Source: an uncultured virus (IMG/VR IMGVR_UViG_3300035135_002062) (Duplodnaviria; Heunggongvirae; Uroviricota; Caudoviricetes). From it: 64,000 bases of DNA. Location: IMG/VR virus record IMGVR_UViG_3300035135_002062; one strand, 5' to 3'. The notes under the pieces were generated by a model. That model had not been told where the DNA came from. It saw only the letters and a list, made by a program, of their open reading frames with translations, and did no database searches. The number at the start of each line of letters is the position of its first letter. Position 1 is the stretch's first letter. This document shows, in pieces, positions 1 to 64,000 of this stretch. A program made the translations under genes and the position numbers.

Positions 1-1
1 T

Positions 2-148
2 AACTCAACAAGTACTGAAATATATGAAACTGGTGACAGAATTTGTCAATTAATGATAATTCCTAACCCTAAAATTAATTTCATCGAAGTAGATGAATTA
101 TCCGATTCCGATAGAGGTGATGGAGGTTTCGGATCAACAGGTAAGTAA
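2..148 (+). CDS. dut: dUTPase, C-terminal fragment (gene starts before the window)
   Basis: Frame 2 reads ...YETGDRICQLMIIP...ELSDSDRGDGGFGSTGK*, i.e. dUTPase motifs IV (GDRIxQ) and V (RGxGGFGSTG). Confidence 0.92.
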   Translation, partial: NSTSTEIYETGDRICQLMIIPNPKINFIEVDELSDSDRGDGGFGSTGK

Positions 149-841
149 ATGGCTAAAAGAGTAACAAGTAGATTGACCCATAAACAAAGAATAAAAGCAA
201 TATTCAAAAGACCGAGAGAGAAATTCCTTACAGAATCCCAAAGAGACTATTGGGAAACTCTTGATAAAAATGAAATCACTTTATGTTTTGGTCCTGCAGG
301 TGTAGGTAAATCATACATCGCAATGAAAAAGGCGATAGATTTATTATGGGAAGAAGATAACAAATATGAAAAAATTATAATCGTTAGACCTGCTGTTGAA
401 GCCGAAGAAAAATTAGGTTCATTACCTGGTGGGTTAGAGGAGAAATTAGATCCTTATATATTCCCATCGTATTACCTTTTAAATAAAATTATAGGTAAGG
501 ATTGTAGGGAAAAATTAAAAGATGAAGGGTTCATTGAAGTGGCTGCGTTGGCTTACATGAGAGGATGGAATGTAGATAACACTATTTTAGTTTTCGAAGA
601 AGCCCAAAACGCAACTCCAGCACAAATTAAACTTCTATTGACACGTATAGGGTTTAACTCTAAATTCTTTATTTCGGGTGATTTAGAACAATCCGATAAA
701 TTCAAAGACATAACAAGAAGTGGGTTATACGACGCAAAAGTAAGATTAGATGGTCTTAAGAATATTGGGATACATGAATTTGACAGTAACGACATCGTAA
801 GAAACCCCCTAATAAGTCAGATCCTAAAAAGATACGATTAA
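149..841 (+). CDS. phoH: PhoH-family ATPase
   Basis: Walker A GPAGVGKS, RPAVEAEEKLGSLPG, YMRG, EEAQN, LLTRIG, GDLEQSD, DIVRN motifs. Confidence 0.95.
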   Translation: MAKRVTSRLTHKQRIKAIFKRPREKFLTESQRDYWETLDKNEITLCFGPAGVGKSYIAMKKAIDLLWEEDNKYEKIIIVRPAVEAEEKLGSLPGGLEEKLDPYIFPSYYLLNKIIGKDCREKLKDEGFIEVAALAYMRGWNVDNTILVFEEAQNATPAQIKLLLTRIGFNSKFFISGDLEQSDKFKDITRSGLYDAKVRLDGLKNIGIHEFDSNDIVRNPLISQILKRYD

Positions 842-883
842 TATAGGATTTACTTATAATAAATTTTTCATTATAATTTATCT

Positions 884-1534
884 ATGAGAATTTTTATTAG
901 TATCGATGGTGTTTTACGTAATACTATCGCAAAATTTGATTATCACTATAAAGACTATTACTTAGATAGTGAAGAAGACGAAAAAACAGAAGAAGAGAAC
1001 TCTTTTGACTATGGTGTTATTGAACCAATTAAAAATGAGTTCTTAATGGATAGTTATCGATTCCAATCAAAAGATGAGTTCAATAACTTTCTTTTTTTAG
1101 ACTACTCAGTAGAAATATTCGGACACGCTAATCCATCTTATAAAAACGTCTTCCATGACCTGAATAATTTAATTTATACTAATAAAGAACATAAGTTTAC
1201 TGTCATAGGATTAGATGAATTGGGGAAATCAAAACCATCAACCCTATTCTTTCTTTCAAAGAACGGATATATGGGAAATAATGTTAGGTTTAGTATTTCA
1301 TCAGAAATTGATAACCTATGGAAAGAATGTGATTTGTGGATTACAGATAGTAATAGTGTAATTGAAAGAACTCCAAGATTTAAGAAATCTATAAAGTTCA
1401 ATAATGACTATAACCAATACTTTACAAATAAACACGAAATTCATAAATTAACAGAAATAGATAAAAAATGGTTGAAATCTTCGGAGAATATTATTACATC
1501 GACTTGGACAAAATTAATGAAGAGTGTGAGATAA
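884..1534 (+). CDS. HAD-superfamily 5'(3')-deoxyribonucleotidase-like protein, possibly catalytically degenerate
   Basis: N-terminal RIFISIDGVLRN resembles HAD motif I (DxDGVL) but the first Asp is Ser; DLWITDS resembles motif IV. Confidence 0.55.
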   Translation: MRIFISIDGVLRNTIAKFDYHYKDYYLDSEEDEKTEEENSFDYGVIEPIKNEFLMDSYRFQSKDEFNNFLFLDYSVEIFGHANPSYKNVFHDLNNLIYTNKEHKFTVIGLDELGKSKPSTLFFLSKNGYMGNNVRFSISSEIDNLWKECDLWITDSNSVIERTPRFKKSIKFNNDYNQYFTNKHEIHKLTEIDKKWLKSSENIITSTWTKLMKSVR

Positions 1535-1761
1535 AACTTACACCCAAAGAAAAAGTAGGTGAAGAAGGAAAATTAGAGGTAGAACAAACTATCAATGTTT
1601 TCAAATATGATACAGTGAAACAGTGTATCGATACACTATTAACTGAAAATGGTCCTGAAGACGAGGCATTAGGTCTCTACGGGAATAACCTCTCACTACC
1701 GTTCAAAGTAGCATATAACACCCTAATAAATTACAATATTTTAAGAAAATACGATGAGTGA
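1468..1761 (+). CDS. hypothetical protein
   Basis: 97-aa ORF in operon context; stop overlaps the next start. Confidence 0.7.
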   Translation: MVEIFGEYYYIDLDKINEECEIKLTPKEKVGEEGKLEVEQTINVFKYDTVKQCIDTLLTENGPEDEALGLYGNNLSLPFKVAYNTLINYNILRKYDE

Positions 1762-2824
1762 ATCGATAGAAAATTTAGAATTATTACAAAAAGCACTTGA
1801 TCGTATAGAGAAAAAGGAAAACAGAATATTCTTTCTCACATACGATACAAAAAATAACGCAAGAGCGGCGGTAAAATATATTTACGACACCGCACAAACA
1901 CTTAAAAACGAAGGTTATGACTCATATATCTTAGTAGAAGATGAAAAATATGTGGGAATTAAATCTTGGTTGGGTGATAGGTACTCTGATATACCAATAG
2001 TATCCATAAAAGAAGATAAAGTAGCATTAGGAATTGATGATATAATTGTTGTTCCTGAATTCTATTCAAATGTCTTACAACAATTGTCTTCAATTAAGTG
2101 TAATAAAGTAATGTTAGTACAACAAACAGAGTACATGTTTGAAACATTACCTGTGGGATCAAGATGGAGAGACTATGGTTTCGATAAGGTTATTACCACA
2201 ACAGAAAAATCAAAGGAATATATAAAAACTATTTTTCCTGAATCTCTGATCTATGTGAATCCACCTAAAATAGGAGAAAACTTTAAACCTTCTGAATCAC
2301 CAACTAAACCTTTTGTTGCTATTAGTGCGAGAGATAGAGGACACCACAGAAGAGTTATTTCTGAGTTTTATCTAAAATACCCTCAATTAAGATGGATCAC
2401 ATTTAAAGATATGGTTCAAATGACATATGACGAATTTTCTGATCAATTAAGTGAATGTATTTGTTCAGTATGGTTAGATGATGATTCTACTTTTGGGACA
2501 TTCCCGTTAGAATCGATGAAATCAAACGTACCCGTTATTGGTAAAGTACCTACAACAGAACCTGAATGGATCGGTGAAAACGGTATATGGACGTATGAAC
2601 TATCTAAGATTGTAGAACTAATCGGTACTTACGTTTTAGCGTGGTTAGATGGTGCAGGAATTACTGACGAAGTCAGAGACAAAATGAAAGAAACATTACT
2701 ACCATATAGTGATGACATTATAGACAATAACGTGGTATCAATATTTAACTCACTGAATACAAGTAGAGTTAAAACTATCCAAGACGCGTTAGATAAATTT
2801 AAAGAACAAGAAGTAACAACATGA
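1754..2824 (+). CDS. glycosyltransferase, GT-B/GT4-like
   Basis: DDIIVVPE, FGTFPLESMKSNVPVIG (GT4 ExFGxxxxEAMxxGxPVI-like). Confidence 0.75.
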   Translation: MSESIENLELLQKALDRIEKKENRIFFLTYDTKNNARAAVKYIYDTAQTLKNEGYDSYILVEDEKYVGIKSWLGDRYSDIPIVSIKEDKVALGIDDIIVVPEFYSNVLQQLSSIKCNKVMLVQQTEYMFETLPVGSRWRDYGFDKVITTTEKSKEYIKTIFPESLIYVNPPKIGENFKPSESPTKPFVAISARDRGHHRRVISEFYLKYPQLRWITFKDMVQMTYDEFSDQLSECICSVWLDDDSTFGTFPLESMKSNVPVIGKVPTTEPEWIGENGIWTYELSKIVELIGTYVLAWLDGAGITDEVRDKMKETLLPYSDDIIDNNVVSIFNSLNTSRVKTIQDALDKFKEQEVTT

Positions 2825-3609
2825 AAAATATAACAGTAATATTACCAATACACTCTATCGAAGGTGAATACGGAGAAATGTTATCGAAGGCAGTTGAATC
2901 AGTAGAACAGTTTCATGATGACGTATCTCTAAGTATTGTTGGTCCTGAGAGTGTTGTTGGTACTTTAACAAGTAAAGGTTTATCAGATAAATTAGATATT
3001 AACCTAATAACAAATGAAGGTAATACAGATTTTTGTTCACAGGTAAACTTAGGAATTGAACAATGTACCACTGAGTGGTTCTCGATCCTCGAAGTTGACG
3101 ATGTGTACACGAGAAATTGGTTACCATCTTTTGAAACATATAGAAGTAGTTTCGGTGATGATATTGATGTATACTTGACAATAGTTAAGGACATCAACAC
3201 AGAAGGTAAAATGTTAAACTTTACAAATGAGTCTGTATGGGCGTATGGTTTTACAGAAACACAGGGGATCTTAAATAATGAAGTTTTATTAGACTTCCAA
3301 AACTATCAGACAAGTGGTGGTTTTTATAGAACGGAAGTGATAAAAGAAAATGGTTCCTTCAAAGACAATATTAAACTCACATTTAGTTACGAATTTCTAT
3401 TGAGATTAACTCACAATGGAGTTAAGATTGCGGTGATCCCACAAACGGGATATAAACACGTTAATTTTAGAGAAGGTTCTTTGTTTTGGAATTATAAAAA
3501 TGATGATGATTCAAAACTAAAAACAAATGAAGCAAAATTTTGGTTGGAAACGGCTAAGAAAGAATTCTTCTTCAAAGATAAACGAGATGTAGAGTATGTA
3601 GAAAATTAA
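2821..3609 (+). CDS. glycosyltransferase family 2 (GT-A)
   Basis: ITVILPIH start, NLGIEQCTTEWFSILEVDD (DxD-like), YEFLLRL. Confidence 0.8.
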   Translation: MKNITVILPIHSIEGEYGEMLSKAVESVEQFHDDVSLSIVGPESVVGTLTSKGLSDKLDINLITNEGNTDFCSQVNLGIEQCTTEWFSILEVDDVYTRNWLPSFETYRSSFGDDIDVYLTIVKDINTEGKMLNFTNESVWAYGFTETQGILNNEVLLDFQNYQTSGGFYRTEVIKENGSFKDNIKLTFSYEFLLRLTHNGVKIAVIPQTGYKHVNFREGSLFWNYKNDDDSKLKTNEAKFWLETAKKEFFFKDKRDVEYVEN

Positions 3610-4310
3610 TGCCGAGAAAGCGAACCCAAAAAATGTACTTTGGGGAGGAGCAAGAACAAGCGGTAGTACGATATTTAGAATCCGAAAACGAAGAAGAAAA
3701 GAATAAGATATTCAACGAATATTTAAGAGAACCTCTCAGAATAATGGTGGAAAGTATAATCCGTCGTTATAAATTATATAGAAAAGATTTAGAATTTAAT
3801 GAAATTCATACTGATACTATGTCATTTTTGATGACTAAGATCAGTAAATTCGATACAACTAAAAATTACAAAGCGTATTCATATTTTGGTACAATCTGTA
3901 AAAATTACCTTATGGGTGCAATACAGAAAGACCAAAAAGAACAGAATAGGTCTGTCTCCTATGAAGATATATCCTCAAGGATAGAAGATAGGGCGGACCT
4001 CTCTTACATTATAGACGAAGAAATAATTGACTACAAAGATGTGGTTAATAAATTAACGACTGAATTAGAAGTCTTTGTTGAAGAAACTGAACTTAACGAG
4101 AATGAAAAAAAGTTAGGTTACGCTCTTATAGAAGTATTTTCAAACTTTGAGAAAGTTTTCCAAATAGGTGAGGGAAATAAGTTTAACAAAAACCTCATTT
4201 TACTTTCACTTAGGGAAATGACATCCTTAACAACTAAAGAAATAAGGGTGGCAATGAAAAAATACAAGAAACTATATGAAGCACTAAAAGTTCAATTCAT
4301 AGAATACTAA
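3609..4310 (+). CDS. RNA polymerase sigma factor, T4 gp55-like (late transcription)
   Basis: KFDTTKNYKAYSYFGTICKNYL is sigma region 2-like, as in gp55; position next to virion genes. Confidence 0.7.
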   Translation: MPRKRTQKMYFGEEQEQAVVRYLESENEEEKNKIFNEYLREPLRIMVESIIRRYKLYRKDLEFNEIHTDTMSFLMTKISKFDTTKNYKAYSYFGTICKNYLMGAIQKDQKEQNRSVSYEDISSRIEDRADLSYIIDEEIIDYKDVVNKLTTELEVFVEETELNENEKKLGYALIEVFSNFEKVFQIGEGNKFNKNLILLSLREMTSLTTKEIRVAMKKYKKLYEALKVQFIEY

Positions 4311-4328
4311 ATATTCATATTTATAGAT

Positions 4329-4709
4329 ATGAGAAGAAAAAAGAATATACTGTCTTTAGATACAGATTCGGCACTATCTCTTATGCAAGAAATTTACAAT
4401 GATATTGTGGAACAAAAACAAACCGCAAGTATGATTACTAAAAAGATGTTAAGTTTCATGAAAGAGGCAGAAGATATGAGTGTAATCGGACCTGTTATCA
4501 AAGAACAACAGAAAATATTAAATGATTGTACTGAGAAGAAAATTTCATTAGTAAAACTACAAAGTGCGTTATTGAAACAAACTGGTGGAGGAACAACTCA
4601 ACAAGGAGGTAAATTAGATCTTACTGATGAAGATAGAGCACTATTAGAAAAATTAATGAAAGAGGACGATGAACCCGCATCTGGTGATTCGAAAAATTAC
4701 GAAATGTAA
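4329..4709 (+). CDS. hypothetical protein (coiled-coil)
   Basis: 126-aa ORF preceded by TATTTATA. Confidence 0.75.
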   Translation: MRRKKNILSLDTDSALSLMQEIYNDIVEQKQTASMITKKMLSFMKEAEDMSVIGPVIKEQQKILNDCTEKKISLVKLQSALLKQTGGGTTQQGGKLDLTDEDRALLEKLMKEDDEPASGDSKNYEM

Positions 4710-6616
4710 TGAGCAAAGTTAGTACCCTTAGAAATAAAATCAGGTCAAAGATCGAGGTAATTAAAAAGATTAATGATAATCCTAAATTAACCTCCGATAA
4801 TCTATATGATCTTTATGGTGAGGGTGTAACAAAAGTTGATAAATTACTTTCATCTAAGATAGATGGCTTAACATCAAAGTTGTCAAAGAAAAATAATGAA
4901 AACAAACAGGATATATTTGGAAGTCTTATAGATACCGCATCAGGTTTTCTTAATTCAAAATCAAATGACATTCAGGTAAATGACAAACTAATCACAGGAA
5001 ATAAAATAAAAAAGTATGCATTACAATCTGCGGACAAAACCCTTAAGTCAGGAAAACAGATTGTGATGGATAGTGTAAAGGAAGTTTTATTTGTTGACTC
5101 TGATACAAGTATTTGTGGTGTTGAAACATTAATGCCAAATGATACGATGACAATTAGTCCAAAAGAGATTGATTTTCTTGAACTGTTACAAAATGAACCC
5201 CCCTCAAAGATCGGACAGATCATGTACGAGGCACAATCTCCAAGTGTAGGTGAAGAGAAGGTAAATAGAGAACTATACAATTCTTTTTCAACCCCATATA
5301 CTTTCTCTAATAAACAGGGACAATCTATGTTTGATTTGACATGGAACTCACCATTACAAGAATGGAATGTTACGGGTCTTCAACAAGGGGGTGGTGGAAA
5401 CATACCTAAGGTGGGTCAATTTATTAATGACTATTATGGTAATATGGAATCACCTGATCTGAACTATATCATCAAAACAAGTATGTTAATGACATTACAA
5501 GGTGATGGTGAAAACCCCGAAGTTTTTGATAAGGCGATTAATGATTTAAATAGGTTGTGTAATAAACTTTTTAAAATTTGTAATCCGCCTGACGAAGGGA
5601 GTAATTTAATTCAAACCACAAGTCAACAGTTTTCAGAAAATGACTTAGATGTAGAATCATATTTTGATTTTAATGATGTTGAGGGGATTGATTTAGATGA
5701 TGAAGACGCAAGATTTAGAAAAGTATTAAGATTTGTTGATTGTGGAAACTTTGAAGTCCCTTCATCGGAATCTAACTTCGAAGACTTTGTGATCTTATCA
5801 CAAAATGGAGATTTAGGAAACTTGGTAGATAACACATTGGAAAATGCCGCGAGAAATGCGATGATCAATTCGGGTAGTGACCCAAAACTAATTGACAATA
5901 TAAATCTTGAGTTAATTAACCTCTTCATTCTAAACGTACCAAAAGCAATAGTAAGTTCTTATTTAGGACCTAAAGTTTTTTTACCGTTAGTAATATCATG
6001 GAAACAACTCACAAGTTTTGCGGGTGATGTAAAAGATCTATTAAAACAATTCTATAAATTATTCTATAAAATAATTAAAAATGTATTTTGGAAATTTATA
6101 GAAGAATTTTGGCAATTAATTAAAAGAGATTTATTGTCGTTTGTTGTTAGTATTGTAACAAGAATTCTAACAAACAAATATAAAAGATATGTGACTATTT
6201 TAACTTCATTAATAAGTTTAATCCGAAGAATACTCGCTTTGGGTATAAAGAGTTGTACCGACTTATTCAGTGCAATTATAGATCTAATAAACAATGCCCT
6301 GAGGGTTGGTGGTCCATCTATAAACGTACCAGGTGTATTATTAGGTCTATCTGATCTTTTACCTGGTTTCAGTTCTGATAGAGCATTTATGAACGCGACA
6401 GAAAGAATGGCCGCCGCAGGTCTTAATACAGGTCCTGTATATGGTGAGTCTAATGAAATGGTAACTATGGTAAAAAATATAATAGACGGACACACTGCGG
6501 AATTAGATACAAATTCATATGTTAAAGTAGGCAATAAAATGATGACAATACCAACACCTGTTGGTCCGATAGTTATTCCACCAGGTATATTAAACAGTGC
6601 GGGTAAAATATTATAA
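4709..6616 (+). CDS. hypothetical protein, probable virion/baseplate component
   Basis: 635-aa ORF directly upstream of the gp5-like gene; amphipathic helical C-terminal third. Confidence 0.5.
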   Translation: MSKVSTLRNKIRSKIEVIKKINDNPKLTSDNLYDLYGEGVTKVDKLLSSKIDGLTSKLSKKNNENKQDIFGSLIDTASGFLNSKSNDIQVNDKLITGNKIKKYALQSADKTLKSGKQIVMDSVKEVLFVDSDTSICGVETLMPNDTMTISPKEIDFLELLQNEPPSKIGQIMYEAQSPSVGEEKVNRELYNSFSTPYTFSNKQGQSMFDLTWNSPLQEWNVTGLQQGGGGNIPKVGQFINDYYGNMESPDLNYIIKTSMLMTLQGDGENPEVFDKAINDLNRLCNKLFKICNPPDEGSNLIQTTSQQFSENDLDVESYFDFNDVEGIDLDDEDARFRKVLRFVDCGNFEVPSSESNFEDFVILSQNGDLGNLVDNTLENAARNAMINSGSDPKLIDNINLELINLFILNVPKAIVSSYLGPKVFLPLVISWKQLTSFAGDVKDLLKQFYKLFYKIIKNVFWKFIEEFWQLIKRDLLSFVVSIVTRILTNKYKRYVTILTSLISLIRRILALGIKSCTDLFSAIIDLINNALRVGGPSINVPGVLLGLSDLLPGFSSDRAFMNATERMAAAGLNTGPVYGESNEMVTMVKNIIDGHTAELDTNSYVKVGNKMMTIPTPVGPIVIPPGILNSAGKIL

Positions 6617-6617
6617 T

Positions 6618-6815
6618 ATGGATCCAAACAAAATATTAGAAATAGTAAACAAACCTGAAGAAAAATCTAATAAAGATTTAGGTGAGTGTGAACAATTTTT
6701 ATATAATGAGTTTGAAAAAACCAAAGAACAAATTGTAACTCTTACAAGGTATTTAGACAAAGTGGAAACATCATATAAAAGAATAAACGAAGAATTAGGT
6801 AAAAGATATAAATAA
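6618..6815 (+). CDS. small coiled-coil hypothetical protein
   Basis: ATG at 6618 (MDPNKILE) follows the upstream stop; stop overlaps the next start. Confidence 0.65.
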   Translation: MDPNKILEIVNKPEEKSNKDLGECEQFLYNEFEKTKEQIVTLTRYLDKVETSYKRINEELGKRYK

Positions 6816-8302
6816 TGTCATTTATTTCATTAGCATTAGTAACTGAAAATATTGATCCTAAGGGTATTGGTAGAATTCGTATCAAACCAATGGGTATGAT
6901 GACAGGAGATGTAGAACGTGCCATAGATTACGATTTATGGAGTGAGAAAGATCCTTTTGTTGCCAATCCTTTTCTACCTAATAATATCAACTTCGTACCA
7001 GAGTTAGGTCAAACAGTAAAAGTATTAACTTATGATCCCGAAAATCCTTTAATTAATAGGGAATACATTGCGGGTCCATTCTCCACAATACACGATTTCA
7101 ATTCACAAACGAATTCGAGACAAGTAGAAAATACATCGTATGGTAATGTTGTGAAAAAAATGAAAAACATCTTTAATAAAGATGGTGTATATACCACTAA
7201 TAAATCAGAAGGAAGTATTGCTAAAGTAAAAGATTACGCAATCTATGGTAAGTACGGTTCTGATATTATTTTTACTGAAGATGGTATTGTACTTAGAGGT
7301 GGTAAATTACTAAGTAAAGATTCTGCAAGTGATAAAGAGAAAGTTGATATGGTCAACTTTCCTATCATGTCTGAAAAGAGTAGTATTTTCTCTCTCAAAA
7401 AATTTGGTGGAAAACAAATATTCGAGGAAATAGAAGAAACAGTAAAAGAACTACCAATTAAAAAAATACAATACGTTGTGGAATATATGGTTGATAGTGT
7501 AAGTAATCCATCTACAGTATATTGGTTTGTTTATGAAGTCAAAGACACGTATGGTGATGTTTTCCTTACAAGTGTATTCAATTCAAAAACAGCAAGACCA
7601 ATATCAACTTATTCGACAGCAACTAAACTACTCAATCTCGATGGAACCACAAGTTCACCAACATTTACACAGAGTGTTAGTTCATATGAAGAAGCGTATG
7701 TAACAATAAGAAATACCATATGTAGATTAAGTAAAGAAAATTTAAAAATTTTTGACAACAGATTACCTGAAATTAAACACCCATTTTACTTTAGACCTAA
7801 AGAAGGTCTCACAGATAAAACATTCTTAGGGAAGGTAACTCCTGGTGGGTGTACCGATAATGTTATTGAAGGGTCAGGTTTAATATTTGACTTGAATGAA
7901 CCGACACCTAAAGAAAGAGAAAAAAAGAGAAAGGTTAAGAGATTAAAAACGATATCTTCTCGACAAGAACAAACTTTTGGTACTTTATCGACTGATAAGA
8001 TATATCTAATATCTACCGACACCAATGAAGTTGGTACCAAATCTGTACCATTTGATAAATTGGATAAGTACGAATATACTCAAGAAGACCTTTTAACAAG
8101 GATTGAACCTAATACATATGCCACAGTGAGAGGAGAAACATTACTGGCGTTTATTGATCAATTAGTAAAAGTGGTTGCGGGACACGCCCATAATCCGACC
8201 AAACCAATGGTTAAAAATGGGTACCCCGATTGGGATAAATTAATGAATCTTTACCAAACACTTGAAAATGACATCCTAAATAAATCGATTAGAATAAACT
8301 AA
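6815..8302 (+). CDS. baseplate hub/spike protein, T4 gp5/VgrG-like OB-fold
   Basis: N-terminal VTENIDPKGIGRIRI...FVPELGQTVKV OB-fold signature; C-terminal VRGETL...GHAHNP His motif typical of spike tips. Confidence 0.7.
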   Translation: MSFISLALVTENIDPKGIGRIRIKPMGMMTGDVERAIDYDLWSEKDPFVANPFLPNNINFVPELGQTVKVLTYDPENPLINREYIAGPFSTIHDFNSQTNSRQVENTSYGNVVKKMKNIFNKDGVYTTNKSEGSIAKVKDYAIYGKYGSDIIFTEDGIVLRGGKLLSKDSASDKEKVDMVNFPIMSEKSSIFSLKKFGGKQIFEEIEETVKELPIKKIQYVVEYMVDSVSNPSTVYWFVYEVKDTYGDVFLTSVFNSKTARPISTYSTATKLLNLDGTTSSPTFTQSVSSYEEAYVTIRNTICRLSKENLKIFDNRLPEIKHPFYFRPKEGLTDKTFLGKVTPGGCTDNVIEGSGLIFDLNEPTPKEREKKRKVKRLKTISSRQEQTFGTLSTDKIYLISTDTNEVGTKSVPFDKLDKYEYTQEDLLTRIEPNTYATVRGETLLAFIDQLVKVVAGHAHNPTKPMVKNGYPDWDKLMNLYQTLENDILNKSIRIN

Positions 8303-8333
8303 GCGATATTTATAAAATAAATACTTTTAAAAG

Positions 8334-9707
8334 ATGTCATACTTTCGTTCATATTTCGATAAGAATAATACAATAATAAAGAATAAGAAGGTTAATACCG
8401 CGAAGAATCCCACCACTGAGATTTTTTACGGGTCAAGTTTTTCAAAATTCTTATTTCGTGTAGATTTAGATGATCTTAAATCTAAAATAACTGATGGTAC
8501 ATATGTTTTAGATAATAACACAAAACATACTCTACACATGACAAACACCATTTTTGGTGATGAAACATTCCTTGGTGCAAAGAGAGGTACGGGAAGAGAA
8601 AGAACATCGTCCTTCAAATTAATATTATTCCAAATCAATGAGTATTGGGATGAGGGCGTTGGATTTGACTATGAAGACTCTGGTTATGACTACACCACAG
8701 GAAATGACACTTTCGATATAAGACCATCAAACTGGTTTAATAGAACTACTTTAGATGGTTGGGCTAGTGACGGTGTTTATACAACAACACCTACAATTGT
8801 TACATCACAACAATTTGATAATGGTGATGAAAACCTTGAAATGGATATTACATCTTATGTGAATGATATTTTAACGGGGAACACAGTAAATTATGGTCTT
8901 GGGGTTGCATTTGATCCATTATATGAAACCATAGAACAAGAAGTGGATCAATCGGTTGCGTTTTTTACAAAATATACACAAACCTTTTTTGAACCATTTG
9001 TTGAAACAAAGTTCGAAGATAGAATTATCGATGATAGACAAAACTTCATTGAAAAAACAGACCAAAACTTATTTTTATATGTAAACAAAGAAACTAACTT
9101 CTTTGACTTAGATAATATTCCAACAGTGGATATACTTGACTCAACTCAAACACCGATAACAGGACTTACAGGTTTAACGGTGAATAAAGTTAGAAAAGGC
9201 GTATACAAAGTTACGTTTGGTATTGATGGGTTAGTATGTGATGGAAAAAGATTTTTCTATGATGTATGGAAAGGAATTAGTGTTGAGAACAACCAATTCC
9301 CTGATATCACACAAAAGTTTATCCCAAAACCATATTCTTCTAAGTTTAGTTTAGGTGAAAATTTAACTGAATTAAAAAAATACATTGTTCAGTACTCAGG
9401 GATCCAACAAAATGAAAAGATTAAAGCGGGTGAAGTGAGAAAAATTACGGTAAGATTTAGAACGATTACAGAATCTAATGATGTACTCTTTGATGAGGCT
9501 CAATATAGAATTTATATAAAAGAAGGAAGAACCACAGTGAATGTGTTCGATTGGACGTACTTAGACGTTACAAATGAAAATAGTTTTACCGTAGATACCT
9601 CCATCTTAATACCAAGAGAATATTTTATTGAAATTAAAGGTATAAGACACAATGAGGAAATAACATATAATGATGAGATAACTTTCGAAATCTTATCTGA
9701 GAAATAA
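8334..9707 (+). CDS. probable virion structural (baseplate/tail) protein
   Basis: 457-aa beta-rich ORF after the gp5-like gene, with a TATTTATA late motif upstream. Confidence 0.5.
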   Translation: MSYFRSYFDKNNTIIKNKKVNTAKNPTTEIFYGSSFSKFLFRVDLDDLKSKITDGTYVLDNNTKHTLHMTNTIFGDETFLGAKRGTGRERTSSFKLILFQINEYWDEGVGFDYEDSGYDYTTGNDTFDIRPSNWFNRTTLDGWASDGVYTTTPTIVTSQQFDNGDENLEMDITSYVNDILTGNTVNYGLGVAFDPLYETIEQEVDQSVAFFTKYTQTFFEPFVETKFEDRIIDDRQNFIEKTDQNLFLYVNKETNFFDLDNIPTVDILDSTQTPITGLTGLTVNKVRKGVYKVTFGIDGLVCDGKRFFYDVWKGISVENNQFPDITQKFIPKPYSSKFSLGENLTELKKYIVQYSGIQQNEKIKAGEVRKITVRFRTITESNDVLFDEAQYRIYIKEGRTTVNVFDWTYLDVTNENSFTVDTSILIPREYFIEIKGIRHNEEITYNDEITFEILSEK

Positions 9708-9721
9708 AAATATTTATCGTT

Positions 9722-10180
9722 ATGGACTTAAAAAATATTATAAAAACACATTTAAACCAACTTAAAGAAGACCACTTAAAGAATACGGAAAACTACATGT
9801 TTTTTAGTAATCTAAAACAAATACACAGACAATGTGAAATTCTACTTGAATTAGATAAAGAGATTGTCGACTCAATTATCCAAAATGGACATGATTGGGC
9901 CGATGACCACATCAGTGTGGCTAAAGAAAATATGGACCAAGTGTTAGATTTCTTTATGAACAAGACTGAGGATGATGTACAATTAAATGAAGGAAAAAAG
10001 AAGAAAAAGAAATCAAATAAATTATGTTCAAGAGGGATATCCGCGGCTAAATCTAAATTCGATGTATACCCAAGTGCGTACGCTAATGGATACGCAGTAC
10101 AAGTATGTAAAGGTAAAATGCCAGGTTTAGACGGTAAAAAGAGATGTTCAGGTTCTTACTGTAGAAAGAAAAAGAAATAA
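9722..10180 (+). CDS. hypothetical virion protein with basic C-terminal module (DUF5872-like)
   Basis: HDWADDHI module; LNE followed by KKKKKK and AAKSKFDVYPSAYANGYAVQVCK. Confidence 0.55.
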   Translation: MDLKNIIKTHLNQLKEDHLKNTENYMFFSNLKQIHRQCEILLELDKEIVDSIIQNGHDWADDHISVAKENMDQVLDFFMNKTEDDVQLNEGKKKKKKSNKLCSRGISAAKSKFDVYPSAYANGYAVQVCKGKMPGLDGKKRCSGSYCRKKKK

Positions 10181-11163
10181 TGAAAATTTATATCAACGAA
10201 GAAGATAAAAAATATATGGAGGAGTGCCTTGCCAGTGGTGAGGTTCTTCAAGAAGATCTTGGGCGTTGGTTCAAAGAAAAGTGGGTAGACGTATCACGAA
10301 AAGTAGATGGTAAACACCCACCTTGTGGTCGTAAAGATGCGGACGGAGATAAAAAAAGAAAGGGTTATCCTAAATGTAGACCCTCTAAAAAAGTAAGTAA
10401 AAAAACACCTAAAACATCAGGTTCATACACAAAGAAAGAAAAGAAATCAATGACACGTCAAAAAAGACGTAAAGAAAGAAAGAGTAATAAAAGAGGTAAA
10501 GGTAGAACACCAAACTTCGCAAGATTCGATGAGAATAGAATCATCTCATTGGTTTTCAATAACTTAGACCAACAAAAATTAGATTTACAACAACCAAAAT
10601 TAAACTTAGTAAACGAATCTAAAGTATTAAGTGAAGGTTTACAGTACCACATAAAGAATAACCTACCAATCGTCGAGAACGTGTATAGGATCTATTCTAA
10701 CGAATTCTTTAACATTTATAATGAAGTACGTCAGTTAGTAGAAGATAACGTCTTAGAAGTCTCAGGAATCGATTTAGACTTAATTAAGACTGATATCGGA
10801 AAGACAGGTCTATATGAAGGTGAAGAGGTTTATTTAGACATTCCATTTATTGAAGATCAGGATGAACATTTACTTGAGGCGAAACACAGAGGTAGAAATG
10901 TCAAATTAAATAAACCGTTCAGAACACCTGGTGGTCCTAAGAAATTTGCGGTATATGTTAAAACACCTAAAGGAACTATTAAAAAGGTGACTTTTGGTGA
11001 TCCAAACTTAAAAGTTAGGAACAATAATAAAGCCGCAGCAAAATCATTTAGAGCGAGACACAACTGTAAAGACAAGAAAGACCGTACCAAGGCGGGATAT
11101 TGGAGTTGTAATATCGCAAGATACAGAAAAGCATTAGGTATCAAATCTTCTAATCCTTGGTAA
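10180..11163 (+). CDS. modular basic hypothetical virion protein (DUF6321-like C-terminus)
   Basis: DLGRWFKEKWVD...PPCGR...YPKCRP module and LNKPFRTPGGPKKFAVYV...SFRARHNC...YWSC module, separated by L-x-E sites. Confidence 0.55.
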   Translation: MKIYINEEDKKYMEECLASGEVLQEDLGRWFKEKWVDVSRKVDGKHPPCGRKDADGDKKRKGYPKCRPSKKVSKKTPKTSGSYTKKEKKSMTRQKRRKERKSNKRGKGRTPNFARFDENRIISLVFNNLDQQKLDLQQPKLNLVNESKVLSEGLQYHIKNNLPIVENVYRIYSNEFFNIYNEVRQLVEDNVLEVSGIDLDLIKTDIGKTGLYEGEEVYLDIPFIEDQDEHLLEAKHRGRNVKLNKPFRTPGGPKKFAVYVKTPKGTIKKVTFGDPNLKVRNNNKAAAKSFRARHNCKDKKDRTKAGYWSCNIARYRKALGIKSSNPW

Positions 11164-11164
11164 T

Positions 11165-11629
11165 ATGAAATTATTTAACTTAGTATCAGAGTATTATGAT
11201 CCGCCTGAATATCCCGATCCTGATAGAGAAGGATTCAGGGACTCAAGTTTGGATGACGTTGATAATATCTTTACCTTTCTTGGTAGAGATGAACAATGGG
11301 GGTGGACAGTTTTAAAACTTGATCACACTGAAAGGTTGTTTCTTTGTATTGATGATGAAATAGATGAGGATTATTATTACGGTCAATATTATTCAGATGG
11401 TTACAACGATGATTACGATGAATTGGTTCAAATGAGTTATGAAGTGTACTGTTCTGTAAGATATCAAGCAGGGGAAATATCTAAAGACATTGATAGTTAC
11501 GAAGATGATAAAGGTCCCTTAGAGATAACAAATAACTCTCTGAGAGAAATGTACATATATGATAAAGACATGTATGTGAGAGTTATTAAAATATTAAAAG
11601 ATTATAATTCAAAGAAGATAAAAAAATAG
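11165..11629 (+). CDS. acidic hypothetical protein
   Basis: 154-aa ORF in operon. Confidence 0.7.
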   Translation: MKLFNLVSEYYDPPEYPDPDREGFRDSSLDDVDNIFTFLGRDEQWGWTVLKLDHTERLFLCIDDEIDEDYYYGQYYSDGYNDDYDELVQMSYEVYCSVRYQAGEISKDIDSYEDDKGPLEITNNSLREMYIYDKDMYVRVIKILKDYNSKKIKK

Positions 11630-11633
11630 AATT

Positions 11634-11951
11634 ATGGGGTTTAATAAAAAATTACCATTTAGGGAAATACTGTCTGATAACTACAGTACACGAATATTTT
11701 CAGAAAACACAAAAGAAACTGAATTAAAGTGGCACTTCGATAATGAAGACCGCGAAATAACTTTCTTACATGATAGTGATTGGAAATTCCAAATGGACAA
11801 TGATTTACCAATTGAAATTACAAAAGGGTTAAAGTTATTTATCCCTGAAGGGGAATACCATAGGATTCTCAAAGGAACAGGTGATTTGAAAGTTAGAGTA
11901 CGAAAACTTAATAAAACTCGACTTCTACCCCACACTCCGAAAGTAAAATAA
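11634..11951 (+). CDS. cupin-domain protein
   Basis: LKWHFDNEDRE...FIPEGEYHRILKG cupin metal-binding motifs. Confidence 0.7.
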   Translation: MGFNKKLPFREILSDNYSTRIFSENTKETELKWHFDNEDREITFLHDSDWKFQMDNDLPIEITKGLKLFIPEGEYHRILKGTGDLKVRVRKLNKTRLLPHTPKVK

Positions 11952-12348
11952 GAGACCTTTCTTGATTTTCTTTCCACTTACTAGGATTCTTAGTGGTACA
12001 ATATTCCTTACAAACTATTTTAGTTACCCCTGATTGTACTAAAGCACGTGCACAATCCATACAAGGTAATCCTGATGTGAGATATGCTGTTGATCTTTTT
12101 AGAGACACCCCAATTCTTGCTGCGTTATAGATTGCGTTTCTCTCCGCATGTTCAAACCAATAATATTTCTCGGGTCTTTCTTGTCTTGTTGTATCATGAT
12201 CATTTAAACCTCTTGGAAACGAATTATAACCCGTTGTAAGGATTTCTTTGTCTTCCCCCACTATAACACAACCTATTTGTGTTTTAACGTCTTTAGACTT
12301 TTCCTTTACTTGTTCTGCAATACTGATAAAATATTCTTTCCACAACAT
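11908..12348 (-). CDS. dCMP deaminase
   Basis: TGYNSFPRG, HAERNAI, PCMDCA zinc-deaminase motifs; likely start MLWKEY at 12348. Confidence 0.92.
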   Translation of the reverse strand: MLWKEYFISIAEQVKEKSKDVKTQIGCVIVGEDKEILTTGYNSFPRGLNDHDTTRQERPEKYYWFEHAERNAIYNAARIGVSLKRSTAYLTSGLPCMDCARALVQSGVTKIVCKEYCTTKNPSKWKENQERSLILLSECGVEVEFY

Positions 12349-12375
12349 GTATAAAGTATACGAAAAATAAGGCAT

Positions 12376-12401
12376 AAAAAAAAGGGGACAATGTCCCCTT
12401 T
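12376..12401 (-). terminator. rho-independent terminator after the major capsid gene
   Basis: AAAGGGGAC-AAT-GTCCCCTTT hairpin followed by a U-run on the minus strand. Confidence 0.8.
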
Positions 12402-12431
12402 CTCTGTGTATATTGAATAATATAAGAAATA

Positions 12432-14135
12432 TTATCTTAAAGTATCCAAGTTGAATGTTTGTAAACCTTGTACATTAATTACACCAAAGTATCTGTTGTT
12501 AACCATTTTCTTAGCGTATCTGGTCATGATACCTTTGATTGGTGTAAAGTTGAATGGGTTATACATAGTTGGAGTAAGTTGTAAAGGTACATACGGTGCG
12601 TAAATGTAACCCGCGTCTAATAAAGACTTACCTTTGTGACCTACTAAAACTTTCCCTGCTGGGAAGTAAGGATCTCTATACACTTGATATCTACCTGCTA
12701 AAGTACCAACTTTCTCAATACCCATGTTGTACTGATCTTGTTCTGCACCTGCGTTAGATACGTGGAAGTACTCTAAGTCATCGAATACTGCAGAAACTTC
12801 TGAAGAAACAACGATCCAGTTAGCACCACCTCTAAGTGTAGTTTTATGGATTTGAGCCGATAATTGGTTAATCTTAGTGATTAACGTTTGGTTCCAATCC
12901 TTTTGAGTGTAACCTTGTAATGTAGCGTTGTTCGCTCCACCATATTTCCACTCATTGTAGTCCCACTTCAAGTTCCAAGCTGCACCTTTTCTTAAGTCTC
13001 TTAAGATCTCTCTATCAACCTCAGCCGCGATTTGCTCAGATAACAATGCAGTTAACTCAGCCTCAGCGTCGATGTTGTGGAAAGCAGATACGTCTTGTGC
13101 CAATTCAGGAGACCAGCTAGCTCTTAATTTTCTTTCAGTTACAGAAACTGTTACTGACTCTAAATCAAAAGATACCTCACCGATAGCGTCTTCGAATTCA
13201 AGTGAACTATACTGTCTGTACACTAAATCGTAGTCACCAGGAGTTTTACCTGATCCACCATCTGCGAAACCTGAACTTGCAGAATAAGTCTGTAAGTCTA
13301 CGTTAATATAAATTTTACCTTCTTCATCACAGATGTCAGGGAATTTACCTGTAACACCTGTTCCTTTTTGTCCGTACTCAACGATACCTTTACCGTATTT
13401 TTGAGTTACAATGTTAAAAGGTAATGAATCAGATCCGTCTTTAACTTCTAATGAAGCTAAGAATTCTTCAGAGTCCATTTCGTTACCGTTAGGACCTGCG
13501 ATTTTACCTTGACCTGCTTTAGTGAAACCAGTTGCAACGATAATTACACTTGCTTGGTTAGCCGCTAATGCTACAGTTGATTCAGTTGCGATACCGTCAG
13601 CGAATGTAACAAACGCGTGTGCAGTTAAAGTAATTTCACTGAATTCACCTTTTGAGTAGTCAAATAATCCTTCAGAAGCCGCGTCACCTTCTTCGTAGAA
13701 TCTATCGTAAAGGTTTCTTTGGTTTGCTCCGTAACCTGCGTCAGACGCATCTGCGTTACCTGGCATCCCGTATGGCTCTCTGTGTGCTCCAGAATTTCTA
13801 TCCTGAATTTTAGGTACAAAGTAGAATAGTTTACCAATTGGTAAGTTCATAGCTTGTACAGAAACAATGTCGTTCGCTAACAATTTAGAGAATACTCTTC
13901 TAATGATTGGGAATACTACAGTTTCAAATGACCCAGATGCGTCAGATACTGCAGCTTCGTTAATCAAGTGTGAAGCTTGGTTCTCATATAATTGAGCGAT
14001 ATTGTCTTTTTGGTGTCCTTCAAGTCCTTCCAAGAACCCGAGGTCATCCCATTTTTTGATGGTATCTTCTTTGATAACTCTAAGGTGTTTTAACCCGATG
14101 TTACCAACCATACCACTTTCTAATAATGCTCCCAT
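12432..14135 (-). CDS. major capsid protein, T4 gp23-like
   Basis: PIIRRVF, VSVQAM, RKLRASWSPELAQD, DAEAELTALLSEQIAAEVDREI, YAPYVPL, GIMTRYA. Confidence 0.97.
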   Translation of the reverse strand: MGALLESGMVGNIGLKHLRVIKEDTIKKWDDLGFLEGLEGHQKDNIAQLYENQASHLINEAAVSDASGSFETVVFPIIRRVFSKLLANDIVSVQAMNLPIGKLFYFVPKIQDRNSGAHREPYGMPGNADASDAGYGANQRNLYDRFYEEGDAASEGLFDYSKGEFSEITLTAHAFVTFADGIATESTVALAANQASVIIVATGFTKAGQGKIAGPNGNEMDSEEFLASLEVKDGSDSLPFNIVTQKYGKGIVEYGQKGTGVTGKFPDICDEEGKIYINVDLQTYSASSGFADGGSGKTPGDYDLVYRQYSSLEFEDAIGEVSFDLESVTVSVTERKLRASWSPELAQDVSAFHNIDAEAELTALLSEQIAAEVDREILRDLRKGAAWNLKWDYNEWKYGGANNATLQGYTQKDWNQTLITKINQLSAQIHKTTLRGGANWIVVSSEVSAVFDDLEYFHVSNAGAEQDQYNMGIEKVGTLAGRYQVYRDPYFPAGKVLVGHKGKSLLDAGYIYAPYVPLQLTPTMYNPFNFTPIKGIMTRYAKKMVNNRYFGVINVQGLQTFNLDTLR

Positions 14136-14165
14136 TTTTAAATTGAGTTTTTTAGTTTTTATTTA

Positions 14166-15584
14166 TTATTTTAATTTTGACATTAAATCTTTCATTCTCT
14201 TGAATTGAGGACTTTCGTAAGCCTTTGTTTCTGAAAGTACTTCTTGAGATGAAGACGTTGTCGGGGTTGAAGAAATTTTCTCGACCACAGATTCTGTAAC
14301 GTTCTTCGAAGAATCCAATTCTGTTTTAATTGTTTTGTATGTACTCTTCGATTCTGTTAAAGATGTTACTGCGTCAAACCTCTTCAAAATGTTTAATTTC
14401 TCTTGACGAGTAGTAGAATGTTCAGTGAACAATCTCGTAGCGAACGCTAAATTAGCGTTGAATACAGCGACCTCGTTTAGTTTATCTTTAAATAGGACTA
14501 ACGCTTTCTTATATTCTGCGTTTTGTTTCTTTAAAGTTTCAACTTCCTCGTTGATAGCGCCTGCCTTGTATTTAGTTTTACCTTTAATACCCGCTCTGTT
14601 GGCACCACCTTTATCACCGTGAACGTTAGATTTTGTTCTTGCTGCCTCACCTACTTCTTCTTCATGAGACTCTTCCTCTTCAGAGACTTCTTCTTCAGAT
14701 ACCTCTTCTTCGGAAACTTCTTCAGCTACCTCTTCGTTAGTTTCTTCGGATACTTCCTCAGATACTTCTTCTTCAGCAACCTCTTCTTCTGAGACTTCCT
14801 CTTCGTCTATATTATCTAACTCGATTTCATATACAGTGTCATCACCTTCTGAAACTTCTTCTTCAGATACTTCCTCTTCAGCAACTTCTTCGTTAGTTTC
14901 TTCGGATACTTCCTCAGATACTTCTTCTTCAGCTACCTCTTCGTTAGTTTCTTCAGAGACCTCTTCATTAGTTTCTTCTGAAACCTCTTCTTCCATGTCA
15001 CCCTCACCATACTCGTGAGTGTCACCTTCGTTGGTTTCTTCATCGATGTCACCTTCTTCACTATCAAGTTTAATGATATATTCGTCGTCTCCGTCTTCTA
15101 ATTCGACGTTATCACCGTCCTTCTTAACAACAATTCCGTCCTCAGGTTTCATTGATTTGAATACCTTAAGAACTTCTTCGTCAGAAGCATCGGTCATATC
15201 TAAGACATCATCGTCACCTTCATCATCTAATGATGGTTCTTCTATGTCACCTTCACTATCGATATCATCGATGTCAAGATCACCTTCCACACCTTCATCA
15301 TCTAAATCAGGATCTTCTTCGTCAGATGGTTCGTCATTTATTGAAGCTTCGTCATCATTCCCTTCCTCGTCATCTAATTGTTCCGAGATTGGTATATCTT
15401 GTTCGTCTTCTGTAATAGGAGTTTCGTTACCCTCAACTACCTCTTCTTCCATGGTTTCTTTAAGCACTTCATTAAGTTCTTCCTTCATTGTTGAAGCAAG
15501 TATACCTTTTGCATTTTGCTTAACTGCCTCTTCAAGGTCTTGGACCTGAAGCAACGCTTGTTCTAAAATGGATTTTTTACTCAT
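14166..15584 (-). CDS. prohead core/scaffolding protein, gp22-like, highly acidic
   Basis: Lies between the protease and MCP genes; E/D-rich with EEVSEE repeats and a C-terminal coiled coil. Confidence 0.8.
   Translation of the reverse strand: MSKKSILEQALLQVQDLEEAVKQNAKGILASTMKEELNEVLKETMEEEVVEGNETPITEDEQDIPISEQLDDEEGNDDEASINDEPSDEEDPDLDDEGVEGDLDIDDIDSEGDIEEPSLDDEGDDDVLDMTDASDEEVLKVFKSMKPEDGIVVKKDGDNVELEDGDDEYIIKLDSEEGDIDEETNEGDTHEYGEGDMEEEVSEETNEEVSEETNEEVAEEEVSEEVSEETNEEVAEEEVSEEEVSEGDDTVYEIELDNIDEEEVSEEEVAEEEVSEEVSEETNEEVAEEVSEEEVSEEEVSEEEESHEEEVGEAARTKSNVHGDKGGANRAGIKGKTKYKAGAINEEVETLKKQNAEYKKALVLFKDKLNEVAVFNANLAFATRLFTEHSTTRQEKLNILKRFDAVTSLTESKSTYKTIKTELDSSKNVTESVVEKISSTPTTSSSQEVLSETKAYESPQFKRMKDLMSKLK
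14668..14992 (-). repeat. imperfect in-frame tandem repeats encoding EEVSEE/EEVAEE/ETNEE units
   Basis: Recurrent tcttcgttagtttcttc / gatacttcctcagatacttcttcttcagc units inside the scaffold gene. Confidence 0.85.
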
Positions 15585-15665
15585 TTGTTATAAAATGTTT
15601 ACTAATAAATACTTTGTATTTCAGAAAAATTACATTTCGTGATATGTGAATCACAGAAAAATTTA

Positions 15666-16349
15666 TCACCTAGATAGAAAACTATCTAACTTACCCATAA
15701 GTCTTGAGATTTTTTCATCTACAACAGGTTGTTCTTCAACAGATTCCTCATACTGATCTCTATCTTCTATGTCCTTAAATATGTATGCTCCTGGTGTAGA
15801 AGGAGAAGAAACTAAGTCAAAACAAACTAATTCAAAGTCTTCCTGTACTATGTTTTGACCTTTTTCTGATTTAAGTGATCCTACACCTCTTGAAGAGATA
15901 CCTAATGTTACCCCATTCATGAGTAACATCGCGGCCTGATCACCCTTTGTACTAACGATACCTGATTTTTTCCAACCTGGTGAAAGTAATAGTTTAATTT
16001 TTCCCATTAATATCTTACCGTCCCACCAAGTTTCTTCTATTGTGTGAGATACTCTATCTAAATCGATAAGTGATGATGAAGGGTGGTTTAGTTCATTTAA
16101 CGCAGAACCTTTACCAATAACAGTCTGATATTTTTCTACTTCTCTTTTAAGAAGTTTTTCAGGATATATTCTCCCGTTTTTATTTGGAGTATCGAATTTT
16201 TGTAGAACAGCGTAAAGTACAATATCATCTGAGAAATCAATACCTTTCATTTCTCTTATTACTTTCTTATTCTCTTCAGGTGATATATGACCTGCATCAT
16301 ATTCAATAAGAATACCTCTACCTGTTTCGTTTGGACCTAATACTTTCAT
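15666..16349 (-). CDS. prohead core protease, T4 gp21-like
   Basis: NKNGRIYP, ELNHP, VSH, GISSRGVGS, FDLVSSPS. Confidence 0.95.
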   Translation of the reverse strand: MKVLGPNETGRGILIEYDAGHISPEENKKVIREMKGIDFSDDIVLYAVLQKFDTPNKNGRIYPEKLLKREVEKYQTVIGKGSALNELNHPSSSLIDLDRVSHTIEETWWDGKILMGKIKLLLSPGWKKSGIVSTKGDQAAMLLMNGVTLGISSRGVGSLKSEKGQNIVQEDFELVCFDLVSSPSTPGAYIFKDIEDRDQYEESVEEQPVVDEKISRLMGKLDSFLSR

Positions 16350-16390
16350 GTATCAATAGTTTTATTACTATAAATACATCAATATCTAAC

Positions 16391-16816
16391 TTATTTTTTC
16401 TTTTTATTAAAATTAAATAATAAATCGTTGTCCAAACACTCATCAATGATCACTCTAATCAAAGAATTCATATCCTGTTTTAACTTGTCACTCTTAATAT
16501 CGATATCTTTTAGGACATATAAAGTTATTTCAAGATCCATAAAAGATCTCTTATCTTTACTAATTCCTTTTGTTCGGATATCTAAGTCAACGATACTCTC
16601 GGGTCTGAAGATATCAAACCCTAAATTGTATATAAGTTTTTTTATTTTATTTCTTGTAGATCTTACTATTGAATCGAAGTCTAAATCACTGTCTTCAGGT
16701 TCCAACCATGAATTAAGCTTCAAATAAATGGTTTTAAGATCTTTGTGGTTAATTGTTCCATAACCTATTTTTACGTCCCTGTAGTTACCTAATGGGATGA
16801 ATCTCCCTAATTTCAT
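16391..16816 (-). CDS. hypothetical protein
   Basis: 141-aa ORF with an upstream TTGATA-N17-TATTAT promoter-like element. Confidence 0.7.
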   Translation of the reverse strand: MKLGRFIPLGNYRDVKIGYGTINHKDLKTIYLKLNSWLEPEDSDLDFDSIVRSTRNKIKKLIYNLGFDIFRPESIVDLDIRTKGISKDKRSFMDLEITLYVLKDIDIKSDKLKQDMNSLIRVIIDECLDNDLLFNFNKKKK

Positions 16817-16914
16817 TATAATTGTCCATATTATTCTTTTTATGGTGTAATAAAATAATACGAAAAATAATTTACTATATCAAATTTTTCTAGTATATTT
16901 ATTAATATTCTAGT

Positions 16915-17112
16915 ATGTTAATAATAAAGGTTAAGAAAGATAAAGGTGGAATAGAAGCGGCGATAAAAAAACTCCGTAGTAAGGTTCGTCGCACAAAACA
17001 GTTAAATCAACTTAGGGAAAGAAAACAATACACAAAACCTTCAGTAAAGAAAAGACTACAAAAACAAAAAGCCATATACATTCAAAGAATAAGAACCGAA
17101 GAAGAAAAGTAA
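16915..17112 (+). CDS. rpsU: 30S ribosomal protein bS21
   Basis: IEAAIKKLRSKV...LRERKQYTKPSVKKR...KAIYIQ matches Bacteroidota-type S21. Confidence 0.92.
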   Translation: MLIIKVKKDKGGIEAAIKKLRSKVRRTKQLNQLRERKQYTKPSVKKRLQKQKAIYIQRIRTEEEK

Positions 17113-17142
17113 AAAAAAAGTGTCCGATTGGACACTTTATTT
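17111..17142. terminator. bidirectional terminator between bS21 and the convergent gene
   Basis: A-run, AAAGTGTCC-GATT-GGACACTTT hairpin, T-rich tail. Confidence 0.8.
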
Positions 17143-17144
17143 AT

Positions 17145-17888
17145 TTAGGAAAGACCTTGGGATAAATCCTCTAATCTAAATAGATTAAAACGATTAACTT
17201 CCATTTGATCTACTTCACTTTTGACTTGTTTAGATTTTTCGGTGAAATCTTTTTCGTTTTCGACCAACGTATCTAACTTATTATAAACCGATTCCTTTAG
17301 TTCAGAAAATTTTGTACTCAAGTCATCACCAGCCAAAGACATGTATGTCTTTAACCTCTCTTTTTCATTTTCTGTAAGTTTTTCATCATAAGACACATTA
17401 AAGTTATTTACTAACACAGAATTCAATAAATTTTCATTTACTGATTTAAATGTGAGTTTTTCAATGGTCTTTGGTGTTGTAAGGTGTTCAACTAATTTTT
17501 TCTTTGCTTTTACCTTGTGAGAGACATTACCTAATTTATCAGGATTTGAAAGTGTATCTAACCACTCATATAATTCGTTAGTTTCACACTCAACATCTTT
17601 TAGGTGTTCGTTAATATCAGATAGTAATCTCACATGAATTGTATCATTAACTTGATCGTATCTTGTTTTTAATATACTCGATATTTCATCTACGTAGATA
17701 GATGCGGTTTCTTTATCCTCAAAAGTCATTGTTTCGATTTCCTCATATAAAGAATATAGTTCTTTTAAAGAATCGTTATTCATTATAGGTTTGAATACAT
17801 TATTCAAATTCTCCTTAAAATTATCTCCACCGTAACTCTCAGTTAGTTTAACTAATATTTTACTTTTTATTGTTCCAAATGATGCCAT
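17145..17888 (-). CDS. hypothetical protein, probable head assembly protein
   Basis: 247-aa helical ORF directly downstream of the portal gene. Confidence 0.55.
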   Translation of the reverse strand: MASFGTIKSKILVKLTESYGGDNFKENLNNVFKPIMNNDSLKELYSLYEEIETMTFEDKETASIYVDEISSILKTRYDQVNDTIHVRLLSDINEHLKDVECETNELYEWLDTLSNPDKLGNVSHKVKAKKKLVEHLTTPKTIEKLTFKSVNENLLNSVLVNNFNVSYDEKLTENEKERLKTYMSLAGDDLSTKFSELKESVYNKLDTLVENEKDFTEKSKQVKSEVDQMEVNRFNLFRLEDLSQGLS

Positions 17889-17890
17889 AT

Positions 17891-19723
17891 CTACTCATTT
17901 ATAATGTCTTTTAATTTATTCTCTATTTCATAAATATTCTCTTGGGCCTTATTGACATCAAAAAGATCATCAAATTCGAGTTTTTCATCACCTAACTCTC
18001 CCAATATTTTACTTTTCTTACTCTTTTTACCTTCCGCTAAGGGTTCTGCATCTGCGGGTGGTGGTGGGGGTGCACTATCACTACCTCCTCCACCTAAGAA
18101 GTCGTCTCCTCCTCCACCTCCTTCTGCGGGTGCCATGTTATCATCCATCGCTTGTCTTTCTTCTTCAGGTATTCCATACTTTTTATCGACCTCATCAAAT
18201 ACACCTGTTCTTTTAATTATATTTTGTGTGATACCTAATTCTGCACCAAGTGCTCTTTCAAGTCTTTGTTGTTGTAAATCAAGTACAACATCATTATCAC
18301 TCATACCAAGTATATTTTTCTTAGCCCATGTATGTGATACAGGTTGTATTCCAATCTGTGATTGGTCCGAAGTAGCATCTTTATAAAGAGTAATCTTTTC
18401 TTTCCATTGTTCAATTCTAAGAAGATCAGATTGTGCGGAAGGATTAGTTAGTGATAATGTGAAATTATCTAATTCATCCTCCAAACCTAAAAGATATAAA
18501 TGAACTAATGCAATTTTATTTAATTCTTGTATTAGAGATTTTTGGATCCTATTAATTGTTCTGGCAAATCTTATATCCATTAATGCCAAACTCTTACCTT
18601 CACCCACAATTTCTTCAAAACCTAAAAACGCCTTTGGAATTCTAAGTGCGGCTAATAATTTCTTTTGGATATATTCAATATCTGCAATCTCACCTAAGTT
18701 CTGTGCCCCTGGTAGAGTTTCAATTGGTGAAGTTTGAGATGGATCTCTAACAGGAATAAAATAATCCTGGTCGACCGCCATTTGATTGTATCTCATATCT
18801 ACTTGACCATTTTTAGGGTCTACAATAGAATCTCTTTTAAATTTGTTTGCGATACGTTGTACATATGATTCGATGTCTTTATCATCCATGTTACCCACGA
18901 ATACTTTAAAGACTCTTCTTTCGGGTGCTCTTGACGTTCTATATATTAACATCGCGTCTTCTGCAAGAAGTAATTGTTTCCAAATACGTCTAACTTTATC
19001 TAACATTGATGTACCGTATGGTAATTTTCTATCGTCACCTAATAATCTAAAGTGTGCCACCTCCCATGCTTGGAACTCCATGTCTTTATTTTTCCATGTA
19101 AATCTAAGTTCTCTACTTGGTAACTTTACTCCACTTGGGTTTTCCGCCTTATGTACTTGTGATGCCGCACCTTCATGTCTTTCGATTTCTATATTTGGTA
19201 GTTGTTGACAACCAATAACTCCCTTACTTGGATCTATTTTCAAATAAACAAAGTTATCACCATACTTTGACGTACCTCTACACCACATTTGTAAGTTGGT
19301 ATTGATATCAAGAATATTATAAAATAAATCAGATAAGATGTTTTTTACTCTTTTTGATTCTGAGTAAATGGTCAATATTTCTCCTTTCTCTGATAGAGTT
19401 GTTGATTCCTCTGAGTATATGTCTAATGCGGCAGAAATTTCAGGAGTAAATTCCATTGATTCGTAATCATAATATGCGGCTAATCTATTTGGTTCATAAT
19501 AAACTGATTGATTATAAAGAGACTGATCTAATTTTGTCCACTTATCGGCAATATACTGACTCTGTTGCTGTTGCAACATCTCTCTTTCGTAGTCCTCTCT
19601 ACTATCAGTTTTTAAAAGTTTATCTCTATCAAATTTATACTGAGGAGGTGATGTCGGTCTTTCTGCCGTAAAACCGAATACTTTTGTAAGTCTTTGATAT
19701 ACTGTTAGATTTTGTTTAGCCAT
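17891..19723 (-). CDS. portal protein, T4 gp20-like
   Basis: PEISAALDIY, EDAMLIYRTSRAPERRVFKVFVGNM, DYFIPVR, IETLPGAQNLGEIADIEY. Confidence 0.96.
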   Translation of the reverse strand: MAKQNLTVYQRLTKVFGFTAERPTSPPQYKFDRDKLLKTDSREDYEREMLQQQQSQYIADKWTKLDQSLYNQSVYYEPNRLAAYYDYESMEFTPEISAALDIYSEESTTLSEKGEILTIYSESKRVKNILSDLFYNILDINTNLQMWCRGTSKYGDNFVYLKIDPSKGVIGCQQLPNIEIERHEGAASQVHKAENPSGVKLPSRELRFTWKNKDMEFQAWEVAHFRLLGDDRKLPYGTSMLDKVRRIWKQLLLAEDAMLIYRTSRAPERRVFKVFVGNMDDKDIESYVQRIANKFKRDSIVDPKNGQVDMRYNQMAVDQDYFIPVRDPSQTSPIETLPGAQNLGEIADIEYIQKKLLAALRIPKAFLGFEEIVGEGKSLALMDIRFARTINRIQKSLIQELNKIALVHLYLLGLEDELDNFTLSLTNPSAQSDLLRIEQWKEKITLYKDATSDQSQIGIQPVSHTWAKKNILGMSDNDVVLDLQQQRLERALGAELGITQNIIKRTGVFDEVDKKYGIPEEERQAMDDNMAPAEGGGGGDDFLGGGGSDSAPPPPPADAEPLAEGKKSKKSKILGELGDEKLEFDDLFDVNKAQENIYEIENKLKDIINE

Positions 19724-19727
19724 ACTA

Positions 19728-19734
19728 ATAAATA
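19728..19734 (-). promoter_or_regulatory. putative late promoter TATTTAT (representative; at least 20 copies upstream of genes)
   Basis: Coding-strand TATTTAT upstream of starts at 4329, 8334, 9722, 15584, 16349, 16915, 19723, 21557, 24954, 30000, 31891, 33245, 36811, 38325, 39991, 46240, 47212, 56491, 57003, 59602, 61559, 62906. Confidence 0.75.
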
Positions 19735-19769
19735 TTATACATTATAATATAAGAAATTTTTTTCAATTT

Positions 19770-21557
19770 TTAAACCTGTTTAGTTCTACTACCAAATAAC
19801 CACATATATTCTTTATATTGTTCCATGGTCATATTTTGATTTGTTGTTGGATGAGACGGTGGTGCATTTTTGTCCATCGCCATAGAGCCAACCGCATCAA
19901 ATGCCGTCCCATAGGAATAAAATGATTTATTAGTATCGTAAGTTCTCTCTGAAAGAGTCCAAGAATCTAACATGGATTTGTTGGCATTATCGTTTCTTTT
20001 TAATTGAGTGAAACAGATATCTCCAACATACATTGCAATTGCCATCGCCATAATAGCGTCATCATGGGCACCTTTCATGTGATTAGGTCTACCATTTATA
20101 TAAACAAAAGTGTTTAGTTCATTAAGTAGTCTTGAAGATCTAACAACAAAACCATGTCTTAACTGTTCCTCAAAACTTGCGACTATCTGTGTTCTTTTAT
20201 TATTAAAATTTATACCTGGTATTTTTTCTTGTGATTTTTTCCATGATTGCCACATATTATTGGATGTTATACCGTCAACATATTGATCTTTATATCCCAT
20301 CTCTTGTAATTTTCTTGAAGTGGCAATACCCATACCACCCGTAATATCTGTTGCGACAAATGCTTTATATAGAACACCCCATTTATAAACTATTGATGCT
20401 AAATCGTCGGGTGGTATCTTACCGACATATTCCGCAACTTGTTCCCTTTCATCAAAATCAATTACACATATCGAAGACGCATCCGCACTATCACCTCTTG
20501 AAACGTCAACTCCCATGATATACCTATGACCCTCAACAGGTTCTTTCCATAACCACATAGTACCCTGCATATATTTTTCAATCGGGTCTTTAATCATGGT
20601 CTTTCTTATCCTATCTTGTACACTGTTAGGGATAACACCGTCACCAGAACCGAGGAAGTCACACTCCAATTCCTGTGCGATTTTTCTTTTATCATATTTG
20701 AATTTCTTTGCCATATTCTCAAACCAAGTAGAATATGGTTTATAACCTTGATCCATCAATGTTACATAGTTCTCCCAACCTTCTTCCAAGGTAATGTCCT
20801 TATCATTATATTGTTCTCTGTTCAACATATAATGAATTATATCATCAACCCTTAACCATTTAAGGTCACTTGCGTATCTTGGATCTTTAAACCACCTAAG
20901 GTCGGTAATATGAAAATCATTCATACCACGTAGAGCTTGATCATATACACCATAATAGATTGGGTCATACCCGTTTGGTGTGGATATAAGAATAACTTTA
21001 CCACCTGTAGATAGGGAGGCCATACACGCAGCCCAAAAATCTTCACCCGCTTCGATATATGCCGCCTCATCAAATACAAGAACCGTAGGTGTATAACCAC
21101 GAAGTGCATCTGCGGAAGTTGCAACGGCCTTAACCTCACAACCATTATTCATCCTATATCTACTTTCGGAGTTTTTGTCTACAGAGAACCCAACATTGAT
21201 CCATTCGGGCCATTGATCTAAGAAACCACGAATTTTATTCGCCATTTCTATTGCAGTATCTCTTTTGTTTGCAATAATTAGAACCCTCTCAGGGTTATCG
21301 GGACTCGCAGTTTGTATCTTCTTTGATATCCACGCAGCGGTTACTGTAGAAACACCCGCCTGTCTATACTTACGTGTTATATTTTCATTATAGTTATCAT
21401 AGTCTTGGATCAACTGTACTTGATCAGGAAATAACTCTAATGGAACATATTTCTTTTGTGTATTATCATACGTTGTCAAATACGTTTTAAGGGCATAAGG
21501 AGTGTCCTTCATGATCTTTGCGTATTCCTTTAATTGTATGAGTTTGTTTTTGTCCAT
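19770..21557 (-). CDS. terminase large subunit, T4 gp17-like
   Basis: KYRQAGVST (Walker A variant), LVFDEAAYI, ISTPNG, QELECDFLGS, GVDVSRG, HDDAIMA. Confidence 0.96.
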   Translation of the reverse strand: MDKNKLIQLKEYAKIMKDTPYALKTYLTTYDNTQKKYVPLELFPDQVQLIQDYDNYNENITRKYRQAGVSTVTAAWISKKIQTASPDNPERVLIIANKRDTAIEMANKIRGFLDQWPEWINVGFSVDKNSESRYRMNNGCEVKAVATSADALRGYTPTVLVFDEAAYIEAGEDFWAACMASLSTGGKVILISTPNGYDPIYYGVYDQALRGMNDFHITDLRWFKDPRYASDLKWLRVDDIIHYMLNREQYNDKDITLEEGWENYVTLMDQGYKPYSTWFENMAKKFKYDKRKIAQELECDFLGSGDGVIPNSVQDRIRKTMIKDPIEKYMQGTMWLWKEPVEGHRYIMGVDVSRGDSADASSICVIDFDEREQVAEYVGKIPPDDLASIVYKWGVLYKAFVATDITGGMGIATSRKLQEMGYKDQYVDGITSNNMWQSWKKSQEKIPGINFNNKRTQIVASFEEQLRHGFVVRSSRLLNELNTFVYINGRPNHMKGAHDDAIMAMAIAMYVGDICFTQLKRNDNANKSMLDSWTLSERTYDTNKSFYSYGTAFDAVGSMAMDKNAPPSHPTTNQNMTMEQYKEYMWLFGSRTKQV

Positions 21558-21570
21558 ATCTTATAAATAC

Positions 21571-21595
21571 AAAAAAAGTGGTATCTAACCACTTT
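21571..21595 (-). terminator. probable terminator upstream of the terminase promoter
   Basis: AAAGTGGT-ATCTA-ACCACTTT hairpin with a U-run on the minus strand. Confidence 0.6.
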
Positions 21596-21613
21596 CATCA
21601 GGACTTGTGAAGT

Positions 21614-22924
21614 TTACTCGTCGTCGTCAGATAGGGATATACCTAATGAACCTAAGAAACTATCTAATCCATCATCAGAGTCTTCCATTTCTCTATTGTA
21701 TTGATCTTCTTCATAATCTTCTCTTTTAAGATCATCAATAATTTGGTTGACCATGTTATTTACTATTTCTTTACCAAGTTCACTACCTCTTAATATCTCT
21801 CTTGATACTTTAAAAAATTCCTGAGTGTCTAACGCGGAAAATCTTGAGAATAGATAATTCTGTATATGTTTGATATCCTCATCAAACAGTCTATTAGGAT
21901 ACGACTCGTAGAATTTTTCCCATATCACGGGACCTAACCTTAAATCCCAAATTTCAGAAGGTATAGTATCTGTTTTACTCATTACCATTTCCGCAGCTCT
22001 TGGGTCGTCAGGTAAACCTTGAGTACCTAATATTTCCATAACACCTTTAATTAGTTCGTGGACAAGTGCGGGGAAGAATACGGCTCTCGCTTTCACCGTA
22101 GGTGGGTCTGTTTCTGTATCAACCTCTTCTTTACCTGCAAAACCACCCTGACCAAACTGTCCTTCGATAACACCATCAGGTAATATCCAATACATTAGAT
22201 CATTTATGGACATTAGAACACCATATTGGTTTACGATATTAGGGTCTCTTTCAGTTAATTCATTGGCAACCAATTCAAACATAAAATGTCCTTTCTTAGA
22301 TGCACCTTGTATTAACGCATTTATAAATCTTCTTTTTGCGGTCTCAGCATCAAACTTCTCCATTGCAGTGATAAACTGTTCAACGTCATTTTCTGCCTCC
22401 TCAGGATTTACACCAAACTGTTGTTCTACTTCCTCCTCATCAGGATCTTCACCCTGCATTTGGAAACCTTCGGGATCTATACCTCCCATCGGTACTATTT
22501 GGGCATCAAACTGTAACTGACCTTCAGGTAATGCCATTTCTTTTTTAACTAACTGTACCGCTAAATTTTCTAAATACTCTTTGTTTTCACTCTCGAATGA
22601 CATGACGGATCTTAGAGTACCCATCAATGTTTGTTGTAATGACATGAATGATGCTTGAGAAGTAACATCACCTTCAAATCCTGTATATCTTTTTACCTTT
22701 TCTACTACATCTTTGAATCTCTTTGATGCTATTAGTTCCTCCCAATTGGATGGTAGTCCATCAGGTTCTTCTTCAGGAAAACCAGGGTTATCTTTAAATG
22801 GTGTTTCTCTATCTCTAAGTTTATCCTCGATATCCTTATTAATTCTTTCAGGAGAATCACCGTAATCTATCGGTGCCTCCTTCATTGATTTAATTGTCTC
22901 TAATAAATTTTTCTTAGTTATCAT
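21614..22924 (-). CDS. hypothetical protein, probable virion/head-associated
   Basis: 436-aa ORF in the late operon; contains FPALVHELIKG. Confidence 0.7.
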   Translation of the reverse strand: MITKKNLLETIKSMKEAPIDYGDSPERINKDIEDKLRDRETPFKDNPGFPEEEPDGLPSNWEELIASKRFKDVVEKVKRYTGFEGDVTSQASFMSLQQTLMGTLRSVMSFESENKEYLENLAVQLVKKEMALPEGQLQFDAQIVPMGGIDPEGFQMQGEDPDEEEVEQQFGVNPEEAENDVEQFITAMEKFDAETAKRRFINALIQGASKKGHFMFELVANELTERDPNIVNQYGVLMSINDLMYWILPDGVIEGQFGQGGFAGKEEVDTETDPPTVKARAVFFPALVHELIKGVMEILGTQGLPDDPRAAEMVMSKTDTIPSEIWDLRLGPVIWEKFYESYPNRLFDEDIKHIQNYLFSRFSALDTQEFFKVSREILRGSELGKEIVNNMVNQIIDDLKREDYEEDQYNREMEDSDDGLDSFLGSLGISLSDDDE

Positions 22925-23514
22925 TACTCCGCCGCTTGTTTCAATTCAATACCAATAGAATCAAAAGAAAAAACCTTAGGTAATTTTGCTTTTGGTTTTG
23001 GTTTATGTTTTGGTTTGAAAGGATTTTCCCTACTTGGTTTACTTGGTTTCTCCCTTGTAGGTGTATCCACGTCAGGTTTAGAAGGTGCGGGTGATTGTTC
23101 ATCAACATCGAACATGTCTTTAGCCGCAACTAATCGATCCGCGGTGTCAGATAGTGCACCAATCATTTCAAAAATTTCTTCTTTGGTTGTAACACCAGGA
23201 TAGTATTTATCTTTTACTAACCCTTCAACCCATTCGTTAATTTCTTCTTGATCTTCTTCACTAACTTCTGAGCACTCATCGCAATCGCTTTCTTCATCAA
23301 TTTCTGTTTGATCTTCTTCATAAGTTACAAAAGTTTTATTGTCTTGTTTTGCCTTCTCTATGGCTTGGTTATCGTCTTTAGGAATATTTAAAGTTTGTTC
23401 TGATAATAATCTTTCTGATAAATCAGTAAGTTGTTTATCATTTAAACCACTTAAAAATTTCTCTGATAAACCCTCATTTACGAGTTTATTAATAATCTGT
23501 TTTCTATTTTTCAT
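22924..23514 (-). CDS. hypothetical protein with Pro/Lys-rich C-terminus
   Basis: 196-aa ORF coupled to its neighbours. Confidence 0.7.
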   Translation of the reverse strand: MKNRKQIINKLVNEGLSEKFLSGLNDKQLTDLSERLLSEQTLNIPKDDNQAIEKAKQDNKTFVTYEEDQTEIDEESDCDECSEVSEEDQEEINEWVEGLVKDKYYPGVTTKEEIFEMIGALSDTADRLVAAKDMFDVDEQSPAPSKPDVDTPTREKPSKPSRENPFKPKHKPKPKAKLPKVFSFDSIGIELKQAAE

Positions 23515-23915
23515 ACCCCTAAATTATATTTTAGTTCTTCGTTTATAAGTTCGTATCCTCTACTCGATAATTTAAAGTTCACACTTTCTATATCTTCCCC
23601 GAATGAGAATGTAAGTCTTTCCTCATCACTCTCTTCGTCAAATTTCTCCCAACCTAATGAGATAACACCATCTACAGCGTCAATAATACCAAAGTAGTCA
23701 GACTTCTGTACAAGGTCTAAGTCTACATTAGTGTTTTTTAAAACACCAACAAGATCAATGTATTCTAAATCGGGGGATAGTGATTCTGTATAAGTAGATG
23801 CGGGAATGTGATACCATTCGTCTATATCAAACTCAGTGTGTTTACTGAAGATGAATTCATATTGTTTCTGGCCTTTATAATCAGCACCAATTTCATTGAT
23901 ATAGATTAGTTTCAT
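23511..23915 (-). CDS. hypothetical protein
   Basis: 134-aa ORF in operon. Confidence 0.7.
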   Translation of the reverse strand: MKLIYINEIGADYKGQKQYEFIFSKHTEFDIDEWYHIPASTYTESLSPDLEYIDLVGVLKNTNVDLDLVQKSDYFGIIDAVDGVISLGWEKFDEESDEERLTFSFGEDIESVNFKLSSRGYELINEELKYNLGV

Positions 23916-23916
23916 C

Positions 23917-24954
23917 TTATTGGAAATATTTGCTCAAAGTCTCGTCAACGTGTTTGTTGATTTCCGACTTAAGCTGATCCAAATCGATTTCACCTATTTC
24001 TTCAGTATCGTTAGAATCGTCACCTTCCTCTACTTCTCCTTCATGTTTAACACTTAGGTCTGCGTAGTCTTCGATAGATTTCTCTATAATAGGTTCTTCT
24101 TCTTTTTGAACAATCGGAGTGTCGTTAACAAAACTCTCAAGTTTATCCATTATCTCATCTACCTCACCATCTACTTCATCATCAGAAGGACCTTCATCGT
24201 CCATAGGTAGATCATCTGTTGGTAGACCTTCGTCATCACCACTGAAATCATCGTCTTTAGGTTCGAATTTTTCTGCAATTTCTTCTCTATCTTCTTCATC
24301 AAGAGAATCTAAGTTTACTGCTGAAAGAACCATATTAATAACATATTTGATGTCATCACTTTCCATTCTTTCTTTTACATCTCTCAATGCCTGACCTAAT
24401 TTACCTGAGAATTTTTGAACCTCAGCCATATAGTCTGATCTTTTACCTACCTCTTCTTCTTCACCACCTTCATCATCACCTTCAATACCAGCGTCTGCAG
24501 GAGGTAAATCATCTACAGGTGCGTCATCAATAGGGTCTTCTACAGGTGCAGGAATATCTTCGATTGGTGCTTCAGGTGCAACTGCCTCGGCAGGTTTCTC
24601 TGATTTAGATTTAAGAACATATTTCTTAGCTTCATTCAATTCCTCTTGACCACTTATTAATTCAAGTCTTTTTAGTGCTTCAGAGTATGAAGAAAATTTA
24701 TTTTTATTTTTCATGAAGATACCACCAATATAGTCTAAAGTACTTTCGTTAAGTCCTTTTTTCACATAGTATCCATCTTTTTCTTTTACGATACCGTAAG
24801 TACCAACTTTAGATTCTTTAAGATATTCTACAGAAGTTTTTTTATTTTCGGAAACGACATTATTGGATCTACCATAATTGGCAATCTCCATAATTCTTTT
24901 AATTTTATCGTCACCAGATAATCTTTCGCTACCTAATGGTTTAAGATCTGACAT
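23917..24954 (-). CDS. acidic hypothetical protein, probable prohead core component
   Basis: 345 aa; several L/V-x-E sites; TATTTATA upstream. Confidence 0.6.
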   Translation of the reverse strand: MSDLKPLGSERLSGDDKIKRIMEIANYGRSNNVVSENKKTSVEYLKESKVGTYGIVKEKDGYYVKKGLNESTLDYIGGIFMKNKNKFSSYSEALKRLELISGQEELNEAKKYVLKSKSEKPAEAVAPEAPIEDIPAPVEDPIDDAPVDDLPPADAGIEGDDEGGEEEEVGKRSDYMAEVQKFSGKLGQALRDVKERMESDDIKYVINMVLSAVNLDSLDEEDREEIAEKFEPKDDDFSGDDEGLPTDDLPMDDEGPSDDEVDGEVDEIMDKLESFVNDTPIVQKEEEPIIEKSIEDYADLSVKHEGEVEEGDDSNDTEEIGEIDLDQLKSEINKHVDETLSKYFQ

Positions 24955-25022
24955 ATTACAAATATTTGTTTATAACTTATTCTTATTCTATAAATACAAC
25001 AATATCGAGAAAAAAATATCGT

Positions 25023-25793
25023 TTATTGTTGTGCTATAGATAATTTCTTGTCTGTGGTTTTAGTTTGGATCTCCAATAACTTACCTATATATCCGTTTCT
25101 TCTCAATAATTTAAACGCTAAGTTTTCGTAAGAATATTCTCCACCTTTATCTAAACCACTTTGTCTAAACTTTTTTAATTTTTGTTTAGTTTTTAAAATA
25201 TCATCACTTACGTCCTTCCCTGAATCAAAATCGGAGTCTATCTGATCTATAATATCTTCAAAGATTGATGCCTTTTTAATGATCATATCTTTATCAATCG
25301 ACTGAACTGTTTTCTGAGGAGTAACAACCCAATTATCATTTAAAATTGAGTATATACCCGATGCGGTATGTTTTTCTTTTACATCTTGAACATAGATTTC
25401 ACAATCAAAACCTTTGATCATGATTTCATGTTGTTTGTTCCATAGACTTCTCTTACTATCAAAAAAACCCTTTAAGAGGTCTAAGTTGTAATCGGTCTCA
25501 TCATAGTCTATCAGAATATGTAAATCTACATCGGAGTATTTTGACCAATTATAGTTTGATAGAGAACCTGTTAGAATTATATCATGGATAAAAAATTCTA
25601 TATCTATGAAATCCATAAATTTCTCTGTGACTTCGATAAGTCGATCTCTTATCTCTTTGTGCATAGAAAATTCACCATCTTGATTTTCAAAAATATCTTC
25701 AGATAGTGAATCCCTAATTTCAAAAGATTTTACAATCTCTTGATTATTACCAATTTCTTCAATTAACTCATCAACAATCTTGATGTTACTCAT
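25023..25793 (-). CDS. Pol-beta superfamily nucleotidyltransferase
   Basis: DIILTGSLSNYNWSKYSDVDLHILID (GS...DxD), third acidic residue in CEIYVQD. Confidence 0.8.
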   Translation of the reverse strand: MSNIKIVDELIEEIGNNQEIVKSFEIRDSLSEDIFENQDGEFSMHKEIRDRLIEVTEKFMDFIDIEFFIHDIILTGSLSNYNWSKYSDVDLHILIDYDETDYNLDLLKGFFDSKRSLWNKQHEIMIKGFDCEIYVQDVKEKHTASGIYSILNDNWVVTPQKTVQSIDKDMIIKKASIFEDIIDQIDSDFDSGKDVSDDILKTKQKLKKFRQSGLDKGGEYSYENLAFKLLRRNGYIGKLLEIQTKTTDKKLSIAQQ

Positions 25794-26035
25794 TTCAGTT
25801 TCTTGTACTCGTAGGTCTTCGATATATTCAAATTGAAGAACCTACCTGTGGATTCTGCGAGTCTAAGTTTTGTAAACTTTTCCCACGGAACCTTATAATA
25901 CTCATACACACCACCACTTTTAAAAGTAATTTGTAGTGTACCGTCTTCAGTATTATAAGACGCAGACTTAAGATTTGATGATGTTATCTCACAAAGAATG
26001 TTTTTACCCTCAATTGTTTCAGATGATATAGGCAT
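25790..26035 (-). CDS. KTSC-domain protein
   Basis: SSNLKSASYN...LQITFKSGGVYEYYKVP...AESTGRFFNLNI. Confidence 0.9.
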   Translation of the reverse strand: MPISSETIEGKNILCEITSSNLKSASYNTEDGTLQITFKSGGVYEYYKVPWEKFTKLRLAESTGRFFNLNISKTYEYKKLK

Positions 26036-26114
26036 AATATTATGTTTTATATAAAATGTAACAATTTATCGGGACAAAATCAAGTCCGTCTGATGTACCT
26101 AATAAATATCTGTG

Positions 26115-26148
26115 AAAAAATAAACCCCCAATAAAGGGGGATTTATTT
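26115..26148 (-). terminator. terminator after hsp20
   Basis: CCCCC/GGGGG-core hairpin flanked by an A-run. Confidence 0.65.
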
Positions 26149-26515
26149 ATTTGATTGAGATGGTTCTTTGTTTTGTGACCTTTTTGTTCTTCGGTATTGT
26201 GATCTTTAAAATACCATTCTCAGATTTAGCACTAATCTTACTTTGTGTTACATCCTCAGGTAATTGATAGGATCTTTCAAACGTATGAACAAATGAATTT
26301 TCGTTTTCTTCGTTAGTATATGATACTTTTAATAAGTTTTCCTCGACAGTAACAGATACATCATCTTTTGTTAAGCCAGGTAATACAAATTGTAATTCAT
26401 ATTCATTATCAGTTTCGTTCTTTATAGTATTCACAAAACCTGAATAATTTTGTTTATGGTCATTGAAAAAATTCTCAACCAAGTTAAAAAATGGGTCTCT
26501 TTTTAATAAAAACAT
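26147..26515 (-). CDS. small heat shock protein (Hsp20/alpha-crystallin)
   Basis: LPGLTKDDVSV, FERSYQLP, SAKSENGILKITIPK. Confidence 0.93.
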   Translation of the reverse strand: MFLLKRDPFFNLVENFFNDHKQNYSGFVNTIKNETDNEYELQFVLPGLTKDDVSVTVEENLLKVSYTNEENENSFVHTFERSYQLPEDVTQSKISAKSENGILKITIPKNKKVTKQRTISIK

Positions 26516-26697
26516 TTTCTTTAAATTTTTATAAGTTTATTTATATAGTAATAGACAAAATGAATACCAAGATTAAAAACCTGAAGTTTTGTCACAAATA
26601 TAACATTTATACGTGACATATTGACACTGTAGGTGTTATCTTATGTCGAGGTTGACTTTTGGTATTATTTTGTGTATGTTTTATAAAAATTGATTTT

Positions 26698-28716
26698 ATG
26701 CCAATAGATTTTTACGAAGATAACGAAGAGAAACAATCACAGAGAAAAGGTAAGAAGAATAGTAATACACCCGTTCTCGATAATTTTTCAAGAGATTTAA
26801 CAAGATTAGCCCAAGAAGGTAGGATAGACCCTATTATAGGTAGAGACAAAGAGGTAATGAGAATATCACGAATCTTGTCTCGAAAAAAGAAAAATAATGT
26901 GGTTATAGTTGGTGATGCGGGTGTTGGTAAATCCGCACTTGTTGAAAAACTAGCGTTAATGATTACTGAGGGTACATGCCCAACCAATCTCCTTGATAAG
27001 AGAATCATGGCTCTTGATTTGACTGCTTTGGTTGCAGGAACAAAATATAGAGGACAATTTGAAGAGAGAATTAAGGCGATATTAACTGAGTTAGAAGATG
27101 CACCTAATGTAATTGTTTTTATTGATGAACTACATACTATGGTTGGTGCAGGAAACGCGTCAGGTTCTATGGATGCCGCGAATATTTTGAAACCCGCACT
27201 CGCAAGAGGAGAAATTCAATGTATAGGAGCAACAACTTTTGATGAATTTAAAAAGAACATTGAGAAAGATGGTGCTTTGGTAAGAAGATTCCAAAAAATT
27301 ATTTTACAAGAACCAACATACGATGAAACCATTGAGATTCTTAAAAACTTAAGACCTTCTTATGAGGACTATCATAGGGTTAATTACACAAAAGATGTTA
27401 TTGAAACCATTGTAATGTTGTCAAAAAGATATATTACAGATAAACAATTTCCTGATAAGGCAATTGACATATTGGATGAGTTAGGTTCTGAAAAGAAAAT
27501 AAGTATTAAAGTACCTGAATCGATTGAAGAACTTAAAAAAGAGGCAGACGATATTAAACTCCAAAAATTGGCAGTCGTAAAAGATCAAAATTATGAGTTA
27601 GCCGCGAACTTAAGAGACCAAGAAAAATCAGTATTAAAGAAACTTGATCAGGAAAAGATAAAGTGGAATAACGAACAGAAATTAAATAAAAAACCCATCC
27701 ACGTTGATGATGTTTATGAGATGATCAGTGACACCGTTGGTGTACCGATTAATAAACTCGATTCGACTGAGTCTAAAAACTTACTCTCTTTAGAAAAGAA
27801 TATTACTAAAAGAGTTATTGGTCAAGACGATGCGGTTAGTAAAATTGCAAAGGCCATTAGAAGAAATAGAGTCGGAGTACGTGGTGCAAACAAACCTATC
27901 GGATCTTTTATGTTTTTAGGGTCAACAGGTGTAGGTAAAACTTATTTAGCGAAAACACTTGCAGACACATTATTCGGTGATCCTGAAAAAATCATTCGTG
28001 TTGATATGAGTGAATTTATGGAAAAACATAATGTCTCCAAACTAATTGGTTCTCCACCAGGATATGTTGGATATGATGAGGGTGGACAACTAACTGAAAA
28101 AATTAAAAATAATCCTTTTTCTGTTGTATTGTTCGATGAGATAGAAAAGGCACATAAGGATGTATTTAATCTTCTACTTCAAATATTAGATGAAGGTCAC
28201 CTAACCGATTCATTCGGAAGAAAAGTTAACTTCTCCAATACACTTATTATCATGACATCTAATATAGGTGCTAAGAAAGTTTCTGATTTTGGTGCGGGAG
28301 TAGGTTTTTCAGACGAAACCAATCAAGAAAAGGTTAAAGATTCAATTATTAAAAAATCACTAAAACAACAATTTAGTCCTGAGTTTTTGAATAGAGTTGA
28401 TGATATCGTTGTATTCAATAAATTAGAAGAAAAGTCTCTGAAAAGAATTGTGACTATAGAAATGAATAAATTGAAATCAAGACTAAAAGAAAAGAATTAT
28501 AATATTAAATTCCATTCTTCGGTTTCAATAGAAATTTTAAATAGAAATTCTGAAGAAGAATATGGTGCTAGACCTATAAGAAGAATCATACAAAATCTAT
28601 GTGAAGATTTTATTAGTGATCAGATTTTATTAGGTAATATAAACGAGAAAGAACCTATAGAAATTAAATTTTCCGAAGGGGAATTGAAATTTTCTGAAAA
28701 TTTACCCCTGATTTAA
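26698..28716 (+). CDS. clpC: ClpC-type AAA+ chaperone/protease ATPase lacking the N-terminal Clp-N domain
   Basis: Two AAA modules (GDAGVGKS, FIDELH; GSTGVGKT, FDEIEKAH), UVR M-domain (QNYELAANLRD), ClpP-docking GVGF loop; ATG at 26698. Confidence 0.9.
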   Translation: MPIDFYEDNEEKQSQRKGKKNSNTPVLDNFSRDLTRLAQEGRIDPIIGRDKEVMRISRILSRKKKNNVVIVGDAGVGKSALVEKLALMITEGTCPTNLLDKRIMALDLTALVAGTKYRGQFEERIKAILTELEDAPNVIVFIDELHTMVGAGNASGSMDAANILKPALARGEIQCIGATTFDEFKKNIEKDGALVRRFQKIILQEPTYDETIEILKNLRPSYEDYHRVNYTKDVIETIVMLSKRYITDKQFPDKAIDILDELGSEKKISIKVPESIEELKKEADDIKLQKLAVVKDQNYELAANLRDQEKSVLKKLDQEKIKWNNEQKLNKKPIHVDDVYEMISDTVGVPINKLDSTESKNLLSLEKNITKRVIGQDDAVSKIAKAIRRNRVGVRGANKPIGSFMFLGSTGVGKTYLAKTLADTLFGDPEKIIRVDMSEFMEKHNVSKLIGSPPGYVGYDEGGQLTEKIKNNPFSVVLFDEIEKAHKDVFNLLLQILDEGHLTDSFGRKVNFSNTLIIMTSNIGAKKVSDFGAGVGFSDETNQEKVKDSIIKKSLKQQFSPEFLNRVDDIVVFNKLEEKSLKRIVTIEMNKLKSRLKEKNYNIKFHSSVSIEILNRNSEEEYGARPIRRIIQNLCEDFISDQILLGNINEKEPIEIKFSEGELKFSENLPLI

Positions 28717-28758
28717 AAGAAAACGGAACTTTTTTAATTTTTATATATATTTATACAT

Positions 28759-28863
28759 CGAAGGTTCTCTTTGCCGAAACCTTTTCGTTTTTCTCGTTAT
28801 TCAATGGTGTTGAAACCATTGTAGACCTAAAACCCCAGCAATCCTTGTTGGGGTTTATTTTTT
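28759..28863 (+). ncRNA. putative small non-coding RNA 1
   Basis: TATTTATA late motif at 28748-28755, hairpins AAGGTT/AACCTT and CAATGGT/ACCATTG, then terminator AAACCCCAGCAA-TCC-TTGTTGGGGTTT plus U-run; no ORF. Confidence 0.6.
28829..28863 (+). terminator. rho-independent terminator
   Basis: 12-bp hairpin with one G-U pair (favours the plus strand) followed by a T-run. Confidence 0.8.
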
Positions 28864-28872
28864 GTCTACTTT

Positions 28873-29754
28873 TTACAAACTGACTAACATGTCCACCAAT
28901 TCTTTTTGTGGGAACATATCAACCTTATCTTTCCTTGTATTTGTATGTGTCCATAAACCTTTCACTTTACCATAGTATGCATCTTCATTAAATTCAAATG
29001 CAGATACACCGATTTTCTTAATCATTTCAGGTAATCCTTTACGAACATCAATCGAGTCTCTCTCCGCTATCCAAAGGATCCATTTTCTTAAAGATTCTAT
29101 TTGTGCATCAGAATAACGATGCCATGTTTTATGTCCTCTGAATTCTTGATCAAGAGTTACTAATTGACTTTCGTGTACTCTTGTACCCGCATATGTTTTA
29201 CCGTCCTTTACCCAACCAAAATTACAAACCTCAATACCAACTGAATGTGTGTGCATATGTTGTGATCCATTTTTTCCTAAATGCCAACCGTAACCACCTT
29301 CGGGAATACATTGTACCATTTCTCCATCGTATCTATCATCATTTCCTTTTACGGAAGGACCACCTAAAACAAATTCAGTAGCAACCGCACCTCTATCATC
29401 CCTACCCCAATGATCAACACATCTATATGGGTTATGCCAACCTGCGGTATGATGTAAGAAAACATATTCTTTACTCGTTGGTCCTTGTTTATATTCCCCC
29501 ACAGGTAAAAAGTGTCTATTTACGATTAAACCGTTTTCCGTTTCATACGTCTTTTCCGAATTATCAGTAGTAGCGAGACCCATAGCGTCCCAAGTGGCAG
29601 GACCGACAATACCGTCAGAATCCAAATTATTTTCTGATTGCCATTTTTTAACAGCGTTCGAAGTTCCCGAACCGAAGATACCATCAGCTCCGATACCGAG
29701 AAATTCTTGAAGTTCTTTAACTTCCTTTCCTCTTGATCCAATTTTTAAAATCAT
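28873..29754 (-). CDS. endolysin: peptidoglycan-binding domain plus N-acetylmuramoyl-L-alanine amidase
   Basis: ADGIFGSGT...DGIVGPATW (PG_binding_1); LHHTAG, SVGIEVCN, HTN...KVD (Amidase_2). Confidence 0.9.
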   Translation of the reverse strand: MILKIGSRGKEVKELQEFLGIGADGIFGSGTSNAVKKWQSENNLDSDGIVGPATWDAMGLATTDNSEKTYETENGLIVNRHFLPVGEYKQGPTSKEYVFLHHTAGWHNPYRCVDHWGRDDRGAVATEFVLGGPSVKGNDDRYDGEMVQCIPEGGYGWHLGKNGSQHMHTHSVGIEVCNFGWVKDGKTYAGTRVHESQLVTLDQEFRGHKTWHRYSDAQIESLRKWILWIAERDSIDVRKGLPEMIKKIGVSAFEFNEDAYYGKVKGLWTHTNTRKDKVDMFPQKELVDMLVSL

Positions 29755-29766
29755 TCTTTATTTTTT

Positions 29767-30000
29767 TTACTCTTGTCCTTTTTTACCAAAGATTTTACCA
29801 ACCTCAGCAATACCAAAAGAACCTAATGTTATCACTACAAAAGAATTGTAGATAAACTCGTTAATTACTAAGTCTTTTCCGAAGTACCCTGTAAGTAAAT
29901 CTGCAAATGCAAATAATGTCATGATTGCAAATGACGCGAAACCAACAACCGATTTCTCGTTAATGTCGTTTTCATCTTTAAATAAGTCTTTAAATGCCAT
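29767..30000 (-). CDS. two-TM membrane protein, candidate holin
   Basis: 77 aa with two hydrophobic helices, directly upstream of the endolysin. Confidence 0.55.
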   Translation of the reverse strand: MAFKDLFKDENDINEKSVVGFASFAIMTLFAFADLLTGYFGKDLVINEFIYNSFVVITLGSFGIAEVGKIFGKKGQE

Positions 30001-30102
30001 AATTTTAATTTTTACTTTTTTAATGATCTCTCGATCTTTTATATAAATAGTTCCGAATCACAGATTGATTCTTTTAAAATTTTTCTGTATTATTTATATC
30101 GT

Positions 30103-30192
30103 ATGATTAAAAGAATTAAGGATCACTTAATTATAAAAACCATACCTTTGTGGTTTCACATAAAAAAAGTGAGATTATGGAGAATGATATGA
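30103..30192 (+). CDS. small basic ORF (29 aa, MIKRIKDHLIIKTIPLWFHIKKVRLWRMI)
   Basis: ATG 4 nt after TATTTATA (30091-30098); below the ORF-track cutoff. Confidence 0.4.
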   Translation: MIKRIKDHLIIKTIPLWFHIKKVRLWRMI

Positions 30193-30204
30193 ATCAAAAC
30201 TTAA

Positions 30205-30699
30205 ATGTATAATAAAAGAGAAATTTTGGTTTTTGTCTTTGTGATTTTAGCGATCACTCTAAGATTATTACCACATCCACCAAACTTCACACCAATCACC
30301 GCATTAGCATTATTTGGTGGTGTAACATTTAAAGATAGATGGGTTGGAATTTCTATCCCACTTATCACTATGTTTGTTTCTGATATTTATTTGGGTTTTT
30401 ATACGATATCCTATTGGGTTTATGGATCGTTTTTTTTAATTAGTCTGATGGGTACTTTTTGGAAAAAAATGAATCTAAAGAGTATAGTTATATCAACACT
30501 ACTATTTTTCTTCATAACTAATTTTGGGGTTTGGTTGTTAGGGTACCCAAAAACAATAGAAGGTTTTATTCTTTGTTACACCTTAGCACTACCATTTTTA
30601 ATTAATTCACTTTTGGGTGATTTATTTTTTGGGTATTTACTTAAGAGGACATTTAAATATTCAGAAAAAAGACTAATGCTCGGTTCGTCTATCGGTTAG
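30205..30699 (+). CDS. integral membrane protein, DUF6580-like putative transporter/ECF S-component
   Basis: RLLPHPPNFTPITALALFGG, SDIYLGFY, FFFITNFGVW, CYTLALPF. Confidence 0.75.
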   Translation: MYNKREILVFVFVILAITLRLLPHPPNFTPITALALFGGVTFKDRWVGISIPLITMFVSDIYLGFYTISYWVYGSFFLISLMGTFWKKMNLKSIVISTLLFFFITNFGVWLLGYPKTIEGFILCYTLALPFLINSLLGDLFFGYLLKRTFKYSEKRLMLGSSIG

Positions 30700-30749
30700 G
30701 ACTTCAGGTTTTCATCCTGGCAAGAGGGGTTCGATTCCCCTACCGAGTA
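30678..30749 (+). tRNA. tRNA-Glu (TTC)
   Basis: Acceptor GCTCGGT/ACCGAGT, anticodon arm TCAGG-TTTTCAT-CCTGG, T-arm AGGGG-TTCGATT-CCCCT; CCA not encoded. Confidence 0.92.
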
Positions 30750-30751
30750 CA

Positions 30752-31140
30752 ACTATCGTTCTTTGACATAAACTAAATTAAATTTAAAAATTATGGAAAA
30801 TTTAGAATTCATTTTAGGTGTACTTACAACAATTGGTGTATTCGGTTTAGGGTACGTTATAGTAGGTATAGTTAAGGTTAAACAACGTTCCAATGATTTC
30901 GAGGAAGTCCTAAACGGAACACAATTAGATTTAGAGAATAATCAAAGAGAGATCCAGTTAAGGTTGGATCAAGAGGTGAAAAACCTTGAAGACCGAGTAG
31001 ATGACCTTTATCGACATATCGATAGTAGGTTTGATAAATTCGAGAATAGGATAACTAAACTCGATAAAGATGGGTGTGAACCCGTAAAATCTAAACAAGT
31101 GTTGACTGACTAGTCAAAATAAACGTTAAAGAATGATAGT
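30752..31140 (+). repeat. 16-bp inverted repeat (30752-30767 / 31125-31140) bracketing an ORF; left arm contains boxA-like GTTCTTTGACA
   Basis: ACTATCGTTCTTTGAC pairs with GTTAAAGAATGATAGT, 14 Watson-Crick plus 2 G-U. Confidence 0.75.
30793..31113 (+). CDS. single-TM coiled-coil membrane protein
   Basis: N-terminal hydrophobic helix followed by heptad repeats. Confidence 0.75.
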   Translation: MENLEFILGVLTTIGVFGLGYVIVGIVKVKQRSNDFEEVLNGTQLDLENNQREIQLRLDQEVKNLEDRVDDLYRHIDSRFDKFENRITKLDKDGCEPVKSKQVLTD

Positions 31141-31168
31141 AAACCCCACAGAAATGTGGGGTTTTTTT
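31141..31168 (+). terminator. rho-independent terminator
   Basis: AAACCCCACA-GAAA-TGTGGGGTTT followed by a T-run. Confidence 0.9.
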
Positions 31169-31224
31169 GTTTATATGGGGTAGGGGGTTGATTTTTATTT
31201 ATATGGTTCATACATTTACACTAT

Positions 31225-31310
31225 GCCGAAGTGGTGGAATTGGTAGACACGAGGGACTTAAAATCCCTTGGACAGTAATGTCCGTGACGGTTCGAGCCCG
31301 TCCTTCGGTA
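31225..31310 (+). tRNA. tRNA-Leu (TAA)
   Basis: GCCGAAG/CTTCGGT acceptor, AGGGA-CTTAAAA-TCCCT anticodon arm, long variable arm GGACAGTAATGTCC. Confidence 0.95.
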
Positions 31311-31389
<79 letters not shown>

Positions 31390-31403
31390 CTAAATTTTTA
31401 AAT

Positions 31404-31808
31404 ATGAAATATACAAATAGATACGGAGACGAACACAGTTTTTTACTAAACGAAAATGGTAACATTCAGTGGAGTGGTAATTTTGAACATTCACGTTTTG
31501 GGGCTGCTAATGTGTATAATGATGCATACAATGAATTTAAGAAAGATGGTGGTACATTATCTATAGAAGAGTTCATTAAGGAAGTTCACCATTACGATGA
31601 GGAAACTTATAAACCATCAAAAATTGCGAAAACCTATGGTAATTATGTCTATTCTGATTGGGATACAATTACTATGGTAGATCCTTCAGGAGGTCCTTAT
31701 ATTACTAAAGGAATGGATATGAAATATTACGGATTTGACGGTAAAATTGTTGCTGGTTTTACACCCAATAATGATGGATATGAGATAGTTGTAGAATCGG
31801 ACTCTTAG
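31404..31808 (+). CDS. hypothetical protein
   Basis: 134 aa, contains MVDPSGGPYI; stop codon lies inside the downstream tRNA. Confidence 0.75.
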   Translation: MKYTNRYGDEHSFLLNENGNIQWSGNFEHSRFGAANVYNDAYNEFKKDGGTLSIEEFIKEVHHYDEETYKPSKIAKTYGNYVYSDWDTITMVDPSGGPYITKGMDMKYYGFDGKIVAGFTPNNDGYEIVVESDS

Positions 31809-31872
31809 CTCAGTTGGTCAGAGCACCGCACTCATAATGCGATGGTCGGGGGTTCAAGTCCCTCAGGGTCCA
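31799..31872 (+). tRNA. tRNA with CAT anticodon, probably tRNA-Ile2 (lysidine) rather than Met
   Basis: GGACTCT/AGGGTCC acceptor, CGCA-CTCATAA-TGCG arm; lacks initiator features (no C1 mismatch, no GGG/CCC anticodon stem). Confidence 0.85.
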
Positions 31873-31890
31873 CAACGTATATTTATAAAC

Positions 31891-32262
31891 ATGATAGATA
31901 CATGGTGGAAAGGTGTAGGTAAATCTAAAGTGGTTTGTCCATGGGGAGACTACACCGTGTTATTTGAAAATGATAATGTTAAAGTAAAACATATAAGAAT
32001 AAACCCTAATTCAAAACTCTCATATCAATATCATTTAAGGAGAAGAGAGTCTTGGACAGTAATCAAAGGTGAACTAACCATAATATTAGACGATCTTAAA
32101 TCATTTAGATCTTACGGTGAAAGTATAAAAATACCGTTAGGTAGTAGACATAGAGCGATCAACGAAACAGATGAAATAGTTGAGTTTATTGAGGTACAAA
32201 CAGGGGAATACTTTGGTGAAGATGATATTGTAAGAATTGATGATGATTTTGGAAGGGTTTAA
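31891..32262 (+). CDS. mannose-6-phosphate isomerase type II C-terminal cupin
   Basis: PWG, KLSYQYHLRRRESW, IEVQTGEYFGEDDIVRIDDDFGR; ATG 3 nt after TATTTATA. Confidence 0.88.
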   Translation: MIDTWWKGVGKSKVVCPWGDYTVLFENDNVKVKHIRINPNSKLSYQYHLRRRESWTVIKGELTIILDDLKSFRSYGESIKIPLGSRHRAINETDEIVEFIEVQTGEYFGEDDIVRIDDDFGRV

Positions 32263-32296
32263 TTTTTGATTGTATTTATTAAACACAATTTAATAA

Positions 32297-32485
32297 ATGA
32301 CTAATAGTGAATTTTACGAAGAATTATATCATCGAGCCCATAGACTCGGTGTTGTATCCGAACTCAGAAAAAGAGTCGATAAACGATTCAAAGAGTCTGA
32401 TAAAGGATGGGACATGACTTCCGCAGTAAATTTCGCTCAAGAAGAACTTGATAAAATCATTAAGGAAGGAAAAAGTATTGATTAA
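32297..32485 (+). CDS. hypothetical protein
   Basis: 62-aa ORF with TATTTAT upstream. Confidence 0.6.
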   Translation: MTNSEFYEELYHRAHRLGVVSELRKRVDKRFKESDKGWDMTSAVNFAQEELDKIIKEGKSID

Positions 32486-32512
32486 TTAGAGTTTTTTCCT
32501 TACAATAACTAC

Positions 32513-33190
32513 ATGAATACGATAAGTGTAGTTTACTCAACAAGAAAGATCGATCCAAATTACTTTAATCACGTAAAGAAATTCTTTTCGCATCCAAAGA
32601 ATGAATATTTGGTTTATGAAAACAATGGTGAAAGATCTCTGACAGACATATATAACGAAGGGTTAGAAAAATCAACAAACGACGTGGTTGTTTTTATCCA
32701 CGATGATTTAGAGTTCGAAACAAAGAATCTAACACCTAAAATATTAAAATTATTTGATAGAAATCCTGATTACGGAATACTCGGTTTAGCGGGTACAGAT
32801 AACCTTATTTCGGGTCAATGGTGGGAAGATAGATCTTCGATGCAAGGACAAGTAGGTCATATACATGGACCCAAAAAATACATCTCAAAGTATTCGAAAT
32901 CTTTTGGTGATAAAATAAAAGATGTTGTTATTATTGATGGTTTATTTATGATGATTCATAAAAAAAGAATCAAACACAATTTTGACACTCAGTTTAATGG
33001 ATTTCACTTCTACGATCTCCCAATATGTCTTTTGAATTACTTAGAGGGAGTAAAGGTCGGAGTTACAACTAAAATAAAGTTATACCATAAATCAATAGGT
33101 CAGACAGACACAAAATGGTTAAAAAATAAATTGTTTTTTGAGGCTTTATATGAAAAACATTTTCCTCTTAATTGTCAAGAGACAGAATAA
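32513..33190 (+). CDS. glycosyltransferase (GT-A, Glyco_tranf_2_5-like)
   Basis: YNEGL, VVFIHDD, GILGLAG, IDGLFM, GFHFYD. Confidence 0.8.
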   Translation: MNTISVVYSTRKIDPNYFNHVKKFFSHPKNEYLVYENNGERSLTDIYNEGLEKSTNDVVVFIHDDLEFETKNLTPKILKLFDRNPDYGILGLAGTDNLISGQWWEDRSSMQGQVGHIHGPKKYISKYSKSFGDKIKDVVIIDGLFMMIHKKRIKHNFDTQFNGFHFYDLPICLLNYLEGVKVGVTTKIKLYHKSIGQTDTKWLKNKLFFEALYEKHFPLNCQETE

Positions 33191-33244
33191 TAATTTACTT
33201 ATAACTTAATTTTCCATATATTTATCTGTAAACAAATTAATATT

Positions 33245-33409
33245 ATGAAAAAAATTATTGAATTTTTTAAGAAACTTCTTGGTATTAAGAAGGAAGAGGT
33301 TAAGCCTGTAGTGAAACCAAAACCTAAAAGAAAACCAAGGAAAAAGACTTCAGGTGGTGGTGGTTCATCTACCTCATCTAAGAAACCTTCTTTGAAGGCA
33401 ATAAAGTAA
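33245..33409 (+). CDS. small, very basic protein (54 aa, MKKIIEFFKKLLGIKK...KPKPKRKPRKK...)
   Basis: Open frame after TATTTAT (33219-33225); stop abuts the tmRNA 5' end. Confidence 0.65.
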   Translation: MKKIIEFFKKLLGIKKEEVKPVVKPKPKRKPRKKTSGGGGSSTSSKKPSLKAIK

Positions 33410-33791
33410 GGGGGTGACTGGCATTGATTGGCGTAGTCAATTATAACAGGGCACGTAGTGAGATGTTTCCTATCACTTAAATCTACGGATACTACTTTTA
33501 AATGGCGAACTTTATCGCAATATGGAATTAGCGGGTCTTGTATCTGTTGATTCTAAAGTGGCAGTAGCGTAAGTTATTACCACAACGGGTCGGGACATAT
33601 AACCTAGGAACAGAAGTCTTACAAAGGTGGAAAAACGACTGAACCTGAAATCGAGTCGTACATCTATTGGTGATGGAGGATGTAAAAATTCAATCACATA
33701 TTTCGGAATATTGAGAATCGATATTGACCTAAACGTGTAGTCCTCTATAGTTGGGACGAGCAAGACGAGGGTTCGAAACCCTCCACCTCCA
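33410..33791 (+). ncRNA. ssrA: tmRNA (ssrA); predicted tag (A)GELYRNMELAGLVSVDSKVAVA at 33504-33572
   Basis: Acceptor GGGGGTG/CACCTCC-A with G3-U70, T-arm GAGGG-TTCGAAA-CCCTC, TTAAAT-GGC resume context, Ala-rich tag end; CCA not encoded. Confidence 0.9.
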
Positions 33792-33794
33792 CTG

Positions 33795-33827
33795 AAAATG
33801 AACTGTGAAAATGGTTCATTTTTTTTT
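33795..33827 (+). terminator. terminator after the tmRNA (possibly bidirectional)
   Basis: AAAATGAACT...GGTTCATTTT hairpin plus T-run. Confidence 0.75.
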
Positions 33828-33829
33828 GC

Positions 33830-33951
33830 CAAACTTGGAAGTGTATAACGAACAAAGAGGTCAATTGACCCCTTTGCCGAGATATTAATTACACTCTCCT
33901 TTCGTTTTTTTTCTCGTTTATCAATCAAGACCGACCAAAGCCCCAACTTCT
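33830..33951 (-). ncRNA. putative small non-coding RNA 2, complementary to sRNA 1
   Basis: Minus-strand TATTTATA at 33955-33962; hairpin GGCAAAGGGGTC-AATT-GACCTCTTTGTT whose G-U pairs favour the minus strand; collinear similarity to 28766-28839. Confidence 0.55.
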
Positions 33952-34038
33952 ACTTATAAATATCTTTTAGATAAAAAAAATACCCCTTTTTACGGAGGTA
34001 TTTAACTTTTTTTTTATACTAATTTTGGTGTGAAAATA

Positions 34039-34683
34039 TTAAGTCTTTAACTTACTTCTAAGGTTCATTGTACATATAGATGCTGCAAGTTTTTCACCTA
34101 TATCACTACCTCTTAAATACTCACCACCCACTTGTCTGAGGAAGTTAGATGCTGCGGAATTTTTTTCTGCACCACCTGAAACATACACAAATAAACCTTC
34201 CATAAATGCGTCAGCCAATTTATCACCATGTTTAACACAACTATCTTGTCCTTTAAATATTACAACAACGTCACCTAATTTAAGATCTGCAAGTGATGCT
34301 GCGACCGCGTCACGTAAAGCACCTTTAAAACCGACCATACCCAATAGTTTTCTAATAATGTATTCACGAACTTGTGACATGACACCACTACCTAATTTAT
34401 CCGTTACATTTCCCTTATCAAACTTATTACCTGAGGAATCTGAAGAACCATCCCCGCCTGGCGCAATATACTTTGATAACCAATCGGTTATACCTTCGTC
34501 TAACGAACCCTCAATCTCTTCATCGGATTTACCCATCTTTTCAAGATCAACAAGTGCATCAACCGCATCATTGAATTTATCTTCTTCGGTACCATCTACA
34601 TTCTCTACAATTCTTCTGAAAGTTTCCTTAGTCTCATAAGTTTCAAGAAGTGTTTTCTTTACTATACTATCTATATTACTCAT
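34039..34683 (-). CDS. hypothetical protein, probable internal virion protein
   Basis: Likely start MSNIDSIVKK at 34683, overlapping the upstream stop. Confidence 0.7.
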   Translation of the reverse strand: MSNIDSIVKKTLLETYETKETFRRIVENVDGTEEDKFNDAVDALVDLEKMGKSDEEIEGSLDEGITDWLSKYIAPGGDGSSDSSGNKFDKGNVTDKLGSGVMSQVREYIIRKLLGMVGFKGALRDAVAASLADLKLGDVVVIFKGQDSCVKHGDKLADAFMEGLFVYVSGGAEKNSAASNFLRQVGGEYLRGSDIGEKLAASICTMNLRSKLKT

Positions 34684-36811
34684 TGTCTTTAAGTTTTTTA
34701 ATACCTTGTTCTTTTCTAGCGATTTTTCTTGCAGTTGCATTGTCCGCCTTCCAAACATATTTACCTTTTTCCAAAGTCTCTTTCTTTTTCTCTAAAGAAT
34801 AACTTTTTGAGGCCATATAATAATTGATAATCGTAAGTTGTTTTTGAGTGAGTTCCTCATCTAATTTTAAAACAAATCTTCCGCCTCTAAACTTAATTTG
34901 ATTATCTATAATGTTTTTAATTAATCGACCATCAACAGTTTTATTGATTTGATCTTCTAATTTCTCAACACCGTGAATTTTAATCATCTGTGCTGTGTCT
35001 AATGTAGGTAATGCAATTGGTACAATACCTTTAGGTTCGATTTTACTTACTTTTTCGACTTTCTTATCATTATCAACCGATTTTAGTTTGATGACTTCAT
35101 CATCTCCTTTACATTCTTTAGTAATCTTATCATAACTACTCTTAGTAATTGTCTTAGAGTACCCAACAATTACAGATGCAAGTCTTGCGTCAGTCTTAGG
35201 TCCATAATAACCATCAACCTTTAATTTACCCGCACATCTTTGAACATCCTTGATCTTATCACTGATACATCCGATTTTGAAAGGGAATGAATCACATGGT
35301 ACATATTTGATTTTACCTGATCCACTACCACCTTCTTTTTCATTCCAAGAAACTGTAATGTGTGATAAACCTGTTTTAGGGTTACCATCTCCTTGGAAAC
35401 CTCCTGTATCTGAATCTCCTTTTTCTCCACCACCTGATTTTGTTACTGTGTATCCAATTAAAGAAAGTAACTCATCTCTTAATTCTGTGGCTTCAAAATC
35501 TAAACCTTTAAGTTCCATTATGTGTTCACCTAACCTCTTTCCTTTGATTTTAGGGTAGTTACTCACAAATACCTTGAGTGCAGGTCTATTTTTATACGTT
35601 CTGTTCTCTAAACTCTTTATAAGGTTATATGCGTCCTTTAAATCCGTTGCATCAGAGTCAAAAAAGTCACCATTGAGGTTGTCCTCTACTGCATCAAACA
35701 TTCTACTTAATTCTTTTGTAGAAATATCACTTGTTGTTTGTTTCGCGTTATCACTTACTTTAATACCTGTAAGACCTTGTTCATTTAACAAACCTGATTG
35801 ATTACATGACCAAGTACCTGTTTCTCCATTCGCAGATTTGACAGAATAGTCAGATGAGAATATCACATGTCCACCTGTCTTTTTACCACCAAACTCATCA
35901 ATTTTATATTTTACTGATATTACTCCATTATCGTCTATTAGTATTTCCGCATTATCATCATCCGCCAATGGTTCTACAATACATTCCATCCAATCGTTGA
36001 TTGGTAGTAGATCGTCTTCTGAAGGGATATCACTCTCTTCTCCTGACCAAAGTGAGTCCCACATACTTTTAATTACGTAATATGCAACACCACCAATTAA
36101 TAACCACCATAATAATTTCATAAGTCCCGCGTTTCTCACTGAACCCTTAACTGCGGTGACTATACCTCTACCTAATTTTGTGTTTTTAACATTATCAGCA
36201 ACCTGTTTAATTTTACCTCCAAACCTTGTTTTTGTTGTTTGTTTAACAATGTCATCAGTACTCTTCACACCAGTAGTCGCCGTTTTAGTGCCCGTTTTAG
36301 TGCCCGTTTTAGTGCCTGTTTTAGTTGTTTTTAATACACTTTGAAATTTCTCGTTATTCTTAGCGGCTTTTAATATCTCCGTTATTGCATCATCGGTATA
36401 ACCACTATTTTTAAGAGATACTTTGGTGAGTGGTTTACCATCTTTCGCGTATTTCTGAATAAACATTCCCGTTTGTACATAATCAGGAGCTAACCTTGCA
36501 ATAAAGTTGGTACTTACCCCTTTAGTTTTCATAAAACCTACCGCAACATCACCAACTTGTTTAGCCGATAAAGTACCTTTGGCTAGTCCATATACTAAAT
36601 CATCAATTGTTTTCCCAGTAAAATTCCTAATTTGTCTGGCGTTAAAAATTAATTCTATATCTTTACCTAAAACTGGTTTCGCGTCTTTAAGTGCGGCGAT
36701 AGTCAAGTTATCAATATTCTTGAAAAGTGCCTTTAGGGCCGCTACTTGTTCACCCACTTCAACTTTAGGGACATCTACATTAGTTTCTTTTAATATTTCA
36801 GTTAATTTCAT
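34676..36811 (-). CDS. large virion-associated protein with a TM segment and a peptidoglycan-binding-like motif
   Basis: MKLTEILKE start, TM LLWWLLIGGVAYYVI, IKDVQRCAGKLKVDGYYGPKT. Confidence 0.6.
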   Translation of the reverse strand: MKLTEILKETNVDVPKVEVGEQVAALKALFKNIDNLTIAALKDAKPVLGKDIELIFNARQIRNFTGKTIDDLVYGLAKGTLSAKQVGDVAVGFMKTKGVSTNFIARLAPDYVQTGMFIQKYAKDGKPLTKVSLKNSGYTDDAITEILKAAKNNEKFQSVLKTTKTGTKTGTKTGTKTATTGVKSTDDIVKQTTKTRFGGKIKQVADNVKNTKLGRGIVTAVKGSVRNAGLMKLLWWLLIGGVAYYVIKSMWDSLWSGEESDIPSEDDLLPINDWMECIVEPLADDDNAEILIDDNGVISVKYKIDEFGGKKTGGHVIFSSDYSVKSANGETGTWSCNQSGLLNEQGLTGIKVSDNAKQTTSDISTKELSRMFDAVEDNLNGDFFDSDATDLKDAYNLIKSLENRTYKNRPALKVFVSNYPKIKGKRLGEHIMELKGLDFEATELRDELLSLIGYTVTKSGGGEKGDSDTGGFQGDGNPKTGLSHITVSWNEKEGGSGSGKIKYVPCDSFPFKIGCISDKIKDVQRCAGKLKVDGYYGPKTDARLASVIVGYSKTITKSSYDKITKECKGDDEVIKLKSVDNDKKVEKVSKIEPKGIVPIALPTLDTAQMIKIHGVEKLEDQINKTVDGRLIKNIIDNQIKFRGGRFVLKLDEELTQKQLTIINYYMASKSYSLEKKKETLEKGKYVWKADNATARKIARKEQGIKKLKDNE
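36281..36325 (-). repeat. 12-nt tandem repeat encoding (TKTG)n
   Basis: cgttttagtgcc x3 plus a partial copy. Confidence 0.85.
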
Positions 36812-36844
36812 TTCCTTATTTAGTATATAAATATTTATTATTCT

Positions 36845-38080
36845 TTAAATTTCGTCGTAATCAAACTCTGCGGTTGACAAATCAAGCGTATCTATTGCCT
36901 GATCTAATTTTTCCGCCTCTTTTTCACCTTTACTTTTGGCGTATGAGTCTATACCATATGTTATACCTACCGCAGTGGCACCTGCAGTTGCACCTCTCTT
37001 AAGTCTTTGGGTTCTTGTTACTGTCTCAGGTGCGGGGAAGAGTTTATTCGCGAATTTTTTAAGACCATTAAATACTTTATTTGCAAACCCTAAAATTTTA
37101 TCAATGAATCTATCTAACGCCTTCCATTTTCCTTTTAATCCACCCAATACTGATTTTATTTTATTCATTAACCACGAAACACCACCACGTACCTTTTTAA
37201 TGACACTCATAATGGCTTTATTTTGTTTCAATGCTCTTGATGCCTTTGAGATAGTTGTTATACCCTTAACGACTGCCCTTGCACCTTTGGCTGCAACACC
37301 CGCAACAGTTAAACCTATAATATCACAAAGTAAGTCTAACCATTTTGCCCACTGAGGTGTGTCTGATGGTTTCCAATCACCACTCGCCAACTGATAGATA
37401 TCTAAACCAGTGACTAATCCCCAAAATACCATTTGTGGAACTTTTCCGACACCTGTTGCAACTAAAATAGCATCAACTATAATACCGATAGTGGAATAAG
37501 CCGCGGCTTTGAATTTTCTAAGTACCCATAAGGCACCTTTACCAATCATAGTTAAAACTTTAGACCAATCACCTTGTGAGATTGCCAAACCAAATTTCTT
37601 GGCCTTTTCCCAAGATGCAACGGCAAAGTCTTTTACTGATTTTGCGGCTGAGGTGACTTTTTCCTTACCCCAATCATAGAAATCCACGGCAGAGTCTTTA
37701 ACCCAACTTGCCGCATTTGATAACCAATTTTCAATCAGGTAATCTCTTACTGCGTATAAAGTGGCTCTTTCACTTTCAAGTAAAGGTAAACTTTCAAACT
37801 CTTCTTGTAGTTCTTTGTATTCGGGGTTATCTATCTCTACATTACCAAAAATGGTTTTAAAAACATCTAAAGAGTCCCATAGATAACCTAAGTTCTTCTT
37901 TTCTTGTATATCAATAACATGATCATTCATAACAAAGTATTTCTCGTCTACAGTTATAAATGCCTCAAATAATACCTTATCATTCTCAGTAAATCCGTAA
38001 TTTACCGTTGAAGGTGACATATAACCATCGTAATTCAATAGTTGATTATGTCTTTCTAATAATAATCCTTGTGCTACCAT
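36845..38080 (-). CDS. helical protein with hydrophobic hairpin, candidate ejection/membrane-channel protein
   Basis: W-spaced amphipathic repeats and Gly/Ala-rich hydrophobic segments (IGIIVDAILVATGVG; DIIGLTVAGVAAKG). Confidence 0.5.
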   Translation of the reverse strand: MVAQGLLLERHNQLLNYDGYMSPSTVNYGFTENDKVLFEAFITVDEKYFVMNDHVIDIQEKKNLGYLWDSLDVFKTIFGNVEIDNPEYKELQEEFESLPLLESERATLYAVRDYLIENWLSNAASWVKDSAVDFYDWGKEKVTSAAKSVKDFAVASWEKAKKFGLAISQGDWSKVLTMIGKGALWVLRKFKAAAYSTIGIIVDAILVATGVGKVPQMVFWGLVTGLDIYQLASGDWKPSDTPQWAKWLDLLCDIIGLTVAGVAAKGARAVVKGITTISKASRALKQNKAIMSVIKKVRGGVSWLMNKIKSVLGGLKGKWKALDRFIDKILGFANKVFNGLKKFANKLFPAPETVTRTQRLKRGATAGATAVGITYGIDSYAKSKGEKEAEKLDQAIDTLDLSTAEFDYDEI

Positions 38081-38082
38081 AA

Positions 38083-38325
38083 TTAATAAAGTGGGTTTGC
38101 TTTACCCCGACTTACTTTAGATCCGACGATATCGGACCATTTAGTTACTGCAATCTGATTATCGGGTCCTCGTGTCACACCACTTTCCCATTGTTTGGAT
38201 CCTGCGGTTGTTCCACCCCCCGACGCATCACTTGTACCAGTTTCAGTACCATCTTCTTGTTCACCTATTTCTTCGTATTGTGATGCGATGAAACCTAACT
38301 GTTTTTCAGTAACTATTATTCTCAT
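38083..38325 (-). CDS. small virion-associated hypothetical protein
   Basis: MRIIVTEKQL leader; WESGVTRGPDNQ / VSRGKANPL repeats. Confidence 0.65.
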   Translation of the reverse strand: MRIIVTEKQLGFIASQYEEIGEQEDGTETGTSDASGGGTTAGSKQWESGVTRGPDNQIAVTKWSDIVGSKVSRGKANPLY

Positions 38326-38356
38326 AACTAATAAATATCATAAAAATATTTTGAAA

Positions 38357-38390
38357 TTTGTTGTGATATCAAAAAAAATTCCTATATTTG
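38357..38390 (+). promoter_or_regulatory. Bacteroidota housekeeping-type promoter (TTTG ... TATATTTG)
   Basis: -33 TTTG and -7 TAnnTTTG upstream of the 38407 ORF; a similar TACTTTTG at 62498-62505. Confidence 0.55.
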
Positions 38391-38406
38391 AATAAAATTA
38401 GATGAC

Positions 38407-38988
38407 ATGAAAAAATATATCAATACTTTTTTATGGATAATAACTTTTTTATTATCTGTATCCTGTGAAAAATACGAACTCGAGAGTAACCCACAACTCA
38501 ATCTAAATGGTAGGTGGGATGTGGTAGATATTGATGTAGTAATTGATAAGGTGAACTATGAAAGTGAGGTTACGGTATTAACTGAAGACCAAGCTTCGGT
38601 GGGTTCATTCTTTGTTACAGGAATTGATCAACATGGAAACCTATTATTGAGTCAAGATTTTGAAAATACAATTATTAATAGGAGATTTGATGTTGAAACA
38701 ACACAATGGGAATTTGATTATTATGATCTAAGAATCACTGATGGTTTAAGTGATGAGTGGATGCCCGTCGACTTTCCGTGTGTATATTGTACCGAAATGA
38801 CGACCATAGAAACAGATTATTTAGGTGAAAAAACAAGATATACCTTCTCAATCGACACCTATGGTGCAATGCCATCTAACGTATTAAAATTAACGTCCCA
38901 AGTTTTCTACACTAACATATTGATTAATGGTAATCAATATGACAAAGCAATTGAATCACATTTAGAAATAACGTTACATAGATTTTAA
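38407..38988 (+). CDS. lipoprotein, lipocalin-like beta-barrel
   Basis: Lipobox LLSVSC-EK, LNGRWDVV (GxW). Confidence 0.6.
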   Translation: MKKYINTFLWIITFLLSVSCEKYELESNPQLNLNGRWDVVDIDVVIDKVNYESEVTVLTEDQASVGSFFVTGIDQHGNLLLSQDFENTIINRRFDVETTQWEFDYYDLRITDGLSDEWMPVDFPCVYCTEMTTIETDYLGEKTRYTFSIDTYGAMPSNVLKLTSQVFYTNILINGNQYDKAIESHLEITLHRF

Positions 38989-38990
38989 TT

Positions 38991-39359
38991 ATGAAAGTAC
39001 ATCCTTATGTATATGTTGGGTTGAATAAACAAACTCAAGCGACATTTAAAAAAAGTAGACACAATAATATAAATCCCGATACCGTACTTAAGATTGTCTC
39101 TCAAAAGACGGGTGTCACAGTAAATGAAATACTGTCAAGATCAAGAATCAGAGAAATATCTGATGCAAGACAGATGTTTTGTTATATAATGAGGGAAAAG
39201 TATGGTATGAGATACGCCAAAATTGGTCGAATTATTGGTAGAGACCATGCAACAGCAATCCACTCTTGTAAATCACATAAAGACAAATGTGATGTGGAAA
39301 GAGAATATAGAGAATTAACTAAAATTACTTGTGAACTCGTAAGAGAGTCCGAATTCTAA
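38991..39359 (+). CDS. stand-alone DnaA domain IV (Bac_DnaA_C) DNA-binding protein
   Basis: ILSRSRIREISDARQMFCYIMRE...IGRIIGRDHATAIHS. Confidence 0.88.
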   Translation: MKVHPYVYVGLNKQTQATFKKSRHNNINPDTVLKIVSQKTGVTVNEILSRSRIREISDARQMFCYIMREKYGMRYAKIGRIIGRDHATAIHSCKSHKDKCDVEREYRELTKITCELVRESEF

Positions 39360-39581
39360 TTATCTCGTTGTAGCGGTATGTAGGACAAAAAGGATCATAC
39401 CTGAGAATAAGATACCTAAAATAGTCTTATCATTCTGTGTTACCTTTGGGTTGTCCTTGATGTTTAGTTTATCGAATAAACTTGTAGAAGGTCTCTTTTT
39501 CTCCCAACTTGGTTTATTGGACGCACAACTACCAAATAGGAATATACCACATAACATCAATGCAACTATTTTTCTTTTCAT
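39360..39581 (-). CDS. small lipoprotein with a C-terminal TM
   Basis: LFGSC lipobox; C-terminal hydrophobic helix. Confidence 0.6.
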   Translation of the reverse strand: MKRKIVALMLCGIFLFGSCASNKPSWEKKRPSTSLFDKLNIKDNPKVTQNDKTILGILFSGMILFVLHTATTR

Positions 39582-39619
39582 ACTGAGAAATGTTGTTGAT
39601 TTATACGATGAATGATATT

Positions 39620-39991
39620 CTATTCATCATAAATTGTACTATCCATCTTCGAGTACAATTTGATAAACTGTCCCGCTTTTGAGTTCGCCTCATCTTCTAT
39701 TTCACCACCAATATCAGGTGGTTTGGGACCGTCTAAACGACCTTGTTCATATTGACAGTGATGTACTAACTCGTGAGCACAACTTCTCATAATATCAACA
39801 ATGTGTCTATTTTTTGAATTTACCTTAATAACTTTTGTGGGTTGAGAGTAATTGTAATGTGCTGTTGTTTTTAGGTCTCCTCTACCATTCAATAGTTTAA
39901 TTGAGGGCATAGTCTTAATACCTAACTCGTCTTTAACGAATTTTATAAACGCAACAATCCTGTCTTTATCCCTTTGTTCTAAGAAACTCAT
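39620..39991 (-). CDS. zincin-like metallopeptidase (HExxH)
   Basis: AHELVHHCQ...EDEAN. Confidence 0.7.
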   Translation of the reverse strand: MSFLEQRDKDRIVAFIKFVKDELGIKTMPSIKLLNGRGDLKTTAHYNYSQPTKVIKVNSKNRHIVDIMRSCAHELVHHCQYEQGRLDGPKPPDIGGEIEDEANSKAGQFIKLYSKMDSTIYDE

Positions 39992-40004
39992 ACCAATAAA
40001 TATG

Positions 40005-40211
40005 TTAATCTTTGATAACTCCTCGTTTGATTAACTCTCTCTTGATCTTGTTTTTGTTCTTACTTTGACTTGGGCTTTCATAAAGTTTCTTTAACTCCTC
40101 AGTAGATGTTCCACTTGGTGTGTGATGTTTTAATACCCATTTGTTAGGTATTATCTTTCCTTTTGAATCTCTAACGTACTCTTTGGTACTTGGTTTTAAT
40201 TTTACTCCCAT
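40005..40211 (-). CDS. small basic hypothetical protein
   Basis: 68-aa ORF. Confidence 0.6.
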   Translation of the reverse strand: MGVKLKPSTKEYVRDSKGKIIPNKWVLKHHTPSGTSTEELKKLYESPSQSKNKNKIKRELIKRGVIKD

Positions 40212-40219
40212 AATATATT

Positions 40220-40312
40220 TTATTTATCTAACCACTTAAACCACCTATTCATAATAAACCAAAAGAGTATAAATATTCCAATTAATTTACACAATAGAAT
40301 AAAGGTTTCCAT
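40220..40312 (-). CDS. small membrane peptide (METFILLCKLIGIFILFWFIMNRWFKWLDK)
   Basis: ATG at 40312 after a TATTTAT motif at 40321-40327. Confidence 0.5.
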   Translation of the reverse strand: METFILLCKLIGIFILFWFIMNRWFKWLDK

Positions 40313-40329
40313 GATCAATGATAAATATA

Positions 40330-42093
40330 CTATAATGGAATTTTGGACCCTATCATAAAAGAATTTAAAACAGGTATATTTGGGTCTGAGGATTTGATCA
40401 TTGTCCAACCGAGGTTGAAACTAAATTTGTTCGTCACCTGAACGGTAAACGAGTTTGATAATACACCCATGAAAGGGATTTTAGTCCCTCTGAGTGTGTT
40501 TTTTACTTTAAATGCAACACCATCAACAGTAAAGTCATCATAACCTGTCATGACAGGTGTTTGTAAGAAAATAAATGCGGGTGAATAAGTGATTCTATCA
40601 GTTAGTTTAAGAGTATTAGTATATAGAAGGTTGTACCCCAACATAAAATTTTCTCTGATTGCCTCCTTGATAAATACGGTACCGTAACTCACCCCAATAC
40701 CTACGACACCATACTTACCTAAGGGTTTTAATTCAGTAATACTTCCCATGACCGCATTACTTGTATAATTTCTTGTATAACTCAAAGCCAAAGAACTTAT
40801 ACTTCTGACCTTGTAATCTTTTGTCATATGTACTTTAGACATATTGGCTGACAGTGATGCCTGTTGCAGGTTTGCCCATATCATGAGGTTACCACCGTAT
40901 GAAACGTCACCAAAAATAGATGACCGTGAAACCCCGATATTGACGATGTAATCATAGGAACCCAGAAGAGTCTGCATAGACATCACGTCGGCCTTTAATT
41001 GTATTGGAAGGAATTTTTTCTTTTCCTCCTCTTTTTCTTCCTCTTCTTCAGAGTCTTCTTCTTTCTGTTCTTCTTTTTCCTCTTCTTCCGATTCCTCTTT
41101 ATCTTCTTCTTTTTCTTCTTCTTTATTTTCCTCTTCTTTTTCTTCTTCTTTATTTTCTTCTTTTTCTTCAGATTTTTCCTCTACTTCTTCTTCGGTGTCT
41201 TCGGATTTTTCCTCGGAGTTATCGTCACTTTCTCCCCCATTATCCTCTTCGCCGTCCGATCCATTTTCTGAATCCCCTCCATTGTCATTTTCCTCTGACG
41301 AATCTGATCCCTCTCCACTATCTCCTGAGTTGTCATCCGAATCTCCACTACCTTCTCCTGAATCTCCTCCACTATCTCCCGAATTCTCGTCCGAAGATCC
41401 TGACGAATCTGAAGAACTGTTTTCGTCTGATCCCGTTCCCCCCGAAGTATCAGATTCAGAAGATCCACCTGAATCCCCACCAGACGAACCTGAATCACCA
41501 CCTGATGAACCCGAAGAATTATTATCTGACCCACTATTCGAATTCGACGAATCCCCTCCTGAACTTGAGGAACCACCACTCGAACTCGACGAACCACTTG
41601 ATGTATTATTTGATGAATTGTTTCCATTAGTACTACCTGTATTTGTTGACCCTGTATTAGTACTACCCGTATTTGTTGTTCCTGTATTTGTTGTCCCCGT
41701 ATTCGCGGTATTATTTGCGGCACTTGAAGCTGCGTTAGACGCATTACTCGCCGCGTTAGATGCACTACTCGCAGCATTTGATGCGTTAGTTGCTGTTTGT
41801 TGTGCATTTTGTGTTTGTGCTGTTGTTGAAGAACACGGTGACAATGCGTTCCACCAAGAGTATGTCTCTAACAACCAATTCTGTAATTCACCATTCGTAT
41901 ACTCTTGATAAGTGAATGTTTTAATTCTATTGTAAAACGCAACGGTTGCCGATCCATTGACAAAGTTTGCGGTTACAACTTGAGGTTGTTGAGTACATCT
42001 ATCGATAAAGACTTGGGTAAAAACCTGACCTAACGATTTAGTAGAACACAATAACAGTAAAATAAGGATAGTTTTTCGCACATTAATTTTCAA
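40330..42093 (-). CDS. secreted protein with a long low-complexity (TNTG, S/G/D, E/K) linker and C-terminal outer-membrane beta-barrel-like domain
   Basis: Signal peptide; repeat tract about 41020-41800; alternating amphipathic strands in the last ~230 aa. Confidence 0.6.
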   Translation of the reverse strand: MKINVRKTILILLLLCSTKSLGQVFTQVFIDRCTQQPQVVTANFVNGSATVAFYNRIKTFTYQEYTNGELQNWLLETYSWWNALSPCSSTTAQTQNAQQTATNASNAASSASNAASNASNAASSAANNTANTGTTNTGTTNTGSTNTGSTNTGSTNGNNSSNNTSSGSSSSSGGSSSSGGDSSNSNSGSDNNSSGSSGGDSGSSGGDSGGSSESDTSGGTGSDENSSSDSSGSSDENSGDSGGDSGEGSGDSDDNSGDSGEGSDSSEENDNGGDSENGSDGEEDNGGESDDNSEEKSEDTEEEVEEKSEEKEENKEEEKEEENKEEEKEEDKEESEEEEKEEQKEEDSEEEEEKEEEKKKFLPIQLKADVMSMQTLLGSYDYIVNIGVSRSSIFGDVSYGGNLMIWANLQQASLSANMSKVHMTKDYKVRSISSLALSYTRNYTSNAVMGSITELKPLGKYGVVGIGVSYGTVFIKEAIRENFMLGYNLLYTNTLKLTDRITYSPAFIFLQTPVMTGYDDFTVDGVAFKVKNTLRGTKIPFMGVLSNSFTVQVTNKFSFNLGWTMIKSSDPNIPVLNSFMIGSKIPL

Positions 42094-42802
42094 AAATCTT
42101 TTTTCTTATCATTCTTGACACTATCCTCGCCGACGCAGTTTCTAAAGCCTTACGTGTTGTTACCCCGATCGCAGATTGTCTAAAATTTACTTCTTCTAAA
42201 TTTGATAGTAGACCATCTGTACTTTTAACCGTTTGAGACTCACCTAAACCACTACCAACGATATATGTTCCGTTGGTTGCATTTGTGAACCTAACCTGTA
42301 ATCCCAATCTTGTAGTTTGTGTTTGTTTAACACCATCTTTAAGACCGATAACTTCATCTTCTGAAACCGAAAAGTCATATATTTCTATGGTTACAAAATA
42401 TTCCGCAAGTTTTACCTTACCAAAACCATATACATCATTCTCACTTACTCCAACTTTCGATGCTTTCCATTGTGTCTTCATTCTTTCTTTGATGTCGTCC
42501 TTTTCCTCAACAAACTCGAATCTATTGGTCCAATCCAAATACTCTATTACCATATTTGTTACACCAAGACCGATTCTCGCGTCTTTCAGTTCGGGCCACA
42601 TCTCATAGACCTCATCAGAAGCACTAATTTTCAATAGTGCTATCGGTATCATCGGTCCCCAATAATCAGAAACGTCATCGATTGATTTTCTTTTTTCAAA
42701 ATCCGCGACGTATTCTTCCGCTTTAACTTTACCAATATTCTGTGCGTTCATGGTGTGTGTAGATATTACACATACCACTAGCAGTGATACTAATAATCTC
42801 AT
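42083..42802 (-). CDS. CsgG/HfaB-family protein
   Basis: Signal peptide; GVTNMVIEYLDWTNRFEFVEE, AEYFVTIEIYDFS, LGLQVRFTNATNG fit the CsgG-like fold. Confidence 0.7.
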   Translation of the reverse strand: MRLLVSLLVVCVISTHTMNAQNIGKVKAEEYVADFEKRKSIDDVSDYWGPMIPIALLKISASDEVYEMWPELKDARIGLGVTNMVIEYLDWTNRFEFVEEKDDIKERMKTQWKASKVGVSENDVYGFGKVKLAEYFVTIEIYDFSVSEDEVIGLKDGVKQTQTTRLGLQVRFTNATNGTYIVGSGLGESQTVKSTDGLLSNLEEVNFRQSAIGVTTRKALETASARIVSRMIRKKIFEN

Positions 42803-42844
42803 TTTATTTTAGATTAACTTATACCAGTGTATTGATTTTTCGAT

Positions 42845-43036
42845 CTAACAACAGTAGTCAAATACTCCAAAAGTAGCGTTCTGAATATCCGCTTCACCCG
42901 TTACAATTCCGTGAATAATCGCTACGAAACCGAGGACAAAGAAAAACAGTAAAACTGCAATCCACACCTTCACAATGATATCAACTATCTTGTAATCTGA
43001 CGCCCTTTCTGTAAAAATCGATTTTAAACTTTCCAT
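42845..43036 (-). CDS. small membrane protein
   Basis: Single long hydrophobic helix. Confidence 0.55.
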   Translation of the reverse strand: MESLKSIFTERASDYKIVDIIVKVWIAVLLFFFVLGFVAIIHGIVTGEADIQNATFGVFDYCC

Positions 43037-43067
43037 ACTAAATTTTTTTTTACACTTTATTATGTTG

Positions 43068-43307
43068 TTACCAACTATGAGTTTTTTTTACTTCCCTTGG
43101 AAGAGTCCAACTCATTTTTTTCATGATGTAACTCCATAGAAACGATAGGGTGAAGAATTGAACTATGAATAATAGTCCAAAGTATCCATTAGGGTCCTGC
43201 ATTTGGTCCTCAAAGACCAACAAAAAACCAACTAAATAAGATACGATTGTTCCGAAACCCCAAAGTTGTCCCCATTTCTGACACCAACTTTTACACTTAT
43301 TTAACAT
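43068..43307 (-). CDS. small two-TM membrane protein
   Basis: Two hydrophobic helices. Confidence 0.55.
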   Translation of the reverse strand: MLNKCKSWCQKWGQLWGFGTIVSYLVGFLLVFEDQMQDPNGYFGLLFIVQFFTLSFLWSYIMKKMSWTLPREVKKTHSW

Positions 43308-43324
43308 TTAATTATGTGTTTATA

Positions 43325-43615
43325 TTACCAATCAACATCCTCCTTTTCCTTTTCTTTTTCTACAGGAACTTCCTTTATGATTACTTTTTCTTTCGTCGAT
43401 TCCTGTGGAGGTATGTTAATGTTTATTATCGGTTGTTGTGACTCTTCTGATGAATCGTCGACAACCTCTTGTATTACTTCAGGTTCGTCGGGTGTAAACC
43501 AATTCTCTAAATTAGTAACCACAATCCCCCCTACTGCTGTTATGATTATACCAATAGTGGTAATAACCTGATTTTTAATTTCACTTAAAAAACCTTTTTT
43601 TTCTTCTTTTGACAT
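43325..43615 (-). CDS. single-TM protein with a charged tail
   Basis: VITTIGIIITAVGGIVV; QQPIININIP. Confidence 0.65.
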   Translation of the reverse strand: MSKEEKKGFLSEIKNQVITTIGIIITAVGGIVVTNLENWFTPDEPEVIQEVVDDSSEESQQPIININIPPQESTKEKVIIKEVPVEKEKEKEDVDW

Positions 43616-43619
43616 GATC

Positions 43620-43997
43620 TTATTGAACTACAAATGACTCGGCACCTAACAAATTGTGATTGTCATCTGTTAGTTGAATCAAATAACCTGATTTATCAAG
43701 TGATGAAACATATACTTTCAAAATGTTATCACCTTCCTTCGCTTCAATTCTCTCTTGCGATATTAGTTCATTATTTAAACCATGTCTAATTTTCACTCTG
43801 TAGTAACCTGAAGATTCAAGTTTAACATTCATTGCCACTCTGTCGTGTACAATCGTATTTTCTAACTTAATCCCTATTAAATCATAAATCTCTAATGATT
43901 CAGGTACTTCCTGTACGGGATCTATTTGGATGAAATCTTCATCTTTTGCACATCCCACAATTATTAAAAAAACCAATAGTAATAATCCTTTTTTCAT
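43620..43997 (-). CDS. lipoprotein with an Ig-like (T9SS-CTD-like) domain
   Basis: IIVGC lipobox; SSLDKSGYLIQL pattern. Confidence 0.55.
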   Translation of the reverse strand: MKKGLLLLVFLIIVGCAKDEDFIQIDPVQEVPESLEIYDLIGIKLENTIVHDRVAMNVKLESSGYYRVKIRHGLNNELISQERIEAKEGDNILKVYVSSLDKSGYLIQLTDDNHNLLGAESFVVQ

Positions 43998-44003
43998 ATC
44001 TTT

Positions 44004-45668
44004 TTACTGTATATTAAATTTTATTTGTGTTCCATCTGCTTTAACCCCCTCTTTAACTCTAAAAGTGATTAAACCTGATGTATTTTGTATTTCCTCATTA
44101 GGAGTGAATACCAATTTATACGGTGTACCCGTTTTTACTACTTGAGTAAAGTTTTGATCGAAAGAACCCACTCTAACTTTACCTTCTTCAATGACGTTAG
44201 AGAAGTTTGTCATTTCATTACCTGTATCGAAGATTACATTCTCCAACGTTAATACATCCGTATTGTATACGATATTGAATTGTGAACCTACCATATCTGC
44301 AACTTCTGAATTGATAGAGAAATGAACCTTTCCGTCAACAATCTCAGACACTAAATCTAAGTTTGCCGTTTCTGTTTGATTGTATTTAGCACCAGGTGCC
44401 ATTGAAACTCTAAATGATTGTGAAGTTGCTTGTGTTGATGTAGACTTCTCACCACTTGAAACTGATGGTTCATAGGAATGTGAGAAATTAACATCACCTC
44501 TCAGACCATGTGCAACATTTATAGTTTTAGAACTTTGATCTGAATCAACTGCGGTAAATGTATTAGCGAATGTTACTGATCCGTTTGAATATGCACCATA
44601 CGTTTCTTTGATACCACTGTATTCGTGAACTGTACCTGCCTTTGTAATGTAATTTGTATTCCCTGTTGTTACACCTTGTAAGTACGCTAATATCTCATAA
44701 GAATCTTGGAAATTTACACCGTCATCACCACCAACAACATCAGCGATAATATCTTGTATGTAATAATCGAATGTTGTTGAACTTCCACTTGGTCCTGATC
44801 CCGCACCAATCGCTTCTGCAAATACCAATGCCAAGTCTGAGACAGTCACAACTTCACCTAAATACTCAGGTAGATCTGAAATAGATACCGATATATTATA
44901 TTGAACATCGTGTTCTAACCCATCTATACTTGCCTGTCCGCTTGAGTCGAAATCACCACTCTTTACAGTCTCTCCTGAACCATTTTTGATTACATAAGAG
45001 TAATCCGTACCGTCTGATACATTATTATCTAAGAGTTTAGAAAATAGGTTTATGGTTACCGCACCTGCGTTACCACCTTGTATATTACTTAAGGATTGTG
45101 ATGATGGACTTTTTATGGTTTGTATTTGTGTACCATCTGACTCCTTATAGTTTGCCCAATTCACTTTAATTATATTACTATAATCAGAGTAGTTTGAACC
45201 AAACTTATCCTTTATTTTAAATTTATATTTTACAAACTCCCCATCACTTGGATATGCCTCTGAAGTTTGTACTGTAATTCTCTCAACATTCCAATCAGAA
45301 CTTGCTGAATACGAATTATTTCCTGCCTCATTACGCCACCAATTATACTGAACATCCATGTCATCTTCATCGGTATTTGATTTAGGGTTAAATTTATATC
45401 CCGTCCAATTGTTTCTCGCAAATGATGCTCCCGTTGGTGCTTCTGAATCGTGAGAAATATAAGATAAGAGTTTGTTATTGTATTCAAAGTCAAATTGACC
45501 TGTCGTTAGACTATTTTGATCCTTCTTGAAATATTGAAATTTCATTATAAGAGTATCCCCAACCTTGGAGACATTATTGACAGGACTATAATTTATCTCT
45601 GATGGATCCTGCCCATAAGTACTTAGTGTCAAAAGTACACTTACTAAAAAAGTTAAAAATTTTTTCAT
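44004..45668 (-). CDS. secreted protein with cohesin-like domains and a dockerin/EF-hand-like motif
   Basis: Signal peptide; GQFDFEYNNKLL and GSQFNIVYNTDVLTL (cohesin-like); ADVVGGDDGVNFQDSYEIL (dockerin-like). Confidence 0.6.
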   Translation of the reverse strand: MKKFLTFLVSVLLTLSTYGQDPSEINYSPVNNVSKVGDTLIMKFQYFKKDQNSLTTGQFDFEYNNKLLSYISHDSEAPTGASFARNNWTGYKFNPKSNTDEDDMDVQYNWWRNEAGNNSYSASSDWNVERITVQTSEAYPSDGEFVKYKFKIKDKFGSNYSDYSNIIKVNWANYKESDGTQIQTIKSPSSQSLSNIQGGNAGAVTINLFSKLLDNNVSDGTDYSYVIKNGSGETVKSGDFDSSGQASIDGLEHDVQYNISVSISDLPEYLGEVVTVSDLALVFAEAIGAGSGPSGSSTTFDYYIQDIIADVVGGDDGVNFQDSYEILAYLQGVTTGNTNYITKAGTVHEYSGIKETYGAYSNGSVTFANTFTAVDSDQSSKTINVAHGLRGDVNFSHSYEPSVSSGEKSTSTQATSQSFRVSMAPGAKYNQTETANLDLVSEIVDGKVHFSINSEVADMVGSQFNIVYNTDVLTLENVIFDTGNEMTNFSNVIEEGKVRVGSFDQNFTQVVKTGTPYKLVFTPNEEIQNTSGLITFRVKEGVKADGTQIKFNIQ

Positions 45669-46240
45669 AATAATAAATCTTCTACAATGTTTTTACATAA
45701 TTTTTTTAATGCGATACTCGCTGTTTGTTGATTAAATGTTCCGTCCTCTCCCACAACCAGTGTAGAGGTAGTAATCTGCTTGGATTGTCCTTTTTGAGTA
45801 GTTCTCTTTTTAATCTTTCCATCGATCTCTAATTCACCTATAGCAATAATTTCGGTGACTGAAAGATCATTATGGTAAAAACCTATACTTCTTCCAATGT
45901 TCTTGACATCGAAAAAGACCAACCGAACATTGATTTTACGATTCGATCGGTCTGATAAATCGAAGTCTAAATCCATAAGAATTTCCTCTAATATATTTTT
46001 TACCCCAAAAGATATGTTTCGATTACCCGCAAAGGGACCCATGCGGATGTCATTAGTAACCTCACCAATAGAAATTTCCCTGTCAATAATATCTTTTTTA
46101 TTATCGATAGGTAATTCTGCTGATGTTGTTAGAAGTAAAATTGAGAAGAGTGTTGTCCACTTCACGATCCTACTGATTTGTCTTGGGTATATACTATACC
46201 CACGCAGAGCAAGTTGCTCATACATATTCCGAATTCCCAT
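45665..46240 (-). CDS. secreted/membrane-anchored protein, possible distant CsgG-like fold
   Basis: N-terminal hydrophobic segment; FGVKNILEEIL and FNQQTASIALKK resemble segments of the 42083-42802 protein. Confidence 0.45.
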   Translation of the reverse strand: MGIRNMYEQLALRGYSIYPRQISRIVKWTTLFSILLLTTSAELPIDNKKDIIDREISIGEVTNDIRMGPFAGNRNISFGVKNILEEILMDLDFDLSDRSNRKINVRLVFFDVKNIGRSIGFYHNDLSVTEIIAIGELEIDGKIKKRTTQKGQSKQITTSTLVVGEDGTFNQQTASIALKKLCKNIVEDLLL

Positions 46241-46259
46241 ACCAATAAATACCTGATTC

Positions 46260-46499
46260 CTACAAAAGTTCCTCTGAACCTAAAGAATTTTCAGAATAGT
46301 AGCTCTCAAGTATCTCTAATACGAATTCTTCATCTAAACCATCAATTAAATCTTCTTCTTCAATTACCATGGGTGCGTAATATTTCGCATCCTCTAAAGA
46401 AAGTTTTAAAACTCTATAGTAATCTTCGTCTTGTGAAGTGGAGAACCTAACCTCTAATTCTTGGTCAGATTCTTCGTAATAAAAATCTATAATTTCCAT
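46260..46499 (-). CDS. acidic hypothetical protein
   Basis: 79-aa ORF. Confidence 0.65.
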   Translation of the reverse strand: MEIIDFYYEESDQELEVRFSTSQDEDYYRVLKLSLEDAKYYAPMVIEEEDLIDGLDEEFVLEILESYYSENSLGSEELL

Positions 46500-46552
46500 A
46501 TACGTAATAAAAATTACATATAACTATCATGGAAAATAAGAAAAGTTTGATT

Positions 46553-47212
46553 TTACGAAAATCTATGAACGGAAGCGGGATCAATATGTGTTTTACCCCT
46601 CAATACCTCGTAGTGTACGTGTGGACCCATTGAGTTACCTGCGTATGGTGATCCTTTCGCACCACCCGATAAACCAACTAATTGTCCTTTTTGAACCCTT
46701 TGACCTTTACTAACTATACTAAAGTTACTTAGGTGACAATATTTTGTTTGTAATCCATTATCGTGTTTGATCTTTAAGAACCCACCACATTTACCACCTG
46801 CGTTTTTAGATTTAACCACAACACCGTCGGCAGGACTAAATATTTTTGAACCCACAGGGACACCTAAATCAACACCTTTGTGGTTTCTACTTGCACTACC
46901 ACCTATATTTCTTGGCCCATATGGACTCGTTAATTTGTAACTTTGAAGGGGTAACTGAAATTCATCGTCGGTTAGATATGTTTCACCAGACCTTAACCCT
47001 AACTTCCTTATTAATTCCTCTTGTGAAAGATTACTATCTTCAGGGTTATTTTGTATATGATCAAGCATTGCTGCCACCCACGCATCGGGCAAATCGTCTT
47101 GCCACAGATCGGCTAATTGATCTACGGTATCACCGAATTTATTGAGTGTATCATCGACACTGACATTTTCGACGATATTTATTAATTGAGACTCTGTCAG
47201 TTTTATTATCAT
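46553..47212 (-). CDS. M23 family peptidase (virion-associated peptidoglycan hydrolase)
   Basis: TSPYGPR, HKGVDL, YCHLS, GPHVHYEV; MIIKLTESQL leader. Confidence 0.92.
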   Translation of the reverse strand: MIIKLTESQLINIVENVSVDDTLNKFGDTVDQLADLWQDDLPDAWVAAMLDHIQNNPEDSNLSQEELIRKLGLRSGETYLTDDEFQLPLQSYKLTSPYGPRNIGGSASRNHKGVDLGVPVGSKIFSPADGVVVKSKNAGGKCGGFLKIKHDNGLQTKYCHLSNFSIVSKGQRVQKGQLVGLSGGAKGSPYAGNSMGPHVHYEVLRGKTHIDPASVHRFS

Positions 47213-47254
47213 ACTAATAAATATACAATTAAAGATAAAATGTGTAGATTTTAG

Positions 47255-47581
47255 ATGATGTTAAACTGGAAGAAAATACGAACTATATATCCACAATCCT
47301 ATAATAGGTTTGTCGGTATCATGTTTCCTTATGTAGGTGTATTGGGTCTTTCTACATTATATCTTTTCGATCCAAAGAAGTTATACTACTTTTTTGACAA
47401 ACAAAAGGTATACTTGACAATAGAAAGATTTGGGAGTAACCAATGGTTATATACTATCTCATTAGGGGACGGCACCGTACTATGTCCTAAACAAGAATCA
47501 AGAAAAACGAGGGACGAAATAGAAATAGATGGATTTATGGAGTGTTTTAATGTCTTAAATAAACAACTGAATTATGATTAG
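47255..47581 (+). CDS. hypothetical protein
   Basis: 108-aa ORF. Confidence 0.65.
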   Translation: MMLNWKKIRTIYPQSYNRFVGIMFPYVGVLGLSTLYLFDPKKLYYFFDKQKVYLTIERFGSNQWLYTISLGDGTVLCPKQESRKTRDEIEIDGFMECFNVLNKQLNYD

Positions 47582-47879
47582 TTCATTACAAATGCGAATG
47601 TCAGTAAATTTTCTCCTACAAGCAACAAGAGTTCTGCACGTTGGTAATTATGATCGGGAAGAACTCGAAATGATTTATAATTTCATGGTAAGTGTTGACA
47701 ATGAGGTATTAAATCATTATAATATAACATCTTCTGTTATAGTCTATTCGTCAGATTTAGAACTTTATATAGAGATTGTTGATGCATTAATTGACATCTT
47801 TGAGAGAAGTGAAGAATATGAGAAATGTGACGAACTGAAGAATAAAAAAGAGGAAGCATTAATTCTTATAAAAAAATAG
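47574..47879 (+). CDS. protein with a C-terminal UVR (UvrB/C)-like coiled-coil motif
   Basis: IDIFERSEEYEKCDELKNKKEE. Confidence 0.55.
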   Translation: MISSLQMRMSVNFLLQATRVLHVGNYDREELEMIYNFMVSVDNEVLNHYNITSSVIVYSSDLELYIEIVDALIDIFERSEEYEKCDELKNKKEEALILIKK

Positions 47880-47883
47880 TAAT

Positions 47884-48033
47884 ATGAGTGTATTTGGAAT
47901 GTCTGAAGAGGACAAAAAAAAGATTTTACAACAACATAAGGATGCAACTAAGTCTCATTATGTTAAACAGGACACCCTAAAAAAGGGTATCCAAGTTCCT
48001 GAAAAGAAACAAGAAGAAAAACCCTCAGAATAA
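47884..48033 (+). CDS. small hypothetical protein (49 aa, MSVFGMSEEDKKKILQQH...)
   Basis: Open frame below the track cutoff, ending at a terminator. Confidence 0.6.
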   Translation: MSVFGMSEEDKKKILQQHKDATKSHYVKQDTLKKGIQVPEKKQEEKPSE

Positions 48034-48045
48034 GAGGGTTTTTTT
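48017..48045. terminator. bidirectional terminator
   Basis: AAAAACCCTC-AGAATAA-GAGGGTTTTT between convergent genes. Confidence 0.8.
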
Positions 48046-49603
48046 ATTTTCTAAAGTAATATCCGTCTAAATATAAACGATCTAATTGTGTTTCGTGGAA
48101 AACCTTGAAAGCGTCTTTATATGATGATAATATTGGTTTTCTGTCTACATTAAAAGATGTGTTTACTAAAACTCCCACACCTGTTTTCTCCTTGAATTTA
48201 GTTAATATCTCATAAACTAAAGGATTTTGTTCTTTAGTCACTGTTTGTACCCGAGCAGTACCATCAATATGTGTAATTGCAGGTAGTCTATGTTTCCATT
48301 CCTCTTTTACCATAGGACAAAAGTTCATCCACCTACTTTCACCTTCCCATTCAAAGTATTCCGATACATCTTCTAACCTGACTATTGGTGCAAATGGTCT
48401 AAACCACTCTCTATGTTTTACTTTGTGATTAAGAGTGTCTTTCATATCCAAAGGTAATGGAGAACAAAGTATACTTCTATTACCCAACGCCCTTGGTCCA
48501 TGTTCAGAATTACCTTGAACTAAACCTAAAATTCTTTGACAATATAAATCCTCAACAATATCTCCGACAGTTGCCTTACGACCATTATATGTGTTTGTGT
48601 ATTCCATAAGTAATGATCTATCTAAAGATCCAACACCTTTATATGTAATGTCAATAATTTTAGTTGGTTTTACATGAGTACACAAAAGACCGACTGTTAA
48701 CCCACAATCGCTTGAGTTGGGGGCAACAAACACATCTAAATCGGGGTATCTATCTTTTACCCTACTATTTAATGTTATATTCAAAGCACACCCACCTGTC
48801 AGTATAATCGGTAGATTAAATTCTTTAACACTATCATCTACACACTCAAAGAAAACTCTTTCGAAGACTTCTTGTGCAGTCCGTGCAAAATCATATTGTT
48901 CCTGACCTTTTAATTTATTTTCCTCTGAAAATGGTATCCCTATTTCATCTGAAAGTGTTTTTTTCTTTTGATCTAAGTTTGCAAAATATGGTATGTTTGA
49001 TGTAAAGAACTTTTTAAGAGGTTCTAACCATTCTTCCCTTACGACACCATATGATTGTAATCCCAATACCTTCCCCGCCGCAGTCAGAGGGTGATAGTGT
49101 TTTATATCGTCACAAAATAAACCGATCAAATGATAGTGACTACCCAAATCTAATGAGTAATTTTTTACGTCTTTCATGTCTTGTCCCTTAATACCATGAA
49201 ATATCCTAAAGAAACCATCATTTGATCCACCGTCAAATGATATTATTAATGCTTCATTGTGTGGTGACTGATAAAAACTTGATGATGCGTGTGAAACGTG
49301 ATGATCTTCGTTCACAATATAATTCTCCGCAGGGATAGATTCCCTCCAAGATTGGGGAACTTCTTTGTATCCTTGGCCGATTATAAATGTATCATACTTT
49401 TCAAACCCATAGGTTAGTTTTAAGTACTGATAAATTTCACCTAATATTTCTTCGTGGACATGTATTGGCTCAAAAAAACAATGACTCGCGTTTTTTAAAT
49501 TTATGAATCTTTCTAATTCTATTACTGTGACAATATCACCATTTAATTCCACGGCCACCGACGCATTGTGATGACTGTGTAATGCAATATTTGGTAAACT
49601 CAT
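48044..49603 (-). CDS. carbamoyltransferase (NodU/CmcH family)
   Basis: HHVSHASS, GGCALN, EHGPRALGNRSIL, KHREWFRPFAP, HIDGTARVQTV, NTSFN. Confidence 0.93.
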   Translation of the reverse strand: MSLPNIALHSHHNASVAVELNGDIVTVIELERFINLKNASHCFFEPIHVHEEILGEIYQYLKLTYGFEKYDTFIIGQGYKEVPQSWRESIPAENYIVNEDHHVSHASSSFYQSPHNEALIISFDGGSNDGFFRIFHGIKGQDMKDVKNYSLDLGSHYHLIGLFCDDIKHYHPLTAAGKVLGLQSYGVVREEWLEPLKKFFTSNIPYFANLDQKKKTLSDEIGIPFSEENKLKGQEQYDFARTAQEVFERVFFECVDDSVKEFNLPIILTGGCALNITLNSRVKDRYPDLDVFVAPNSSDCGLTVGLLCTHVKPTKIIDITYKGVGSLDRSLLMEYTNTYNGRKATVGDIVEDLYCQRILGLVQGNSEHGPRALGNRSILCSPLPLDMKDTLNHKVKHREWFRPFAPIVRLEDVSEYFEWEGESRWMNFCPMVKEEWKHRLPAITHIDGTARVQTVTKEQNPLVYEILTKFKEKTGVGVLVNTSFNVDRKPILSSYKDAFKVFHETQLDRLYLDGYYFRK

Positions 49604-51060
49604 TATATCTTTCTTTTAAAGTGATAGTCCGCATCCGCAGGACTTGATGGTGAAAACTGAGGTGTTACTAACTCAAAACCTAATGATTCTATAATAGGAA
49701 TTGTTTCATGACTTACCTGTGCACCAATATTATATTCTACGTGTTGGAGTTCTATAATTAGATGTTCTACATGTTTTAATATCTCGGGTGCACCCCTCAA
49801 TATGTCTATTTCACATCCTTGGACATCTATTTTTAATAACTGTGGTAAAGGAAATCCTCTCCTTTTCATCACAGTATCCAACCTTTTTGTCTTTCTTTTA
49901 AATTGATTTGATTCGTTTTTGAATAGTACTTCAGCCATACTACTATGTTCAGGGTTTTCCATGTAATATGAATTACCACCAGGGTATGTTACATTCTTAA
50001 AAAATGTCACTTCTTTATCATCTACGTCACTAAATACCCCAATCTCATATTGATCATTGCCCTCTAAAAATATATCTTCTGATTCTTCCATAGCTTCAAA
50101 AAGAAAGTATTGTGCGTTTGGCCATACTTCTTTAGCGATAGTATTCCAGTGGTTAACACACGCACCTACATCATAAATAACCGACGGATTGAACCCAAAT
50201 TCGTTCTTTAATTTTATTAAATAGTCCTGATGTGTTTGGTGAATGGGTCTATCTTTTGAAATGTCTTTTAGTCTTGGATATGAATCCACAAAAAGTCTCT
50301 TCAATTCAAAATGGTTTAGGTATTTTGGACTCCCGTGATTCCAACCATTATCGTGAACAAACAATGGTAAAGTTTCATTCTTTTTAGACCTAAGTCTACC
50401 TCCAACCAACTCATATTCGTCGTGAGATCTTGAAAAAGTATTTACTACAAAAGTGTTTGAGTAATCTAATTTAATCCTTGGTTCAACCCGTGTGTTATAG
50501 TAGTATGTGAAAACCCCCTGATCATTGTTATATGTTTTAATGTCTTTACCAAACATTAAATCTGAAACCATTGTATCTAACATTTTTACATAGACATCCT
50601 TTTTAGCTAAGATCATTCCTGAATTTAAAAATTTACGTTCATTACGATCATATATGTCGTAGTCAGTGTATTCGGTCCAAGTAGATTTTGCTTCAGGTGT
50701 GGGCCACTGATTTTTTTCGTGACCACATATTACGTTATTTTCTAAATCATATGAGTTTATTAGTTCTCCTACATCACCTAAACAAACAACATCACTAGCA
50801 TCACAAAAAATAATGTAATCGGTTTCTATATTTCTCACAATATCTCTCCACAGATAAATTTTGTAAAGTAGATATTCACTTTCATTTCCGAATCTTGATC
50901 TGAATTCTGATTCTTGTTGTACGTACCAACCCCTATTAAAATGGTGGTGTACTATCTCCCTATGTGGATTGAATTTCTTGAATGATTTATAAAGAGTTGT
51001 TTTTTCTATTGGGTAAGTCTCCTCGTTTGACCACGTGACGGTAATTATTTTGATTTCCAT
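49603..51060 (-). CDS. fusion of a PLOD/LH3-type glycosyltransferase domain and a FkbM methyltransferase
   Basis: IIFCDASDV, EKNQWP, FLNSG, DQ, IKLD, VHDNG (PLOD GT); YDVGA, LLKIDVQGCE (FkbM). Confidence 0.78.
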   Translation of the reverse strand: MEIKIITVTWSNEETYPIEKTTLYKSFKKFNPHREIVHHHFNRGWYVQQESEFRSRFGNESEYLLYKIYLWRDIVRNIETDYIIFCDASDVVCLGDVGELINSYDLENNVICGHEKNQWPTPEAKSTWTEYTDYDIYDRNERKFLNSGMILAKKDVYVKMLDTMVSDLMFGKDIKTYNNDQGVFTYYYNTRVEPRIKLDYSNTFVVNTFSRSHDEYELVGGRLRSKKNETLPLFVHDNGWNHGSPKYLNHFELKRLFVDSYPRLKDISKDRPIHQTHQDYLIKLKNEFGFNPSVIYDVGACVNHWNTIAKEVWPNAQYFLFEAMEESEDIFLEGNDQYEIGVFSDVDDKEVTFFKNVTYPGGNSYYMENPEHSSMAEVLFKNESNQFKRKTKRLDTVMKRRGFPLPQLLKIDVQGCEIDILRGAPEILKHVEHLIIELQHVEYNIGAQVSHETIPIIESLGFELVTPQFSPSSPADADYHFKRKI

Positions 51061-51863
51061 TATTTAAAAATATCATAATACTCTCTCCATGTACATTGTA
51101 TGAGATTGTACATTTCTTTATTTTTTAAATAGGTAATATCAAAAACCTTTTCATCACTACCTATATATCCTTGATCCATAGACTCCACAATCGAATCATT
51201 AAAGTCTTTATGTAAACTGTCAATTAAATGTGAGGGACAAAAGAAAGCGGTCCCTTGAATGTGTCTAATTTGTGATAAAGAATGAAACTCCTTGTTGTCT
51301 ATATTGAAATCGGGTGAGTGTGAAAAGAAAGTAACTTTATCTGTGTCTAACCCTCTTATCTTATCAAGGTTAGGCCATCTAACTCCCTTATATTGATCTA
51401 TGTTTTCTCTTAATCCACCCGCGTCAGCCCATATATATAAATCACCATCAAAATATTTCTCATCTTTAGCGTGTTTCAAAAAGTCCATTTTATTAAACAT
51501 TATAATGTTATAAAGTGGTTTGGTCATTTCAGGGACGTTATGATGGACCTTTGATTTAAATTCGTCAGAAAACATTAATTTTTCTAATCTATCGTTGTAA
51601 TTGACATAACACGGTAACCAAGTTAATGGACAATTTATAATTTTAGTTCTTTCCAAATTTGGATCAAACTCCTTTCTCATTGAACGTATTTTTTCGTAGA
51701 ATATATCTTCAGTGTATATTACGAACTCCGCATCTAATGATAGTGTGTTATTCATCCACCACAAATATGTATTATAAGATAAATTAAAGTTATCCCAATT
51801 ATCCCTACCAATATCAAATAGGGCCATAACAATTACGGGTTTATTAATTATAGCCATTCCCAA
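51060..51863 (-). CDS. HtrL/YibB (WlaTC)-family glycosyltransferase
   Basis: ALFDIGR, PLYNIIMFNK, YIWADAG. Confidence 0.78.
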   Translation of the reverse strand: MGMAIINKPVIVMALFDIGRDNWDNFNLSYNTYLWWMNNTLSLDAEFVIYTEDIFYEKIRSMRKEFDPNLERTKIINCPLTWLPCYVNYNDRLEKLMFSDEFKSKVHHNVPEMTKPLYNIIMFNKMDFLKHAKDEKYFDGDLYIWADAGGLRENIDQYKGVRWPNLDKIRGLDTDKVTFFSHSPDFNIDNKEFHSLSQIRHIQGTAFFCPSHLIDSLHKDFNDSIVESMDQGYIGSDEKVFDITYLKNKEMYNLIQCTWREYYDIFK

Positions 51864-52654
51864 GTAAATTTTTGTCCCTTATGATATAATTCACATACAT
51901 CATTAGGAATAAAGAAGTTATTAAATTCGTCCATCATGGATGATACTTTGAATCCGTCTGACGCTAAAGAAGTTGGTACAAAACCTTCTGAATATCCATA
52001 GTAACCCTGTTTATGTAGATCAAGTAAGTGTACCATCGCCTTTCTTGAGTATCTCACTATTGGGTAAAATGAACCTAAGTGTTTTTCTTTAGATTTAAAG
52101 TTATCACCAGGACCAGGACAATGACCTAACCAATGACCTCTTGAACCTTCCATTCTTTTATTTATTACTGAAACTGATGGTAATTCAGGATAGTCTTCTT
52201 TTTTAAATGCCTGAATGACAATAAAGTCGTCATCAACGTCAGAGTAATTCTCCAACAAACTTTTTAGTGAACCATTAAACTGTACGTCATCGTCAAAAAA
52301 CCAATAATATTCAAAATATGGGTTTTTTATAAAGAACGTTAACATTCTAAAATGTGCGTAAAAATATTTAGGGTTTTGATGAGATCCCCAAAAATGAAAA
52401 GAACTTATTGGTTTATCAAAACCGTTCTCTTCGAAATCCCCATCGTTGTAAATACACACTTTTGGTCCACCATATTTTTCCGACACAAACTCTTCTGTGT
52501 AACCATGGTGGTCATCGAATAGTAAATAAAAATTAGGGAATTCTTCTTGGTGGAAAGTTCTTATTGTTTTATTTCCGTCACCTTCAAAAGTTCTATGATA
52601 AGAACAAATTACTACCGCGGTATCTTTTAATTTATCTATGGACATCTTTTTCAA
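51848..52654 (-). CDS. putative GT-A glycosyltransferase
   Basis: YEYYWFFDDDV-type motif (FEYYWFFDDDVQFNG), FYPIVRYS, EGFVPT. Confidence 0.6.
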   Translation of the reverse strand: MKKMSIDKLKDTAVVICSYHRTFEGDGNKTIRTFHQEEFPNFYLLFDDHHGYTEEFVSEKYGGPKVCIYNDGDFEENGFDKPISSFHFWGSHQNPKYFYAHFRMLTFFIKNPYFEYYWFFDDDVQFNGSLKSLLENYSDVDDDFIVIQAFKKEDYPELPSVSVINKRMEGSRGHWLGHCPGPGDNFKSKEKHLGSFYPIVRYSRKAMVHLLDLHKQGYYGYSEGFVPTSLASDGFKVSSMMDEFNNFFIPNDVCELYHKGQKFTWEWL

Positions 52655-53471
52655 ATACTATGTTATACTTTTCGTTTATTAAATTGTGCCACTCAGGTAC
52701 TCTATTAAACTGATGTGCAATTTTAAATGGGGTCCCAACTGAAGTACAAACAGTCTTATCGATCATTTGTGGATGACCATACTTCAAATTGTTGTTAAAT
52801 CCCCAAGCCTTAAAGAATTGTGTGGGTCCCGATACTGCACTATGTTGTACCCAACCCTCGTCTAAATTGAACATCTTAAAACCTTCTATCTCATTACGTG
52901 AAATCATCACGTTAAATGCCGCCTGATCTTTTATGTTATGATCATCTGAACCATCTTCACACAATTGGAACATTCTCTCGTATACAGGTATTAAACCTTC
53001 TCTTGTTCCACCTATAACACCCGAGTTTACTATCTCTTTACCAACACATCCCTCAATGTACTCAGGAAATATCTTCTTGATATTATCCATATTCCACGGT
53101 TCTTGATTAATGTCGACACCCTCACCACCTGCAAAAACAGAATAATTTTCTGTTTCCATCAACTCAAAAGGATCTCCCTGAAACACTACGTCAAACACAT
53201 CAGTAATCATAAATAAATCAATGTCGGTAGTTTTAAGAAAGTTAAGTGTGTGTTCAAGTCGCTTATGGTTAAAAAACCATTCATTTTCTATTGTTACTAA
53301 ATGAGAAGAGATACCCAATTCTTTACATACATCTAAATCATCTTGTGTTCCATTAGCCAATAGTAATATAACTTCACCATCAGTCACTTCTTTAAAACTT
53401 TTAGACCATAACGTAACTTTTTGTATGTTACTTTTTAAGTTATTGGCTACCCCTAATAATGCTTTCTTCAT
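52632..53471 (-). CDS. putative GT-A glycosyltransferase
   Basis: ITDVFDVVFQGDPF, VNSGVIGG, DQAAFN, AHQFNR. Confidence 0.7.
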   Translation of the reverse strand: MKKALLGVANNLKSNIQKVTLWSKSFKEVTDGEVILLLANGTQDDLDVCKELGISSHLVTIENEWFFNHKRLEHTLNFLKTTDIDLFMITDVFDVVFQGDPFELMETENYSVFAGGEGVDINQEPWNMDNIKKIFPEYIEGCVGKEIVNSGVIGGTREGLIPVYERMFQLCEDGSDDHNIKDQAAFNVMISRNEIEGFKMFNLDEGWVQHSAVSGPTQFFKAWGFNNNLKYGHPQMIDKTVCTSVGTPFKIAHQFNRVPEWHNLINEKYNIVFEKDVHR

Positions 53472-53475
53472 AATT

Positions 53476-54729
53476 TTATAAAACTCCCTCTAATTTTTCA
53501 CACCAACCTTTCGATTCAGAATGTGGCCAAACAATCCATTTATGTGGTTTCTCTTCAACATTGAATTCTCTCCATATTTTACACCACTCATCTGGTTGTG
53601 TTAAAAGACCTCTTATTTCATTTGGTTGTAAGTCTTTTCTATCTAATGAAACACCTTTCTCATCTTCAAAGATTACCGCAATGAAGGTATAGTCATCTTC
53701 TTTTAAACTATTTTTATGAATGTCTATACAATGTTTAAATATTCTCATAAATGAGTTTTCATAGTCCTCATCACTTAAAACGGGGTTCGGTGGTAATCCT
53801 CTATCCATTGTATATTTTTGTACTGCTCTTTTCTTAAATGAAATTCCCGCATATTTTTCATAATCCTCTAATGTTCTTACAGGACCAAAATCATAGATAC
53901 CAAAATCTATATCTTTTTCATGCCCATCCATTTCGAATAATTTTCTATTTCTTAAATGTGAACTACTATTTTTGGATCCCCAAGTTTTATCATCATCCCA
54001 CTGTTTTGTTCTACCTTTTCTTGTGTATTCATGCCACGCAATAATTTTATGTGGATGAAATAAATCATAACCCCATGTGAAAGCCCTAACCGCAATTGAT
54101 ATCTCTTCCCCATGGAAATAATACTCGGGGTCATGTGGGACCTCCTCAACAAAAGAACCAAGACTAAACGCAAAGTGTGCGGAATAGAATCTTGAAGTTA
54201 TTGGTTCTGTAAGTTCTTTATGATTCTCTATAGACGCAGGTAAAAAGAAGATTGCTCCCTCAGGTATAAATCTATCAAAATTCATTTTCCATGGAGTTTG
54301 TACTCTCCCGTCAGGGTCTTTTTCGGGGTTATAAGAAGATATATAACTTGTTAGTAAAGGTTTCTCATGTCCTTTCTCTTGTAAACCTTTTAACATATCT
54401 ATCAACTCCTTATCCCAATCTTGAATAAATCTGTGATGTGAATCTAATTGTAGTGTGTACTCTTCCCCATCGTATTGTTGTTGGAGCGTATTCCTGGCCC
54501 AACAAGCACCTTTTGATTCTGTATAGTTGACATCAATAATTTTAAATCTCGGATCATCTTTAAATTCATCGAGGTTATCCCACTCATCTTCTTTTGAGTG
54601 TTGCCAACAAATACTAAAAACAAGATTTTCTGGTTTATTCGCCTTTTCAATACAATCCCTTAATGTAGGTATCAATTCGGGATCCCTGTATGAAGCTATC
54701 TGTATAAAAATTTTACCGTTGTTCTTCAT
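53476..54729 (-). CDS. GT60-like polypeptide/hydroxyproline N-acetylglucosaminyltransferase (Gnt1-like)
   Basis: IFIQIASYRDPEL, GACWAR, LQLDSHHRF..WD, FHGEEI, FTWGYDLFHP. Confidence 0.85.
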   Translation of the reverse strand: MKNNGKIFIQIASYRDPELIPTLRDCIEKANKPENLVFSICWQHSKEDEWDNLDEFKDDPRFKIIDVNYTESKGACWARNTLQQQYDGEEYTLQLDSHHRFIQDWDKELIDMLKGLQEKGHEKPLLTSYISSYNPEKDPDGRVQTPWKMNFDRFIPEGAIFFLPASIENHKELTEPITSRFYSAHFAFSLGSFVEEVPHDPEYYFHGEEISIAVRAFTWGYDLFHPHKIIAWHEYTRKGRTKQWDDDKTWGSKNSSSHLRNRKLFEMDGHEKDIDFGIYDFGPVRTLEDYEKYAGISFKKRAVQKYTMDRGLPPNPVLSDEDYENSFMRIFKHCIDIHKNSLKEDDYTFIAVIFEDEKGVSLDRKDLQPNEIRGLLTQPDEWCKIWREFNVEEKPHKWIVWPHSESKGWCEKLEGVL

Positions 54730-54787
54730 ATAATGTTTTTTTTAGAATATAAATAAATAAAGTAAAATTTTAAACCCTAAGTGGTGG

Positions 54788-54816
54788 TTGACTTACCACT
54801 TTTTTTTTCGTATAAT
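54788..54816 (+). promoter_or_regulatory. sigma70-consensus promoter TTGACT-N17-TATAAT
   Basis: Exact 17-bp spacer; ATG 6 nt after the -10 box. Confidence 0.7.
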
Positions 54817-54822
54817 AGAAGT

Positions 54823-55203
54823 ATGGAACAACCACAATCACCGAAAGTAGTGAGACGTAAAGTAGAGACAGTACTTGACGTAATTAGAAAATCGGGTTAC
54901 TTTGAAATCTTCGATATCAAAGAGGATTATGCGAGGAAAGAGATTACGTATAGTGTCTTAGAGGAATACTCAAAACAAATGTCTCCAAACTTTGAACTCA
55001 ATTGGGGTGATCATAAAATAGGTACGATGTTGAGTAGAATTTTTGTTGGTTCCATACTTCATGAATTAAAAGAAGAGGGTATAGTTGGTTCATACGAAGA
55101 TGAACAGACTGAAGAAGTTTTCTTCCTCACAGAAAAAGGTAAAAAATTCAAACCTGAATACGGTGATTTAATCACTAAAATTAACGACCGAAAAAGTAAT
55201 TAA
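54823..55203 (+). CDS. hypothetical protein with winged-helix-like C-terminus
   Basis: LHELKEEGIVGSYEDEQTEEVFFLTEKGK. Confidence 0.55.
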   Translation: MEQPQSPKVVRRKVETVLDVIRKSGYFEIFDIKEDYARKEITYSVLEEYSKQMSPNFELNWGDHKIGTMLSRIFVGSILHELKEEGIVGSYEDEQTEEVFFLTEKGKKFKPEYGDLITKINDRKSN

Positions 55204-55222
55204 TCCTTAAAAAACAAAAAAC

Positions 55223-56257
55223 ATGTTATTTGATTTCGATGATCTTTTAATCGAACCTGCGGGTTTGAGTGCAATCCGTTCTCGTTCTGAAACACATCCT
55301 TATTACGGAAATAAATTACCTCTTATGACGGCACCGATGGATACTGTTGTTGATGTAAATAACCATCATTACTTCACTGATTTGGGTATAACTGTGGTTT
55401 TCCCCCGCAATACATCAAATACGGAAGACAGAAGAGACTTAGGGGATAACTTCATATCATTTAGTTTAACCGATTTCGATAGATACTTTATTGAAAATGA
55501 TATGGATATCCCAAAGGATAGAAAACTCCAAGTACTAATCGATATTGCAAATGGACATATGGAGGATCTATTAAAGAGTACGAAAACCGCTAAGGAAAAA
55601 TATGGTGACCAACTAATTCTTATGGTTGGTAATATTGCAAACCCCACAACTTTCTACCAATATTGTCTGACGGGTGTTGATTATATCAGAATTGGTATTG
55701 GAAATGGTGGTGGTTGTCTAACTACAGTACAAACAGGTGTGGGATACCCCATGGCTAGTTTAATTAGTGAATGTAGTAAGATCAAAAAAAGAAACACCCA
55801 CATCACAACTAAAATCGTTGCTGATGGTGGTTTTAAAAAATACTCTGATGTAATAAAAGCGTTAGGACTCGGTGCCGATTATGTTATGTTAGGATCTATC
55901 TTCAATAAATCCCTTGAAAGTTGTGGATTAACAACCAATAAACTGAATGAAACTATTGATCAGTATAGTACCGAAGCTCGTGATATGTTCAATGTAGATA
56001 TTCCTTTGTATAAAAACTTCAGAGGTATGAGTACTAAAGAAGTTCAGAAGGTGTGGGGTAAAAAAGATCTAAAAACATCGGAGGGTGTGGTCAGAAAGTA
56101 TGAAGTGGAGTACACCCTCAAGGGGTGGGTAGATAACTTTACATCGTATTTAAAATCTGCGATGAGTTATACTAATAATAAGACACTTTCAGATTTTGTT
56201 GGGGGTGTGAATTTTAACTTGATTACTCAGAAATCTTTCGACAGGTTCAATAAATGA
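55223..56257 (+). CDS. guaC: GMP reductase / IMP dehydrogenase family protein (no CBS domains)
   Basis: FDDLLIEP, TAPMDTV, IDIANGH, RIGIGNGGGCLT, ADGG, FRGMS, SEG. Confidence 0.8.
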   Translation: MLFDFDDLLIEPAGLSAIRSRSETHPYYGNKLPLMTAPMDTVVDVNNHHYFTDLGITVVFPRNTSNTEDRRDLGDNFISFSLTDFDRYFIENDMDIPKDRKLQVLIDIANGHMEDLLKSTKTAKEKYGDQLILMVGNIANPTTFYQYCLTGVDYIRIGIGNGGGCLTTVQTGVGYPMASLISECSKIKKRNTHITTKIVADGGFKKYSDVIKALGLGADYVMLGSIFNKSLESCGLTTNKLNETIDQYSTEARDMFNVDIPLYKNFRGMSTKEVQKVWGKKDLKTSEGVVRKYEVEYTLKGWVDNFTSYLKSAMSYTNNKTLSDFVGGVNFNLITQKSFDRFNK

Positions 56258-56491
56258 TTAACCGATATTAAAACCTTTATCGTCGGCGGTAAAATCCTTA
56301 TCTCTGTGCATCCCGTCTTTAATGTATGATCTAATTAATTTAGATACTGTCATATTTTTTTTGTCTGCGACCTTTTCAATTTCTTTGAAATACGCAGGTA
56401 CAATTCTAAATGATAACATCTGAATTAATTGTTGGTTTTTCGGTTTATCCGAACCAACATTTCCTTTCTTTTTAGATGCTTTAGACGCCAT
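56258..56491 (-). CDS. ribbon-helix-helix DNA-binding protein
   Basis: LSFRI strand followed by KEIEKVADKKNMTVSKLIRSYI. Confidence 0.7.
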   Translation of the reverse strand: MASKASKKKGNVGSDKPKNQQLIQMLSFRIVPAYFKEIEKVADKKNMTVSKLIRSYIKDGMHRDKDFTADDKGFNIG

Positions 56492-56582
56492 AGTTTTAAT
56501 CTTTTATTATAAATACTTTAACTTATATAAATATTTGACTTCGTCCATTTTTTTGTGTATCATTTAGTATAAACATAATTTT

Positions 56583-56957
56583 ATGCAGACAGATACAGAA
56601 CTTATAAAAAAAGTAACAACAAGTGATGTTGTGAATGAGATTGAAACTAAATACCCTGAGACTACTCAGATGTTTAAAGAAGTGATGCAACACCAATATG
56701 AACTTTTTTGTTTAAAACAATCAAACTACGGACCTGATAATATTTCATTAGGAACTAACCTACAGAAAAAGGAAGACAGGAAAATGTCTCAAATGGGTCT
56801 ATGGTTTAGAATGAATGATAAAATCCAAAGATTAAAACAACTTGTATTATTAGGAAATAAAGATAATGTCGGGGAATCTGTAACGGATACCTACCAAGAT
56901 TTATCGGTTTACGGTATAATATGTCAAATAGTTAAAGAGGGTAAATGGGGTAAATAA
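56583..56957 (+). CDS. DUF1599 / nucleotide-modification-associated domain protein
   Basis: KQSNYG, RMNDKIQRL, ESVTDTYQDLSVYGII. Confidence 0.8.
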   Translation: MQTDTELIKKVTTSDVVNEIETKYPETTQMFKEVMQHQYELFCLKQSNYGPDNISLGTNLQKKEDRKMSQMGLWFRMNDKIQRLKQLVLLGNKDNVGESVTDTYQDLSVYGIICQIVKEGKWGK

Positions 56958-57002
56958 TAACCTCAACTCAACTAACAACATATTTATAGTAAAACGAGAA
57001 CT

Positions 57003-57350
57003 ATGGCAATAAATGTAGACATTAATCACCCATCATTTATAAAACTATTAGATAAGGTTAATACCAAAGTACTTTCTGCGGTCAAAGTAGATAGTTACTT
57101 TTCATTGACTGATGGTAAAAGAAAAGGTATCTCATACCTAACACTTAAACTTGTTAATTCTTCATTAGGAACTAAAATGAAACTCACCGAGAATGAGTTG
57201 TTGAGTTTTGTGACTATTCTTTGGAAGAGGAACGAAGAGATCGAAAATTATGAATTGGCTGCAATATTCAAGGATATTATGGAAAACTTCAAGATCATAT
57301 ATTCTTCGGTCAAACCAGTAAAAAAGGTAAGAAAAATTAACGTCAAGTAA
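57003..57350 (+). CDS. protein with a C-terminal UVR-like motif
   Basis: RNEEIENYELAAIFKDI. Confidence 0.6.
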   Translation: MAINVDINHPSFIKLLDKVNTKVLSAVKVDSYFSLTDGKRKGISYLTLKLVNSSLGTKMKLTENELLSFVTILWKRNEEIENYELAAIFKDIMENFKIIYSSVKPVKKVRKINVK

Positions 57351-57552
57351 TTTCTTCCCACTCAACATCCTCTATTTTTTCACAAAAGATAAATGATCTT
57401 CTACTGTGCACTTTAAAGGCGTGTTCAACACCTAACCACTCTTTTATGAGTGAGGTGTTCTTACACTTCTCCATCAAATACTCTGCGTGAACGATATATA
57501 ACTCACCATTAATTCTTTCTATTGGTCTTTGATATATTGGAAATCTTGGCAC
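57343..57552 (-). CDS. hypothetical protein
   Basis: 69-aa ORF. Confidence 0.6.
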   Translation of the reverse strand: MPRFPIYQRPIERINGELYIVHAEYLMEKCKNTSLIKEWLGVEHAFKVHSRRSFIFCEKIEDVEWEEIT

Positions 57553-57558
57553 TTCAAA

Positions 57559-58173
57559 TTATTGTGGTCTCGCATTAGGTATCATGAAATCACTCCAATC
57601 ACGTCCTTTTTGGTTTATGTTATCAAAGTAGAAGGTCCATTCGTTTTTTCCTGCCCATATTTGTTTTGTGAACCCACTTGGGATCAAAGCCCCTCCTGCA
57701 ACATATTCGGGTTCATTAGCAAAATGAATTGTAATGTTTACTGTCACAGTTTCAAAAACTTTGGCTAAGTCCCTTTCGAATCTTTCAAGTTCTTTCCACG
57801 GTCCTCTGTTTAACGATTCATGTTGTAACGCACAATTAAGGTAGTTAAACGTTTCTTTGAGAGTTTGTTTATCAAAACAATTAAAGTTTGCTGCAGGTGC
57901 CATGTGACCCTTATCATATACATTTGCTTTGTAATCGTTATTGTCAGATGTCTTCCACCCCGTCGGTTTCCAAAAGTCCATACCGTCCCTACTTATGTCT
58001 CCTGTGGGACACATAACTCTATATGTTACTTGAAGTGGTTGTTCATAGTCTTCAGAATAAACTACAGTGTATAATTCTCCTTTATAGGTTTTAATTTGAC
58101 TATAAAGTGGTGATGTTCCAATAATGAAACATATTAGTAGTAAATTGATTAATCTTTGATGCATTAGTTTCAT
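57559..58173 (-). CDS. DNA/RNA non-specific endonuclease with signal peptide
   Basis: YDKGHMAPAA, TFNYLN, LNRGPWKELE, IPSGFTK. Confidence 0.9.
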   Translation of the reverse strand: MKLMHQRLINLLLICFIIGTSPLYSQIKTYKGELYTVVYSEDYEQPLQVTYRVMCPTGDISRDGMDFWKPTGWKTSDNNDYKANVYDKGHMAPAANFNCFDKQTLKETFNYLNCALQHESLNRGPWKELERFERDLAKVFETVTVNITIHFANEPEYVAGGALIPSGFTKQIWAGKNEWTFYFDNINQKGRDWSDFMIPNARPQ

Positions 58174-58718
58174 ATAATTAATTTAATGATGTTGTTAACT
58201 GTTTTACCGTTCACCTTCAGTTTGTGATATGGTAAATTATTTTCAATCAAGGTGTTTTCTATTACTTTATCTAAATCCTTTGATTGTTCTAAGTTTTGAT
58301 AACGTTCAATATTATTGTGGTTTCCCCTCCCTCTCTCCAATACAATGTTGATGTTCTCATATTTTTTATGAATCTCCATCAACATATTGTCGAATGTCTC
58401 GTTGTAAAGACTTGCGGGGTATTCATCACCACCATTTTCATTGTAGTATTTTTTATACGTCAATGAAAGTAGGATTGGTGAATCTAAAATTATGAAATCG
58501 ACTTTACCGTAAGATTTTACGATACCCCTATGTTGATTCGCCAACACAAATAATTGATCTTTTATTGCTGAATGATTTTCATCCCAAGCCAATAATTTTG
58601 GGAACTCATAAGGATTATCACAAGTAATGTGTCTTTTTTTCAATTTATAGGTTAGACCCGCAGCAATTGAAGACTTACCAATACCTGGCCCTCCAAAGAG
58701 GTTAATAATTTTAGTCAT
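58170..58718 (-). CDS. P-loop nucleotide kinase-like protein (NadR/AAA_28-like)
   Basis: IINLFGGPGIGKSS, IILDSPILLS. Confidence 0.75.
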   Translation of the reverse strand: MTKIINLFGGPGIGKSSIAAGLTYKLKKRHITCDNPYEFPKLLAWDENHSAIKDQLFVLANQHRGIVKSYGKVDFIILDSPILLSLTYKKYYNENGGDEYPASLYNETFDNMLMEIHKKYENINIVLERGRGNHNNIERYQNLEQSKDLDKVIENTLIENNLPYHKLKVNGKTVNNIIKLII

Positions 58719-58908
58719 TTATCATAATTATTTGTTTTTTTATAATACGTAAAAAATTTAAAATTATCAATGAGATCGTCGATATTGCTCTTTTTAACGA
58801 AAATTCATAACATTTTTTTTTAAAATCGTCTTTTACATTGAGTATTGATGTATTTATTGATATATTAATTTATATTAATCTATTTAAAAAGTAGTATTAC
58901 AGTAAGAA

Positions 58909-59517
58909 ATGGAATTATTAGGAGCGTTTCTAACGGGTGTTGTAGGACCTATACTTTATTTGGTTATTGATCGACATCACAAAAGACAATTAGAGAAAAA
59001 AAGAGATAAAATAAGAGAAAGTGTTGTAAACACAACTCTTATTGAAAATGAATTAGAAGAAATTCGTACAGAGTTTAATTCTGATAGAGCGTGGATAACT
59101 CAATTCCATAACGGAGGAAACTTTTACCCAACAGGTAAATCAATTCAAAAGTTCTCTGTTTTCTACGAAGTAACAAAAGCGGGTGTATCAACTATTTCTC
59201 ATACATTCAATAATATACCCACTTCACTCTACCCCCAAGCATTTAAACATATGTTAGAGAGTGATCAGAAAGGAATCTTCATTCCTGACTATAAAGACCC
59301 TAAAATTGCCACATATGGTCTTAAAGGTGCTGCGGATTCCGTTGGTACCAAATCATCTTATGTGATTCCTTTGTTTTCATTAGATGATAAATTTATCGGT
59401 TCAGTAGGAATCGATTACGTTAGTAAAAAGAAAAAAATTACAAAGGACGATTGGGAACACTTTCAGATTAAAGCGGGTAGGATTTCAGGTTATTTATCCT
59501 CCTATTTAGAAAATTAA
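58909..59517 (+). CDS. N-terminal TM plus GAF-like domain protein (possible T4 gp t-type holin architecture)
   Basis: TM helix; DRAWITQFHNG, GTKSSYVIPLF, FIGSVGIDY. Confidence 0.5.
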   Translation: MELLGAFLTGVVGPILYLVIDRHHKRQLEKKRDKIRESVVNTTLIENELEEIRTEFNSDRAWITQFHNGGNFYPTGKSIQKFSVFYEVTKAGVSTISHTFNNIPTSLYPQAFKHMLESDQKGIFIPDYKDPKIATYGLKGAADSVGTKSSYVIPLFSLDDKFIGSVGIDYVSKKKKITKDDWEHFQIKAGRISGYLSSYLEN

Positions 59518-59601
59518 TTTTTTTTAAGCAACTCAATCGGATTACTCATATTAATTAATATTTATTAGAGTAATCATAAGTAATCAAAAACAAGTATTGA
59601 C

Positions 59602-60828
59602 ATGAAAAAAATAGTTTTACTATTAGTGGTCGCATTATATGCGTTACCCGCAACAGCCCAAGATAAACCCCAAGACAAAAAGAAAGTTTCATTCCTCAAA
59701 GAGTTGTATAGTGACTTCCTCAAATACGGTACAATTTACGGTGCTGGTGATATCAGGAATTCTTACGAACCCGCAAGGAAAGAATATTATGTTAGAACGA
59801 ACGACAATGGTAACATATACAGTATTCCTGTTGTTGTTGATGGGACCGAATATAACCCATTCGATTATAGAATTGGATTTGGTATAAGAAAACTCGCAAG
59901 ATTTGACTATGAAAGAAAACCTGGTAACTTTTGGACAGGTAACTCTGATAGAGAGAGACAAATTGCATTATCCGCACCGACATCAGCGGTACAGGGATTC
60001 GAATACTTACTTCACTGGGAAAAAGAAAGAAACAGAGGTGATGTTTGGACGAATAACAGATATTTCCTCAGACATACAGGGAAATACCATATTGCAAAAT
60101 TAGAAACAAGAAAACAAGGGGCTTTTGATTTTGAGTATCAGTCCGCCGAAGTAAGAGGAAGGTTACCAATCGGTAAAAAATTCTCCTTGTCCGCAGGTGC
60201 AATATTCAGGACTCACCAACGCGCATATGGGTACAACCCGTTTGAAGTATGGGTTAATGAATTAGATGATGATGGTTATCCATTAAACCCTTGGTATACA
60301 CTTGGGTTCCAATATGGGTATGACGACATATATTATACAGAGACCGATGAGAACGGTAATACCGTAACAGACTGGTATTGGATTGACCCTGATGGGAACA
60401 GAGTCGCAGATACTGATTTGGAATTCAGAGATGGTGTCTTCAGAGACCTAATCAATGATTTTAATAATAGTGCATGGGACGAGATAGGTGATTTCGGTTT
60501 GGTTTCACCAATTATCGGTTTTGATTTCTACCACTATGAACCTAAATTTTGGGCACACCTATATGGAAATTGGTTATTACCTTATCATACTTATGTCATG
60601 GGTGATGAAGACTTTTCCTACTTACACAGAAACGGGTGGACCAAACACGGTCATGAAGGTGATCATTGGGAAACAGGTGGTGAACAATGGAATGATTATC
60701 AATTCGGTGGTAATGTTGGATGGAAAGTCGGAAAAAGTTTGGGACTATTTATTGAAGGTGAATATACTAAATTTTGGGATACAGAATTTTTCTATAGTTC
60801 ATTCGGATTAAACTACACATTTAGATAA
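59602..60828 (+). CDS. probable outer-membrane beta-barrel protein
   Basis: Signal peptide, aromatic-rich amphipathic strands, ends FGLNYTFR. Confidence 0.65.
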   Translation: MKKIVLLLVVALYALPATAQDKPQDKKKVSFLKELYSDFLKYGTIYGAGDIRNSYEPARKEYYVRTNDNGNIYSIPVVVDGTEYNPFDYRIGFGIRKLARFDYERKPGNFWTGNSDRERQIALSAPTSAVQGFEYLLHWEKERNRGDVWTNNRYFLRHTGKYHIAKLETRKQGAFDFEYQSAEVRGRLPIGKKFSLSAGAIFRTHQRAYGYNPFEVWVNELDDDGYPLNPWYTLGFQYGYDDIYYTETDENGNTVTDWYWIDPDGNRVADTDLEFRDGVFRDLINDFNNSAWDEIGDFGLVSPIIGFDFYHYEPKFWAHLYGNWLLPYHTYVMGDEDFSYLHRNGWTKHGHEGDHWETGGEQWNDYQFGGNVGWKVGKSLGLFIEGEYTKFWDTEFFYSSFGLNYTFR

Positions 60829-60836
60829 AATTAAAA

Positions 60837-61121
60837 ATGGCAAAACAACTCGGAGAAAACACAAAAATTACGTTAGATCTAAAAACCATAGGTGTGGTTT
60901 TATTCTTCGTTGCAACTGTAATAGGTATGTGGTTTACCCTCCAAAGTGATATCGAAGAGGCTAAGGAGTTACCAAAACCAAATATAACAAGAACAGAATA
61001 CGATCTAAAAGATGAATTAATCAGACAGACGATTATGGACACACAAGAAGATGTAGAGTCTATCTTAGAGGAATTGGAGAAGATTGATTCAAGATTGTAT
61101 GAGTTACAAAAAAATCAATAA
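60837..61121 (+). CDS. single-TM coiled-coil protein
   Basis: IGVVLFFVATVIGMWF followed by a coiled coil. Confidence 0.65.
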   Translation: MAKQLGENTKITLDLKTIGVVLFFVATVIGMWFTLQSDIEEAKELPKPNITRTEYDLKDELIRQTIMDTQEDVESILEELEKIDSRLYELQKNQ

Positions 61122-61122
61122 T

Positions 61123-61527
61123 ATGAAAAAATACATATTAACGTTATTGGTTTTACTAATAACAACCCCCGTTTTTTCACAACAATGGATTCAAGATAGT
61201 AATTTTGAAGACAAAGTACATGAGAATCACCCTTTCGGTGATGACGAAGTAACAATAACTGTAGTGGAATTTTGGGCTGAATTCAATAAGGATAATGAGT
61301 TCAAAGAATGGAAATCACTTAAAGGTGTAACATACTTTAGGTGTAATGTTGAGGAATGTGGTGATGCAAGAAAAAGATATAGGGTGAGAATGGCACCAAC
61401 CCTTTTAATATTTGTAGATGGTGTTTTAGAAGAATCTTTCAAAGCGGGGTTGGATTTAGTACTTCATGATGATCTTGAAGAGATACAAAGAGAAATCGAC
61501 GAATTACGTAAGATGAGTAAATTTTAA
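61123..61527 (+). CDS. secreted thioredoxin-fold protein lacking CxxC
   Basis: VVEFWAEFN (WAxWC degenerate), YRVRMAPTLLIFVDG; signal peptide. Confidence 0.7.
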   Translation: MKKYILTLLVLLITTPVFSQQWIQDSNFEDKVHENHPFGDDEVTITVVEFWAEFNKDNEFKEWKSLKGVTYFRCNVEECGDARKRYRVRMAPTLLIFVDGVLEESFKAGLDLVLHDDLEEIQREIDELRKMSKF

Positions 61528-61558
61528 TTGTTCCTCTTTTCGGTATATTTATAATATT

Positions 61559-61906
61559 ATGAAGAAATATATTTTCACAGAATCACAAATCAAAAATATC
61601 TTAGACAACGTTGTCGAGGAATCTGTTATTTTAGAACAAACTTCTGAAGTAAACGCAAAGAAGGCGATACAATGTTTTTTAAATAAAGTGTTAGGTACTA
61701 ATTTAGAAGTTGATGGTCTTCACGGTGAAGAGACTGAGAAGGCGATTGCAAAATTCCAACAAACTAAAGATTATATTGATATTGACGGTGTGTGGGGATA
61801 CTCAACAGGTAACTCGTTAAATGATAAGGAGAAAACGATAATGAAAGATTGTAGAAAACAACACGGTGATATTATTGACAAATTCCTTATTTGGTTAGGT
61901 CTCTAA
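61559..61906 (+). CDS. peptidoglycan-binding domain protein with virion-type leader
   Basis: MKKYIFTESQI leader; LEVDGLHGEET, IDGVWGYST. Confidence 0.75.
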   Translation: MKKYIFTESQIKNILDNVVEESVILEQTSEVNAKKAIQCFLNKVLGTNLEVDGLHGEETEKAIAKFQQTKDYIDIDGVWGYSTGNSLNDKEKTIMKDCRKQHGDIIDKFLIWLGL

Positions 61907-62469
61907 TCATTCTTTGTTGCTTCGTCAAAGACCCTTACAATTGATTCCAACGAACTATAATCAAAACATTCTGAATAACCACTAAAAGATTCTAATAGTG
62001 GTCTATATTTTTTTATTGACCGTTTCTTTTTTAAGGTGTGTTTAATACTTTCCTCTAATCTTTCAGCCCTCGGAGTGTCAACTCTCCTTAAAATTGATTC
62101 TAAGGTGTATCCATCATATCCATACTCTTTAGAGAATCTCCTCAATATAAATTTCTTAGACGTGATCCCAACCTTTACAAAGGTCACTCCACTTTTCTTT
62201 TCTTTAATTAAAACTAAGTACAATGATTTGGGTAGTTTATCCAATTTCTTTTTCTTCTTCTGTTTTGACACTGATAGTTTTTTAGCTACATATTCTTTAG
62301 CTTTCTCAATTGTTGTGAATGTTTTAGTGTCTCTATATGGATTTGGTATGTATTTTTTAAATCTAGCAACATATAGTGTTTTTCCATTATCTACCTTATA
62401 TTTGGTTTTTCCTTTGAGTTTTACCTCATAGATACTGTAGTAACCTTTTTTAAATAAAAATTTTTCCAT
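61903..62469 (-). CDS. basic protein, GIY-YIG/T5orf172-like nuclease candidate
   Basis: LYLVLI, FVKVGITS, GYSECF. Confidence 0.5.
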   Translation of the reverse strand: MEKFLFKKGYYSIYEVKLKGKTKYKVDNGKTLYVARFKKYIPNPYRDTKTFTTIEKAKEYVAKKLSVSKQKKKKKLDKLPKSLYLVLIKEKKSGVTFVKVGITSKKFILRRFSKEYGYDGYTLESILRRVDTPRAERLEESIKHTLKKKRSIKKYRPLLESFSGYSECFDYSSLESIVRVFDEATKND

Positions 62470-62514
62470 TTATTTTGGTGATATTCTAAATAATACTTAC
62501 TTTTGTAATAAATA

Positions 62515-62868
62515 ATGAGAAATATTATGAATAATATGAAAAAATGTAGTGGTTGTCAACAAGATAAATCAATTACAGAATTCTATAAGAACAAGAGGAT
62601 GCACGATGGTCATAGTATCTATTGTGTTTCATGTACACGAGAAAACTCACAGAAATATCATCAAAGAAAGAAGAATAAGATGAGAATTAATCAAAGTGAG
62701 GAGATCGTTAAGAATATGATGATTAATAATTTAGTTAGTGATCATATGAACCCAAATGCGGAAGTTATCATGAAACTCATTATGACTGAAAAACTACTTC
62801 AAAATGTCATCGAGGAGATACAAAGTATCAAAGTTTCTCTATCTACACAAAACCAAACAATTAGTTAA
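62515..62868 (+). CDS. zinc-finger protein (CxxC...CxxC)
   Basis: KKCSGCQQDKSITEFYKNKRMHDGHSIYCVSC. Confidence 0.7.
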   Translation: MRNIMNNMKKCSGCQQDKSITEFYKNKRMHDGHSIYCVSCTRENSQKYHQRKKNKMRINQSEEIVKNMMINNLVSDHMNPNAEVIMKLIMTEKLLQNVIEEIQSIKVSLSTQNQTIS

Positions 62869-62905
62869 AACCTCTATATTTATATAAGAAACACTTCTTA
62901 TATAA

Positions 62906-64000
62906 ATGGAAATAAGAGATTTAATTTATGACATGTTACTCGAAGAAGTCCAAAACAAGAAACTTCTCGAGAACCTATTCAAGAAATGGCAGGTAGAAAA
63001 CGATAAAATCACATTAGAGGATGTTGAGTTTATCGTTACTAAGTTTAAAGGTGGTAGAGATGTTGAAGGAAACAATATGCCTGCACTCCAAAACAAGTTA
63101 GACCCAAAAAAACCTGAGATCGTCGCTTTCTTAGAAAGATATGATGGTCAATATGGAACTGAAAAGTTCGAAACTAAGAACTTAAAAAATATTACCTCCT
63201 ATTCCTACGCACAAATAAAAAGTTTATTCTTAGACTTTGATATCAACTTAGAGGAAGAAGTTGATGAAGATGACCCATTCTTTGAAAAGGCGGGTGTATC
63301 TAAAGATGATAAAATAAAGGCTTCAAGAGACCTTTGGTTTGGTAATAAGTACCTTGTTTATGACAGTGGTGATGGTTTTAGAATTTATAGACCGAAAAAC
63401 CAAAAAGAAAGTATTCGATTCGGTTATTGGCAGGATTATTTAAGATATAAACATATGCCCAATTCAAGTGCCCGATGGTGTATCACTTGGGACAACTCAA
63501 GTAATATGTGGGCAAAGTACAGATCTGAAGGCGTAACTTACTATATGATTATTGACGAATCTAAGGATGAAAATGACAAATACTTCATAAGTGTTCTCCA
63601 ACCCAAAAAGGACAAAAATCAAACATATCCATTTCTAATCACCAACATGTATAATACGGGTGGTGACAGAAATGTGAGGATGCAGGACGACGACTATGAT
63701 ACCTGTATAACTTGTATATACCCAAAACTTAATGAAAGAGAAGTACAAGAACTCGTCCAACCAGTGGATTTTGACCCACAAAGGGAGTTAAATGTCACGC
63801 AGAACGAGGCGGCAAGAGTGAACGAAAGAGAGGGTCATGAATATGAATTTAGAAGAGTTCGTAGACCATTAAAACTTAGATTTATTCAAAATGGTGGTAT
63901 CTTAAAATCCATAAGATCTTTTGAAGCTATGGATGAAAACCTAATTAGATCGTATTTTGAGATGATCACACCAGGTAACGTCGATGACATGTTCCAATCT
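62906..64000 (+). CDS. large hypothetical protein, runs off the window end
   Basis: Open frame from ATG 62906 (MEIRDLIYDMLLEE...RWCITWDNSSNMWAKY...); TATTTATA at 62877-62884. Confidence 0.75.
   Translation, partial: MEIRDLIYDMLLEEVQNKKLLENLFKKWQVENDKITLEDVEFIVTKFKGGRDVEGNNMPALQNKLDPKKPEIVAFLERYDGQYGTEKFETKNLKNITSYSYAQIKSLFLDFDINLEEEVDEDDPFFEKAGVSKDDKIKASRDLWFGNKYLVYDSGDGFRIYRPKNQKESIRFGYWQDYLRYKHMPNSSARWCITWDNSSNMWAKYRSEGVTYYMIIDESKDENDKYFISVLQPKKDKNQTYPFLITNMYNTGGDRNVRMQDDDYDTCITCIYPKLNEREVQELVQPVDFDPQRELNVTQNEAARVNEREGHEYEFRRVRRPLKLRFIQNGGILKSIRSFEAMDENLIRSYFEMITPGNVDDMFQS

Follow-up and report, generated by a model that had tools for sequence, protein, structure and literature searches.

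Two intergenic elements 5.1 kb apart, one directly behind a ClpB-like gene and the other next to a tmRNA gene, have short sequence blocks in common, and the question arises whether they are remnants of one repeat, ends of the neighboring genes or genes for small RNAs that act on each other. The window, i.e., the whole 64,000-nucleotide stretch analyzed here, belongs to a large, T4-like phage of Bacteroidota with its own gene for ribosomal protein bS21. The relevant neighbors are:

16915..17112, plus strand: phage bS21 gene (Pfam PF01165, 40.9 bits)
26659..28716, plus strand: ClpB/ClpC-like double-AAA ATPase gene, directly 5' of the first element, RNA1 (Pfam AAA_2, AAA_lid_9, ClpB_D2-small; PHROG 4871)
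33410..33828, plus strand: phage tmRNA with terminator, convergent with the second element, RNA2 (ARAGORN; Rfam RF00023, 66.3 bits)

In many relatives tRNAs and tmRNA adjoin RNA2. Of 20 relatives' loci scanned with ARAGORN, 11 gave a tmRNA, in each case at most 2 kb from RNA2 (coordinates read by hand).

The original prediction placed a small RNA on either strand, each behind a TATTTATA box, and this is backed by the comparative evidence presented below. The box is indeed located at 28748-28755 on the plus strand and at 33955-33962 on the minus strand. It occurs 21 times in the window (11.1 expected), and 14 of the 19 other occurrences are followed within 60 nt by the start of an ORF or tRNA in the same direction (manual count). 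Transcription of RNA1 would proceed from the box directly past the ClpB-like gene to an intrinsic terminator of its own:

28744..28755, plus strand: promoter-like box TATATATTTATA, unchanged in 102 distinct RNA1 sequences
28761..28863, plus strand: RNA1, about 102 nt, from a predicted start to the terminator U-run; covariance model (CM) score 104.4 bits
28762..28782, plus strand: hairpin H1 (AGGTT/AACCT) with apical loop CTCTTTGCCGA; loop and neighbors form block A, 28766-28777
28780..28798, plus strand: single-stranded linker CCTTTTCGTTTTT(CTCGTT), block B
28802..28821, plus strand: hairpin H2 (CAATGGT/ACCATTG) with invariant loop GTTGAA; 5 of 5 modelled pairs covary
28824..28832, plus strand: single-stranded GACCTAAAA, block C, with GACC nearly invariant
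28833..28863, plus strand: intrinsic terminator (CCCCAGCAA/TTGTTGGGG plus T-run); 6 of 9 pairs covary

Of 80 related loci fetched via the neighboring ClpB-like gene, 77 contain RNA1, and a pattern search recovered it from at least 120 viral contigs. The fourth stem pair of H1 covaries (UA 88, AU 11, CG 1), all positions of the H1 loop TCTTTGYCGA are invariant save Y, and one pair of the terminator, whose position 3' of the element had been predicted correctly, is mostly G-U (GU 70, AU 27, GC 5). The CCUUU(U)C of the linker repeats the final bases of the 16S tail.

RNA2 would be transcribed on the minus strand from a like box to its own intrinsic terminator (33853-33876 plus U-tract), a feature that had originally been missed together with a Shine-Dalgarno (SD)-like core:

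33955..33964, minus strand: promoter-like box GATATTTATA; TATTTAT invariant in 30 distinct RNA2 sequences, conservation ending at this edge
33846..33949, minus strand: RNA2, about 104 nt, from a predicted start some 6-7 nt past the box to its own terminator
33926..33948, minus strand: 5' hairpin B with loop UUUGGUCG; block C' (plus strand CGACCAAA) at 33932-33939
33892..33912, minus strand: A-rich linker and SD-like core AAAAAAAACGAAAGGAGAGUG, comprising block B' and the extended SD
33879..33898, minus strand: helix predicted by RNAalifold between AUCUC and the SD core, which is GAGA in the window and GAGGU in the majority of relatives; 96.7% of cells paired
33869..33880, minus strand: UCGGCAAAGGGG, block A', predicted to pair with the RNA1 H1 loop and in part shared with the 5' terminator arm
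33843..33876, minus strand: intrinsic terminator (CAAAGGGGUC-AAUU-GACCUCUUUG plus UUCGUU...); 11 pairs, 100% paired

For RNA2, the pattern search gave 40 contigs, to which the CM added 14 records scoring 92-114 bits. Both originally described hairpins, CAATGGT/ACCATTG in RNA1 and GAGA/TCTC in RNA2, are seen in the sequence. In hairpin B, the stem of which pairs on the minus strand only in the window, three of four modelled pairs covary (UA14/UG9/GC4/CG3; GC19/AU8/GU3; GC21/CG7/UA2), while the SD-core helix is without covariation because both of its sides are almost invariant. The terminator covaries in L041 and L057, and three of its pairs are mostly G-U (GU in 28, 20 and 26 of 30), corresponding to A-C on the plus strand.

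Pairing amounts to 99.4% in the RNA1 structure, where 12 pairs covary, and to 99.2% in that of RNA2, where five do, compared to 28-57% in slid controls, and in neither case was the covariation score reached by any of 500 shuffles. On the opposite strands, pairing dropped to 94.0% for RNA1 (minus) and 75.3% for RNA2 (plus). With 116 G-U cells vs. 5 A-C cells for RNA1 and 147 vs. 4 for RNA2, the strands are thereby fixed as plus and minus, respectively. The two RNAs occurred together in all four near-complete records examined (>=90% complete), 5-28 kb apart, and RNA1 was detected in four of five RNA2-bearing records. Neither RNA matched a known Rfam family, and our literature search found no paper on the two RNAs.

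The complementarity of RNA1 and RNA2 exceeds chance. In agreement with the original proposal, their conserved unpaired segments match in antiparallel, collinear order, including GACC of block C and GGUC in the loop of hairpin B. The duplex of RNA1(+) and RNA2(-) amounts to -60.4 kcal/mol vs. -39.1±4.9 in dinucleotide shuffles, none of 300 reaching it. RNA2 was the best non-self target of the 5' 48 nt of RNA1 among 8524 tiles (z = -5.4); in the reverse search with the RNA2 centre, the RNA1 locus ranked third. The linker-linker site (RNA1 block B) was the best accessibility-corrected contact with RNA2 in five of five lineages (-7.4 to -15.4 kcal/mol), and 372 of 434 cells are paired position by position in block B, which is degraded in L003. 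Among the 10 core positions of block A, the variable Y/R pair is kept in 29 of 31 genomes (C-G 17, U-A 8, U-G 4, C-A 2), and the lengths of the RNA1 U-run and the RNA2 A-run are matched in most genomes (4/4 or 3/3).

Cognate pairs also form better duplexes than non-cognate ones, with means of -52.2 vs. -48.7 kcal/mol over the full length and -20.0 vs. -17.4 in the central region, neither difference being reached in 5000 permutations. Each of the three RNA1 clades has the RNA2 of its own clade as best partner; by column, the better partners of clade IIa RNA2s are the RNA1s of clade IIb, not those of their own clade. For either block, partners were permuted 2000 times, irrespective of phylogeny; the observed pairing was equalled or exceeded in 88 trials for block A and in 19 for block B. 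Some compensatory changes between the loci do occur but are thin because most paired positions are invariant. Substitutions had been thought to become G-U wobbles in the duplex; one of the G/A differences in the fourth shared block does so and the other leaves A opposite C. The proposed pairing of the RNA2 5' end with the RNA1 terminator arm is limited to close relatives of the window.

We therefore favor, with moderate confidence, two different trans-encoded small-RNA genes whose products anneal, i.e., a small RNA and its antagonist. The H1 loop of RNA1 (UCUUUGYCGA) would pair with UCGRCAAAGG of RNA2, the linker CCU(3-4)CGU(n) with the A-rich linker and the first half of the SD-like core, and GACC with the loop of hairpin B. 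In vivo, annealing would nucleate at both single-stranded linkers and contact would then spread into the SD-masking helix and the terminator arm of RNA2, whereby one RNA may titrate or remodel its partner. As both RNAs have the same box, the timing of expression offers no evident rationale for an antagonist. The originally suggested control of lysis timing is not borne out, a convergent endolysin gene lying 3' of RNA1 in just 14 of the 68 loci with enough downstream DNA.

A rather unlikely alternative is that the RNAs are genuine but functionally independent, each with targets of its own among phage or host mRNAs, proteins and the ribosome, and that their complementarity is incidental or a weak side interaction. 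It would accommodate elements that the partner cannot explain, namely the RNA1 H2 loop GUUGAA, for which no complement was found within RNA2, as well as GAUAA and the AGGU(G/A)U of the SD in RNA2. When intramolecular structure is included, the cofold gain is -14.6, which 25 of 300 shuffles reach and which is not significant; the most divergent lineage (L041, L057) has two C-A mismatches in block A; and the U-rich/A-rich composition inflates duplex energy, the shuffle mean already being -39 kcal/mol. Independence is less easily reconciled with collinear antiparallel matches to RNA2 in three of four conserved unpaired RNA1 segments, with the top rank of RNA2 among all tiles, with cognate pairing being superior in 5000 of 5000 permutations and with an RNA2 'A' variant that, in the tabulated genomes, accompanies only RNA1 'U', one lineage excepted.

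Distinctly improbable in our view are cis-acting gene ends that release no free RNAs, with the ClpB-like mRNA having its 3' UTR and terminator region in the first element and with tmRNA and the convergent gene 34039-34758 sharing a terminator/UTR region in the second. The expression data, marine metatranscriptome contigs that carry no strand information and may include DNA carry-over, show both elements in RNA libraries, which counts for the favored reading, but are partly in line with this one as well. The sole contig over RNA1 spans exactly 28690-28862 and starts within the ClpB-like gene, behind which RNA1 lies in the 77 loci mentioned above, and contigs join the tmRNA 3' end to RNA2. Over RNA2, contigs from the RNA libraries of two samples end at 33940, some 9 nt short of the predicted start; depth over RNA2 is modest (2-11 vs. 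94-473 for tmRNA), tmRNA and tRNAs dominating as expected for RNA. On the other hand, each element is separated from the stop codon by an invariant gene-type box and possesses its own covarying hairpins and terminator, and RNA2 is constant while its neighbors vary across relatives.

The elements were originally described as copies, with a decayed direct repeat, or a scar left by recombination, around the lysis, tRNA and tmRNA block as the null case. Short blocks in direct orientation are in fact common to both loci and flank the variable tRNA/tmRNA region. They lie mostly where described (TCTCTTTGCCGA/CCCCTTTGCCGA; ...CG(T-run)CTCGTT..TCAAT; AGACC; AAAACCCCAGC/AAAGCCCCAAC), the letters of the second locus reading CCTTTCG followed by T8 instead of CCTTTTCG followed by T7. 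Local alignment of the two loci scores 29 and the best unrelated window tiles 28-30, so that plain DNA similarity does not rise above chance. Neither a profile HMM nor a CM built on the first element found the second on either strand, and the architectures differ. Very little thus speaks for a repeat, a reading already contradicted by these results as well as by strong purifying selection on both elements, whose structures differ, across more than 100 contigs and by their variable spacing of 5 to 28 kb. On the comparative sequence evidence, the loci are two different, widely conserved predicted small-RNA genes. Small proteins are barely credible: a 22-codon ATG ORF can be read by eye across the first element on the minus strand (28819 to 28751) and AUC UCG GCA AAG GGG UCN UAA follows the SD in many RNA2s, but substitutions track base-pairing without codon periodicity, indels among relatives are not in multiples of three, RNA1 lies on the plus strand, no AUG, GUG or UUG follows the RNA2 SD, and the in-frame stop is missing in the clade of the window.

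Among known systems, the preferred pair of annealing RNAs resembles small RNAs and their sponges, including prophage-encoded anti-sRNAs (AgvB and SroC, both against GcvB). RNA1 and RNA2 likewise appear to be trans-encoded with their own promoters and terminators, and their accessible seeds are complementary, which would allow titration of one by the other. They differ in that both stem from one lytic-type phage and share the same box, and in a tripartite complementarity without known mRNA target. Bacteroidota are not known to have Hfq. Antisense kissing-loop systems such as CopA/CopT and RNAI/RNAII are cis-encoded and fully complementary. Here, too, loops (RNA1 H1, RNA2 hairpin B) are complementary to the partner and a longer duplex is possible, whereas the genes lie 5-28 kb apart and the matching blocks comprise 10-13 nt only. 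The tRNA region of phage T4 encodes small stable RNAs; RNA1 and RNA2 are comparable as non-coding RNAs of a T4-like phage near a tRNA cluster, though no sequence or Rfam relationship was detected and they have their own boxes and terminators rather than being cut from a tRNA precursor.

A further likeness concerns the initiation region of host rpsU. RNA2 reads ..CGAAA(A)GGAGGU(G/A)U.., complementary over 8-10 nt (rarely 6) to the tail ACCUCCUUUCU. Measured against the 16S tail as printed in PMC7797042, the longest perfect complement reaches 10 nt in 18 of 59 RNA2 variants and 9 nt in another 31; six variants have 8 nt and four have 6 nt. The mean duplex of -14.8 kcal/mol (-5.6±2.5 for 2556 window tiles) compares with -16.6 for the 'perfect SD' oligo of PMC7797042 and PMC9976891. 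According to these papers, rpsU, encoding bS21, carries an extended SD in Bacteroidota, Flavobacteriales among them (Jha et al., 2021, PMC7797042; McNutt et al., 2023, PMC9976891). The 81 host rpsU leaders retrieved in the present analysis read ..(A)GAAAGGAGGU(G/U)... No SD was found at the phage's own bS21 gene. RNA2 differs from host rpsU in having no start codon or bS21 ORF after the SD and in being encoded by a phage and ending at a terminator after about 100 nt, with putative 30S contact. This conserved, rpsU-type extended SD without ORF suggests the 16S 3' tail of the host ribosome as the other partner of RNA2. As the region of RNA2 that would pair with RNA1 overlaps the extended SD, binding of RNA1 and binding of the 16S tail would be in competition. 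RNA2 displays a long ribosome-docking sequence that hosts otherwise reserve for their own bS21 gene.

The window stems from a large, T4-like phage. Genes for a gp23-type capsid protein, a gp20-type portal, a prohead protease and a large terminase are present in it; related records in IMG/VR reach sizes of up to 335 kb. Its gene layout agrees with that of the bS21 phages of freshwater Bacteroidetes as described by Chen et al. (2022; PMC9723584), and the RNA libraries containing parts of the window are labelled marine. Among the named phage genomes of INPHARED, a search with positions 26000-36000 returned tRNA-sized matches only.

Features of the window (coordinates, strand, description)
16915-17112, + strand: bS21 gene (PF01165, 40.9 bits)
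26147-26515, - strand: Hsp20 gene, divergent from the ClpB/ClpC-like ATPase gene
26659-28716, + strand: ClpB/ClpC-like double-AAA ATPase
28873-29754, minus strand: amidase endolysin
33410-33794, + strand: tmRNA (Rfam 66.3 bits; predicted tag VDSKVAVA)
38991-39359, + strand: small protein with a DnaA C-terminal helix-turn-helix domain (PF08299, 72 bits)

The Hsp20, ClpB/ClpC-like ATPase, tmRNA and bS21 genes, together with the four tRNAs present in the window, make up a set concerned with translation and protein quality control. The bS21 gene is oriented opposite to the structural genes around it and has no Shine-Dalgarno (SD) sequence; a variant of the promoter-like box treated below, TATATTTATTA, is located 11 nt before its ATG (16890-16914). 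The tmRNA tags of relatives end in ..VAVA or ..KVAA. Two open reading frames on the minus strand, 14166-15584 and 40330-42093, contain many short acidic, GAA-rich tandem repeats (repeat families D1-D6).

Copy 1 reads as a small-RNA gene, termed RNA1 (about 28761-28863, + strand). An element of about 120 nt is present behind the ClpB-like gene in 77 of the 80 loci fetched via that gene, and in the other three the sequence stops at or just past this gene. RNA1 is always located behind the ClpB-like gene. A pattern scan detected RNA1 in at least 120 viral contigs. The 102 distinct RNA1 sequences share a first hairpin (H1) with the loop TCTTTGYCGA, invariant except for Y, a single-stranded linker CCU(3-4)CG that leads into a U-run, a second hairpin (H2) with a covarying stem and the invariant loop GUUGAA, a single-stranded GACC and a conserved, covarying intrinsic terminator. 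In the RNAalifold structure 99.4% of 2040 cells are paired, with changes on both sides in 12 of the 20 pairs; the covariation score was reached by none of 500 shuffles, and slid controls were 28-57% paired. As 116 cells are G-U and five are A-C, the + strand is identified as the RNA1 strand.

Copy 2, termed RNA2 (about 33949-33846, minus strand), likewise reads as a small-RNA gene, but a different one and on the opposite strand. A pattern derived from its core located it in 40 contigs, and a covariance model, with scores of 92-114 bits, in another 14 records that contain RNA1. Its conserved parts are the following.

Conserved parts of RNA2 (strand, position, description)
minus strand, 5' part: covarying hairpin with the loop UUUGGUCG
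minus strand, middle, 5' to 3': GAUAA, an A-rich linker and ACGAAA(A)GGAGGU
minus strand, short helix: GAGGU paired with AUCUC
minus strand, 3' part: UCGRCAAAGG running into an 11-bp terminator stem, then UUGUUCGUU

The 20 modelled pairs, five of which covary, are formed in 99.2% of 599 cells, and the covariation score was reached by none of 500 shuffles. Read on the + strand, the same columns are paired in 75.3% of cells; on the minus strand there are 147 G-U vs. four A-C cells, and G-U predominates at three pairs of the terminator (28, 20 and 26 of 30). Five weak matches to the RNA2 model (28.8-33.5 bits) were also obtained. One of these, at 1590-1625 of locus L256 (record G031, about 30 bits), is an ordinary gene terminator with a similar GGTC..GACC stem, and such low-scoring matches should not count as RNA2. 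A conserved open reading frame is present neither in RNA1 nor in RNA2, and no AUG, GUG or UUG is found behind the SD sequence of the latter. A 144-codon frame starting with TTG (33512-33946, minus strand) overlaps RNA2 and lies antisense to the tmRNA; as a gene it is almost certainly spurious.

The original prediction described the two loci as collinear in four blocks and called them copies. At the stated positions the four blocks in common, the hairpin of each copy, the two TATTTATA boxes and the terminator of copy 1 were all found. Its wording for copy 2 has to be amended to CCTTTCG followed by eight T, copy 2 possesses a terminator of its own, and of the two G/A differences in the fourth block, one would yield a G-U wobble and the other an A-C mismatch. 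The relationship implied by the word copies was not borne out. The local alignment score of copy 1 vs. copy 2 is 29 and thus at chance level, the best unrelated tiles reaching 28-30 under four scoring schemes, and the pair was not among the top repeat families in a repeat search of the window. A profile HMM built from 73 copy-1 relatives matched exactly once per locus and not at copy 2 up to E = 10, and the RNA1 covariance model, run with filters off, produced no match at 33846-33950 on either strand up to the same E value. On the basis of these alignment, HMM and covariance model results, the two loci are not detectable paralogues. Exact matches to CTTTGCCGA are confined to the two loci within the window; with up to one mismatch it occurs 10 times vs. 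5.7 expected, a count reached by nine of 100 shuffles. CCTTTTCGTTTTT, with up to two mismatches, is found 15 times in the window vs. 6.0 expected, the additional occurrences being T-rich stretches inside genes.

Several other readings of the two loci can be set aside. That they represent a decayed repeat is contradicted by the similarity, HMM/covariance model and structure results, and a reading as small open reading frames by evidence from both loci. A type I toxin-antitoxin system would need a small toxin frame whose mRNA is bound by the antisense RNA, and neither RNA contains a conserved frame.

RNA1 and RNA2 tend to occur together. RNA1 is present in four of five RNA2-bearing records, the exception being a 54%-complete fragment, and RNA2 in all three RNA1-bearing records that are at least 90% complete; in the reverse test, the sole RNA2-bearing record of at least 90% completeness contained RNA1 too. 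The nearest record (G001/G043) ends just past RNA1, so that the RNA2 locus falls outside it. The RNAs are convergent in the window and in four genomes compared, and their spacing, obtained by subtracting contig positions, is 5 to 28 kb. Of 20 loci of relatives scanned with ARAGORN, 11 contain a tmRNA, in each case at most 2 kb from RNA2.

In agreement with the original prediction, neither locus matches a known RNA family: at the gathering threshold of Rfam 15 the window yielded only the four tRNAs and the tmRNA, and the best scores in permissive scans of both loci were 27.5 bits for rli38 (gathering score 49) and 23.8 bits for Phe_leader (gathering score 55). The literature search brought up no description of RNA1 or RNA2, and PMC9723584 contains no mention of tmRNA, promoter, small RNA or non-coding. 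We classify RNA1 and RNA2 as two new RNA families and, as to kind, as trans-encoded base-pairing small RNAs or an sRNA-antagonist pair.

An invariant TATTTATA is located upstream of both RNAs in the correct orientation. In RNA1 the box reads TATATATTTATA and is invariant in the 102 distinct sequences; in RNA2 it reads GATATTTATA and marks the exact edge where conservation ends. Both this orientation and the G-U asymmetry lend good support to the predicted strands, + for RNA1 and minus for RNA2. In the window as a whole, TATTTATA occurs 21 times vs. 11.1 expected, and 14 of the 19 occurrences other than those of RNA1 and RNA2 (sites are, e.g., 4318, 8307, 16369, 21562, 36826, 54748, 56981 and 61546) lie at most 60 nt upstream of an open reading frame or tRNA start in the same direction; the genes behind them include those for the prohead protease and the terminase. 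The element, with the extended form ATATATTTATA, acts like a phage promoter box and is found 3-56 nt before starts. Its reverse complement is TATAAATA, the late promoter box of T4, and its orientation was therefore derived from the gene contexts and not from T4. A late character of this putative promoter is plausible. The host-type -7 promoter element of Bacteroidota is TAnnTTTG, and the DNA of the H1 loop (28767-28774) reads TATCTTTG in some relatives (e.g., L009 and L019), which resembles it. A host-type -7 promoter in the H1 loop or in copy 2 was rejected, as the TA is not conserved and the G-U evidence places RNA2 on the other strand.

Evidence at the RNA level comes from two studies, with four metatranscriptome runs available as Logan contigs, which carry no strand information. 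Contig depth peaked at the tmRNA (94-473) and at the tRNAs (up to 233), the pattern to be expected of RNA and not of DNA. A 173-nt contig corresponds to 28690-28862 without differences; it starts inside the ClpB-like gene and ends one base before the end of the RNA1 U-run. Contigs from two samples of one study extend from the 3' end of the tmRNA through RNA2 and both end at 33940, which leaves about 9 nt to the predicted start of RNA2, and one contig of the second study covers 33728-33888. These strandless contigs are compatible with the existence of two RNAs, DNA carry-over being a possible contribution. In run X2, a contig from a related strain has 12 nt inserted and several positions changed immediately before the tmRNA (33384-33409), and two skips of 95-96 nt inside the tmRNA were seen in contigs; both probably reflect divergent relatives.

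Three of the four conserved unpaired segments of RNA1 are complementary to conserved segments of RNA2, in antiparallel collinear order.

Blocks of complementarity between RNA1 and RNA2
block A: RNA1 H1 loop with UCGRCAAAGG of RNA2, 10-12 bp
block B: RNA1 linker with the A-run and CGAAA(A)GG of RNA2, 10-13 bp
block C: GACC of RNA1 and flanking A's with the RNA2 loop UUUGGUCG

Block B is extended in a lineage-specific manner, by CUCGUU/AACGAG in the clade of the window, AUAAGU/ACUUAU in the main clade and UAGUCU/AGACUA in a third clade. The complementarity originally predicted for RNA1(+) and RNA2(-) is beyond chance when the duplex is considered: RNAduplex gave -60.4 kcal/mol for the pair of the window vs. 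-39.1±4.9 in 300 dinucleotide shuffles, none of which reached the observed value, and -20.3 for RNA1 with copy 2 read on the + strand. With the 5' 48 nt of RNA1 as query, the RNA2 locus (minus strand) was the best non-self target among 8524 tiles from both strands of the window (-40.8, z = -5.4); with the centre of RNA2 as query, the RNA1 locus ranked third. When the cost of opening both RNAs is included, block B is the best site in all five lineages examined (-7.4 to -15.4 kcal/mol), blocks A and C being costly to open because they lie partly within stems.

Comparison of 31 genomes showed 343 of 372 cells paired in block A and 372 of 434 in block B. The variable pair of block A is C-G in 17 genomes, U-A in eight, U-G in four and C-A in two; the A variant of RNA2 accompanies U in RNA1 except in the most divergent lineage (L041 and L057), and the state changes more than once on the tree, e.g., in c001404 inside an otherwise C-G clade. 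In most genomes the number of U before CG in RNA1 matches the number of A after CG in RNA2 (4/4 or 3/3). Cognate duplexes are more stable than non-cognate ones, both at full length (-52.2 vs. -48.7 kcal/mol) and for the central regions (-20.0 vs. -17.4), with none of 5000 permutations reaching the observed value in either case, and RNA1 clades prefer the RNA2 of their own clade in all three rows of the comparison, the columns agreeing in two of three.

On the other hand, the cofold gain, which takes intramolecular structure into account, is not significant (-14.6 vs. -9.6±3.7, reached by 25 of 300 shuffles). Most paired block positions are invariant and independent co-variation events are few; permutation of partners, which ignores shared ancestry, reached the observed pairing in 88 of 2000 cases for block A (p ~0.04) and in 19 of 2000 for block B (p ~0.01). 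Two C-A mismatches interrupt block A in L041 and L057, and L003 has a degraded block B. In view of the cofold gain, the invariance and the mismatches, we rate it as no more than likely that RNA1 and RNA2 pair with each other. Pairing of the RNA2 5' end with the terminator arm of RNA1, which had also been predicted, is limited to close relatives of the window. A control of lysis timing via the convergent endolysin gene, suggested on the same occasion, is not supported: among the 68 loci with at least 1.2 kb downstream of RNA1, this gene follows RNA1 convergently in 14, is located elsewhere in two and was not found in 52.

The single-stranded core of RNA2, ..CGAAA(A)GGAGGU(G/A)U.., shows complementarity to the 16S rRNA 3' tail of Bacteroidota, which is given by Jha et al. 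as 5'-ACCUCCUUUCU-3' together with the "perfect SD" 5'-AGAAAGGAGGU-3' (PMC7797042). Among 59 RNA2 variants, the longest perfect match to this tail is 10 nt in 18, 9 nt in 31, 8 nt in six and 6 nt in four, such that 49 variants match perfectly over 9-10 nt. The mean duplex energy with the tail is -14.8 kcal/mol (range -17.1 to -13.3) vs. -16.6 for the perfect oligonucleotide, and 2556 tiles of the window gave -5.6±2.5 with none at or below -14; RNA2 of the window itself is the weakest of the family (-13.3), a value reached by nine tiles. AAGGAGG is not enriched in the window (five vs. 6.2 expected), and the 16S-tail string gave no literature match.

According to two articles (PMC7797042, PMC9976891), the anti-SD of Bacteroidota hosts is buried under bS21, bS18 and bS6 and mRNAs are without SDs; a strong extended SD is present essentially only at rpsU and lets bS21-less ribosomes restore bS21. 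The 81 Bacteroidota rpsU leaders that we fetched read ..(A)GAAAGGAGGU(G/U).., 6-12 nt before the ATG. As targets of RNA1 these leaders were dismissed, since only GAAAGG is generally shared and two of the 81 read ACGAAAGGAGG like RNA2. The final 6-7 bases of the 16S tail recur in the RNA1 linker, CCUUU(U)CG, which is complementary to the GAAA(A)GG half of the RNA2 SD; RNA1 and the ribosomal tail would thus be mutually exclusive partners of RNA2.

A speculative and rather improbable reading is that the phage encodes an SD/anti-SD pair in trans, with RNA2 as an ORF-less decoy of the rpsU leader and RNA1 as its competitor or switch. RNA2 would capture the 16S 3' tail once this is freed on bS21-less 30S subunits, which might blunt the autoregulatory re-synthesis of host bS21 or mark bS21-less subunits for the phage bS21. 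A role of RNA1 as competitor or switch is suggested by its repetition of the 16S tail end and by the possibility that it also opens the SD-masking helix of RNA2. Among ribosomal proteins, bS21 is the one that phages carry most often, and a conserved ORF-less SD RNA with a second RNA pairing across the SD would provide a concrete and testable handle on the redirection of Bacteroidota ribosomes. Even without a link to the ribosome, RNA1 and RNA2 constitute two new RNA families, represented in over 100 viral contigs of lake and sea origin, and a candidate for the rare situation in which a lytic-type phage encodes two RNAs in trans that evolved for mutual pairing. The possible tie to the anti-SD/bS21 circuit of the host is unusual and open to experiment. 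RNA2 resembles an rpsU-type leader in its extended complementarity to the 16S 3' tail, whereas in host rpsU leaders the ATG follows 6-12 nt after AAGGAGGT and in RNA2 neither a start codon nor a bS21 reading frame stands behind the SD.
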